A DNA stretch of 64,000 bases, from the NCBI GenBank assembly GCA_964016885.1, contig OZ024744.1:28396001-28460000 (forward strand), read 5' to 3'. This DNA comes from Eledone cirrhosa. Lineage: Eukaryota. The notes under the pieces are model-generated. The model was given only the letters and a program-made list of their open reading frames with translations, had not been told where the DNA came from and searched no databases. Numbering within the stretch: the first letter of the stretch is position 1; each line of letters opens with the position of its first letter. Shown in pieces: positions 1 to 64,000 of the stretch. Both the position numbers and the translations under genes were made by a program.

Positions 1-3000
1 GTTGTTGTTGTTGTCGTCGTTGTCATCACTGTTATCGTCGCTGTTGTTGTCGTTGTTGTCCTTGTTATCATGGTTATTGTCACTGTTGTTGTCGCTGTTA
101 TCACTGTTATTGTCAATGTTGTTGTTGTCGCTGTTATAACTGTTATTGTCACTGTTGTTGTTGTTGTTGTCATTGTTATCACTGTTATTGTCACTATTGT
201 TGTTGTCACTGTTATTGTTCTTGTCGCTGTTACCACTGTTATTGTCTTTGTTGTTGTTGTGGTCGCTGTTATCACTGTTATTGTCACTGTTGTTGTTGTG
301 GTCGCTGTTATCACTGTTATTGCCACTGTTGCTGTTGTTGTCGCTGTTATCACTGTTATTGTCACTGTTGTTGTTGTTGTTGTCGCTGTTATCACTGTTA
401 TTGTCACTGTTGCTGTTGTTGTCGCTGTTATCACTGTTATTGTCATTGTTGTTGTTGTTGTCGCGGTTATCACAGTTATTGTCATTGGTGTTGTTGTTGT
501 TGTTCTCGCTGTTATCACTGTTATTGTCGATGTTATACCTGTTATTGTCACTGTTGTTGTTGTTTTTGTCGGTGTTATAACTGTTATTAGTTACTGTTGT
601 TGTTGTTGTTGTTCTTGCTGTTAGAACTATTATTGCCATTGTTGTTGTTGTTGTTGTCTCTGTTATCACTGTTATTGTCACTCTTGTTGTTGTCGCTGTT
701 ATTGTCACTGTTGTTGTTGTTGTTGTTGTCGCTGTTATAACTGTTAATGTCACTGTTGTTGTTGTTCTCACTGTTATCACTGTTATTGTCATTGTTGTTG
801 TTGTTGTTGTTGTTGTCGCTGTTATCATTGTTATTGTCATTGTTGTTGTCGCTGTTATCACTGTTATTGTCACTGTTATTGTCGCTGTTACAACTGTCAA
901 TGTTGTTGTTGTTATTGTCGCTGTTATCACTGTTATTGTCATTGTTGTTATTGTTGTTGTCGCTGTTATAACTGTTATTGTCACTGTTGTTGTTGTCGCT
1001 GTTTTAACTGTTATTGTCATTGTTGTTGTAGTCGCAGTTATCAATGTTATTGACACTGTTGTTGTTGTTGTTCTCGCTGTTATCACTGTTATTATCACTG
1101 TTGTTGTTGTTCTCGCTGCTATCATTGTTATTGTCATTGTTGTTGTTGTTGTTGTTGTTGTCGCTGTTATCACTGTCATTGTCACTGTTGTTTTCGCTGT
1201 TATCACTGTTATCGTCATCGTTGTTGTTGTTCTCGCTGTTATCACTGTTATTGTCACTGTTGTCGCTGTTATCACTGTTATTGTCACTGTTGTTGGTGTC
1301 GCTGTTATCACGGTTATTGTCACTGTTGTTCTTGTTGTCGCTGTTATAACTGTTATGGTTACTATTGTTGTTGTTCTCGCTGTTATCACTGTTATTGTCA
1401 CTGTTGTTGTTGTCGCTGTTATCGCTGTTATTGTCATTGTTGTTGTTGTTGTTGTCGCTGTTATCACTGTTATTGTCACTGATGTTGTTGTTCTCGCTGT
1501 TATCACTGTTATTGTCACTGTTGTTGTTGTTGTTGTTGTTCTCGCTGTTATCACTGTTATTGTCATTGCTGTTGTTGTTGTCGCTGTTATTGTCATTGCT
1601 GTTGTTGTTGTTGTTGTCGGTGTTATCAGTGTTATTGTCACTGTTGTTGTTGTTGTCGCTGTTATCACTGTTATTGTCATTGCTGTTGTTGTTGTTGTCG
1701 CTGTTATCACTGTTATTGTCATTGGTGTTGTTGTTGTTGTCGCTGTTATAACTGTTATTGTCATTGCTGTTGTTGTTGTTGTCGCTGTTATAACTGTTAT
1801 TGTCATTGCTGTTGTTGTTGTTGTCGCTGTTATCACTGTTATTGTCATTGCTGTTGTTGTTGTTGTCGCTGTTATCACTGTTATTGTCACTGTTGTTGTT
1901 GTTATCGCTGTTATCACTGTTATTGTCACTGTTGTCGTTGTTGTTGTCGCTGTTATAACTGTTATTGTCATTGTTGTTGTTGTCGCTGTTATAACTGTTA
2001 TTGTCACTGTTGTTGTTGTTGTCGCTGTTATTGTCACTGTTGTTGTTTTGTTGTTGTTGTTGTTGTTGTCGCTGTTATCACTGTTATTGTTCTGTTGTTG
2101 TTGTTGTCGCAGTTATAACTGTTATTGCCATTGTTGTTGTTGTTGTTGTCTCTGTTATCACTGTTATTGTCACTGTTGTTGTTGTCGCTGTTATAACTGT
2201 TATTGTTATTGGTGTTGTTGTCGCTGTTATGACTGTTATTGTCATTATTGTTGTTGTCGTTGTTATCACTGTTAATGTCATTGTTGTTGTTGTTTTTGTC
2301 GCTGTTATTACTGTTATTGTCACTGTGGTTGTTGTTGTTCTCGCTGTTATGACAGTTATAGTCACTGTTGTTGTTGGTGTCGCTGTTATAACTGTTATTG
2401 TCACTGTTGTTGTTGTTGTAGCTTTTATCACTGTTATTGACACTGTGGTTATTGTTGTCGCTGTTATAACTGCTATTGTCACTGTTGTTGTTGTCGATGT
2501 TATTGTCACTGTTGTTGTTTTGTTGTTGTTGTTGTCGTCGCTGTTATAACTGTTATTGCCATTGTTGTTGTTGTTGTTGTCTCTGTTATCACTGTTATTG
2601 TTACTGTTGTTGTTGTCGCTGTTATAACTGATATTGTTATTGGTGTTGTTGTTGTCGCTGTAATAACTGTTATTGTCATTATTGTTGTTGTCGCTGTTAT
2701 CACTGTTATTGTCATTGTTGTTGTTTTTGTCGCTGATATTACTGTTATTGTCACTGTGGTTGTTGTTCTCGCTGTTATCACAGTTATTGTCACTGTTGTT
2801 GTTGTTGTTGTCGCTGTTATAACTGTTATTGTCACTGTTGTTGTTGTTCTTGTCGCTGTTATAACTGTTATTGACACTGTTGTTGTTGTTGTCGCTGTTA
2901 TCACTGTTATTGTCACTGGTGTTGTTGTTGGCGCTGTTATCGTCACTGTTGTTGTTTTGTTGTTGTTTTTGTCGTCGTTGTCATCACTGTTATTGTCACT

Positions 3001-6000
3001 GTTGTTGTTGTTGTTGTCGTTGTTATCATGCTTATTGTCACTGTTGTTGTTGACGTTGTTGTTGTTGTTATCACTGTTATTGTCACTGTTGTCTTTGTTG
3101 TTGTTGTTGTCGTTGTCATCACTGTTATTGTCGCTGTTGTTGTTGTTGTCGCTATTATTTTCACTGTTGATGTTTTGTTGTTGTTGTTGTTGTCGTCGTT
3201 TTCATCACTGTTATTGTCGCTGTTGTTGTCGCTGTTATAACTGTTATTGTCAAAGTTGTTGTTGTTGTCTCTGTTATCACTGTTATTGTCACTGTTGTTG
3301 TTGTTGTCGCTGTTATCACTGTTATTGTCACTGGTGTTGTTGTTGTCGCTGTTAGTGTCACTCTTGTTGTTTTGTTGTTGTTGTCGTCGTTGTCATCACT
3401 GTTATTGTCGCTGTTGTTGTTGTTATCATGCTTATTGTCACTGTTGTTGTTGTTGTGGTTGTTGTTGTTGTTATCACTGTTATTGTCACTGTTGTCTTTG
3501 TTGTTGTCGTTGTCATGACTGTTATTGTTGCTGTTGTTGTTGTTGTTGTTCTCGCTGTTATTGTCACTGTTGTTGTTTTGTTGTTGTTGTTGTCGTCGTT
3601 GTCATCACTGTTATCGTTGCTGTTGTTGTCGTTGTTGTCCTTGTTATCATGGTTATTGTCACTGTTTTTGTCGCTGTTATCACTGTTATTGTGACTGTTG
3701 TTGTTGTCGCTGTTATAACTGTTATTGTCACTGTTGTTGTTGTTGTTGTCATTGTTATCACTGTTATTGTCACTATTGTTGTTGTCACTATTATTGTTCT
3801 TGTCGCTGTTACCACTGTTATTTTCATTGTTGTTGTTGTTGTTCTCTCTGTTATCACTGTTATTGTCACTGTTGTTGTGGTTCTCGCTGTTATAACTGTT
3901 ATTGTGACTGTTGTTGTTGTTGTCGCTGTTATAACTGTTATTGTCATTGTTGTTGTTGTCGCTGTTATCACTGTTATTGACACTGTTGTTGTTGTTGTTC
4001 TCGCTGTTATCACTGTTATTGTCACTGTTGCTGTTGTTGTCGCTGTTATAACTGTTATTGTCACTGTTGTTGTTGCTGTTGTCGCTGTCATAACTCTTAT
4101 TGTCACTGTTGATGTTGTTGTTGTCGTTGTTATCACTGTTATTGTCATTATTGTTGTTCTCGCTGTTATAACTGGTATTGACAATGTTGTTGTTGTCGCT
4201 GTTATAACTGTTATTGTCTCTGTTGATGTTGTTGTTGTCGCTGTTATAACTGTTATTGTCACTGTTGTTGTTGTCGTTGTTATAACTCTTATTGTCACTG
4301 TTTTTGTTGTTGTTGTCGTTGTTACCACTGTTATTGTGATTATTGTTGTTGGCGCTGTTATCACTGTTATTGTCATTGTTGTTGTTGTTGTCGCTGTTAT
4401 CACTGTTATTGTCCCTGTTGTTGTTGTCGCTGTTATAACTGTTATTGTCAATATTGCTTTTGTTGTTGTCGCTCTTATCACTCTTATTGCCATTGTTGTT
4501 GTTGTTGTCGCTGCTATCCCTTGTTATTGTTACTGTTGTTGTTGTTGTTCTCGCTGTTATCACAGTTATTGTCACTGTTGTTGTGTTGTTCTCGATGTTA
4601 TCACTGTTATTGTCACTGTTGTTGTTGTTGTCGCTGTTATCACTGTTATTGTCATTGTTGTTGTTGTTGTACTCGCTGTTATCACTGTTATTGTCACTGT
4701 TGTTGTTGTCGCTGTTATCACTGTTATTTTCATTGTTGTTTTTGTTGTCACTGTTATAACTGTCATTGTCATTGTTGTTGTCGCTGTTATCACTGCTATT
4801 GTCATTGTTGTTGTTGTTGTCGCTGTTATCACTGTTATTGTCACTGTTGTTGTTGTCCCTGTTATCACTGTTAGTGTGACTGTTGTTGTTGTTGTTGTCA
4901 CTGTTATTTATAAATGTTATTGTCACTGCTGTTGTTGTCGCTGTTATAACTGTTATTGTCACTGTTGTTGTTGTCGCTGTTATAACTGTTATTGTCACTG
5001 TTTTGTTGTTGTCGCTGTTATAACTGTTATTGTCACTGTTGTTGTTGTTGTTGTTGTTGTCGCTGTTATCACTGTTATTGTCACTGTTGTTGTTGTCGTT
5101 GTCCCTGTTATAACTGTTATTGTCACTGTTGTTGTTGCTGTTGTCGCTGTCATAACTCTTATTGTCACTGTTGTTGCTGTTGTTGTCGTTGTTATCACTG
5201 TTATTGTAATTGTTGTTGTTGTCGCTGTTATAACTGTTATTGTCACTGTTGTCGTTGTACCTGTTATAACTGTTATTGTCACTGTTGTTGTTGCTGTTGT
5301 CGCTGTCATAACTCTTATTGTCACTGTTGTTGTTGTTGTTGTCGTTGTTATCATTGTTATTGTAATTATTGTTGTTCTCGCTGTTATCACTGGTATTGAC
5401 ACTGTTGTTGTTGTTGTTGTCGCTGTTATAACTGTTATTGTCACTGTTGTTGTTGTGGTTCTCGCTGTTATAACTGTTATTGTGACTGTTGTTGTTGTTG
5501 TCGCTGTTATAACTGTTATTGTCATTGTTGTTGTTGTTGTCGCTGTTATCACTGTTATTGACACTGTCGTTGTTGCTGTTCTCGCTGTTATCACTGTTAT
5601 TGTCACTGTTGATGTTGTTGTCGCTGTTATAACTGTTATTGTCACTGTTGTTGTTGCTGTTGTCGCTGTTATAACTGTTATAGTCTCTGTTGATGTCGTT
5701 GTTGTCGCTGTTATAACTGTTATTGTCACTGTTGTTGTTGTCGCTGTTATAACTCTTATTGACACTGTTGTTGTTGTTGTTGTCGTTGTTATCACTGTTA
5801 TTGTCATTATTGTTGTTGGCGCTGTTATCACTGTTATTGTCCCTGTTGTTGTTGTCGCTGTTATAACTGTTATTGTCACTATTGCTTTTGTTGTTGTCGC
5901 TCTTATCACTCTTATTGTCATTGTTGTTGTTTTTCTCGCTGCTATCCCTGATATTGTTACTGTTGTTGTTCTCGCTGTTATCACAGTTATTGTCACTGTT

Positions 6001-9000
6001 GTTGTTGTTCTCGCTGTTATCACTGTTATTGTCACTGTTGTTGTTGTTGTCGCTGTTATATCTGTTATTGTCACTGTTGTTGTTGTTGCTGTCTCTGTTA
6101 TCACTGTTATTGTCATTATTGTTGTTGTTGTTGTACTCGCTGTTATCACTGTTATTGTCACTGTTGTTGTCGATGATATCACTGTTATTTTCATTGTTGT
6201 TTTTGTTGTCACTGTTATAACTGTTATTGTCATTGTTGTTGTTGTCGCTGTTATCACTGTTATTGTCATTGTTGTTGTTGTTGTCGCTGTTATCACTGTT
6301 ATTGTCACTGTTGTTGTTGTTGTCTATGTTATCACTGTTATTGTCATTGTTGTTATTGTTGTTGTCGCTGTTATAACTGTTATTGTCATTGTTGTTGTTG
6401 TCGCTGTTATAACTGTTATTGTCACTGTTGTCGTTGTCCCTGTTATAACTGTTACTGTCACTGTTGTTGTTGTAGCTTTTATCACTGTTATTGTCACTGT
6501 TGTTGTCGCCGTTATCACTGTTATTGTCATTGTTGTTGTTGTCGCTGTTATAACTGTTATTCTCATTGTTGTTGTTGTTGCTGTCGCTGTTATCACTGTT
6601 ATTGTCATTGTTGTTGTCGCTGTTATCACTGTTATTGTCACTGTTGTTGTTTTTGTCGCTGTTTTCACTGTTATTGTCACTGTTGTTGTCACTGTTATAA
6701 ATGTTATTGTCACTGTTGTTGTTGTCGCTGTTATAACTGTTATTGTCACTGTTGTTGTTGTTGTCGGTGTTATAACTGTTATTGTCACTGTCGTTTTTGT
6801 TTTCGCTCTTATCACTGTTATTGTCACTGTTGTTGTTGTTGTCGCTGTTATAACTGTTATTGTCATTGTTGTTGTTGTCGCTGTTATAACTGTTATTGTC
6901 ACTGTTGTTGTCGCTGTTATTGTCACTGTTGTTGTTTTGTTGTTGTTGTTGTTGTTGTTGTCGCTGTTATCACTGTTATTGTTCTGTTGTTGTTGTCGCT
7001 GTTATAACTGTTATTGCCATTGTTGTTGTTGTTGTTGTCTCTGTTATCACTGTTATTGTCACTATTGTTGTTGTCGCTGTTATAACTTTTATTGTTATTG
7101 TTGTTGTTGTTGTCTCTGTTATCACTGTTATTGTCATTGTTGTTGTAGTCGCTGTTATCACTGTTAATGTCATTGTTGTTGTTGTTTTCGTCGCTGTTAT
7201 TACTGTTATTGTCACTGTGGTTGTTGTTGTTCTCGCTGTTATCACAGTTATTGTCACTGTTGTTGTTGTTGTTGTCGCTGTTATAACTGTTATTGTCACT
7301 GTTGTTGTTGTTCTTGTCGCTGTTATAACTGTTATTGTCACTGTTGTTGTTGTAGCTTTTATCACTGTTATTGACACTATTGTTATTGTTGTCGCTGTTA
7401 TAACTGTTATTGTCACTGTTGTTGTTGTTGTCGCTGTTATTGTCACTGTTGTTGTTTTGTTGTTGTTGTTGTCGCTGTTATAACTGTTATTGCCATTGTT
7501 GTTGTTGTTGTTGTCTCTGTTTTGACTGTTATTGTCATTGTTGTTGTTGTCGCTGTTATCACTGTTAATGTCATTGTTGTTGTTGTTTTTGTCGCTGTTA
7601 TTACTGTTATTGTCACTGTGGTTGTTGTTGTTCTCGCTGTTATCACAATTATTGTCACTGTTGTTGTTGTTGTCACTGTCATAACTGTTATTGTCATTGT
7701 TGTTGTTGTCACTGTTATTGTCACTGTTGTTGTTGTTCTTGTCGCTGTTATAACTGTTATTGTCACTGTTATTGTTGTTGTAGCTTTTATCACTGTTATT
7801 GACACTGTTGTTATTGTTGTCGCTGTTATAACTGTTATTGTCACTGTTGTTGTTGTTGTCGCTGTTATTGTCACTGTTGTTGTTTTGTTGTTGTTGTTGT
7901 CGCTGTTATAACTGTTATTGCCATTGTTGTTGTTGTTGTTGTTGTCTCTGTTATCACTGTTATTGTCACTGTTGTTGTTGTCGCTGTTATAACTGATATT
8001 GTTATTGGTGTTGTTGTTGTCGCTGTTATAACTGTTATTGTCATTGTTGTTGTTGTCGCTGTTATCACTGTTATTGTCATTGTTGTTGTTGTTTTTGTCG
8101 CTGTTATTACTGTTATTGTCACTGTGGTTGTTGTTCTCGCTGTTATCACTGTTATTGACACTGTTGTTGTTGTTGTCGCTGTTATCACTGTTATTGACAC
8201 TGGTGTTGTTGTTGGCGCTGTTATCGTCACTGTTGTTGTTTTGTTGTTGTTGTTATCACTGTTATTGTCACTATTGTTGTTGTCGCTGTTATCACTGTTA
8301 TTGTCCCTGTTGTTGTTGTTCTCGCTGTTATCACTGTTATCGTCACTGTTGTTGTGTTGTTGTCGCTGTTATAACTGTTATTGTCACTGTTATTGTTGTT
8401 GTCGCTGTTACCACTGTTATTGTCTTTGTTGTTGTTGTTGTTCTCGCTGTTATCACTGTTATTGTCATTGTTGTTGTCGCTGTTATCACTTATATTGTCA
8501 TTGTTGTTGTTATTGTCGCTGTTATAACTGTTATTGTCACTGATGTTGTTGTTGTCGCTGTTATAACTGTTATTGTCAAAGTTGTTGTTGTTGTCTCTGT
8601 TATCACTGTTATTGTCACTGTTGTTGTTGTTGTCGCTGTTATCACTGTTATTGTCACTGGTGTTGTTGTTGTCGCTGTTAGTATCACTCTTGTTGTTTTG
8701 TTGTTGTTGTCGTCGTTGTCATCACTGTTATTGTCGCTGTTGTTGTTGTTCTCGTTGTTATCATGCTTATTGTCACTGTTGTTGTTGTGGTTGTTGTTGT
8801 TGTTATCACTGTTATTGTCGCTGTTGTTGTTGTTGTTGTTGTCGCTGTTATTGTCACTGTTGTTGTTTTGTTGTTGTTGTTGTCGTCGTTGTCATCACTG
8901 TTATCGTCGCTGTTGTTGTCGTTGTTGTCCTTGTTATCATGGTTATTGTCACTGTTGTTGTCGCTGTTATCACTGTTATTGTCACTGTTGTTGTTGTCGC

Positions 9001-9666
9001 TGTTATAACTGTTATTGTCACTGTTGTTGTTGTTGTTGTCATTGTTATCACTGTTATTGTCACTATTGTTGTTGTCACTGTTATTGTTCTTGTCGCTGTT
9101 ACCACTGTTATTGTCTTTGTTGTTGTTGTGGTCGCTGTTATCACTGTTATTGTCACTGTTGTTGTCGCTGTTATCACTGTTATTGTCACTGTTGCTGTTG
9201 TTGTCGCTGTTATCACTGTTATTGTCATTGTTGTTGTTGTTGTCGCGGTTATCACAGTTATTGTCATTGTTGTTGTTGTTGTTGTTGTTCTCGCTGTTAT
9301 CACTGTTATTGTCGATGTTATACCTGTTATTGTCACTGTTGTTGTTGTCGATGTTATAACTGTTATTAGTTACTGTTGTTGTTGTTGCAGTTATAACTAT
9401 TATTGTCATTGTTGTTGTTGTTGCTGTCGGTATTATTACTGTTATTGCCATTGTTGTTGTTGTTGTTGTTGTCTGTGTTATCACTGTTATTGTCACTGTT
9501 GTTGTTGTCGCTGTTGTTGTTGTCGCTGTTATAACTGTTATTGTCACTGTTGTTGTTGTTGTTGTTGTCGCTGTTATCACTGTTATTGTTCTGTTGTTGT
9601 TGTTGTCGCTGTTATAACTGTTAATGTCACTGTGGTTGTTGTTCTCGCTGTTATCACTGTTATTGT

Positions 9667-9699
<33 letters not shown>

Positions 9700-12600
9700 C
9701 GCTGTTATCATTGTTATTGTCATTGTTGTTGTCGCTGTTATCACTGTTATTGTCACTGTTATCACAATAACACTGTTATTGACACTGTTGTTATTGTTGT
9801 CGCTGTTATAACTGTTATTGTCACTATTGTTGTTGTTGTCGCTGTTATTGTCACTGTTGTTGTTTTGTTGTTGTTGTCGCTGTTATAACTGTTATTGTCA
9901 TTGTTGTTGTTGTTGTTGTTGTCTCTGTTATCACTGTTATTGTCACTGTTGTTGTTGTCGCTGTTATAACTGATATTGTTATTGGTGTTGTTGTTGTCAC
10001 TGTTATAACTGTTATTGTCATTGTTGTTGTTGTCGCTGTTATCACTGTTATTGTCATTGTTGTTGTTGTTTTTGTCGCTGTTATCACTGTTATTGACACT
10101 GTTGTTGTTGTTGTTGTCGCTGTTATCACTGTTATTGTCAATGGTGTTGTTGTTGGCGCTGTTATCGTCACTGTTGTTGTTTTGTTGTTGTTGTTGTCGT
10201 TGTTGTTGTTGTTATCACTGTTATTGTCACTGTTGTCTTTGTTGTTGTTGTTGTCGTTGTCATCACTGTTATTGTCGCTGTTGTTGTTGTTGTCGCTGTT
10301 ATTTTCACTGTTGATGTTTTGTTGTTGTTGTTGTCGTCGTTGTCATCACTGTTACTGTCGCTGTTGTTGTCGTTGTTGTCGTATTTATTATGGTTATTGT
10401 CACTGTTGTTGTTGTTATCACTGTTATAGTCACTGTTGTTGTTGTCGCTGTTATAACTGTTATTGTCACTGTTGTTGTTGTTGTTGTCATTGTTATCACT
10501 GTTATTGTCACTATTGTTGTTGTCGCTGTTATCACTGTTATTGTCACTGTTGTTGTTCTCGCTGTTATCACTGTTATCGTCACTGTTGTTGTGTTGTTGT
10601 CGCTGTTATAACTGTTATTGTCAAATTTGTTGTTGTCGCTGTTATAACTGTTATTGTCACTGTTATTGTTGTTGTCGCTGTTACCACTGTTATTGTCTTT
10701 GTTGTTGTTGTTGTTCTCGCTGTTATCACTGTTATTGTCATTGTTGTTGTCGCTGTTATCACTTATATTGTCATTGTTGTTGTTGTTGTCGCTGTTATAA
10801 CTGTTATTGTCACTGATGTTGTTGTTGTCGCTGTTATAACTGTTATTGTCAAAGTTGTTGTTGTTGTCTCTGTTATCACTGTTATTGTCACTGTTGTTGT
10901 TGTTGTCGCTGTTTTCACTGTTATTGTCACTGGTGTTGTTGTTGTCGCTGTTAGTATCACTCTTATTGTTTTGTTGTTGTTGTCGTCGTTGTCATCACTG
11001 TTATTGTCGCTGTTGTTGTTGTTGTTGTCGTTGTTATCATGCTTATTGTCACTGTTGTTGTTGTGGTTGTTGTTGTTGTTATCACTGTTATTGCCGCTGT
11101 TGTTGTTGTTGTTGTTGTCGCTGTTATTGTCACTGTTGTTGTTTTGTTGTTGTTGTCGTCGTTGTCATCACTGTTATCGTCGCTGTTGTTGTCGTTGTTG
11201 TCCTTGTTATCATGGTTATTGTCACTGTTGTTGTCGCTGTTATCACTGTTATTGTCACTGATGTTGTTGTCGCTGTTATAACTGTTATTGTCACTGTTGT
11301 TGTTGTTGTTGTCATTGTTATCACTGTTATTGTCACTATTGTTGTTGTCACTGTTATTGTTCTTGTCGCTGTTACCACTGTTATTGTCTTTGTTGTCGTT
11401 GTGGTCGCTGTTATCACTGTTATTGTCACATGGTTGTTGTTGTTGTCGCTGTTATCACTGTTATTGCCACTGTTGCTGTCGTTGTCTCTGTTATCACTGT
11501 TATTGTCACTGTTGTTGTTGTTGTTGTCGCTGTTATCACTGTTATTGTCACTGTTGTTGTTGTCGCTGTTATCACTATTATTGTCACTGTTGCTGTTGTT
11601 GTCGCTGTTATCACTGTTATTGTCATTGTTGTTGTTGTTGTCGCGGTTATCACAGTTATTGTCATTGTTGTTGTTGTTGTTGTTGTTCTCGCTGTTATCA
11701 CTGTTATTGTCGATGTTATACCTGTTATTGTCACTGTTGTTGTTGTTGTTGTTGTCGCTGTTATCACTGTTATCGTTCTGTTATTGTTGTTGTCGCTGTT
11801 ATAACAGTTAATGTCACTGTTGTTGTTGTTCTCGCTGTTATCACTGTTATTGTCATTGTTGTTGTTGTTGTTGTTGTTGTTGTCGCTGTTACAACTGTCA
11901 ATGTTGTTGTTGTTATTGTCGCTGTTATCACTGTTATTGTCATTGTTGTTATTGTTGTTGTCGCTGTTATAACTGTTATTGTCACTGTTGTTTTTGTTGT
12001 TGCCGCTGTTATCACTGTTATTGTCACTGTTGTTGTAGCTGTTATAACTGTTATTGTCACTGTTGTTACTGTTGTCACTGTTATCACTGTTATTGTCACT
12101 GTTGTTGTTGTTCTCGCTGTTATCACTGTTATTGTCATTGTTGTTGTCGCTGTTATCACTGTTATTGTCACTGTTGCTGTTGTTGTCGCTGTTATCTCTG
12201 TTATTGTCATTGTTGTTGTTGTTGTCGCTGTTATAACTGTTATTGTCATTGTTGTTGTTGTTGTTGTTCTCGCTGTTATCACTGTTATTGTCACTGTTGT
12301 TGTTGTTGCTGTCGGTGTTATAACTGTTATTAGTTAATGTTGTTGTTGTTGTTCTCGCTTTTATAACTGTTAATGTCATTGTTGTTGTTGTTGTCGCTGT
12401 TATCACTGTTAATGTCACTGTTGTTGTTGTCGCTATTATCACTGTTATTGTCACTGTTGTTGTTGTTGTCGCTGTTATCACTGTTATTGTCACAGTTGTT
12501 GTCGCTGTTATCACTGTTATTGTCATTGTTGTTGTTGTTGTCGCTGTTATCACTGTTATTGTCATTGTTGTTGTCGTTATTATCGATATTATTGTCCCTG

Positions 12601-15600
12601 TTGTTGTTGGTCTCGCTGGTATAACTGTTATTGTCACTGTTGTTGTTGTTGCTGTTATAACTGTTATTACACTGTTGTTGTTGTTGTCGCTGTTATAACT
12701 GTTATTGTCATTGTTGTTGTCTCTGTTATCACTGTTATTGTCACTGTTGTTGTTGTCGCTGTTATAACTGATATTGTTGTTGGTGTTGATGTTGTCGCTG
12801 TTATAACTGTTATTGTCATTGTTGTTGTTGTCGTTGTTATCACTGTTATTGTCATTGTTGTTGTTGTTTTTGTCGCTGTTATTACTGTTATTGTCACTGT
12901 GGTTGTTGTTCTCGCTGTTATCACAGTTATTGTCACTGTTGTCGTTGTTATTGTCGCTGTTATAACTGTTATTGTCACTGTTGTTGTTGTTGTCGCTGTT
13001 ATCACTGTTATTGACACTGTTGTTGTTGTTGTCGCTGTTATCACTGTTATTGTCACTGGTGTTGTTGTTGGCGCTGTTATCGTCACTGTTGTTGTTTTGT
13101 TGTTGTTGTTGTCATCGTTGTCATCACTGTTATTGTCACTGTTGTTGTTGTTGTTGTCGTTCTTATCATGCTTATTGTCACTGTTGTTGTTGTCGTTGTT
13201 GTTGTTGTTATCACTGTTATTGTCACTGTTGTCTTTGTTGTTGTTGTTGTTGTTGTCGCTGTTATTTTCACCGTTGATGTTTTGTTGTTGTTGTTGTCGT
13301 CGTTGTCATCACTGTTATTGTCACTATTGTTGTTGTCGCTGTTATCACTGTTATTGTCACTGTTGTTGTTGTTCTCACTGTTATAGTCACTGTTGTTGTT
13401 GTCGCTGTTATAACTGTTATTGTCACTGTTGTTGTTGTTGTCATTGTTATCACTGTTATTGTCACTATTGTTGTTGTCGCTGTTATCACTGTTACTGTCA
13501 CTGTTGTTGTTGTTCTCGCTGTTATCACTGTTATCGTCACTGTTGTGTTGTTGTCGCTGTTATAACTGTTATTGTCAAAGTTGTTGTTGTCGCTGTTACC
13601 ACTGTTATTGTCTTTGTTGTTGTTGTTGTTCTCGCTGTTATCACTGTTATTGTCATTGTTGTTGTCGCTGTTATCACTTATATTGTCATTGTTGTTGTTC
13701 TTCTCGCTGTTATAACTGTTATTGTCACTGATGTTGTTGTTGTCGCTGTTATAACTGTTATTGTCAAAGTTGTTGTTGTTGTCTCTGTTATCACTGTTAT
13801 TGTCACTGTTGTTGTTGTCGCTGTTATCACTGTTATTGTCACTGGTGTTGTTGTTGTCGCTGTTAGTGTCACTCTTGTTGTTTTGTTGTTGTTGTCGTCG
13901 TTGTCATCACTGTTATTGTCGCTGTTGTTGTCGTTGTTGTCGTATTTATCATGGTTATTGTCACTGTTGTTGTTGTTATCACTGTTATAGTCACTGTTGT
14001 TGTTGTCGCTCTTATAACTGTTATTGTCACTGTTGTTGTTGTTGTTGTCATTGTTATCACTGTTATTGTCACTATTGTTGTTGTCGCTGTTATCACTGTT
14101 ATTGTCACTGTTGTTGTTCTCGCTGTTATCACTGTTATCGTCACTGTTGTTGTGTTGTTGTCGCTGTTATAACTGTTATTGTCAAAGTTGTTGTTGTCGC
14201 TGTTATAACTGTTATTGTCACTGTTATTGTTGTTGTCGCTGTTACCACTGTTATTGTCTTTGTTGTTGTTGTTGTTCTCGCTGTTATCACTGTTATTGTC
14301 ATTGTTGTTGTCGCTGTTATCACTTATATTGTCATTGTTGTTGTTGTTGTCGCTGTTATAACTGTTATTTTCAAAGTTGTTGTTGTTGTCTCTGTTATCA
14401 CTGTTATTGTCACTGTTGTTGTTGTTGTCGCTGTTTTCACTGTTATTGTCACTGGTGTTGTTGTTGTCGCTGTTAGTATCACTCTTGTTGTTTTGTTGTT
14501 GTTGTCGTCGTTGTCATCACTGTTATTGTCGCTGTTGTTGTTGTTGTTGTCGTTGTTATCATGCTTATTGTCACTGTTGTTGTTGTGGTTGTTGTTGTTG
14601 TTATCACTGTTATTGCCGCTGTTGTTGTTGTTGTTGTTGTCGCTGTTATTGTCACTGTTGTTGTTTTGTTGTTGTTGTCGTCGTTGTCATCACTGTTATC
14701 GTCGCTGTTGTTGTCGTTGTTGTCCTTGTTATCATGGTTATTGTCACTGTTGTTGTCGCTGTTATCACTGTTATTGTCACTGTTGTTGTTGTCGCTGTTA
14801 TAACTGTTATTGTCACTGTTGTTGTTGTTGTTTTCATTGTTATCACTGTTATTGTCACTATTGTTGTTGTCACTGTTATTGTTCTTGTCGCTGTTACCAC
14901 TGTTATTGTCTTTGTTGTTGTTGTGGTGGCTGTTATCACTGTTATTGTCACATGGTGGTTGTTGTTGTCGCTGTTATCACTGTTATTGCCACTGTTGCTG
15001 TTGTTGTCGCTGTTATCACTGTTATTGTCACTGTTGTTGTTGTTGTTGTCGCTGTTATCACTGTTATTGTCACTGTTGTTGTTGTCGCTGTTATCACTGT
15101 TATTGTCACTGTTGCTGTTGTTGTCGCTGTTATCACTGTTATTGTCATTGTTGTTGTTGTTGTCGCGGTTATCACAGTTATTGTCATTGTTGTTGTTGTT
15201 GTTGTTGTTCTCGCTGTTATCACTGTTATTGTCGATGTTATACCTGTTATTGTCACTGTTGTTGTTGTTGTTGTTGTCGCTGTTATAACTGATATTGTTA
15301 TTGGTGTTGATGTTGTCGCTGTTATAACTGTTATTGTCATTGTTGTTGTTGTCGTTGTTATCACTGTTATTGTCATTGTTGTTGTTGTTTTTGTCGCTGT
15401 TATTACTGTTATTCTCACTGTGGTTGTTGTTCTCGCTGTTATCACAGTTATTGTCACTGTTGTCGTTGTTGTTGTCGCTGTTATAACTGTTATTGTCACT
15501 GTTGTTGTTGTCGCTGTTATCACTGTTATTGACACTGTTGTTGTTGTTCTCGCTGTTATCACTGTTATTGTCATTGTTGTTGTCGCTGTTATTACTGTTA

Positions 15601-18600
15601 TTGTCACTGTTGCTGTTGTTGTTGCTGTCGGTGTTATAACTGTTATTAGTTAATGTTGTTGTTGTTGTTGTCGCTGTTATTACTGTTAATGTCATCGTTG
15701 TTGTTGTTGTCGCTATTATCACTGTTATTGTCACTGTTGTTGTTGTTGTCGCTGTTATCACTGTTATTGTCACAGTTGTTGTCGCTGTTATCACTGTTAT
15801 TGTCATTGTTGTTGTTGTTGTCGCTATTATCACTGTTATTGTCATTGTTGTTGTCGCTATTATCGCTGTTATTGTCACTGTTGTTGTTGGTCTCGCTGGT
15901 ATAACTGTTATTGTCACTGTTGTTGTTGTTGTTGCTGTTATAACTGTTCTTACACTGTTGTTGTTGTCGCTGTTATAAATGTTATTGTCATTGTTGTTGA
16001 TGTTGTAGCTGTTATCAATGTTATTGTCATTGTTGTTGTTGTTGTTCTCGCTGTTATCACTGTTATTGTCACTGTTGTTGTTGTTCTCGCTGTTATCACT
16101 CTTATTGTCACTATTGATGTTGTCGCCGTTATAACTGTTATTGTCACTGTTGTTGTTGTCGCTGTTTTAACTGTTATTGTCATTGTTGTTGTAGTCGCAG
16201 TTATCAATGTTATTGACACTGTTGTTGTTGTTGTTCTCGCTGTTATCACTGTTATTATCACTGTTGTTGTTGTTCTCGCTGCTATCATTGTTATTGTCAT
16301 TGTTGTTGTTGTTGTCGCTGTTATCACTGTTATTGTCATTGTTGTTGTTGTTGTTGTTGTCGCTGTTATCACTGTCATTGTCACTGTTGTTTTCGCTGTT
16401 ATCACTGTTATCGTCATCGTTGTTGTTGTTGTTGTTGTCGCTGTTATCACTGTTATTGTCACTGTTGTCGCTGTTATCACTGTTATTGTCACTGTTGTTG
16501 GTGTCGCTGTTATCACTGTTATTGTCACTGTTGTTCTTGTTGTCGCTGTTATAACTGTTATGGTTACTGTTGTTGTTGTTGTTCTCGCTGTTATCACTGT
16601 TATTGTCACTGTTGTTGTTGTCGCTGTCATCGCTGTTATTGTCATTGTTGTTGTTGTTGTCGCTGTTATCACTGTTATTGTCACTGATGTTGTTGTTCTC
16701 GCTGTTATCACTGTTATTGTCACTGTTGTTGTTGTTGTTGTTCTCGCTGTTATCACTGTTATTGTCATTGCTGTTGTTGTTGTCGCTGTTATCACTGTTA
16801 TTGTCACTGTTGTTGTTGTTCTCGCTGTTGTTGTCATTGCTGTTGTTGTTGTTGTTGTCGCTGTTATCAGTGTTATTTTCACTGTTGTTGTTGTTGTCGC
16901 TGTTATCACTGTTATTGTCATTGCTGTTGTTGTTGTTGTCGCTGTTATCACTGTTATTGTCATTGGTGTTGTTGTTGTTGTCGCTGTTATAACTGTTATT
17001 GTCATTGCTGTTGTTGTTGTCGCTGTTATCACTGTCATTGTCATTGCTGTTGATGTTGTTGTCGCTGTTATCACTGTTATTGTCATTGGTGTTGTTGTTG
17101 TTGTCGCTGTTATAACTGTTATTGTCATTGCTGTTGTTGTTGTTGTCGCTGTTATCACTGTTATTGTCACTGTTGTTGTTGTTATCGCTGTTATCACTGT
17201 TATTGTCACTGTTGTTGTTGTCACTGTTATAAATGTTATTGTCACTGTTGTTGTTGTTGTCGCTGTTATAACTGTTATTGTCACTGTCGTTTTTGTTGTC
17301 GCTCTTATCACTGTTATTGTCACTGTTGTCGTTGTTGTTGTCGCTGTTATAACTGTTATTGTCATTGTTTGTTTTACGCTGTTATAACTGTTATTGTCAC
17401 TGTTCTTATTGTTGTCGCTGTTATTGTCACTGTTGTTGTTTTGTTGTTGTTGTTGTCGCTGTTATCACTGTTATTGTTCTGTTGTTGTTTTTGTCGCTGT
17501 TATAACTGTTATTGCCATTGTTGTTGTTGTTGTTGTCTCTGTTATCACTGTTATTGTCACTGTTGTTGTTGTCGCTGTTATAACTGTTATTGTTATTGGT
17601 GTTGTTGTCGCTGTTATGAATGTTATTGTCATTATTATTGTTGTCGTTGTTATCACTGTTAATGTCATTGTTGTTGTTGTTTTTGTCGCTGTTATTACTG
17701 TTATTGTCACTGTGGTTGTTGTTGTTCTCGCTGTTATGACAGTTATTGTCACTGTTGTTGTTGTTGTTGTCGCTGTTATAACTGTTATTGTCAATATTGT
17801 CAATATTGTTGTTCTCGCTGCTATCCCTGTTATTGTTACTGTTGTTGTTGTTGTTCTCGCTGTTATCACAGTCATTGTCACTGTTGTTGTGTTGTTCTCG
17901 CTGTTATCACTGTTATTGTCACTGTTGTTGTTGTTGTCGCTGTTATATCTGTTATTGTCACTGTTGTTGTTGTTGTTGCTGTCGCTGTTATCACTGTTAT
18001 TGTCATTGTTGTTGTTGTTGTACTCGCTGTTATCACTGTTATTGTCACTGTTGTTGTCGATGTTATCACTGTTATTTTCATTGTCACTGTTATAACTGTT
18101 ATTGTCATTGTTGTTGTCGCTGTTATCACTGTTATTGTCATTGTTGTTGTTGTTGTCGCTGTTATCACTGTTATTGTCACTGTTGTTGTTGTTGTTGTCA
18201 CTGTTATTTATAAATGTTATTGTCACTGTTGTTGTTGTCGCTGTTATAACTGTTATTGTCACTGTTGTTGTTGTCGCTGTTATAACTGTTATTGTCACTG
18301 TTTTTGTTGTTGTCGCTGTTATAACTGTTATTGTCACTGTTGTTGTTGTGTTGTCGTTGTTATCACTGTTATTGTCACTGTTGTTGTTGTTGTCTCTGTT
18401 ATCACTGTTATTGTCACTGTTGTTGTCGCCGTTATCACTGTTATTGTCATTGTTGTTGTCGCTGTTATAACTGTTATTGTCATTGTTGTTGTTGTTGTTG
18501 TTGTTGTCGCTGTTATAACTGTTATTGTCATTGTTGTTGTCGCTGTTATCACTGTTATTGTCACTGTTGTTGTTGTTATCGCTGTTATCACTGTTATTGT

Positions 18601-21600
18601 CACTGTTGTTGTTGTCACTGTTATAAATGTTATTGTCACTGTTGTTGTTGTTGTCGCTGTTATAACTGTTATTGTCACTGTCGTTTTTGTTGTCGCTCTT
18701 ATCACTGTTATTGTCACTGTTGTTGTTGTTGTTGTCGCTGTTATAACTGTTATTGTCATTGTTGTTGTTGTCGCTGTTATAACTGTTATTGTCACTGTTG
18801 TTGTTGTCGCTGTTATTGTCACTGTCGTTGTTTTGTTGTTGTTGTTGTTGTTGTCGCTGTTATGACTGTTATTGTCATTATTGTTGTTGTCGTTGTTATC
18901 ACTGTTAATGTCATTGTTGTTGTTGTTTTTGTCGCTGTTATTACTGTTATTGTCACTGTGGTTGTTGTTGTTCTCGCTGTTATGACAGTTATTGTCACTG
19001 TTGTTGTTGTTGTTGTCGCTGTTATAACTGTTATTGTCACTGTTGTTGTTGTTGTAGCTTTTATCACTGTTATTGACACTGTTGTTATTGTTGTTGCTGT
19101 TATAACTGTTATTGCCACTGTTATTGTTGTCGATGTTATTGTCACTGTTGTTGTTTTGTTGTTGTTGTCGTCGCTGTTATAACTGTTATTGCCATTGTTG
19201 TTGTTGTTGTTGTCTCTGTTATCTCTGTTATTGTTACTGTTGTTGTTGTCGCTGTTGTAACTGATATTGTTATTGGTGTTGTTGTTGTCGCTGTAATAAC
19301 TGTTATTGTCATTATTCTTGTTGTCGCTGTTATCACTGTTATTGTCATTGTTGTTGTTGTTTTTGTCGCTGATATTACTGTTATTGTCACTGTGGTTGTT
19401 GTTCTCGCTGTTATCACAGTTATTGTCACTGTTGTTGTTGTTGTTGTTGTCGCTGTTATAACTGTTATTGTCACTGTTGTTGTTGTTCTTGTTGCTGTTA
19501 TAACTCTTATTGAGACTGTTGTTGTTGTTGTTGTCATTGTTATCACTGTTATTGTCACTATTGTTGTTGTCACTATTATTGTTCTTGTCGCTGTTACCAC
19601 TGTTATTTTCATTGTTGTTGTTGTTCTCTCTGTTATCACTGTTATTGTCACTGTTGTTGTGGTTCTCGCTGTTATAACTGTTATTGTGACTGTTGTTGTT
19701 GTCGCTGTTATAACTGTTATTGTCATTGTTGTTGTTGTCGCGGGTTATCACTGTTATTGACACTGTTGTTGTTGTTGTTCTCGCTGTTATCACTGTTATT
19801 GTCACTGTTGCTGTTGTTGTCGCTGTTATAACTGTTATTGTCACTGTTGTTGTTGCTGTTGTCGCTGTCATAACTCTTATTGTCACTGTTGTTGTTGTTG
19901 TCGTTGTTATCACTGTTATTGTCATTATTGTTGTTCTCGCTGTTATAACTGGTATTGACACTGTTGTTGTTGCTGTCGCTGTTATAACTGTTATTGTCTC
20001 TGTTGATGTTGTTGTTGTCGCTGTTATAACTGTTATTGTCACTGTTGTTGTTGTCGCTGTTATAACTCTTATTGTCACTGTTTTTGTTGTTGTTGTCGTT
20101 GTTACCACTGTTATTGTCATTATTGTTGTTGGCGCTGTTATCACTGTTATTGTCATTGTTGTTGTTGTTGTTGTTGTCGCTGTTATCACTGTTATTGTCC
20201 CTGTTGTTGTTGTCGCTGTTATAACTGTTATTGTCAATATTGCTTTTGTTGTTGTCGCTCTTATCACTCTTATTGTCATTGTTGTTGTTGTTCTCGCTGC
20301 TATCCCTGTTATTGTTACTGTTGTTGTTGTTCTCTCTGTTCTCACAGTTATTGTCACTGTTGTTGTGTTGTTCTCGCTGTTATCACTGTTATTGTCACTG
20401 TTGTTGTTGTTGTCGCTGTTATCACTGTTATTGTCATTGTTGTTGTTGTTGTACTCGCTGTTATCACTGTTATTGTCACTGTTGTTGTTGTCGCTGTTAT
20501 CACTGTTATCTTCATTGTTGTTTTTGTTGTCACTGTTATAATTGTTATTGTCATTGTTGTTGTCGCTGTTATCACTGTTATTGTCATTGTTGTTGTTGTT
20601 GTCGCTGTTATCACTGTTATTGTCACTGTTGTTGTTGTCCCTGTTATCACTGTTATTGTGACTGTTGTTGTTGTCACTGTTATTTATAAATGTTATTGTC
20701 ACTGTTGTTGTCGCTGTTATAACTGTTATTGTCACTGTTGTTGTTGTCGCTGTTATAACTGTTATTGTAACTGTTTTTGTTGTTGTCGCTGTTATAACTG
20801 TTATTGTCACTGTTGTTGTTGTTGTTGTTGTCGCTGTTATCACTGTTATTGTCACTGTTGTTGTTGTCGTTGTTATCACTGTTATTGTCATTGTTGTTGT
20901 CGCTGTTATAACTGTTATTGTCACTGTTGTCGTTGTCCCTGTTATAACTGTTATTGCCACTGTTGTTGTTGCTGTTGTCGCTGTCATAACTCTTATTGTC
21001 ACTGTTGTTATTGTTGTTGTCGTTGTTATCACTGTTATTGTCATTGTTGTTGTTGTCGCTGTTATAACTGTTATTGTCACTGTTGTCGTTGTCCCTGTTA
21101 TAACTGTTATTGTCACTGTTGTTGTTGCTGTTGTCGCTGTCATAACTCTTATTGTCACTGTTGTTGTTGTTGTCGTTGTTATCACTGTTATTGTAATTAT
21201 TGTTGTTCTCGCTGTTATCACTGGTATTGACACTGTTGTTGTTGTTGTCGCTGTTATAACTGTTATTGTCACTGTTGTTGTTGTTGTCGCTGTTATAACT
21301 GTTATTGTCATTGTTGTTGTTGTTGTCGCTGTTATCACTGTTATTGTCACTGTTGTTGTTGTCGCTGTTATAACTGTTATTGTCAATGTTGTTGTTGCTG
21401 TTGTCGCTGTTATAACTGTTATTGTCCCTGTTGATGTTGTTGTTGTCGCTGTTATAACTGTTATTGTCACTGTTGTTGTTGTCGCTGTTATAACTCTTAT
21501 TGTCACTGTTGTTGTTGTTGTTGTCGTTGTTATCACTGTTATTGTCATTATTGTTGTTGGCGCTGTTATCACTGTTATTGTCATTGTTGTTGTTGTTGTC

Positions 21601-24600
21601 GCTGTTATAACTGTTATTGTCCCTGTTGTTGTTGTCGCTGTTATAACTGTTATTGTCACTATTGCTTTTGTTGTTGTCGCTCTTATCACTCTTATTGTCA
21701 TTGTTGTTGTTGTTCTCGCTGCTATCCCTGTTATTGTTACTGTTGTTGTTGTTCTGGCTGTTATCACAGTTATTGTCACTGTTGTTGTGTTGTTGTTGCT
21801 GTTATAACTGTTATTACACTGTTGTTGTTGTTGTCGCTGTTATCAATGTTATTGTCATTGTTGTTGATGTTGTTCTCGCTGTTATCACTGTTATTGTCAC
21901 TGTTGTTGTTGTTGTTCTCGCTGTTATCACTCTTATTGTCACTATTTTTGTTGTCGCCGTTATAACTGTTATTGTCACTGTTGTTGTTGTCGCTGTTTTA
22001 ACTGTTATTGTCATTGTTGTTGTAGTCGCAGTTATCAATGTTATTGACACTGTTGTTGTTGTTGTTCTCGCTGTTATCACTGTTATTATCACTGTTGTTG
22101 TTGTTCTCGCTGCTATCATTGTTATTGTCATTGTTGTTGTTGTTGTTGTCGCTGTTATCACTGTTATTGTCATTGTTGTTGTTGTTGTTGTTGTCGCTGT
22201 TATCACTGTCATTGTCACTGTTGTTTTCGTTGTTATCACTGTTATCGTCATCGTTGTTGTTGTTCTCGCTGTTATCACTGTTATTGTCACTGTTGTTGGT
22301 GTCGCTGTTATCACTGTTATTGTCACTGTTGCTCTTGTTGTCGCTGTTATCACTGTTATTGTCACTGTTGTTGTTGTTGTCGCTGTTATCGCTGTTATTG
22401 TCATTGTTGTTGTTGTTGTTGTCGCTGTTATCACTGTTATTGTCACTGATGTTGTTGTTCTCGCTGTTATAACTGTTATTGTCACTGTCGTTTTTGTTGT
22501 CGCTCTTATCACTGTTATTGTCACTGTTGTTGTTGTTGTCGCTGTTATAACTGTTATTGTCATTGTTGTTGTTGTCGCTGTTATAACTGTTATTGTCACT
22601 GTTGTTGTCGCTGTTATTGTCACTGTTGTTGTTTTGTTGTTGTTGTTGTTGTCGCTGTTATCACTGTTATTGTTCTGTTGTTGTTGTTGTCGCTGTTATA
22701 ACTGTTATTGCCATTGTTGTTGTTGTTGTTGTCTCTGTTATCACTGTTATTGTCACTATTGTTGTTGTCGCTGTTATAACTTTTATTGTTATTGCTGTTG
22801 TTGTCGCTGTTATTTTCATTGTTGTTGTAGTCGCTGTTATCACTGTTAATGTCATTGTTGTTGTTGTTTTTGTCGCTGTTATTACTGTTATTGTCACTGT
22901 GGTTGTTGTTGTTCTCGCTGTTATCACAGTTATTGTCACTGTTGTTGTTGTTGTTGTCGCTGTTATAACTGTTATTGTCACTGTTGTTGTTGTTCTTGTC
23001 GCTGTTATAACTGTTATTGTCACTGTTGTTGTTGTAGCTTTTATCACTGTTATTGACACTGTTGTTATTGTTGTCGCTGTTATAACTGTTATTGTCACTG
23101 TTGTTGTTGTTGTCGCTGTTATTGTCACTGTTTTTTTGTTGTTGTTGTTGTTGTTGTCGCTGTTATAACTGTTATTGCCATTGTTGTTGTTGTTGTCTCT
23201 GTTATCACTGTTATTGTCATTGTTGTTGTTGTCGCTGTTATCACTGTTAATGTCATTGTTGTTGTTGTTTTTGTCGCTGTTATTACTGTTATTGTCACTG
23301 TGGTTGTTGTTGTTCTCGCTGTTATCACAGTTATTGTCACTGTTGTTGTTGTTGTTGTCGCTGTTATAACTGTTATTGTCACCGTTGTTGTTGTTCTTGT
23401 CGCTGTTATAACTGTTATTGTCACTTTTGTTGTTGTTGTAGCTTTTATCACTGTTATTGACACTTGTTATTGTTGTCGCTGTTATAACTGTTATTGTCAC
23501 TGTTGTTGTTGTTGTCGCTGTTATTGTCACTGTTGTTGTTTTGTTGTTGTTGTTGTTGTCGCTGTTATAACTGTTATTGCCATTGTTTTTGTTGTTGTTG
23601 TTGTCTCTGTTATGACTGTTATTGTCATTGTTGTTGTTGTCGCTGTTATCACTGTTTATGTCATTGTTGTTGTTGTTTTTGTCGCTGTTATTACTGTTAT
23701 TGTCACTGTGGTTGTTGTTGTTCTCGCTGTTATCACAGTTATTGTCACTGTTGTTGTTGTTGTTGTCGCTGTTATAACTGTTATTGTCATTGTTGTTGTT
23801 GTCACTGTTATTGTCACTGTTGTTGTTGTTCTTGTCGCTGTTATAACTGTTATTGTCACTGTTAATGTTGTTGTAGCTTTTATCACTGTTATTGACACTG
23901 TTGTTATTGTTGTCGCTGTTATAACTGTTATTGTCACTGTTGTTGTTGTTGTCGCTGTTATTGTCACTGTTGTTGTTTTGTTGTTGTTGTCGCTGTTATA
24001 ACTGTTATTGCCATTGTTGTTGTTGTTGTTGTCTCTGTTATCACTGTTATTGTCACTGTTGTTGTTGTCGCTGTTATAACTGATATTGTTATTGGTGTTG
24101 TTGTTGTCGCTGTTATAACTGTTATTGTCATTGTTGTTGTTGTCGCTGTTATCACTGTTATTTTCATTGTTGTTGTTGTTTTTGTCGCTGTTATTACTGT
24201 TATTGTCACTGTGGTTGTTGTTCTCGCTGTTATCACTGTTATTGACACTGTTGTTGTTGTCGCTGTTATCACTGTTATTGTCACTGGTGTTGTTGTTGGT
24301 GCTGTTATCGTCACTGTTGTTGTTTTGTTGTTGTTGTTGTCGTTGTTGTTGTTGTTATCACTGTTATTGTCACTGGTGTTGTTGTTGGCGGTGTTATCGT
24401 CACTGTTGTTGTTTTGTTGTTGTTGTTGTCGTTGTTGTTGTTGTTATCACTGTTATTGTCACTGTTGTCTTTGTTGTTGTTGTCGTTGTCATCACTGTTA
24501 TTGTCGCTGTTGTTGTTGTTGTTGTCGCTGTTATTTTCATTGTTGATGTTTTGTTGTTGTTGTTGTTGTCGTCGTTGTCATCACTGTTATTGTCACTGTT

Positions 24601-27600
24601 GTTGGTGTCGCTGTTATCACTGTTATTGTCACTGTTGTTCTTGTTGTCGCTGTTATAACTGTTATGGTTACTGTTGTTGTTGTTCTCGCTGTTATCACTG
24701 TTATTGTCACTGTTTTTGTTGTCGCTGTTATCGCTGTTATTGTCATTGTTGTTGTTGTTGTTGTCGCTGTTATCACTGTTATTGTCACTGATGTTGTTGT
24801 TCTCGCTGTTATCACTGTTATTGTCACTGTTGTTGTTTTTGTTGTTCTCGCTGTTATCACTGTTATTGTCATTGCTCTTGTTGTTGTCGCTGTTATCACT
24901 GTTATTGTCACTGTTGTTGTTGTTCTCGCTGTTATTGTCATTGCTGTTGTTGTTGTTGTTGTCGCTGTTATCACTGTTATTGTCACTGTTGTTGTTGTTG
25001 TCGCTGTTATCACTGTTATTGTCATTGCTGTTGTTGTTGTTGTCGCTGTTATCACTGTTATTGTCATTGGTGTTGTTGTTGTTGTCGCTGTTATAACTGT
25101 TATTGTCATTGCTGTTGTTGTTGTTGTCGCTGTTATCACTGTTATTGTCATTGCTGTTGTTGTCGCTGTTATCACTGTTACTGTCACTGTTCTTGTTGTC
25201 GCTGTTATCAGTGTTATTGTCACTGTTGTTATTCTCGCTGTTATCACTGCCATTGTCATTGTTGTTGTTGTTGTCGCTGTTATCACTGTTCTTGTCCCTG
25301 TTGTTGTTGTCGCTGTTATAACTGTTATTGTCACTGTTGTTGTTGTTGTTCTCGGTGTTATCACTGTTATTGTCACTGTTGTTGTGTTGTTGTCGCTGTT
25401 ATAACTGTTATTGTCAAAGCTGTTGTTGTCGCTGTTATAACTGTTATTGTCACTGTTATTGTTGTAGTCGCTCTTACCACTGTTATTGTCTTTGTTGTTG
25501 TTGTTGATGTTGTCGCTGTTATAACTGTTATTGTCATTGTTGTTGTTGTCGCTGTTATCACTTATATTGTCATTGTTGGTGTTGTTGTCGCTGTTATAAC
25601 TGTTATTGTCACTGATGTTGTTGTTGTAGCTGTTATAACTGTTATTGTCAAAGTTGTTGTTGTTGTCTCTGTTATCACTGTTATTGTCACTGTTGTTGTT
25701 GTCGCTGTTATCACTGTTATTGTCACTGGTGTTGTTGTTGTCGCTGTTTGTGTCACTCTTGTTGTTTTGTTGTTGTTGTCGTCGTTGTCATCACTGTTAT
25801 TGTCGTTGTTGTTGTTGTTGTTGTCGTTGTTATCATGCTTATTGTCACTGTTGTTGTTGTTGTGGTTGTTGTTGTTCTTATCACTGTTATTGTCACTGTT
25901 GTCTTTGTTGTTGTCGTTGTCATGACTGTTATTGTCGCTGTTGTTGTTGTTGTCGCTGTTATTGTCACTGTTGTTGTTTTGTTGTTGTTGTTGTCGTCTT
26001 TGTCATCACTGTTATCGTCGCTGTTGTTGTCGTTGTTGTCCTTGTTATCATGGTTATTGTCACTGTTGTTGTCGCTGTTATCACTGTTATTGTCACTGTT
26101 GTTGTTGTCGCGTTTATAACTGTTATTGTCACTGTTGTTGTTGTTGTCATTGTTATCACTGTTATTGTCACTATTGTTGTTGTCACTGTTATTGTTCTTG
26201 TCGCTGTTACCACTGTTATTTTCATTGTTGTTGTTGTTGTTCTCTCTGTTATCACTGTTATTGTCACTGTTGTTGTGGTTCTCGCTGTTATAACTGTTAT
26301 TGTGACTGTTGTTGTTGTCGCTGTTATAACTGTTATTGTCATTGTTGTTGTTGTCGCTGTTAACACTGTTATTGACACTGTTGTTGTTGTTCTCGCTGTT
26401 ATCACTGTTATTGCCACTGTTGTTGTTGTTGTCGCTGTTATAACTGTTATTGTCACTGTTTTTGTTGCTGTTGTCGCTGTCATAACTCTTATTGTCACTG
26501 TTGTTGTTGTTGTTGTTGTTGTTGTCGTTGTTATCACTGTTATTGTCATTATTGTTGTTCTCGCTGTTATCACTGGTATTGACACTGTTGTTGTTGTTGT
26601 CGCTGTTATAACTGTTATTGTCTCTGTTGATGTTGTTGTTGTCGCTGTTATAACTGTTATTGTCACTGTTGCTGTCGCTGTTATAACTCTTATTGTCACT
26701 GTTTTTGTTGTTGTTGTCGTTGTTATCACTGTTATTGTCATTATTGTTGTTGGCGCTGTTATCACTGTTATTGTCATTGTTGTTGTTGTTGTTGTCGCTG
26801 TTATCACTGTTATTGTCCCTGTTGTCGTTGTCGCTGTTATAACTGTTATTGTCAATATTGCTTTTGTTGTTGTCGCTCTTATCACTCTTATTGTCATTGT
26901 TGTTGTTGTTCTCGCTGCTATCCCTGTTATTGTCATTGTTGTTGTTGTTGTTCTCGCTGTTATCACAGTTATTGTCACTGTTGTTGTGTTGTTCTCGCTG
27001 TTATCACTGTTATTGTCACTGTTGTTGTTGTTGTTGTCGCTGTTATATCTGTTATTGTCACTGTTGTTGTTGCTGTCGCTGTTATCACTGTTATTGTCAT
27101 TGTTGTTGTTGTTGTACTCGCTGTTATCACTGTTATTGTCACTGTTGTTGTTGTCGTTGTTATCACTGTTATTTTCATTGTTGTTTTTGTTGTCACTGTT
27201 ATAACTGTTATTTTCATTGTTGTTGTCGCTGTTATCACTGTTATTGTCATTGTTGTTGTTGTTGTCGCTGTTATCACTGTTATTGTCACTGTTGTTGTTG
27301 TTGTCCCTTTTATCACTGTTATTGTCACTGTTGTTGTTGTTGTCACTGTTATTTATAAATGTTATTGTCACTGTTGTTGTTGTCGCTGTTATAACTGTTA
27401 TTGTCACTGTTGTTGTTGTCGCTGTTATAACTGTTATTGTCACTGTTTTTGTTGTTGTCGCTGTTATAACTGTTATTGTCACTGTTGTTGTTGTTGTTGT
27501 CGCTGTTATCACTGTTATTGTCACTGTTGTTGTTGTCGTTGTTATCAGTGTTATTGTCATTGTTGTTGTTGTCGCTGTTATAACTGTTATTGTCACTGTT

Positions 27601-29560
27601 GTTGTTGTCCCTGTTATAACTGTTATTGTCACTGTTGTTGTTGCTGTTGTAGCTGTCATAACTCTTATTGTCACTGTTGTTGTTGTTGTTGTTGTCGTTA
27701 TTGTCACTGTTATTGCCATTATTGTTGTTCTCGCTGTTATCACTGGTATTGACACTGATGTTGTTGTTGTCGCTGTTATAACTGTTATTGTCACTGTTGT
27801 TGTTGTGGTTCTCGCTGTTATAACTGTTATTGTGACTGTTGTTGTTGTCGCTGTTATAACTGTTATTGTCATTGTTGTTGTTGCTGTCGCTGTTATCACT
27901 GTTATTGTCATTGTTGTTGTTGTTGTCGCTGTTATCACTGTTATTGTCCCTGTTGTTGTTGTCGCTGTTATAACTGTTATTGTCACTGTTGTTGTTGCTG
28001 TTGTCGCTGTCATAACTCTTATTGTCACTGTTGTTGTTGTTGTTGTTGTCGTTGTTATCACTGTTATTGTCATTATCGTTGTTCTCGCTGTTATCGCTGG
28101 TATTGACACTGTTGTTGTTGTTGTCGCTGTTATAACTGTTATTGTCTCTGTTGATGTTGTTGTTGTCGCTGTTATAACTGTTATTTTCACTGTTGTTGTT
28201 GTTGTCGCTGTTATAACTCTTATTGTCACTGTTGTTGTTGTTGTTGTTGTCGTTGTTATCACTGTTATTGTCATTATTGTTGTTGGCGCTGTTATCACTG
28301 TTATTGTCATTGTTGTTGTTGTTGTCGCTGTTATCACTGTTATTGTCCCTGTTGTTGTTGTCGCTGTTATAACTGTTATTGTCACTATTGCTTTTGTTGT
28401 TGTCGCTCTTATCACTCTTATTGTCATTGTTGTTGTTGTTCTCGCTGCTATCCCTGTTATTGTTACTGTTGTTGTTGTTGTTCTCGCTGTTATCACAGTT
28501 ATTGTCACTGTTGTTGTGTTGTTCTCGCTGTTATCACTGTTATTGTCACTGTTGTTGTTGTCGCTGTTATATCTGTTATTGTGACTGTTCTTGTTGTTGC
28601 TGTCGCTGTTATCACTGTCATTGTCATTGTTGTTGTTGTTGTACTCGCTGTTATCACTGTTATTGTCACTGTTGTTGTCGATGTTATCACTGTTATTTTC
28701 ATTGTTGTTGTTGTTGTCGCTGTTATCACTGTTATTGTCATTGTTGTTGTTGTTGTCACTGTTATCACTGTTATTGTCACTGTTGTTGTTGTCCCTGTTA
28801 TCACTGTTATTGTCACTGTTGTTGTTGTTGTCACTGTTATTTATAAATGTTATTGTCACTGTTGTTGTTGTCGCTGTTATAACTGTTATTGTCACTGTTG
28901 TTTTTGTCGCTGTTATAACTGTTATTGTCACTGTTGTTGTTGTTGTCGCTGTTATCACTGTTATTGACACTGTTGTTGTTGTTGTCGCTGTTATCACTGT
29001 TATTGTCACTGGTGTTGTTGTTGGCGCTGTTATCGTCACCTGTTGTTGTTTTGTTGTTGTTGTTGTCGTCGTTGTCATCACTGTTATTGTCACTGTTGTT
29101 GTTGTTGTTGTCGTTGTTATCATGCTTATTGTCACTGTTGTTGTTGTTATCACTGTTATTGTCACTGTTGTCTTTGTTGTTGTTGTTTTCGTTGTCATCA
29201 CTGTTATTGTCGCTGTTGTTGATGTTGTTGTTGTCGCTGTTATTGTCACTGTTGATGTTTTGTTGTTGTTGTTGTCGTCGTTGTCATCACTGTTATTGTC
29301 GCTGTTGTTGTCGTTGTTGTCGTTGTTATCATGGTTATTGTCACTGTTGTTGTTGTTGTTATCACTGTTATAGTCACTCTTGTTGTTATCGTTGTTATCA
29401 CTGTTATTGTCACTGATGTTGTTTTCGTTGTTATCACTGTTATTGTCACTGTTGTTGTTGTCGTTGTTATCACTGTTATTGTCACTGTTGTTGTTGTTGT
29501 TATCACTGTTATTGTCACTGTTGTTGTTGTCGTTGTTATCAATGTTATTGTTACCTTCGT
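1..29560. repeat. Giant (GTT)n-derived satellite array; core GTCGCTGTTATMACTGTTATTGTCAYT followed by (GTT)~2-8; continues beyond the window start
   Basis: Unit visible continuously for ~29.5 kb. Diagnostic variant units recur in the same order at kb distances (e.g. GATGTTATACCT at ~530, ~9315, ~11712, ~15234; ATTTATAAATG at ~4906, ~18206, ~20682, ~27351, ~28839). Confidence 0.97.
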
Positions 29561-29632
29561 TGATGTTTTTTTTGTTTTCTTTTGTTAAACACAATAAAAA
29601 AAATTGGATACTTCAAACTAGTCTTGTGATCT

Positions 29633-29754
29633 ACTTGTTGTTGTTATTATTGTTATTGTTGTTGTGCTGTTGTTGTTGCTGTTATTGTTGTGTTGTTGTG
29701 TTGTTGTGTTTTTGTTGTTTTTATTGTTATTGCTGTTGTTGCTGTTGTTGTGTT

Positions 29755-29808
<54 letters not shown>

Positions 29809-29985
29809 ACCGTTCGTAAAGATTCTAATGGTGTTGTTAGTTTTCTTATTGTTACTGTTGTTATCGTCGTTGTTGTTGCAGTTGTTGTTGTTATCGGTGT
29901 TATTATTGTTATTGCTGCTGTTGTTATTGTTGTTGCTTTTGCTGCTGTTGTTGTTATTGCTGTTGTTGTTGCTGCTGTTGTTGCT
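29633..29985. repeat. Degenerate (GTT)n microsatellite at the satellite edge
   Basis: Pure GTT run at ~29758-29808 inside degenerate GTT/GCT/ATT triplets, lacking the 27-nt core. Confidence 0.9.
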
Positions 29986-30221
29986 GAGGCTGTGAACTGC
30001 CAATATTTCGTCCAAATCTAACCGAAACGATAAAAGATCATTATCTCATTGATCATTGAATCAAGAGAGAATGTTGAAAGATTGTCTACATAGAATTGGT
30101 TAGCAGATAGAGAGTTATACCAGGGATGGATGAAATATGGAAACATCGAATAGGTGTAAACAAATAAAAAAATATATAGAGAGAAAGAAAGATATGTAGA
30201 AAGAAAGAAAATAAGAAACAA

Positions 30222-30228
30222 AGTAAAA

Positions 30229-30276
<48 letters not shown>

Positions 30277-30330
30277 AATAGAGAAAGACAGAAAGAAAAA
30301 CTGAAAGTTAGAATGAAAAAAGAAAGAATG

Positions 30331-30410
<80 letters not shown>
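30222..30410. repeat. (GAAA)n and (GA)n microsatellites
   Basis: Seen directly. Confidence 0.95.
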
Positions 30411-30412
<2 letters not shown>

Positions 30413-31147
30413 TGAGAGCGTTTCAATAAAAGGGAAGAGTATTGCCGACGTGGCAGATGGTGGAGGTGAAATTAAGAAGAAAATTGAAAGAAATAAAATA
30501 GGACATAAATAAAGACAGAGAAAAAGAAAGAAGATAGGAAAAGAGAAAGAGTGATAGAAATATGAGTAAGAAAAAGAAGGGGAAAGCTAAAGACAGAACG
30601 AGAGAATGAGAGACAGTGCAGAGAGTGAAAGATAGAAAAAAATACGTACATTAATAACTGTAGAGTATTCTTGACGATTTCTTTGAGTCGTTTTCGTTGG
30701 TAAAAGGAATTACCAAAATCTCCCGCTTCAAATTAGTTTAAGATATTGCCTTGACCTGGGGGTAAAGTTGGTTTGTCCTCCTATCAGAAGTCACTCGAGA
30801 ACATTAAACAGGACTTATCGATTAGCAAAATGTAAGCGAGACCCAGTGATATTAGCAATTATTGGCAAAATCTTTTGCGCTCTCCTATGTACGTCACCAC
30901 CAATCTGCTATCATCATCTCAATTGGGATTCTGCGACAGTTTTTCACCAGGTTGTGCTCTTTATCATTTGGACGAAAATTACCGTCATTTTAGTATTTAT
31001 TGATAAGTTGAGGTTTATCGACAAACGCCAATTCTGCTGGAAAAATAGGCTAAAATTTAGTTAATAAGGTAAAAGCTAAGGTCATGCAATTAAACAAACT
31101 ACGTTGCTTTAAAGATCCCCACTCTCTCTCCCCTCTCTATCTCTCTT

Positions 31148-31198
<51 letters not shown>

Positions 31199-31326
31199 GT
31201 GAGTGCGGGTGTGTGTATGTGTGCGTGTATGTGTGTGCAAGTGTTCTGTTTTTTTTAACACGTGTATGTATTTGTTTCTATGATCGTGCGTGAACTAAAC
31301 GCATAGATGCTACACTGCAACTGTGC

Positions 31327-31464
<138 letters not shown>

Positions 31465-31514
31465 TTGCGAGGTTTTTTATATGAAATCGTATGTCGAAAC
31501 AAATATAGTTATAC

Positions 31515-32772
31515 TTGGGGAGGGTCATATTTGTGTAATATTGGCACAATTAATAACAGAACACACTCACTGTTTGGTTGGTTTTCGCTTCTGTGTCTTT
31601 TATATCGGTTAATTTAATTTATTCGGTGCTCAATGTTACCATTGACTGACCAACGGTAAAAAATACAGATACAATATAGACACAAACACATATATACATA
31701 GTCTATCAAAGTTCTTTCATTGCACATCTGCAACATCGTCAGTGTTGCTATTATGTTTCCTCCCGTTGCATTGTATGTTTACGCCATCTTTATTTAGTCT
31801 GTTTATTTTTGTTTGTCTTCTCTGCGCATGCGTTTGCGTATAGTGTTTTGTTTGATGTGTATTCTTGTTTGCGTGACTGTGTATTGGTTAATGTATTCTA
31901 TCTTAGTTTACTAGTGTGTGTTTATATGTGTTTGTTGTTATTGTGCTTGTGTATGTATTTATCTATTTATTTATTTATTTATTTATCTATCTATCTATTT
32001 ATACTTCTCTTAGGTCAGTGTTGTTTGTTTGGGTGTTGTTGTTATTCCATTAATTTTTTCTGTTTAGCCTTGGCCTTCTAAGTTCTATTTCGCTGGCCTC
32101 TCTGATTTGCCTATTTCCTGGGTCATTTCTATGTTTAGAAATTATTCTAACTTCTACGTTGTCTATGTTACCGCCGTGTTGTTGTCGGTACTATACGAAC
32201 ATGCCAGACAACAACAGAAAAAATGAATGGAATAACAACAACACCCAAACAAACAACACTGACCTAAGAGAAGTATAAATAGATAGATAGATAAATAAAT
32301 AAATAGATAAATACATACACAAGCACAATAACAACAAACACATATAAACACACACTAGTAAACTAAGATAGAATACATTAACCAATACACAGTCACCCAA
32401 ACAAGAACACACATCAAACAAAACACTATACGCAAACGCATGTGCAGAGAAGACAAAAAAATAAACAAATAAATAAATAAATAAACAGACTAAATAAAGA
32501 TGGCGTAAACATACAATGCAACGGGAGGAAACATAATAGCAGCACTGACGATGTTGCAGATGTGCAACGAAAGAACTTTGATAGACTATGTATATATGTG
32601 TTTGTGTCTATATTGTATCTGTATTTTTGACCGTTGGTCAGTCAATGGTAACATTGAGCACCGAATAAATTAAATTAACCGATATAAAAGACACAGAAGC
32701 GAAAACCAACCAAACAGTGAGCGTGTTCTGTTATTAATTGTGCCAATATTACACAAATATGACCCTCTCCAA
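31515..32772. mobile_element. Fold-back element: ~550-bp inverted arms (31515-~32064 and ~32213-32772) with ~150-bp spacer; probably Penelope-like inverted pseudo-LTRs
   Basis: TTGGGGAGGGTCATATTTGTGTAATATTGGCAC... is mirrored by ...GTGCCAATATTACACAAATATGACCCTCTCCAA with few mismatches throughout. Each arm has a hammerhead-like core followed by AATAAA facing outward. The element lies between (TA)n tracts. The inverted repeat is certain; the Penelope assignment is inference. Confidence 0.7.
32545..32580 (+). ncRNA. Hammerhead-ribozyme-like core (mirror copy at 31715-31742, minus strand)
   Basis: CTGACGA-T-GTTGCA-gatg-TGCAAC-GAAA. Stem II is perfect; stems I and III are weak. Confidence 0.4.
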
Positions 32773-32845
32773 TATATATATATATATATATGAAAATGTT
32801 CAAGACCCCGACGGCAGAGTTCAAGCCGTTTCGACGGCTATATCT

Positions 32846-32901
<56 letters not shown>

Positions 32902-32941
32902 AAACGAAAAATCAGTGATACATCTGAACTGAATTTATTGT

Positions 32942-33029
32942 GCGTTACAATTGTTTCGCCGGCAGACAGCTCGAGACACGATCATTGTGTGGATCTGTCT
33001 GATTCTGGATCTGCAGGTTCGTCGGACAC
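32942..33029 (-). ncRNA. Degenerate type I minimal hammerhead ribozyme, Penelope-like terminal remnant
   Basis: Minus strand: gtgt-CcGACGA-aCCtGCAGA...TCTGCcGGc-GAAAC-aatt-GTA-acgc. Palindromic stem III loop, GUA cleavage triplet and 4-bp stem I; followed by AATAAA and (TA)n. The core carries a U-to-C change. Confidence 0.55.
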
Positions 33030-33954
33030 TTCTAATAACTTCGGATCAAATTTTCTCACTGGGGTGTTAGCGTCAAAACACATCCGCTTCGCTCGTCCTG
33101 CTATTGGCTGTTGTTTTCCTATGTCATCATACATTTTTACCAACAGGTACTGTCAAAATTGACCACCAGCTGTCCCTTTTCCTGCCACACTTCAATGAAT
33201 CCCTGCTGGGTTTGGTAGTTCACACGTACATGCGCGCACTCACACACATATCTATATATATATATATACACTCACACACACACATACACGCACACAATCA
33301 TATAAATAACAACATCCGTACGCATATACTCCCGCTATACATACGCACCCATAAAACTATAGACATACGCGTCCACAGACGCCTGCCTACATGCCCACGT
33401 ACATCAACTCACACACACGCACACGCACACAGGCGTACACACATGCATACGCACATATCTACTCGTATACGCAAACACGTATAGACATATACATAGACAC
33501 GCACACGCACATACACACACGTGTCCATATATACAGGCACAAAACAGACTCGCTTGCAAACACACATATATGTATATATATATATATACATATATATACA
33601 CACAAACAAGCCCTTACCCTACAGTGGGTGCACGAACATACACATACACACACACTGGCTCATAAACACTCTTACAAATATGCGCCTATTACCTACAGGC
33701 CCACGCACATCTACAAAGATACATACATACATATTGTTGCTGTGGGGGACAGGCAGACAGTCCGGAACGCATGAATGCACGCGACGATTTGACTGGATGT
33801 AGGATAGACGTTGTTTTGTATATAAACCAATTATATGGCCGATAACGAACCAATGAACGAATAGCGCTGACTACCACGTTGAAGGAATGTGGTAAATATA
33901 AGAAGGAATTGGGAGGTATTCATACACCATCAGAGACGAGCTTACATATTGAAG

Positions 33955-34024
33955 CATATATGAGGATCTTTCGAATCCAGAGTTAGTTTCGATGAATAAT
34001 GGATCGTGAAACATACGTAATATG
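33955..34024 (+). ncRNA. Degenerate type I minimal hammerhead ribozyme, Penelope-like terminal remnant
   Basis: catat-aTGAGGA-...cgaatcca...tggatcg-t-GAAAC-atac-GTA-atatg. 5-bp stem I (catat/atatg); followed by ATTAAA. The core C is mutated to A. Confidence 0.5.
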
Positions 34025-34164
34025 TGATTAAATATGTTTTGATACAACACTGATTCTTTGTTCCTTTATTCTGATACTACACACACACATTGATCAACTT
34101 TCGTCAAATTGGACCAAGGAGACAATGTTTCCATTAGTCTTTCCAATTGCTAATACTATCTATC

Positions 34165-34302
34165 GGTCGCAACTCCAGGTAGAAGGAGCAACGTGAAATA
34201 AAGTGTCTTGCTCAAGGACATAACGCATCGCCCGGTCCAGAAATTGAACTCACAAGCTCAAGATTGTGAATCCAATTCTCTAACCACTCAGCCACTCGCA
34301 CA
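34165..34302 (-). mobile_element. tRNA-derived SINE fragment
   Basis: Minus strand has A-box TGGCTGAGTGG and B-box-like GAGTTCAATTTC, then GTCCTTGAGCAAGACACTTTA, typical of the central domain of many animal SINEs. Confidence 0.75.
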
Positions 34303-34384
34303 CTTTAGTTCACGTTTCTCCTTCTACCTTCTATATATATATAGGTAGATAGATTTATAGATAGATAGATAAATAGATAGATAT

Positions 34385-35710
34385 GTTTCAGGGGCACAAA
34401 CGAAGGGGACAAATACAAAGGGGGAAGTTTACATACAATAAAAACGTGTAAAATACTGCACAAATACAATTTAAAAGTTAATCGATTTTTCCCAATAGGG
34501 GGAGACATTATATATGGGTAACACATACCCCCGAAAAAATGTGCAACCCTCATCTCCAGGAGTACGAAGAGTTTGTACCCCTTTCCTATCCTTCTCTTTT
34601 TCCTCAACCTACAGGCTGATATAGGGAGAAGGCCCATTCACTCGGGCCATTCTCGCCACTTTCACCCACCTTTCATAAAACTTGCTGGGGTACAACACCT
34701 CTCTCTCCATCCTGATTCTTCTTCTAAAGTGGTATTTGAAAAAACGAATCAGTTGCTCGCCGGAGAGAAAGGTGTCTGACCTCAGCCCTTTCAACCTTGT
34801 CCACCATACAACCTCTTTCGCCATAGCTATCACACAAAGGAAAACCGCCTCTCGTTCGTTTTTGAAGGAGGGTGGCGGTTTGATCATGACAATGGACTCG
34901 GTGGTCAACCGGATTGGTCCCACCCGCGACAATAGTCGTTCTACATAGCCCCACAGGTGGGTAACACCCGGGCAGTGTATGTATGCGTGTGCGACGTTCC
35001 TTCGTCTCGCACGCACCTCGGACAGATCTTTTTCGAAGGGTCCCTGTCCGGGCGCCCATGTCTGTAGAGATTGTCTCGAACTGGTAGAGCTCCTCGGTAG
35101 CACTGCCAGGCCATGGACTTTTGGAAGTTGTCCATCGGTCCCGGACGGAAGGTCCTACCGAACAGACTGGCCAGTTCGTCCTCCTCTACGCCCAGAGTTT
35201 CACCGAGCGTGTCGTCGCACTTGCTGCGGATTAACCCTCTATAGAATGACGAAGTAGAGTCTCCACTGATCGCCGGGTCCGCCTGCCAGAGGACTGTGAG
35301 CGTCTGAGCACATTCGATGTGCCAGTCGCCCATTTTCCTCGGTCTCTGCTTGACACAGGACTGCAGCTCGGTCAGCGAGATGAGTCGTAGGTAGGCTCGC
35401 CTCACCGGTTGTCCGGTGAGGAATTCGTAGAGATACCGCAGCCTGAGGGCGTGTTTGCGCATCGTCAGCCACGGCATCCCCAGCCCTCCGTTGGAAGGGT
35501 GTTGGCATCAGATGGATCTTCTCACCAAAGGAGCCCGCCTCCCCCAAAGGAATTGGAAGAGCGCGCGCTCCATTTTAGTGAAGGTTTTGGCTGGACAAGG
35601 CACGACGGTCAAGCGGTAGTAGATGACGGACGCTATAAAAGTGTTCGCCACCTCCGCTCGACCTTTCAAGGATAGTTTGCACTCGGCCCACTTCTGGGTG
35701 AGTGCAAACA
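34385..35710 (-). mobile_element. L1/Tx1-type LINE copy E1, 5'-truncated (ORF2 C-terminus + 3' UTR), subfamily A
   Basis: Frameshifted peptides LSLKGRAEVANTFIASVIYY, GLGMPWL, WQCYRGALPV, CPRC...H...C. ORF2 stop at 34609. (TATC)n tail at ~34345-34385; 5' junction after TATATATC. Confidence 0.92.
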
Positions 35711-35729
35711 GATATATATATGTAATATT

Positions 35730-35914
35730 TTTTGTCCCAAGAAGAATCTTCACTTGACATTCAGTTGATTCCACCTTCTTCACTCCGCGCTTCATGAAGC
35801 GCGGAGTGATTAGCATTCGTTCCCTGTCTGATGAATTAGGCTTAAGTGTTGAAACGCTAGGAGAAGCAGGTGGAAACAACTGGATGTCAAGTGAGGATTC
35901 TTCTTGGGACAAAA
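35730..35914. repeat. Nested inverted repeat: ~50-bp outer arms, internal perfect 30-nt palindrome (35780-35809) and a CTGATGA...GAAAC hammerhead-like remnant (35828-35860)
   Basis: TTTTGTCCCAAGAAGAATCTTCACTTGACAT... is mirrored by ...ATGTCAAGTGAGGATTCTTCTTGGGACAAAA; inner palindrome TCACTCCGCGCTTCA|TGAAGCGCGGAGTGA. Confidence 0.85.
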
Positions 35915-36009
35915 CAAAATACATAAGAATTGCCTCCGTTAGATTTCAAAATAAAATTGAAAGATATTATTTCAATATGATTCACTACAGGAAGTAAACA
36001 CTACAGGAA

Positions 36010-37030
36010 GTAAACCTACATCTATGTAGGTTTAGCTGGTTTCCTATAAGTTTGTATCTCACAAAAGGTTTTAGTGTGTTTTAATCATAAGGACTCCAGT
36101 TCTATCAACACTATTGATTGTTGTTGCTACAGTTCACATCTATGAATATTTAACTGGTTTTCTACATGGTTGTATCTCATCGAAGAGTTCTTGTGTGTTT
36201 TAATGATAGAGACCCCAATCCTACATGTTTCTGTTGTTACAGCTCACACATATGTAGGCTTAGATGGCTTCTTAGAAGGTTTGTATCTCATTGGAAGTTT
36301 ATGGGTGTTTAAATGAAAGGGATCCAGTCCTGTCAACACTACTAATTTTTGTTGTTACAGCTCCCACTTATGTAGGCTTAGCTTGTCTCCTGTAAGGTGG
36401 CATCTCGGAGGTTTCTTGGATGTTTTAATGATAAGGAACCCAGTGCTACCATGTTGTCATTACAGCTTATACCTATGTAGGTTTAGTTAACCTCTTACAG
36501 GGGGGTTAACCACATAAGAGGTTTATTGGGTGTTTTAATGATAAGGAACCCAGTGCTACCATGTTGTTATTACAGCTTATACCTATGTAGGTTTAGTTAA
36601 CCTCTTACAGGGGGTTAACCCCATAAGAGGTTTATTGGGTGTTTTAATGATAAGGAACCCAGTGCTACCATGTTGTTATTACAGCTTATACCTATGTAGG
36701 TTTAGTTAACCTCTTACAGGGGGTTAACCCCATAAGAGGTTTATTGGGTGTTTTAATGATAAGGAACCCAGTGCTACCATGTTGTCATTACAGCTTATAC
36801 CTATGTAGGTTTAGTTAACCTCTTACAGGGGGTTAACCCCATAAGAGGTTTATTGGGTGTTTTAATGATAAGGAACCCAGTGCTACCATGTTGTTGCCAC
36901 ATCTCACACATATGTAGGTTTAGCTGGCCTCCTACAAGGTTGTATCTCATAGGAGGTTTCTCGCGTGTTTTAATGATAGATACGCCAGTCTTATCATACA
37001 AAAACACATGTAAGTTGATGTTACAGCTCA
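36010..37030. repeat. ~109-bp tandem repeat, about 9 units, with 4 near-identical units at ~36421-36890
   Basis: TGTTTTAATGATAAGGAACCCAGTGCTACC recurs at ~36421, 36531, 36640, 36749 and 36858; flanking units are diverged. Confidence 0.93.
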
Positions 37031-37295
37031 CAGTCCCGAACCCTCGATTTACAATTTTGAGTGAAACACCTTAAAAACTAGGCCACGTGTGTTTACGTTT
37101 TTTAACAAAAGATATAAGATTTAAGGAATGACATCATCTTGAGAATAAATCTTTCCTGTGACATTCGTTACATCTGGTGAAGTAGCAGATGGAACATAGT
37201 GATATTTACACAGTTTAGGCAGCAATAAACTAGATGGCCATGAAGAACGCTATCATTTAACATATATTCTTTTTTTTTTGTCACTTTATATATAA

Positions 37296-37700
37296 GGAGG
37301 AGGGGAAGAAGAAGAAAACGAAGAAGAGAAGAAGAAGAAGAAGAAGAAAAAGAAGAAGAAGAAGAAGGGAGTGGTGATGGTGGTGGTGGTGATGGTGGTG
37401 ATAGTGGTGGTGGTGGTGGTTGTGATGGTAGTGGTGGTGATGGTGGTGGAAGTGGTGGTGGCGGTGGTGGTGGTGATGGTGGTGATGGTGGTGGTGATGG
37501 TGGTGATGGTGGTGGTGATGGTGGTGGTGATGGTGATGGTGGTGGTGAAAGTTGTGGTGGTGGTGGTGGTGGTGGTGTTGATGGTGGTGATAGTGGTGGT
37601 GGTGGTGATGGTGGTGATAGTGGTGATAGTGGTGGTGGTGGTGGTGGTGGTGGTAGTGGTAGTGGTGGTGGTGGTGGTGGTGGTGGTAGTGGTGCTGGTG
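37296..37700. repeat. (GAA)n followed by (GGT/GAT)n low-complexity tract
   Basis: Seen directly. Confidence 0.92.
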
Positions 37701-37804
37701 GAATAAGCAGATGTTACGCTACTCAAAGATTAGTTTTCCCTGTTCTATCAAGTACCTTTACCTAGTTCAGACTGAGGACGATACAATACACTCCGACAAT
37801 TTGA

Positions 37805-38405
37805 ATGGGTGAGTTTAGGTCTGAGGTTGAGTGAGTGGCTGAGTGGGTATGTGAGTGGGAGAGTGGGTGAATTTGGGTGTGAGGTTGAGTGAGTGGCTGA
37901 GTGGGTATGTGAGTGGGAGAGTGGGTGAATTTGGGTGAGGTTGAGTGAGTGGGTGAGTGGGTGTGTGAGTGGGTGAGTTTGGGTGTGAAGTTGAGTGAGT
38001 GGGTGAGTGGTTGTGTGAGTGGGTGAGTGGATGAGTTTGGGTGTGAGGTTGAGTGAGTGGGTGAGTGGGTGTGTGAGTGGGTGAGGGGCTGTGTGAGTGG
38101 GTGAGTTTGGAAGTGATTTTGAGTGAGTCGCTGAGTGGGTGAGTTTGGGAGTGAGGTTGAGTGAGTGGGTGAGTGTGAGTGTGAGTGGGTGAGTTTGGCT
38201 GTGAGATTGAGTGAGTGGCTGAGTGGGTGTGTGAGTGGGTGTGTGAGTGGGTGAGTGATTGAGGACGTGAGGGAATAGATTTAGGTGAGTGAAAGAGTGT
38301 GCGCAAGTGGGTTTGGGTGAGTTGGTGATTGAATGAGTGGGTGAGCGAGTGGGTTTGTGTGTGGTTGTGTGCATGGGTTTGAGGGACTGAGTGTGTGTGA
38401 GTGAG
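37805..38405. repeat. (GTGA/GTGG)n-derived minisatellite with ~60-bp superperiod
   Basis: GAGGTTGAGTGAGTGG recurs about every 60 nt. Confidence 0.88.
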
Positions 38406-38594
38406 CGCAAATATGTGTAGAATATAAGATTAGATGCTATATAGTGAATATTCTGTTTGTGTGTAAAATGGAGAGTGGAATATGTCCTTCACACCAGGCT
38501 ATTTTATCTTTAACACATTATGACACTAGGCCCAGCCAACGTCGAGTAGACCTTCAATTCTGAAACTAACCACTTATAAAGTATATTAATGTTA

Positions 38595-39628
38595 CTAGCT
38601 GGCTCCGTGCCGTCAAAAATGACGGCTAATTGTAATATCTATACATATTCCAAAAAAGAGATGCTGGCTGGTTGGTTGCTTGGTTCCTTCCCACTCAGTC
38701 ACACAAGTGATACAAACATACAAACACATAACTTTGACGAATCTTATAACGCTGGACTTCTATGATTTCTCTCACCCCTCCTTCCTCAGTCATCACATAG
38801 ATGTGTGTGTATGTAATAATAATTTTTTTCTAAGTGTGTCTGTTCATATATATGTATGTGTAGATTGGTGTGTGTTTGTAATTCTATTGTCTATGTATCT
38901 TTCTAAATAAACACACACAGACATATACAATCACTCAAATATTATATATAAATATAATGTACACATACACACATATACACACACACAAACACTCACATAA
39001 TCATAACAGCCAATGTGTGTAGCCAATTCACTATACATATACACTCACAAATGTAGTGAATGTTAGACGCTGCCACCCGTTCCTTCCTCAGTCGACGTCA
39101 TCACCCCTTCCTCCCTCAGTCGACGTCATCACCCCTTCCTTCCTCAGTCGACGTTATCATCCCTTCCTTAGTCGACGTTATCACCCCTTCCTTCCTTAGT
39201 CGACGTCATCATCCCTTCCTTCCTCAGTCGACGTAATCACTCCTTCCTTAGTCGACGTCATCACCCCTTCCTTCCTCAGTCGACATAATAACTTCTTCCT
39301 TCTTCAGTCGACGTCGCCACCCTTTCTTTCCTCAGTCGACATCATCACCCACTCTTTCCTTCCACAGTCCACGTAATCACACCTTCCTTCCCCAGTCAAC
39401 GTCATCACCCCTTCCTTCTCCAGTCAACGTTATCACCCCTTCCTTTCTCAGTCGAAGTCATCACCCCTTCCTTCCTCAGTTGAAGTCATCACCCCTTCCT
39501 TCCTCAGTCGACGTAATTACTCCTTCCTTCCTCAGTCGACGTAATCACTCCTTCCCTCCTCGGTCGAAGCCATCACCCCTTCCGTCCTCAGTCATGTGTG
39601 TGACAGACGGCTTTTATTACATTACTGA
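38595..39628 (-). mobile_element. Non-autonomous Helitron-like element
   Basis: Minus-strand 3' end has hairpin GCCGTCA-tttt-TGACGGC ~10 nt before CTAG|T (38595). Candidate A|TC start at 39628 (less certain). Internal minisatellite present. Confidence 0.6.
39075..39592. repeat. 28-bp minisatellite CAGTCGACGTCATCACCCCTTCCTTCCT, about 18 units
   Basis: Units start at 39089, 39117 and onward; some are 24-bp variants. Confidence 0.93.
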
Positions 39629-39649
39629 TAATATTAATAATTATTATTT

Positions 39650-39836
39650 GGAATGGCAGTATCGGTAGAGGGTCGGACGCCATGCTTTGAAGCATAGAGT
39701 TACCTCCCTTTATGATCTGAGTTCAAATCCCGCCGAGGTTAACTTTGCCTTACATCCTTATGGAGGTCGATAAAATAAAGTACCAGTAATGCACTGGATA
39801 ATTGCTGGCCTTGTGCCAAAAGTAGAAACAATTATT
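39650..39836 (+). mobile_element. tRNA-derived SINE resembling octopus SINE families
   Basis: B-box GAGTTCAAATCC, then GCCGAGGTTAACTTTGCCTTACATCC...GGTCGATAAAATAAAGTACCAGT, ending GTGCCAAAAGTAGAAACAATTATT. Recognised from memory, not searched. Confidence 0.75.
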
Positions 39837-40358
39837 TTCTAAATAACAAACTATGGATATAAAACGTTTTAATCTTATTAGCTGAAACTGTAATCTATAT
39901 AAAACTGTTGTTGTCTGTGTATGTGTGTGTGACCTCATTTTTGCAAAGTCTATACAAATCCACATTTCTACTCCAATTTACTTCAAACTTGCATTTATAT
40001 ATTCCTTGCAGTCTAAAGATATTAACTGCAGCTTTTATTTTTCAATTTTCTGTTGTTAAAGGGGTGTTAGGCGCCGGTTATCCATCTACGTCACGCTCTT
40101 ATAATATCTGTCTGTATGCCTGTCTGTCTGCATTACGACATTCTGACGAACATTGATGACGTATTATGTTCGCTATGATCCGTTCATTGCCAGGGAACGT
40201 CTTCACGAACCAAAGTATCGTCTTCCTGTGTTCCTTCGGTTGCAACGTTTTTCGAAATATTTACTTCTGCGTTCACAGATTGATGTTTTTAGTTTCAGAA
40301 GATCCCGTTAACGGTGAAAGCAACGATTCTTTGCTTAAACTTTAATCTGTAATTTTAA

Positions 40359-40484
40359 TCTATATATGTATATATATAAAACTGAGGAAGGATGTATGTA
40401 TGTATGTATGTATGTATGTATGTATGTATGTATGTATGTATGTATGTATGTATGTATGTATGTATGTATGTATGTATGTATGTA

Positions 40485-40534
<50 letters not shown>

Positions 40535-41115
40535 TGTGTGTGAAACCCGAGAAGTACCCAACCGATCTTTTTCAAACTTTACATGTGTATTACTTATATT
40601 TCAGGGAGTGTTATGCATATATAACATCAACTTTTTGATCCCCTATTAGGTGAAAAACTGCGTTTTTCCCAGCCTTTTTGTTTTTTTTTAGGCGTTACGT
40701 CAGACCGATTTCCTTGAAATTGTAACTATGTATTAGTCAGTCTCTTCTTCATACCGTGAACAAAGAAAATCCTATTTCTTTATGGCCTAGGGCCCACATT
40801 AGGTGAAAAACTTCATTTTTTTCAGCTTTTTTTAGGGCTATTTTGAAGCGTTACGTCTAGCCGATTTTGCCGAAATTTTAAGGCATATTATGCACATAAA
40901 AAAATTCATTTTCTTGATCCCCTAGAGCCCGCATTAGGTGAAAACCTGCCTTTTTCCTGCTTCATCGAGGAACATCTTAGATTATCCCGCCATCAGAGTA
41001 TACGGTTTATATTCTTTACATATTGTCCAGGCATGCAGTTTTTCCACGATTAGGTCTGTTGGCGGCCCGCGTTCCAAAATACCTTATCATGTGTAACGCC
41101 GGGTACCAATGCTAG
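40359..41115 (+). mobile_element. Non-autonomous Helitron-like element
   Basis: A|TCTATATAT start followed by (TATG)n(TG)n. Three ATTAGGTGAAAA-containing internal repeats. Subterminal CCCGCGTT...AACGCCGGG stem and CTAG|T end. Confidence 0.7.
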
Positions 41116-41608
41116 TTTAACATAATTTGCATTTCTACGTGTTAGTAAATTTAAAGACATATTATTTTTCTCAACACAGATGTACCCTCACAGGATGTTA
41201 TGTTCGTATGCACTTGCAATTCATTTATTTATCCCACCGTATTAAAAACAAGATATCAGTCGTGTTCGTAGGTTTCACGTTCATTTACAGTTATGTTTCC
41301 TTTGATTTCTGTCTGCCTTTCTGTCTGTCTGTATAGATAGTTAAATATATAGATATCTTTCTTTATTTTCCACAGGGGCGTACAAAAATGGGACATTACA
41401 AGACGTGACGACGGAGGTTTTACATAAAATAATTAACAATGATAAATAACAATAAACTATATCAAAATAAAACAATTGAAATCCCCATTAGGGGAGTGGG
41501 GGTAACGCTACTGCGGGGTTGTTTTACACCCCGTGGATAGAATAACCCTCAACACCAGGAACACGTTTTGTAGGTGTTCCCGTCTTCCCTCTGTTTATCT
41601 TCCTCATC

Positions 41609-44600
41609 CTACAGGTTTATATACAGAGAAGGCCCATTCACCCGGACCATTTTCACCGCATTCACCCACCGTTCAGCGAATATACTGGGGTGTAGCACCT
41701 CTCTCTCCACTCTCACCTTCATTCTGAAGTGGTACTTAAAGAAGGGGATGAGTTGTTTTACGGAGAGAAAGGTGTTTGCCCTCAGTCCTTTTAACCTCGT
41801 CCACCATATTACCTCTTTCGCCATAACACCAGACAGAGGAAGACCGCCTCTCCTTCATTCTTAAATGGGGCGGCGGAGTGATCCTCACGATGGACTTGGG
41901 TGACAACTGGATACGTCCTACACGTGACAGTAGCTGTTTGACATAATTCCACAGGTCGGTCACCCCTGGGCACTGAACAATTGCGTGCAGAACGGTTTCT
42001 GCATCTTGGACAGGTCTTTTTGGCAAGATCTCTGCCAGGGCGTCCGTGCCTGTAGATTTTGTCTCGGACTGGTAGAGCTCATCGGTAGCACTGCCAGGCC
42101 AGAGACCTCTGGAAGTTATCCATACGCCCTAGATGGAAAGCCCTCCCGGACAGACTGGTCAGTTCGTCTTCCTCGATGCCTAGAGATTCCCCGAGAATGT
42201 CGTCGCACTTATCCTCCACTAATCCCCTATAGAATGTCGAAGTGGAGTCTCCGCCGATTGCAGTTTCCGCTTGGTAGAGGGCTGTGAGCGCCTGAAGGCA
42301 CTCGAGGTGCCAGACGCCCATTTTTGGTCTTCGCTCGACCCAGGACTGCAGCTCTGTTAGTGAGACGAGTTGTGGAAGAGCTCGTCTCACAAACGACAGC
42401 CACACCGGTTCGCCGGTCAGGAACACCTGGAGATGGCGTAGCCTCAGGGCGTGTTTGCGCATCATCAGCCATGCCATGCCCAGCCCTCCGCTAGAAGGGT
42501 GTTGATAGCAGATGGAGCTCCTCACCAATGGAGCCTGTTTCTTCTAGAGGAACTTGAAGAGTAGGCGCTCCATTTTGGTGAGGTATTCGCTGGACAAGGC
42601 ACGACTGTCAAGCGGTAGTAGATGACGGTCGCTATGTAAGTGTTTACTACCTTCGCTCGACCTTTCAAGGAGAGTTTACACGCAACCCACTTCTGGGTGA
42701 GTGCAAACACCTTCGCCGTGAATTCGTTCCAGTTCTTGTCCACCTGGAGGTCTGGACCAAACCAGACTCCGAGAAATTTCACCGGTCCTTCCGTCCAACG
42801 TCCAGCGACACTGTCGGAATGCATGGGTTTGCCTCTCCATGTGCCGAGTTGCAAACCGACAGACTTGTTTGGGTTTAGTCTTGTTCCTGTCAACGTTTCG
42901 TATTCCTGTAATAGGTTGCCGATTACTCCGATGTCTGAGGTTTTCGACACCATTACGGTTATGTCGTCGGCATAGGCCGACGCTGCTTTCCACAGTCCTG
43001 GTTCGATCGGGATGCGCTGCAACAGCTCCAACTTCTGCAGTAATGGCTCGAGAGTCAGTACATACAGAATGGAGGAGAGAGGGCACCCCCAATGGATGGA
43101 ACGCATGACTTGGAATGGCTCCGATAGGTAGCCATTCACCTTGACTGTCGAGCAGATGTTGCTGTGCATGGCAGCGACCCAGCTTCTGAAGACGGGACCG
43201 AAGCCGGACGCCTTGAGAACCGCTTCCAAGTATTGATGGTCGACCCTATCAAGTGCCTTAGACTGATCCAAATTGATCAGAGCCCCACCGAAGCCAGGTT
43301 TACACCATACCCTCCCTATGATATATCGCATGAGGTGGAGGTTGTCGCGTATGGACCTGGTCGGGATTGCACACATTTGCGCTTCCCCTACCAGATTCTC
43401 GACGACAAGCGCCAGCCTCGCTGCTAACACCTTGGCCAAAATCTTTAACTTGAGCAGAGTTATGGGCTTGAAATTGCTTATCTCATCCCCCTTGTTTTCA
43501 TCTTTCCTGATCAGAGTTACTACGCCTCTGCCTACAGAGCTGGGAATCCTCCCGTTCTGCTGCCAGTTGCAATAGACCGCTTCGAGGACGCCAGAGAACA
43601 AGTCTTGCATGCCTATGTAAAGCTCATAGGGTAGATCATCTAACCCGGGTGATTTGCGTTTTGCACAGCGGCCTAGGGCATCTTCTATTTCGCCAGCTGT
43701 AATCGGCCTTTCGCAGCTCTCCGCAGCCGTGTTCGAGAGTCGTGGTACACCGCTGAGGTAGGAACTGAAGTCATCACCTCGCTCGACGTACCGCTTTGCT
43801 GGAACAGTTGTGCAAAATGCTGCTGGAAGGCCGTGCACATCTGCTTGGATTCAAGTAGAATGCGTCCATCTTTGTCTTGCAAGGACCGAATTGTGGATTT
43901 GTTGTCACTTTCGCCTCTGCCACTCGGGCCCAGCCAACAGCTTTGGCTCCCTCGTTTCTTAGAGCACGTGCTCTACTTCTGACAATACAACCTTCGTGTT
44001 TCACGTTGAATAACTGGTCTAGTGCCGTTCTCACCGCTAGCACGTCAGCTGTATTGCCATTCCTAAGGGCCTCGTCTACTTTAGGTACCACTTCCTTTTC
44101 GGTTTTGTTTTTTTCTAAAGCTACTTCCTTGCTAAATGCTATCGATTTTATTCTAATAGCTCTCTTGAGAGAGCTCCACCACCTGTTGTTGACGATCGCC
44201 CCCGTCAACTGGCACTTAAATAAGATGCTAATCCGTTTACTGTAGTCTTTACGCGCTGGAAGCGACATGTTTGGCTATCTAAATACGATCTAGAAGACCC
44301 AGTGCGGTTGCTCCACGTCCACAGGTGGTACACTTGGGAAGTCTAGTCGATATCTATCAGCCAGTTGGAATTGGTTGATGAGATTTTTTAGACTACCCCC
44401 TCCCCTCTATTATCACAAGCTCCTACATAGTCCCAACGTGCATCTAAGATGCCATTCCGATCCCCCGCTAACACTAAGGAGCGAGACGTTCCCAGGAATG
44501 GCTCCATACGCTTGAAGAACTCTGGTCCCGGCCGCGAGTCTGAAAGCTCCACCTTCACTACCATTCACGTCCAGGACCACCAAGCTGCCCTCCGGGTCCA

Positions 44601-44866
44601 AGTGAATCGTTTGTACTTTGAGATTGAAGTTTTTTCGAAACAGAACAGCAACTCCCCATCCACCTCATGGCTGACAGAGAGATGCGTAGATCTCAAAGTC
44701 AACGAACATGGGGGGGGGGGGGTAATTGCTGCCTGTCGTGAATCCTGGACTCGGTGATGGTTATCACATCTATACAATGTGACCTGAGATCATTTAAAAG
44801 CTGGCCCTGTTTTCAGGGCATGCCTAGGCCAGGTACATTCAAACATCCAACTTGTATAGTCACCAT
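41609..44866 (-). pseudogene. E2 ORF2: APE endonuclease - reverse transcriptase - CCHC domain, frameshifted
   Basis: GCLNVPGL...DVITITESRI (EN), KSPGLDDLPYELY, FKPITLL, LDQSKALDRVDH, GCPLSSILY, YADD, FLGVWFG. Confidence 0.93.
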
Positions 44867-44896
44867 GTTGGTGAAGAAGAGTTAGAGAGAGAAAAC

Positions 44897-44904
44897 ATTT
44901 ACCT
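44897..44904 (-). promoter_or_regulatory. Predicted 5' splice donor AG|GTAAAT overlapping the E2 ORF1 stop (TAA)
   Basis: Same position as the donors in E4 and E5; this copy deviates from consensus at +5. Confidence 0.45.
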
Positions 44905-46643
44905 TTTCGCTTCCTGGAGGTCGGGTTATTCGATCTCCATGTGCAGATTGGGGGTGTTTGGGGAGAGAGGGAATCCTTTTAGAAGGACACGGTTAAGGGT
45001 TTTTTGGCAATGTTGGGTCCACAGCAGGTGGGAAGCTCCGTTTCAATGTTTCATGTTGTAGGGTTGTTACCCTGATCAGTTTGAGGTTTGTGGGTGAGTC
45101 GTTGGTGGGGAAGGTTTTCCCTTCTGTTTGTATTGTGGGGTCCTTTCGGACAGTGCCTACCAATTCTTTGTTTGTTGTTTTTATGTATGTGTAGTGTGTT
45201 TTGTTTTTTATGTGTGCTGTTTCTGTTTGTAGTTTTCTTTTTGTGGTTGAGCTTTGTGATTGTGGTGGTGTGGGTGTTTGTTTTGTTGGGAAGTGTTTGG
45301 TTGTGTTGGTGGTGATTTTGTTGTTGGTGCGTTTGTCGTTTGTGGCGGTGTGTTTATGTTGGTGTTGGGTGAGTGCGTCTCTTCTGTGGATGTTTTTGTA
45401 TTTTTTCTGTCTTTTTTCTTTTTTGGATTTTTGGGGTTCCTCTTCATTCTCACTTGGAGATGTAGAGGTTCCCGTGTGTGAGACTTCTGAATCAGGGGTA
45501 GATGGGAGGGGTATGTTGTGTGGTGGAGTGTTTGTGCAGGTGTTTGTGGAAGTATTTGACAGGGAGGGAGGAGGCATTGGAGAGTTTTTCAGTGGGATTT
45601 TGTGTGCGTGGGTGTCTCTGGTCTGTGGTGGTGTGGGAGTGGATGTTGCAGGTTTTTGTGTTGTATTTGGTTTGGGGTGTTGATGTCGGGGTTTTGGTGT
45701 TGGCAATAGCACCTTGTTTGTCCTAGGTTTGTTTAAGAGAGGGCAAAATGCCTTTAAGTGTGTGGTTTTCCCACACTTATGGCACTAAGGTATTTCCCCT
45801 CCACTAAAATGGAGATGACATCTTCCTCAATGACGATCCTGTCCGGGATTTTCTCAACTCTCTCTGGCCTTATTTGTACCAGAACCTCGATGCAGGTTGC
45901 AAACCAGTTATTCTGGTCTGTCCTGTCTGCAGATAAGAGGGTGTCCTGATCCTTCTTCAGGATGCAGCGTAGGATCCACCATATGTTGACCTCTGCTGGG
46001 ATCCTGGTTATTTTTATTTTGTAGGATCTTCTTCCCATGTATGTGTGGTAGAAAATGTGTTGATCCGTTTTTATTGGGTGAACCGAGTGTTTTTGTGCCA
46101 GAGTTTCGCTCTTAAAGAGCACTGACACACTTCCATACTGTTTAGCTCTTTGGAGGTATGCCACGTCTGGGTTTTTTTGGTAATGATGTCAACTGTTCTG
46201 TAGATCAGTTTCTTTTTCTGTCATCTCTCTTACTTGTGGGGATATGTGTATGTGTGGGGTGTCTCCCTCAAACGTCACATAGCTGGAGGCTTCTTCCAAA
46301 TATTGGGATTTTTGGGAAAAGTCCATAAGGTAATATTTAAAATCTTGTTGCCTAGCAACGGTTGCTGCAAATGAAATTTTGTTATTGTTGTTGTTGGTGG
46401 TGATGATGGTCTCATTCGTTGTGTTGCCGCTGATTCCTTTTGTTGTATTGTTGTTGTTCTCATTTATTGTGTTGTTGTTGTTGTTATTGTTGGTTGTGGT
46501 GGTGTTAGTATTGGCTACACATCCTTCTGTGTGTGGATACATGTGACGTTTGTGACGTCAGGCGTGTTCAGTTGCTTATAAGCAACTGGAGCTTGTTCCT
46601 CTTTTAAATATTGAGGCGATAATGTTGGCATTCCTTTGTCCAT
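44899..46643 (-). pseudogene. E2 ORF1 (gag-like, zinc knuckle, T/K/P-rich region), disrupted; start uncertain
   Basis: TYMGRRSYKIKI...VNIWWIL...EVLVQIRPER is homologous to ORF1 of E4 and E5. Frameshifted CHKCGKTTHLKAFC knuckle. Ends PDLQEAKR*. Confidence 0.8.
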
Positions 46644-46913
46644 GTCTGCTACTACCTGCTGGTCAAGTAGGCATGGCTTTCCCTTCCATCTTCTTGTATT
46701 GACAAAGAAGTAGGTGCCTTTGCTTCGGTCATTTTTATTTAAAATTGAAGTGTTTTGCAAAAATATTTTCGAAAATATGTTGGATGTTTTTGCCCTGAGG
46801 GGCACGATATTTTGGGAGACTGACCAGATCAAAATTTGACCATTCAGTCCCTCTACAAATTGGTATAAAAATAAAAGTTCACAATGACGAATTTCTAAAG
46901 AAATTTAAACAAA

Positions 46914-46922
46914 ACTTACCGA
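46914..46922 (-). promoter_or_regulatory. Predicted 5' splice donor TCG|GTAAGT ~30 nt from the E2 5' end
   Basis: Consensus donor followed by a T-rich sequence; E5 has an equivalent motif although the leaders are otherwise dissimilar. Confidence 0.5.
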
Positions 46923-46958
46923 GCAGGTTTAACACATTTGTCCCTCCCAGAGATAGAT

Positions 46959-49910
46959 AACTTTCTTTTTATTTGCCACCAGGGCATCAAAAAGTGGGAC
47001 AAGTACAATGGAGGTAGTTTACATAAAAAGGCGTCCTCACTAAGGAGGAGGCAATAACAAGATATAAAAAATAAAATATAAAATATAACAAAAATAAATT
47101 TAATAATAAAATCCACAATAGGGAGGAGGCGCCTTGGGGGTTCGCACACACCCCCGAAAAAAGTGTGCAACCATTCTCCTCAGGAGCACAGAGAGAGGGT
47201 GCTCCCTTGGTCTTTCATCTTCCTCACCTATAAAAACGGCTGGGGTCCAGCAACTCTCTCTCCATCCTGATTCTTCTTCCGAAATGATATCGGAAGAAAC
47301 GGACCAGTTGTTGGCCAGAGAAAAATGTGTCTGACCTCAGTCCTTTCAGACGCGTCCACCATACAACCTCTTTCGCCATGGCTATTGCGCACAGAAACAC
47401 CGCCTCTTCTTCGTTTTTGAAGTGGGGAGGCGGCTTGATCGTTACAATAGACTCGGTGGTCAACAGGATCGATCCCACCCTTGACAGCAGTTGTTCGACA
47501 TAGCCCCACAGATCGGCAATGCCCGAGCAGTGTACCAATGCGTGTGCAACGGTTTCCTCGTCGCACACGCATCTGGGACAGATCTTTTTCGAGGGGTCCC
47601 TACCCGGGCGCCCGAGTCTGTAGAGCCTTTCTCGAACGGGCAGAGCCCCTCGGTAGCACTGCCAGGCCAGGGACCTCTGGAAGTTATCCATGGGTCCCGG
47701 GCTGAATGTCCTACCGAATAGGTTGGCCAGTTCGTCTTCCTCCATGCCTAGGGCTTCTCCGAGGGCGTCGTCGCACCTGCTAACCACCAGCCCTCTATAG
47801 AATGACGAGGTGGATTCTCCACTGACAGCCGGATCCGCCTGCCAGAGAGCCGTGAGCGCCTGGGCACACTCAGTGTGCTAGGCGCCCAGCTTTCTTGGTC
47901 TTTACTTGACCCAGGATTGCAGCTCGGTGAGCGAGACGAGTCTGGGAAAGGCTCGCCTCACAAATGGGGCCCACACCGGTTGACCGGTGAGGAATACCTG
48001 GAGGTGCCGTAGCCTTAATGCGTGTTTACGTATCATTAGCCACGGCATCCTCAGCCTTCCTTTCGAAGGCTGCAGATGGATCTCCTCACCATAGGAGCCC
48101 GCTTCTTCCAAAGGAATTGGAAGAGTGCGCGCTCCATTTTGGCGAGCGTTTCCCTTGGGCAAGGCACGACGGTCATGCGTTAGTAGATGACGGACGCTAT
48201 ATAAGGGTTCGCCACCTCCGCCCGACCTTTCAGGGACAGTTTGCACTCGGCCCACTTTTGGGTCAGTGCAAACACCCTGTTCGTTACCTCACCCCAGTTC
48301 TTCTCCACCTGGAGGTCTGGTCCGAACCAGACCCCGTCAACTTCACCGGGCCCTCCGTCCAGCGCCCGACGACGCCATCGGAGGGCATCGATCTGCCCCT
48401 CCACGTGCCGAGTTGCAAACCGATCGACTTGTCCCGGTTCAGCTTAGCCCCTGTAAACCTTTCTTACTCCTCCAGTAAGTTTCCGATCGCCCCGATTTCG
48501 GAGACCGTCGACACCATTACTGTTACGTCATCGGCGTAGGCCGACACCGCTTTCCGCAATTCCGGTTCCAACGTTATGCTTTGCAACAACTTCCGCAGAA
48601 GTGGCTCTAGAGTCACTACATACAGAAGGGAGGAGAGAGGGCACCCTTGTCGGATGGACCGCGCGAATTCGAAAGGTTCCGAGAGGTAGCCGTTCACCTT
48701 GACCCTAGAGCAGATGCGGCTGCTGTGCATAACAGTGATCCAGCCGCTGAAAACGGGTCCGAAGCCTGCCACCGCTAGCACCACATCCAGGTAACCATGG
48801 TCGACCCTATCGAACACGTTAGATTGATACAAGTTGATCAGGGCCCCACCAATGATGTATTGCATGAGGTGGAGGTTGTCGTGGATGGACCTGGACGGGA
48901 TAGCACATGTCTGCGCATCTCCCACCAGATTGCCCACGACAAGCGCCAAACTCTTTGCTAGCACCTTGGCCAAAATCTGTAACTCTGTATTTAGCAGAGT
49001 TATGGGCTTGAAATTATTTATATCGTCCCCCTTGTACTCGTCCTTCCTCACTAGCGTGACTACACCCTTGGTCACAGCACTTCCTATTTCTATTTGAGGC
49101 TAACTCCTTACTAAATTCTATAGAGACTACTCTAATCTGTCTTTTGAGAGTACCCCACCTGCTGTTGACGATGGCGCCCGTCAACCGCTCCTTAACTAAA
49201 GTGTTAATCCGGTCCCTGTAAGCCTTACTTGCCGGTAAGGACAAGTTGAGCTTCCAATAACCGGGTCCCTGTCTATGCGTTCTGTTAAGGTTGACCATGC
49301 AGGTCACTAACTTGTGGTCTGAATAGCCAACCATGAGCATTTTTTGACAACTTAAAAAGTCCTTATCCTTATTTCTAACTAAGAACCTATCTAGGTATGA
49401 CCTAGATGTTCCGCTGCGGTTTACCCAAGTCCAGGTTGGCGCAGTCGGAAAATCTAGTCGATATCTATCGGTCAGGTCAAATCGACCGATTAACCCTTTG
49501 AGGCTGTTACACACCTCTCTATCGGGACAGGCCCCTACGTAGTCCCAACTAATAGCAAGGAGCGGGACGTCCCTAGAAAAGTCTCCAGACGATGGAGGAA
49601 GTCCGGCCGCGTTGACCCGAAAGGGCCGTAGACGGTACCAGCCTAAACGCTCCGCCTTCACCACTGCCAAGATCCTGAACCACTAGTCGACCCTCCGGGT
49701 TCAAATGTACCGTCTGTGTTGCGAGACCCAGGTGTTTTTGCAGCAGAACGACAACCCCACCCCCACCTCCGGGCTGACAGTCAGATGCGTGCATCTCAAA
49801 GTCATCAAAGGTGGCGGTCAGCTGTCGCTTGTTGCTGATCCGGGCCTAACCATTACATCTATACGTTGTGACCTGAGGTCATTTAGAAGCATTGCTTGCT
49901 TCCAATTGGA
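46959..49910 (-). mobile_element. L1/Tx1-type LINE copy E3, truncated within the first codons of ORF2, with internal deletions; subfamily B
   Basis: EN motifs SYLDRFLV and SDHKLV, GPGYWKLN; RT motifs IRQGCPLSSLLY and YADD. Deletion near 49078 and a ~55-nt deletion at the ORF2 end (~47230). 5' end abuts the E4 TATC tail. Confidence 0.92.
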
Positions 49911-50206
49911 GAGATAGATAGATAGATAAATAGATAGAAAGATGATTGACAGACAGATATATAGATAGATAGATAAATTTATTTACCACAAGGGCGCACA
50001 AGAAAAGGGGACAATACAAAGACATGCCGGGGATATTACATACAGTCTTGTAAAAAAATATAAAACAAACAATTATAACAATCGAAATCCCCAATAGCGG
50101 GAGGCGCCACAAATGGGTTGTTTAATACCCCGTCGATAGAACAACCCTCAACTTCAGGAGCGTGTTGTGAGAGTGCTTCTTTCTTCCTTTTGCTCTCTTC
50201 TTTAAC

Positions 50207-53200
50207 CTACAAGCTTATAAACAGAGAAGGCCCAATCACTCGGGCCATTTTCGCTTCATTCACCCACCTTTCAGTAAATTTACTGGGATGCAATGCCTCT
50301 CTCTCCACTCTGATTTTCCTTCTAAAGTGATACTTAAAGAAGGGAATCAATTGTTGTCCGGAGAGAAAGGCATCTGTCCTCACTCCTCTCAATCTCGTCC
50401 ACCATATAACTTCTTTCACCATAGCCACTCTACAGAGGAAAACCGCCTCTCTTTCGTTTTTGAAAGAAGTTGGCGGTTTGATCCTTACTATGGACTCGGC
50501 AGTCAACTGGATTTGTCCCATACGCGACAGAAGTTGTTCTGCGTAGTTCCACAGGTTGGTTACGCCCGGGCAGTGTACAATTGCGTGCAGGACGGTTTCA
50601 ATGTTCTGCGCGCATCTTGGACATGTCCTCTTGGAAGGATCCCTGCCGGGGCGTCCGTGCCTGTAGATCTTGTCACGAACTGGTAGAGCTTCTCGGTAGC
50701 AGTGCCAGGCCAGTGACCTCTGGAAGTTGTCCATAGATCCCGGGCGGAAAGTCCTACCAAACCGACTGGTGAGCTCATCGTCTTCGATGACCAGAGTCTC
50801 TCCGAGCGCATCGTCGTCTTTGTAACGTACAATCCCTCTATAGAATGTTGAAGTGGAGTCTCCACTGATTACTGTCCCCGCTTGCCAGAGGACTGCGAGC
50901 GCCTGAGCGTATTCAATGTGCCAGGCGCCCATCGTTTTCGTTCTTTTCTTGACCGAGGACTGCAGCTCCGTCAGCGAGACGAGCTGCGGCAAAGCCCGCA
51001 CCGGTTGGGGGCCGGTGAGGATTACCTGGAGATGCCGCAGCTTCAGCGCATGTTTGCGCATCATCAGACACGGCATTCCCAGCCCACCGTTGGAAGGGTG
51101 CTGATACCAGACGGATAACCTCACCAGCAGAACCTGCTCCTTCCACAGAAACTGGAAGAGCATGCGTTCCATCTTGGCGAGGTGTTCACGTGGACAAGGC
51201 ACGACAGTCAAGCGGTAGTAGATGACGGACGTTATGAAAGTGTTCGCCAACTCCACTCGCCCTTTCAAGGACAGTTTGCACTCTGCCCACTTCTGTATGA
51301 GCGCAAACTCCTTGGCCGTGACCTCGTTTCAGTTTTTCTCCACCTGGAGGTCTAGACCGAAGCAGACCCCGAGCAATTTCACCGGTCCGTCCGTCCAGCG
51401 TCCAACGACGCTGTCGGACGTCATCGGTTTTCCTCTCCACTTACCGAGTTGCAAACCGACAGACTTTTCCGGGTTTAGTTTTGCTCCCGTCAGCGTTTCG
51501 TATTATTTCAGTAAGTTGCCGATCATCCCGATTTCCGAGGTGTTCGACACCATTACCGTCACGTCGTCGGCATGAGCCAACGCCGCTTTGCGCAGTCCCG
51601 GTTCTAGAGGGATGCCCTGCAACAGCTCTAATTTCCGCAGTAGTGGCTCTAGAGTCAGTACGTACAGAATGGAGGAGAGAGGGCATCCCTGTCGAATGGA
51701 ACGCGTTATTGCGAACGGCTCCAATAGGTAGCCATTCACCTTGACCCTCGAGCAGATGCTGGTGTGCATCGCCTCTATCCAGCCTCTGAAAACGGGACCG
51801 AAACCGGCCGCCTTGAGAACCGCTTCCAATTATCGATGATCGATCTTATCGAATGCCGTAGACTGATCCAAATTGATCAGAGCCCCATCGAAACCGGGTT
51901 TACTACCCACCCTCTCTATGATGTATCGCATGAGGTGGAGGTTGTCGTGTATGGACCTGGTCGGGATTGCACACGTTTGCGATTTCCCTACCAGTTTTTC
52001 GACGACAAGCGCCAACCTCGTCGCGAGCACCTTGGCCAAAATCTTTAACTCTGTGTTGAGCAGAGTTATGGGCCTGAAGTTGTTAATTTCGTCCCCCTTT
52101 TTCTCGTCTTTCCTGGTCAGCGTTACTATGCCCTTGCCTGCAGAACTGGGAATTCTCCCGTTCTGCTGCCAATTGCAGTAGACGAACAAGTCTGGCATGT
52201 CTATGTAAAACTCATAGGGTAGACCATCTAGACCAGGTAACTTGCGTTTCCCGCAGCGGCCCAAAGCGTCCCGTATCTCAGCGTCCGTGATCGATCTTTC
52301 GCGGAACTCGGTGTCCTTGTTCGAGAGACGCGGCAGGCCGTCTAGGTATGAACTAAAGTTCATTGTCCCGTTCGGCTCACCGTCCTTCTGCTCAAACAGT
52401 CGCGCAAAGTGCTGCTGAAAGGCCGCGTACATTTGTTTGGGGTCAAGTAGCATGCGTCCGTTTTGGTCTTTCAAAGACCGAATCGTGGACTTGTTGCCAC
52501 TTTTTGCCTCTGCCACTCGGGCCCAGCTGACAGCTTTCGCTCCTTCGTTTCCTAGAGCATGTGTTTTGCTTCTGACCACGCAGCCTTCGTTTTTCCCGTC
52601 GAAACACTGGTCCACTGCCGTTCTGGACGCTAACATTCTCGTCGCGTTGCCATTTCTAAGTACCTCCTCTACCTTGGCTATTAGTTCTCTTTCTAGTTTG
52701 TTTTTCTCTACGGCTAACTCTCTGCTAAACGCTATCGATTCTACTCTAATTGCTTTCTTGAGAGTGTACCACTATCTATTGTTGACGATGGCTCCCGTTA
52801 ACTCCTGCTTGACTAGTCTACTTATCCGTTCACTGTAAGCTTTACGTGCCGGCAACGACACGTTCAGCTTCCAGTGTATCCGAGACCCTGTCTATGTATT
52901 CTATCACGGTTGACTAAACAGACGACTAATTTGTGATCTGAATAGGCAACCATGTGCATTCGTGGACAGCTTAACATCTCCTTGTCCCTTTCTCTAATGA
53001 AGAACCTATCTAAATACGATCTAAATGTACCGCTGAGGTTTGTCCACGTCCACTGTGGTGCAATCGGGAAATCTTGTCGATACCTATCGGGCAGTTGGAA
53101 TTGGCTGATTAGATTTTTGAGACTGTTGCGCCCCTCTCTACTGTGACATGATTCTACATAGACCCATCGTGCATCTAGGATACCATTCCAGTCCCCCACT

Positions 53201-53617
53201 AAAACCAAGGAGCGAGACGTTCTCAGAAAATACTCTAGACGCATAAAGAAGTCTGGCCGCGATTGTGATTGCCCGGTCGGGGCATAAACGGCCACCAGTT
53301 TGAAGGCTCTACCTCCAATACTGTTCACATCTAGGACCACCAATCTACCCTCCGGGTCCAAGTACTTGCTGTACTTCGAGATCCAGGTTTTTCCGAAACA
53401 TGACAGTCACTCCCCCTCCAGCTCCCGGCTGACAGAGAGATGCGGAGATCTCAAAGTCATTGAAGATGGGGGTTAGTAGCTGCCTGTTGTGGATCCTGGA
53501 CTCGGTGATGGCTATTACATCTATACCGTGTGACCCAAGGTCGTTTAAAAGTTGGCCCTGTTTCCAGGACATCCCTAGGCCACGCACATTCACGCTTCCA
53601 ACTCGTAAGTCAACCAT
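50207..53617 (-). pseudogene. E4 ORF2 (EN-RT-CCHC) with stops and frameshifts
   Basis: MVDLRVGSVNVRGL, VYAPT, LVGDWN, YLDRFF, SDHKLV, PGLDGLPYEFY, NFRPITLLNTELKILAK, RQGCPLS, HADD, CPRC...H...C. Confidence 0.93.
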
Positions 53618-53656
53618 GTTGGTGGAGAAGAGTTGGAAAAAAGGACGAAAAGGTGC

Positions 53657-53664
53657 ACTTACCT
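53657..53664 (-). promoter_or_regulatory. Predicted 5' splice donor AG|GTAAGT overlapping the E4 ORF1 stop (TAA)
   Basis: Perfect match to the U1 snRNA-complementary consensus AAG|GTAAGT. Confidence 0.55.
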
Positions 53665-54846
53665 TTTCGTTTCCTGGAGATCGGGTTGTTCAATCTCTAT
53701 TTCAGTTCTTGTAGGGGTATTGGGTTGGATGGGGAAACATTTTAATAAGACGCATTTAACAGGATTTTGACAAGGGTTGCCAACATCCTGCGAAAATTGT
53801 TCTTTCAATTTCTGATAGGCTTCTATTGAAATTCTTATTAGTTTTAGGCGTGGAGACGATTCTGCCTTGACGAAAGTTTTGCCTCCGTCTCCACCTTATG
53901 GTTTTGGGAGATGACCTCCATCAAACTCTTGTTGTTTGTGTTGATGTATGCGTATTGTTTTTTTTTTTTTTGTTGTGTTGTTTTAGTTTGTTGTTCGTCC
54001 GGGAGTTTTCTTTTTATGGTGGGTGCTTGTGTTTGGGGTGGTGTTGGTGTTGATTTTGCTGGTAGGGGGATTTTTGACTGTGGTGTTGTTTGTGTTGTTG
54101 TTTGTGTCTGTCGTTGTGTGTTGGTGTTGGTGATTGGAGTTTTGGGGGGTTTGTGGTGTCTCTTTTTTTGTTTTTTAGATTTCCGAGGCTCTTCTTCTTC
54201 ACTTAAAGAAGGAGAATCAACCTCATCTGTTGTTGAATAATCATCGTCAGGAATGTGGGTTAGGGGTATGTTGTGTGGTGGTGGTGTTTTGGCGCGTGTG
54301 TTTGTGGTAGTGTTAGATGGAGTGGGATGGGGTGGGTCTGTGTTCTTCAGGGGTGTTGTCTGTGTTTTTCTGTTGTTGTTGGTTGAGTGGCTGTTTGTTT
54401 TGGTGTGTTTGCTCGTTTCGTCTGTTGCTGTACTTGTGGTGGTTGTTGTTTTCGTGTTGGTGTTGGTAATAGTGTTTTTTAATGATGTTGTTGTGGTGTG
54501 TTTGTAAAGGGCATGAGGCCTTTAGGTGTGTTGTGCTACCACAGCGAAAGCAATGAAGTTTACGACCCTTCACCGAAATGTTTATTTTGTTGTTGTCGTC
54601 GATGACGACTTTTTCGGGTGTTTTGGAGATTCTCTCCAGCCTCATCTGTATCAGAATCTCCAAATCTCTACCCGCCCACCTTTGTCTAATAGTCTTTCGT
54701 ATTGAAAGAATAGCATCAGTTTCTGGCTCCACGAAGCCAGCCAAGATCCACCAGACGTTAATGTTTGGTGGTATATTTTTATTTTTTATTTTTTGTGTCC
54801 TTTTTCCAATGTAGGTAAGGAAAAAGGACACGTTATATTCACGGGG
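53659..54846 (-). pseudogene. E4 ORF1, 5'-incomplete, disrupted
   Basis: TYIGKRTQKIK...INVWWILAG; CFRCGSTTHLKASC zinc knuckle; ends EQPDLQETKR*. Confidence 0.82.
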
Positions 54847-54848
54847 TA

Positions 54849-54995
54849 TAAAAAAATCCGTTGTAACGAAATATTTTTTATAGCGAGATCGACCAAAGCA
54901 AATCGTTTTTTTGTTATTACCTCCGAGATTGAAAAACATTTCGTTATACTGAAAAAATTGTTTTTATGTCATTCGTTATAACGGAATTTTACCTG
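54849..54995. mobile_element. Possible Tc1/pogo-type MITE
   Basis: Imperfect inverted ends AAAATCCGTTGTAACGAA and TTCGTTATAACGGAATTTTACCTG, flanked by TA. The left end is degraded. Confidence 0.4.
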
Positions 54996-55309
54996 TATAT
55001 ATATACAAATAGTAAAATAAAAACTATATAATATTTATACATAGTATATATTATATTATTTATTATATATAAATTAACGATTGTATTTATTATATATTAT
55101 TTACAGTTTGTGTGTAGGTAGGTCTCTCTGGAAATAGGGTTGAAGGGCTGAGGATGTAACATGGCCGTGAGGGGTGGGGAGGGGCTCCAAACGTTTGAGA
55201 ACCTCTGCTCTATTCTATTGACGTTTATACTGCAATATATCGATCTAGATTTTTTAATTCATAATATCTGAAATCAATATTGTTTTTTTTATTTGCTTTT
55301 AAATATTAG

Positions 55310-55760
55310 TGTTGTTGTTGCTTCTTGGTTGTTGTTGTTGTTGGTGGTGAGGTGGGGTGGTAGTTGTTATGGTGGTAGTGGTGGTGAAGGTGATGGTTGT
55401 TGTTGAGGTGGAGTTGTGGTGTTTGTGGAGGTGGTGTTGATGGTGTTGCTACGGTGATGGTGGTGTTGCTGTGGTGGTGGTGGTGGTGGTGTGATAGTGG
55501 TGGTGGTGGAGGTAGTGGTGGTGGTGGTCGCGGTTGTGGTGTTCACAGTGGTGATTGTGGTTGCGGTTGCGGTTGCGATTGTTGTAGAGTTGGAGGCAGT
55601 GGTGCTGTGGTGGTGTTGATGGTGTTGCTGTGATGCTGGCGATGGCTGTGATGTTAGTGGTGATAATGGTAGTGGTGATAGTGGTGTGGTGGAGGTGGTG
55701 GTGGTAGTGGCTTTAGTGTTAGTTTGTTGTTACTGTTGGTGATGGTGATGAAGATAGCGA
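55310..55760. repeat. Degenerate (GGT/GTT)n low-complexity tract
   Basis: Seen directly. Confidence 0.85.
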
Positions 55761-56034
55761 TGATAATGTCTATAACACTGGACGTTAGCAATCAATGCAA
55801 ATATATATATTTTATATACCTTTTATTTATTTTCTGTGTGTTTTTGTTTAATTGTATTTTGTGTTTGTCTGTTCACTTATGAAAATGGCTACCAACTGGT
55901 CTCCTGTATCTTCCTGTCTCCTCTTGTCATATCATTTTTTGGTATTTTTTCCTTTATTTTTCGTTTGTTTGGAATCTTTTTTATGATTTTTTTCGCATGT
56001 TTATCTTCTATTTTCATTTTTTATTTAATTATCA

Positions 56035-56125
<91 letters not shown>

Positions 56126-56134
56126 GTTGTTATT

Positions 56135-56362
56135 CCTTGAATCTCAGTCATTGATGTTGGTTAACTGGAAAGTCCGTTGGATTGAATATCAAGCCACTAC
56201 CTGCAGCCTCAGATATTCAGGACGTATCGGAGGGTTCTTGCTGTTCCAAGCAAGCATGCCTTTTGAAGCGTTCCAAAAAGCGTGAAGGGGCCGATTTTCT
56301 TTAACCATCCCTGGAAACTTTTGGAGATAGTCCCCAGTGCGCCTATGACAATCGGGATCACT
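56135..56362 (-). mobile_element. 5'-truncated R4/Dong-type (restriction-like endonuclease) non-LTR element within (TAA)n
   Basis: 56361-56209 translates to VIPIVIGALGTISKSFQGWLKKIGPFTLFGTLQKACLLGTARTLRYVLNI*, the typical R4/Dong C-terminus. (TAA)n on both sides matches known Dong targeting. Confidence 0.85.
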
Positions 56363-56381
56363 ATTATTATTATTATTATTA

Positions 56382-56416
<35 letters not shown>

Positions 56417-56426
56417 GTTTTTTTTT

Positions 56427-56518
56427 ACACGCAGAAATGCCCATTTGTACCGTCCTGTATTGTCCTGTACTTTCCTTAATGTCTACTTTGTGTAAACCCT
56501 TATGGTTAATAAAGAAAG

Positions 56519-56520
<2 letters not shown>
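56427..56520 (+). mobile_element. ~95-nt 3'-terminal fragment of a related LINE with a (TTA)n tail (56521-56610)
   Basis: Ends CCCTTATGGTTAATAAAGAAAGCA-(TTA)n, compared with CCCCTGTGGCTAATAAAGAAATA-(TATC)n in E6. Confidence 0.5.
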
Positions 56521-56611
<91 letters not shown>

Positions 56612-57219
56612 CTAATGTGTGTTTTTTTTTCTATATTATTTCGTTTTTCGTTTTTTTTCCCGTTATATCACCATAATGTCATCAGCTATGACTAGCTCGA
56701 CTCTGTTCACTCTATGTGACGATGTGACTACATGTATTTTTATATAGATATTGTTGTTACACAGTAAATAAAACGAACAATTAGCTTTGTTTCATGCTGT
56801 GTCGACAGTGATATATACAGATTGCTAGGGTAAACAGATTGATAGGATAAACAGATTGATAGGATAAACAGATTGATTAACTGATTGGTTATTAGATATA
56901 TAAACAGTTGGACAGAGAGACAGACAGAGGGCTAGCCAGATAAATGGATAGATAAATATATAGATAGATATGTTTCTTTATTAGCCACAGGGGCACAAAA
57001 GAAGGGGAGAAGTTTACATACAAAGGGGGAAGTTTACATACAATAAAAACGTGTAAAATATTATCACAAATGCAATTGAAAAGTTAATCGATTTTTCCCC
57101 AATACGGGGAGGGAGACATTTCATATGGGTAACACATACCCCCGAAAAAATGTGCAACCCTCATCTCCAGGAATACGAAGAGTTTGTACCCCTTTCCTCT
57201 CTTCCTCCTTTTCCTCAAC

Positions 57220-60200
57220 CTACAGGCTGATATAGAGAGAAAGCCCATTCACTCGGGCCATTCTCGCCACTTTCACCCACCTTTCATAAAACTTGCTGGG
57301 GTACAGCACCTCGCCCTCCATCCTGATTCTTCTTCCAAAGTGGTATTTGAAAAAAAGAATCAGTTGTTGGCCGGAGAGAAAGGTGTCTGACCTCAGCCCT
57401 TTTAACCTCGTCCACCACACAACCTCTTTCGCCATAGCTATCACACAAAGGAAAACCGCCTCTCTTTCGTTTTTGAAGGAGGGTGGCGGTTTGACCATGA
57501 CAATGGACTCGGTGGTCAACCGGATTGGTCCCACTCGCGACAATAGTCGTTTTACATAGCTCCACAGGTGGGTAACGCCCGGGCAGTGTATGAATGCGTG
57601 CGCGACGGTTTCTTCGTCGCGCACGCATCTCGGACAGATCTTTTTCGAAGGGTCCCTGCCCGGGTGCCCATGTCTGTAGAGCTTGTCTCGAACTGGTAGA
57701 GCTCCTCGGTAGCACTGCCAGGCCAGGGACTTTTGGAAGATGTCCATCGGTCTCGGGCGGAAGGTCCTACCGAACAGACTGGCCAGTTCGTCTTCCTCTA
57801 CGCCCAGAGTTTCACCGAGCACGTCGTCACACTTGCTGCAGATCAACCCTCTATAGAATGACGAAGTGGAGTCTCCACAGATCGCCGGGTCCGTTTGCCA
57901 GAGAGCTGTGAGCGCCTGAGCACATTCGATTTGCCAGTCGCCCATTTTCCTCGGTCTTTGATTGACCCTGGACTGCAGCTCGGTCAACGAGACGAGTCGT
58001 GGGAAGGCTCGCCTCACGAACGGGTCCCACACTGGTTGTCCGGTGAGGAATACGTAGAGATGCCGCAGCCTTAGCGCGTGTTTGCGCATCGTCAGCCACG
58101 GCATCTCCAGCTCTCCGTTGGAAGGGTGTTGGCAGCAGATGGATCTTCTCACCAAAGGAGCCCGCCTCTTCCAAAGGAATTGGAAGAGCGCGCGCTCCAT
58201 TTTGGCGAGCGTTTTGGCTGGACAAGGCACGACGGTCAAGCGGTAGTAGATGGCGGACGCTATAAAAGTGTTCGCCACCTCCGCTCGACCTTTCAAGGAT
58301 AGTTTGCACTCGGCCCACTTCTGGGTGAGTGCAAACACCTTGGCCGTGACCTCGTTCCAGTTCTTCTCCACCTGGATGTCCGGACCAAACCAGACCCTGA
58401 GCAGCTTTACCGGTCCTTCCGTCCAGCGTCCGACGACGCCATCGGAAGGCATCGGTTTGCCTCTCCACGATCCGAGTTGGAAACCGATGGACTTGTTCCG
58501 GTTCAGCTTCGCTCCTGTGAACCTTTCGTATTCCTTCATTAAGGTGCCAACTTCCTCGATTTGCGAGGTGCTCTATACCATTACTGTCACGTGGTTGGCG
58601 TAGGCCGACGCCGCTTTCCGCAGTCCCGGTTCCAGAGGGATGCCCTGCAATAGCAGCTCCAGCTTCCGCAGTAGTGGCTCGAGAGTCAGTAGGTACAGAA
58701 GGGAGGAGACAGGGCCTCCCTGTCGAATGGACGGCTCTGAGAGGTAGCCGTTCACCTTGACCCTTGAGCAGATGTTGCCGTTGTGCATTGCAACAATCCA
58801 GCCCCTGAACACGGGTCCGAAGCCTGTCGCCTCGAGCACCGCATCCAGATAACGATGGTTAAACCTATCGAGAGCCTTTGACTGATCCAAGTTGATCAGG
58901 GCCTCACCGAAGCCGGGTTGCGATGTATCGCATGAGGTGGAGGTTGTCGTGTATGGACCTGGACGGTATTTCGCAGAACTTCGCCTCGCTGTCCGAGAAT
59001 CGCGGTAGGCCGTCGAGGTATAGACCGAAATCCATAGCCCCTCCCGACGCGCTGCCCTCCCCTAACAGCTGAGCAAAGTGCCGCTGGAAGGCCGCTCACA
59101 TCTGCTTCGGCTCACGAATTACGCGTCCGTCTTGGTCCTTCAAAGACCGAATCGTGGACTTGTTGTCACTTTTTGCCTCCGTCACCTGGGCCCAGCTAAC
59201 AGCTTTGGCTCCCTCGTTACCTAGAGCACATATTTTGCTTCTGACAACGCAGCCGTCGTGCTTTGCGTCGAAGAACTGGTCCAAGGCCGTTCTCGTTCCT
59301 AGCACGCTGGCTACGTTGCCACTTCTAATTGCCTCTTCTACTTTATCTATCAGTTCCTTCTCAGTCCTATTTCTATTTAACGCTAATTCTTTACTAAAAA
59401 TTAACGAGTTTAATCTAACTGCCCTTTTGAGAGAGTACCACCATCTGTTGTTGACAATGGCCCCCTGTCGAGTGCTGTTTAACTAAAGTGCTAATCCGTC
59501 TACTGTAGGCTTTGCATGTCGGTAACGACAAGTTCAGCTTCCAGTACCCGGGTCCTTGTCTATGGGTTCTATCAAGATTGACCATACAGGTCATTAGTTT
59601 GTGATCTGAATAGGCAACCATGAACATTTGTGGACAGCTTTATTTCTAACTAGATCCCTATCTAGGTATGATCTAGATGTTCCGGTGAGATTCGTCCACA
59701 TCCACAGTGGCACAGTCGGAAAATCTAATCGATATCTATCGGCCAGATCAAATCGGCCGATTAACTGTTTGAGGCTGTTACACCCCCTTTTATCAGGACA
59801 TGCTCCAACATACTGTCAACGTGCATCTAGGATTCCATTCCAGTCCCCCACTAAAAGCAAGGAGCGGGACGTTCCCAGAAAAGTCTCTAGACGTTTGAAG
59901 AAGTCTGGCCGCGGTGTCCCGGATGGGACATAAGCAGCCACCAGCCTGAAGGCTCCACCTTCACTACCGTCAACGTCTAGGACCACCAGTCGACCCTCTG
60001 GGTCCAGTTGTATCGTCTATGTTACGAGGTCCAGTTGTTTCCGCGGCTGACAGAGAGATGCGTAGATATCAAAGTCGTCGAAGATGGCGGCCAGCTGTCG
60101 CTCACTGTGGATCCTGGACTCGCAAATGGCTACTACGTCCATACTGTGCAACCTGAGGTCGTTTAAGAGTTTGCCCTGTTTCCAGGGCATCTTCAAGCCG

Positions 60201-60235
60201 CGTACATTCACACACCCAACTCTTATATTGGCCAT
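57220..60235 (-). pseudogene. E5 ORF2 (EN-RT-CCHC), disrupted; C-terminal 439 codons still open
   Basis: MANIRVGCVNVRGL, AICESRI, SDHKLM, GPGYWKLN, DQSKALDR, CPRCVRDEETVAHAFIHC. Confidence 0.93.
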
Positions 60236-60272
60236 GTTGGTGCTGAAATGTTAAAAGAAGAGAAAAGAAATC

Positions 60273-60280
60273 ACTCACCT
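60273..60280 (-). promoter_or_regulatory. Predicted 5' splice donor AG|GTGAGT overlapping the E5 ORF1 stop (TGA)
   Basis: Consensus GAG|GTGAGT. The stop is TGA rather than TAA but the GTRAGT consensus is kept. Confidence 0.55.
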
Positions 60281-61542
60281 CTTCGTCTCCTGGGGACCAG
60301 GCTGCGCAATGTCCATGGGGGTGTTGGAGGATTTGTTTGGTAGGGTGGTGGTTCCTGGCGGGGTGGGGACGGAGATGTTTGGTGGGGAGGGGGTGTCTGC
60401 TAGGGTGGGGTGGGTAAACGTTTCAAGAGGACGCGGTTCGTTGGTTTAACACACATATTCTCCACGTCATCAGCAACATTTTCCTTTAAGGATTTATGGG
60501 TGTCCGTAGGGACCCTAATCATCCTTAAATTAGGTTTGTCTTTACATTTGGTAAATTATTTTCCTTCAGTTTCCACGGAAGGGTTTTTGGAGATGACCTC
60601 CATCAAGGTTTTATTGTCAGTGTTTATGTATGTATAATATTTTTGTTGTGTTGTGTTAGTTTTTGTCTGTTGTTCTTGTGTGTGTTTTCGTTTTGTTGTG
60701 GTTATTTGTGTTTGGAGTGTTGCCATTATTTTGTTTTCGGGACGGGGGATTTTTGTTTCTAATGTTTGTGTTGTTTGTGTTGTTTGTGTTGTTTGTGTTG
60801 TTTGTGTTGGTGGTTGTGTGTTTGTTGCCTTTTTGTTCGTGTTATGTCTTTTTTTCCTTTTTTTTGGAGCGGAGGGGTTCTCCCTCATCATCACTGAGTG
60901 ATGACGAGGGGTCCTCGTCCGCTGTGGTATCTGTGTTATTTGGAAGAGGTTTATTTGGGGAGCTGTTGTGTTTGTGGGTGTTTTTGCAGTGGTTTTAGGT
61001 GGAGTGGGGTTGGGTGGGATTATGCTTGCAGTTTGGTTTATTGTTCTTGTTTTGGTTATGTTTCCGTGTTGTTGTTGTTGTTGTTGTTGCTGTGGTGGTT
61101 GTGTTGTTGTTTTGGGTGTTGGCAGTAGTGCCTCTTGTTTTTTTGTAGTTAGCTGAGGACAGTAAGCCTTCAGGTGACCACTGCTTAGACAGTGGTAACA
61201 TGAAGGCCGCCTACTCTCAACAGAAATGTTTATGTGTGAAATACCATCCAGAGGCACACGTTGGGGTATTTTAGCTATCCGTTCTGGCCTCATTTGGACC
61301 AGAACTTCCACGCTTGTACCATTGAATGTGCCTCTGGGGGACTTTTCCACGGAAATGAAGGTGTCTTCATCGAAATCGATGAAGCCAATCAAAATCCACC
61401 AAACGTTTACATTTGGTGCAATGTTCGAAATGTTTATCTTCTGGGTTCTTTTTCCCATGTATGTGGGGAAAAAGGTGTAAAGGGGGGACACAATCGGCGA
61501 CACAGAATAACTTTGTGCCGTCAATTGGTCTTTCAATAACAC
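60275..61542 (-). pseudogene. E5 ORF1, N-terminus deleted, disrupted
   Basis: TYMGKRTQKINI...VNVWWILIG; CYHCLSSGHLKAYC knuckle; ends MDIAQPGPQETKR* after a probable frameshift. Confidence 0.82.
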
Positions 61543-61791
61543 TGAAATGTAACAATGTGTGATTTACCGAAATGTAACAATGTGTGACTTACAGCGTTCG
61601 CTGTAAGTCACACATTGTTAAAGTTAGGAACATTTTAAAAACTTGTCAAGTTTTTAAAATTAAATTTCCGCCCCTGTGGGGCGAAAACTGAGATTACCAG
61701 CCAGCTGACAATTCAGCCTGGGTGTTAATCTATCAAACAATATAACATTTTACACAATGAATTCTGTTTTTGTATGGAAAATTTTACAAAA

Positions 61792-61800
61792 ACTTACCAG
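61792..61800 (-). promoter_or_regulatory. Predicted 5' splice donor CTG|GTAAGT ~25 nt from the E5 5' end
   Basis: Consensus donor; equivalent to 46914-46922. Confidence 0.5.
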
Positions 61801-61842
61801 CGATCTACCGCACGTCCGATCGAGAGATAGATAGATAGATAT

Positions 61843-63074
61843 ATTTCTTTATTAGCCACAGGGGCACAAAAGAAGGGGACAAATACAAAGGGGGAAGTTT
61901 ACATACAATAAAAACGTGTAAAATGTTATCACAGATGGAATTTAAAAGTTAGTCGATTTTCCCCAATAGAGGGAGACAGTTTATATGGGTAACACAGACC
62001 CCCGAAAAAAATGTGCAACCCTCATCTCCAGGAGTACGAAGAGCTTGTACTCCTTTCCTCTCCTCCTCCTTTTCCTCAACCTACAGGCTGATATAGAGAG
62101 AAGGCCCATTCACTCGGGCCATTCTCGCCACTTTCACCCACCTTTCATAAAACTTGCTGGGGTACAGCACCTCTCTCTCCATCCTGATTCTTCTTCCAAA
62201 GTGGTATTTGAAAAAAAGAATCAGTTGTTGGCCGGAGAGAAAGGTGTCTGACCTCAGCCCTTTCAACCTTGTCCACCATACAACCTCTTTCGCCATAGCT
62301 ATCACACAAAGGAAAACCGCCTCTCCTTCGTTTTTGAAGGAGGGTGGCGGTTTGATCATGACAATGGACTCGGTGGTCAACTGGATTGGTCCCACCCGCG
62401 ACAATAGTCGTTCCACATAGCCCCACAGGTCAGTGACGCCCGGGCAGTGTATGAATGCGTGCGCGACGGTTTCTTCGTCTCGCACGCACCTCGGACAGAT
62501 CTTTTTTGCAGGGTCCCTGCCCGGGCGCCCATGTCTGTAGAGCTTGTCTCGAACTGGTAGAGCTCCTCGGTAGCACTGCCAGGCCAGGGACTTTTGGAAG
62601 TTGTCCATCGGTCCCGGGCGGAAGGTCCTACCGAACAGACTGGCCAGTTCATCTTCCTCCACGCCTAGAGTTTCACCGAGCGCGTCGTCGCACTTGCTGC
62701 GGACCAACCCTCTATAGAATGACGAAGTGGAGTCTCCACTGATCGCCGGGTCCGCCTGCCAGAGGGCTGTGAGCGCCTGAGCACATTCGATGTGCCAGTC
62801 GCCCATTTTCCTCGGTCTCTGCTTGACCCAGGACTGCAGCTCGGTCAGCGAGACGAGTCGTGGGAAGGCTCGCCTCACGAACGGGGCCCACACCGGTTGT
62901 CCGGTGAGGAATACGTAGAGATGCCGCAGCCTGAGCGCGTGTTTGCGCATCGTCAACCACGGCATCCCCAGCCCTCCGTTAGAAGGGTGTTGGCAGCAGA
63001 TGGATCTTCTTACCAAAGGAGCCCGCCTCTTCCAAAGGAATCGGAAGAGGGCGCGCTCCATTTTGGCGAGCGTT
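61843..63074 (-). mobile_element. L1/Tx1-type LINE copy E6, 5'-truncated, ORF2 fragment uninterrupted (62081-63073); subfamily A, probably young
   Basis: Open frame TLAKMERALF...VNGPSLYISL*; (TATC)n on both sides. Confidence 0.94.
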
Positions 63075-63091
63075 GATAGATAGATAGATAT

Positions 63092-63166
<75 letters not shown>
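63075..63166 (-). repeat. (TATC)n tract: tail of E7 and apparent target of E6
   Basis: About 23 units lying directly between the E7 3' end and the E6 truncation point. Confidence 0.95.
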
Positions 63167-64000
63167 TGTTTCTTTTATTTGCCACCAGGGCATCAAAAGT
63201 GGGACAAGTACAAAGGGGGGAGTTTACACAAAAAGGCGTCCTCAATAAGGAGGAGGCAATAACAAAATATAAAAATAAAATAAAATATAACAAAAAATAA
63301 AATTTATAACAAAATCCTCAATAGAGAGGAGGCGCCTTGGGGGGTCGCACACACCCCCGAAAAAAGTGTGCAACCCTTTTCCTCAGGAGCACAGAGAGGG
63401 GGTGCTCCCTCGTTCCTTCCTCTTTTCCACCTACAGGCTTATGTAAAGAGAAGGCCCATTCACACGGGCCATTCTCGCCACTTTCACCCACCTTTCATAA
63501 AAACGACTGGGGTGGAGCACCTCTCTCTCCATCCTGATCCTTCTTCCGAAATGATATCGGAAGAAACGGACCAGTTGTTGGCCAGAGAGAAAGGTGCCTG
63601 ACCTCAGTCCTTTCAGACGCGTCCACCATACAACCTCTTTCGCCATGGCTATTACGCACAGAAACACCGCCTCTGCTTCATCTTTGAAGGGGGAGGCGGC
63701 TTGATCATTACAATAGACTCGGTGGTCAACCGGATCGGTCCCACCCTTGACAGCAGTTGTTCGACATAGCCCCACAGATCGGCTACGCCCGAGCAGTGTA
63801 CCAATGCGTGTGCAACGGTTTCCTCGTCGCACACGCATCTGGGACAGATCTTTTTGGCGGGGTCCCTACCCGGGCGCCCGTGTCTGTAGAGCCTTTCTCG
63901 AACGGGTAAAGCCCCTCGGTAGCACTGCCAGGCCAGGGAATTCTGGAAGTTGTCCATAGGTCCCGGGCTGAATGTCCTACCGAACAGGCTGGCCAGTTCG
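63167..64000 (-). mobile_element. L1/Tx1-type LINE copy E7, 3' part (continues past the window); subfamily B
   Basis: ORF2 C-terminus (stop at 63431); 3' UTR closely matches E3. Confidence 0.93.

Follow-up and report, generated by a model that had tools for sequence, protein, structure and literature searches.

Minus-strand LINEs in a 64,000-nt stretch of the Eledone cirrhosa genome (contig OZ024744.1; the window) carry a splice donor-like sequence on the ORF1 stop codon, acceptor-like AGs at the ORF2 end, covarying complementary strands on both sides of ORF2, and a competing hairpin in the 3' UTR. The complementary strands are predicted to fold into a clamp. We favor, with a probability of about 0.45, the reading that these parts would serve regulated splicing to an ORF1-only message that is held in check by a hepadnavirus-like clamp. 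More tentatively still, the whole of ORF2 may act as the regulated intron, with clamp versus hairpin deciding whether a transcript is spliced to an ORF1-only message or stays unspliced as genomic RNA with ORF2 repressed, two pools such as hepadnaviruses and copia maintain.

All elements in the window are microsatellite-targeting L1/Tx1-type LINEs. An intact ORF2 of 1145 aa matches Pfam Exo_endo_phos, RVT_1 and zf-RVT, the same domains are found on the window pieces, and the order is that of the L1 group (N-terminal APE endonuclease, RT, C-terminal zinc domain); the best PDB match is human L1 ORF2p (E 3e-52), with R2 at 3e-23. ORF1 is separate and upstream of ORF2 (577 aa in copy L267). There are no LTRs, the 5' and 3' element ends being unlike each other, and 5' truncation is common, with the ORF2 start absent from the fetched stretch in 26/40 Y3 copies. 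(TATC)n lies at 32/33 5' ends and 39/60 3' ends of non-Y1 copies, above the level of >20% of flanks that serves as the Tx1 criterion for target-sequence preference, and Y1 copies are inserted within a longer tandem repeat. A CCHC zinc knuckle in ORF1 is a Tx1-clade trait, and ORF1 here gives a weak zf-CCHC match (E 0.0068) below Pfam's cut-off. By its sequence the family is an L1/Tx1-type LINE, tentatively placed in the Tx1 clade by features and not by a tree. In the part of the source available (PMC4494074), the Tx1 elements of the Kibi/Koshi type likewise have two ORFs, an ORF2 with APE, RT and zf-RVT and microsatellite insertion, and they have a CCHC-like knuckle in ORF1 of which the weak match here may be a counterpart, but their target repeat is another one and that part describes neither splice sites nor an ORF2 clamp.

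We compared seven subfamilies in the Eledone cirrhosa genome, three of which have intact copies. They are only 63-95% apart at four-fold sites, 143/309 (46%) of which are invariant over all seven. Relatives at 30-65% identity (P0001-P0007) were also noted. A first metagenome scan and a viral scan confirmed no relatives; a second metagenome scan yielded distant L1/Tx1-like loci only, which served as controls, with the first Met taken as the ORF2 start, an assignment that may be wrong in some. The features discussed below are given in window coordinates, with a slash at predicted splice boundaries.

60273..60281, minus strand: E5 donor-like GAG/GTGAGT with ORF1 stop TGA; first intron base 60278
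60230..60278, minus strand: E5 spacer and ORF2 start (ATG 60235-60233), predicted 5' strand of the clamp; ends TTTCAG/CACCAACATG in the E5 subfamily
57220..60235, minus strand: E5 ORF2 (APE, RT, zf-RVT; broken copy), the looped-out segment or putative intron
57182..57230, minus strand: E5 ORF2 end (CAG/CCTGTAG/G, two possible acceptors) and first 38 nt of the 3' UTR, predicted 3' strand of the clamp; duplex -39.3 kcal/mol, z -5.6
57166..57195, minus strand: E5 3' UTR hairpin, 8-bp stem, 9-nt loop; predicted to compete with the outer clamp helix
61730..61797, minus strand: E5 5' UTR intron-like stretch, 68 nt, CTG/GTAAGT ... GATAG; 29 nt from the 5' microsatellite
53612..53665, minus strand: E4 donor-like AAG/GTAAGT (53662), spacer, ORF2 ATG (53617)
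50153..50217, minus strand: E4 ORF2 end (stop ends 50207), predicted clamp partner, decayed hairpin; duplex -31.7, z -3.7
44861..44905, minus strand: E2 donor-like site (44902; decayed GTAAAT, family GTAAGT), spacer with 8-nt deletion, ORF2 ATG (44866)
41554..41619, minus strand: E2 ORF2 end (stop ends 41609), predicted clamp partner, 9-bp hairpin; duplex -39.4, z -5.1
46853..46919, minus strand: E2 5' UTR intron-like stretch, 67 nt, TCG/GTAAGT ... TTTGTAG
63382..63441, minus strand: young Y3 copy, ORF2 end (stop ends 63431) and hairpin; its ORF1 end, outside the window, reads GAG/GTAAGT
62027..62091, minus strand: 5'-truncated copy directly upstream of E5, ORF2 end (62081) and hairpin
47179..47238, minus strand: E3, internally deleted, ORF2 end (47228), G TGA after AG, hairpin
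34555..34619, minus strand: further copy, ORF2 end (34609) and hairpin

The first-pass annotation had proposed an intron running from the ORF1 stop to the ORF2 stop, and the donors it located are exact on the minus strand: AAAG/GTAAAT at 44902, AAAG/GTAAGT at 53662 and AGAG/GTGAGT at 60278. The GTAAAT at 44902 belongs to a decayed copy, GTAAGT being present in 24/30 of its close copies; the 53662 type has GTAAGT in 28/30 copies and the 60278 type GTRAGT in 27/30. Its point that the stop codon varies without loss of the donor holds across the family, as the U2-type 5' splice site consensus AG/GTRRGT is present in 7/7 subfamilies with TAA, TGA and TAG all used, and the C-terminal end of ORF1 differs by subfamily (QETKR, QEPNR or RDAER) around an unchanged donor. 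Positions -2, -1, +1, +2, +5 and +6 are invariant in all seven, +3 and +4 vary among purines only, and +7 to +14 are all variable. Ranked by simple counts, as the acceptors below also were, rather than by a MaxEnt-type score, the ORF1-stop donor is best or tied-best of 276-293 GT sites in 8/9 representative elements. Copies sampled without donor selection carry it in 16/17 cases for Y1 and in 13/14 full-length cases for Y3 (40 copies sampled), and G-stop-GT occurs in 0/23 distant L1/Tx1-like loci with an upstream ORF, counted by eye. As for conservation beyond coding need, the placement of the donor exceeds chance, but invariance of +1, +5 and +6 alone has a chance of ~0.14 under neutrality.

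The proposed acceptors are equally exact, with YTGTAG/G at 34609, 41609, 50207, 57220, 62081 and 63431 and TTTTTATAG/G at 47228. ORF2 ends in TAG/G in 7/7 subfamilies and in 0/36 distant L1/Tx1-like loci (counted by eye). The tract before the ORF2-stop YAG holds 13-15 pyrimidines in 20 nt and ranks 1-5 of the 99-124 YAG sites per element, 0-4 of which have better tracts, and the site lies 220-240 nt upstream of AATAAA. Two caveats of the annotation were borne out: no branch point consensus stands out by eye at the ORF2 end, and a competing AG is present 7 nt upstream, use of which would give an ORF1p ending S-L-stop in 6/7 subfamilies. Its suggested check on synonymous pyrimidines before the acceptor was not decisive, with 6/8 four-fold positions invariant vs the 46% background. 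The purine run after the ORF2 stop is real, but its reading as a splicing enhancer is not needed, since the pyrimidine spacer has its pairing partner in this run and pairing accounts for it. The helix alone could explain TAG/G, the CTG codon and the purine run, and the acceptor may be a by-product, TAG/G and CTG being paired in the predicted inner helix.

Predicted products at the TAG acceptor are not uniform between subfamilies. The conserved basic tail that had been expected is rejected; predicted tails run from 0 to 49 residues, with at least 41 in Y3, and the frame differs in E2. The frame-shifted subfamilies, a caveat that the annotation had raised for B, are instead the cleanest case, for in B, Y1 and Y2 AG/G TGA rebuilds Arg and the stop, and the predicted ORF1p equals the unspliced ORF1p. 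A terminated ORF1p is predicted from either acceptor AG. An ORF1-ORF2 fusion by frameshifting or readthrough was rejected as a shared mechanism, as the stop-to-ATG distance gives differing frames (Y1 in frame; E4, E2 and E5 shifted).

The clamp is a feature absent from the first-pass annotation. The spacer between ORF1 and ORF2 has its complement in the ORF2 stop plus the ~40 nt that follow, and the predicted clamp, acting over a ~3.4-kb range, loops out the whole of ORF2 and covers both the ORF2 AUG and the acceptor. The duplex has z <= -3 in 56/67 copies (median -43.3 kcal/mol vs -21.6 shuffled) and in 1/30 distant L1/Tx1-like loci, and the sense strand pairs better in 47/67 copies. Across subfamilies, cognate spacer-UTR pairing is equalled or beaten by 15/5040 permutations, and the inner helix over the AUG and stop, found in all seven, also covaries (130/5040 permutations). 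Compensatory double changes occur at +3 (A-U/G-C), +4 (A-U/G-C), +8 (C-G/U-A) and +13 (U-A/G-C), so that complementary segments over donor and acceptor with compensatory changes, as in a DHBV-type duplex, are present here. Young E4-subfamily copies reach -53.6 vs -31.7 in the window copy. For Y3 we predicted the pairing in advance; it is found at 8/9 positions from +5 to +13, and GTAAGT is kept despite three mismatches at +2 to +4. Because a perfect donor is kept where pairing is broken, pairing does not explain the donor, which looks to be selected on its own, apart from the clamp. In Y2, in Y3 and with A-type tails the clamp leaves part of the donor unpaired, which rules out universal donor masking.

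Under regulated splicing, the clamp would likely keep most transcripts unspliced, with a minority spliced to the ORF1-only message. U1 may sit on the donor during ORF2 transcription; as the ORF2 end and 3' UTR emerge, the donor could be joined to either AG at the ORF2 end, yielding extra ORF1p from a message whose terminal exon would be ~230 nt with AATAAA. Alternatively, the clamp would close over AG/G and the ORF2 AUG and leave full-length RNA for ORF2p and as template. A ribosome at the ORF1 or ORF2 stop might open the clamp and free the hairpin, although this is a guess.

Genomic traces of such splicing were not recovered. Pattern searches for the exact junction at the TAG/G acceptor gave 0 spliced vs 996 unspliced matches for the E4, E5, E2 and B types, the one hit obtained proving to be an unspliced copy with mutations, and those for Y1 and Y3 gave 0 copies each. 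Retroposed ORF1-only copies with the exact junction, comparable to HAL1 and proposed by the annotation as a check, thus number 0. Since spliced RNA would retain the full 3' UTR, efficient copying in trans should have left genomic copies. Three contig sets from a single sample, with a 3'-rising depth that fits genomic DNA, show no Y1 splice among the 15 joints listed, and no E5 splice is among the 15 joints listed for that element, 297 further joints lying beyond the listing. The proposed stop-to-stop intron retains a strong conserved donor, a usable acceptor and an ORF1-only product, but no sign of actual splicing.

It is possible, if rather doubtful, that the clamp works in the cytoplasm and no splicing takes place. 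With the ORF2 AUG held against the ORF2 stop, ORF2 translation would be limited or recycled, the 3' end would lie near the ORF1 stop and permit escape from NMD, and the donor would be a U1 docking site only, guarding against premature 3' end formation or controlling export. The inner helix over AUG and stop, covarying in 7/7 subfamilies, fits this, as do the 0 spliced genomic copies and the Y1 and Y3 spacers, which have lost 12-20 nt and yet retain both helix ends. Precedents are found in the available parts of three reports: NMD is suppressed where the poly(A) end folds back (PMC2689704), SART1 reinitiation depends on RNA structure that follows the ORF1 stop (PMC10275272), and U1 blocks early termination in EVD (PMC5580714). 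However, ORF2 of 4 intact copies contains neither AATAAA nor ATTAAA in sense orientation that U1 could suppress, on which ground we rejected U1 shielding of internal poly(A) signals, and a purely translational role leaves unexplained both the near-top rank of the ORF2-end AG among YAG sites and the exact rebuilding of the stop at the junction in three subfamilies. Moreover, when a perfect donor precedes a terminal exon, splicing usually follows.

An unlikely reading is that clamp and hairpin serve retrotransposition, through choice in cis of the ORF2p-encoding RNA and 3' tail recognition, with the splice-like motifs an ancestral accident. The 3' UTR hairpin is conserved, covarying and at a fixed distance in all subfamilies, the ORF2 proteins of stringent LINEs bind a 3' stem-loop (PMC4176376, as far as the source is available), and some invariance is expected because the subfamilies are no further apart than 63-95% at four-fold sites; nevertheless, the donor is retained where unpaired in Y3, its conservation has a sharp edge at +6, and it is the best of ~290 GT sites. 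Very unlikely is a join from the donor to the AG that immediately precedes the ORF2 ATG, a 37-39 nt micro-intron giving an in-frame ORF1-ORF2 fusion, or splicing of the 5' UTR donor to that AG, which would yield a message with ORF2 alone. E5 and Y2 do have TTCAG/CACCAACATG behind the element's strongest pyrimidine tract, and the join is in frame, but no such AG exists in E4, E2, B, Y1 or Y3, ORF2 retains its own CAACATGG start, 0 such genomic junctions were found even though the RNA would carry ORF2 in cis, and animal introns are generally much longer than 37-39 nt. Least probable of all is that everything is compositional chance, a spacer rich in pyrimidines being bound to pair with a UTR rich in purines. 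With its many purines the B tail gives strong pairing with any of the spacers, the E2 spacer pairs with the E4 tail as well as with its own, and 3/7 whole-locus scans contain a better-pairing window than the ORF2 stop; against this, composition-keeping shuffles give about half the energy, the register is fixed, the changes are compensatory and the Y3 forecast came true. Covariation has largely refuted it.

Regulated splicing under a clamp has partial counterparts in known systems. As in DHBV, complementarity at donor and acceptor would shield the reverse-transcription template from removal of the polymerase by splicing; DHBV, however, is a virus and not a LINE, and in the present family donor and acceptor each fall on a stop codon, the ORF2 start lies within the helix as well, and the function is predicted. 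Arabidopsis EVD (PMC5580714) and barley BARE1 (PMC3735527), both Ty1/copia, resemble it, in the available parts of those reports, in a strong conserved donor, a second role for U1, and splicing that yields a structural-protein-only message in excess over enzyme. They are LTR elements with one ORF, though, in which a short intron and early termination operate, the whole pol is not removed, and no long-range clamp is described in those parts. Human L1, as the available part of PMC5860796 presents it, is also a LINE in which splice sites are conserved, most transcripts escape splicing and the ORF proteins act mainly in cis, but the L1 sites are located within the 5' UTR and ORF1, their use is harmful, and the products of splicing (SpIREs) account for ~2% of full-length copies vs none found here. 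SART1 (PMC10275272) and the stringent LINEs (PMC4176376) have structure after the ORF1 stop and a 3' UTR hairpin, respectively; in the parts of those sources available the structures are local, whereas here 3.4-kb-range pairing would link both. The literature covered, to which most subscription papers, Repbase and supplements did not belong, contained no stop-to-stop intron or ORF2 clamp in a LINE.

The predicted clamp bears on how LINEs make high ORF1p and very low ORF2p from one RNA, escape decay despite an ORF1 stop (here ~3.6 kb from the RNA 3' end), and choose their own RNA for copying. It would tie ORF1 stop, ORF2 start, ORF2 stop and 3' hairpin together in a single structure that is small and mutable and for which the seven subfamilies supply natural compensatory variants. 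If splicing is real, a non-LTR element would have a copia-like expression strategy; if it is not, there would still be a long-range RNA clamp with no LINE counterpart in the literature searched. Host transcripts could be affected too, since a perfect donor sits in thousands of copies across the genome.

For the 5' UTR, a genome pattern search with E4 found 0 copies in which the donor there was spliced to its own acceptor or to the one at the end of ORF2, a count without genome-wide control, and both joins were rejected. The intron-like stretch itself, 67-69 nt long, is present in the 5' UTR of five subfamilies.

Rechecking the sequence confirmed every donor and acceptor coordinate that the first-pass annotation had assigned to the LINE copies of the window, in which the ORF1 stop codon lies within a donor consensus (AG|GTRRGT) and the ORF2 stop within an acceptor-like TAG|G. 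Thirty genomic neighbors were examined for each window donor, and the motif read GTRAGT in 27/30 for the E5 type and GTAAGT in 28/30 and 24/30 for the E4 and E2 types, respectively. Four further subfamilies were added (B, Y1, Y2, and Y3); Y1 and Y2 were gathered by protein search and Y3 by its 3′ end, the donor not being a selection criterion. All seven subfamilies carry AG|GTRRGT at the ORF1 stop, whether ORF1 ends QETKR, QEPNR, or RDAER; the stop codon itself is TAA, TGA, or TAG, and every position from +7 to +14 varies. In eight of the nine representative elements, this donor ranks best or tied-best out of 276 to 293 GT sites. Among distant L1/Tx1-like loci, the donor motif was found on the upstream-ORF stop in 0/23, and ORF2 ended in the acceptor motif in 0/36. 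The invariance of +1, +5, and +6 is only modestly above a neutral control, in which 46% of four-fold sites are likewise invariant across subfamilies, so that fixation of these positions could arise by chance (p ~0.14). The predicted splice-site motifs at the two stop codons are, judged from sequence, real and conserved in this LINE family.

The earlier annotation overlooked a reverse complementarity: the pyrimidine spacer between the ORF1 stop and the ORF2 AUG matches a segment made up of the ORF2 stop plus the ~40 nt that follow it. This predicts a long-range helix, or clamp, with ORF2 looped out. Pairing was evaluated in 67 copies with both ends (3 in the window and 64 out of 120 fetched stretches, the remainder missing an end or being near-identical Y1 copies that were left out). 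Relative to shuffled UTRs, z was ≤ -3 in 56/67 and ≤ -2 in 65/67, with a median energy of -43.3 kcal/mol versus -21.6, and sense-strand pairing was stronger than antisense in 47/67. Only 1 of 30 distant loci reached z ≤ -3, a metagenomic L1/Tx1-like element (L149; z -4.1 between spacer and 3′ end) whose pairing, being one among 30, is possibly due to chance. In a gap-free register anchored on the UTR hairpin, 8 to 12 of the first 13 positions are paired, with double changes at +3, +4, +8, and +13. Using one copy per subfamily, 15 of 5040 permuted spacer-UTR matchings equaled or beat the true one for the whole helix, 21 for its donor end, and 130 for its inner end; these counts come from windows picked once the helix had been seen, from related and mosaic subfamilies, and from a set in which the B tail pairs well with every spacer. 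Another purine-rich window outscored the ORF2-stop region in three of seven whole-locus scans.

The expected Y3 spacer was written down beforehand, derived from the window's copy of the Y3 UTR (63431). Eight of the nine positions from +5 to +13 are paired in the actual spacer, and its inner part has changed along with the UTR (CCACC facing GGUGG); this match to the forecast makes the clamp predictive. The Y3 donor is still GAG|GTAAGT against three mismatches at +2 to +4, which argues that something besides pairing maintains the donor and rules out donor hiding as the constant role of the clamp. The constant part of the clamp is predicted to be an inner helix covering both the ORF2 AUG and the AG|G. 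Because a covarying 8-bp UTR hairpin lends its 5′ arm and loop to the outer clamp, hairpin and clamp would be in part mutually exclusive. A second covarying hairpin (GGGTTG...CAACCC type) lies at +60 to +130 of the 3′ UTR in all subfamilies (e.g., window 57090-57160), with a C-rich/G-rich pair further down; together they are a candidate ORF2p recognition structure. AATAAA follows the ORF2 stop by 222 to 242 nt, a normal size for a terminal exon.

Predicted products of the TAG|G junction differ by subfamily, leaving the conserved basic tail once proposed for spliced ORF1p unsupported. In B, Y1, and Y2, the Arg codon would be rebuilt and followed at once by a stop, leaving ORF1p unchanged, while E4, E5, and A-type 3′ tails would add 27 to 49 residues, E2 27 residues in another frame, and Y3 at least 41. 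The competing AG 7 nt upstream is indeed present, in six of seven subfamilies, and its junction would end ORF1p in S-L-stop, so either acceptor would give a terminated ORF1p. The ORF1-only retroposed copies proposed as a genomic check did not appear: exact-pattern searches for the junction at the TAG|G acceptor found 0 junction copies versus 996 unspliced, and 0 with the Y1 or Y3 patterns. None of 15 Y1 joints listed from three contig sets begins at the donor. Human L1 proteins act mainly in cis (PMC5860796), and RNA without ORF2 cannot copy itself in cis, so the missing copies count as evidence against abundant splicing only on the condition that ORF2p is recruited in trans through the 3′ hairpin.

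We favor, at a probability of about 45%, regulated ORF1-only splicing held back by the clamp, which would restrain removal of ORF2 while some RNA would be spliced to an ORF1-only message. It would work in the fashion of the hepadnavirus DHBV, where complementary sequences near donor and acceptor shield the template from excess splicing (PMC3356268); the LINE likewise has complementary sequences at both sites. Its purpose would be shared with copia gag splicing (PMC5580714, PMC3735527). A somewhat less probable but serious competitor is that the clamp acts purely in translation or against RNA decay and the U1 site serves a non-splicing role, for which PMC2689704 and PMC10275272 offer precedents. 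That the clamp has a role in copying alone is unlikely, and a micro-intron fusion, confined to E5 and Y2, is very improbable, with chance slightly more so. An ORF1-stop donor plus clamp in a LINE is a new variant of known strategies; literature searches of incomplete coverage turned up neither a stop-to-stop intron nor an ORF2 clamp in any LINE.

A GT-AG stretch of 67 to 69 nt also occurs in the 5′ UTR of five subfamilies, across two 5′ UTR types, with a cap-proximal GTAAGT 27 to 43 nt from the 5′ end and TAG at 67 to 69 nt.

61730-61797, minus strand: 5′ UTR GTAAGT...TAG stretch
46853-46919, minus strand: 5′ UTR GTAAGT...TAG stretch
Fetched loci L104, L301, and L213: 5′ UTR GTAAGT...TAG stretch

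In E4, CTAAT lies at branch-point distance, and a genome search found no spliced copy of the E4 stretch. Y1 and two B copies have the donor without a matching acceptor. The Y1 donor (GTGAGT; L267 ~2100-2220) follows its own complement, giving a local hairpin, with TTTTCCAG at 108 nt after.

The window, part of a 3.0-Gb animal genome, contains seven LINE copies from 34 kb onward. All have minus-strand orientation, and (TATC)n runs link several of them into head-to-tail stacks. Endonuclease, RT, and zf-RVT domains are encoded by ORF2, for which human L1 ORF2p is the nearest solved structure; ORF2 is naturally intact in Y1, Y3, and part of E4. A microsatellite marks the insertion site in 32/33 5′ ends, as described for Tx1-clade Kibi and Koshi (PMC4494074); membership of the family in that clade is putative. 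The very young Y1 (L262-L281) has dozens of intact near-identical copies, set in a ~70-bp tandem repeat instead of (TATC)n; TAG separates its ORFs, both in one frame, and copy L276, without the ORF1 stop, has an open frame of 1781 codons. Mosaic copies (L126, L127, L213, L216-L218, L220, and window E5) take the spacer or 5′ UTR from one subfamily and the 3′ UTR from another, and subfamilies commonly recombine. The ORF1 start of E5 (61544-61615) is deleted in part, and the deletion is accompanied by a duplication of 25 bp and by a small inverted repeat. A large degenerate satellite array (GTT-rich 39/42-bp units, AT skew ~ -0.63) fills bases 1-30000, and two minisatellites follow.

36408-36978: minisatellite, 109 bp, 5 copies
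39074-39593: minisatellite, 28 bp, 19 copies
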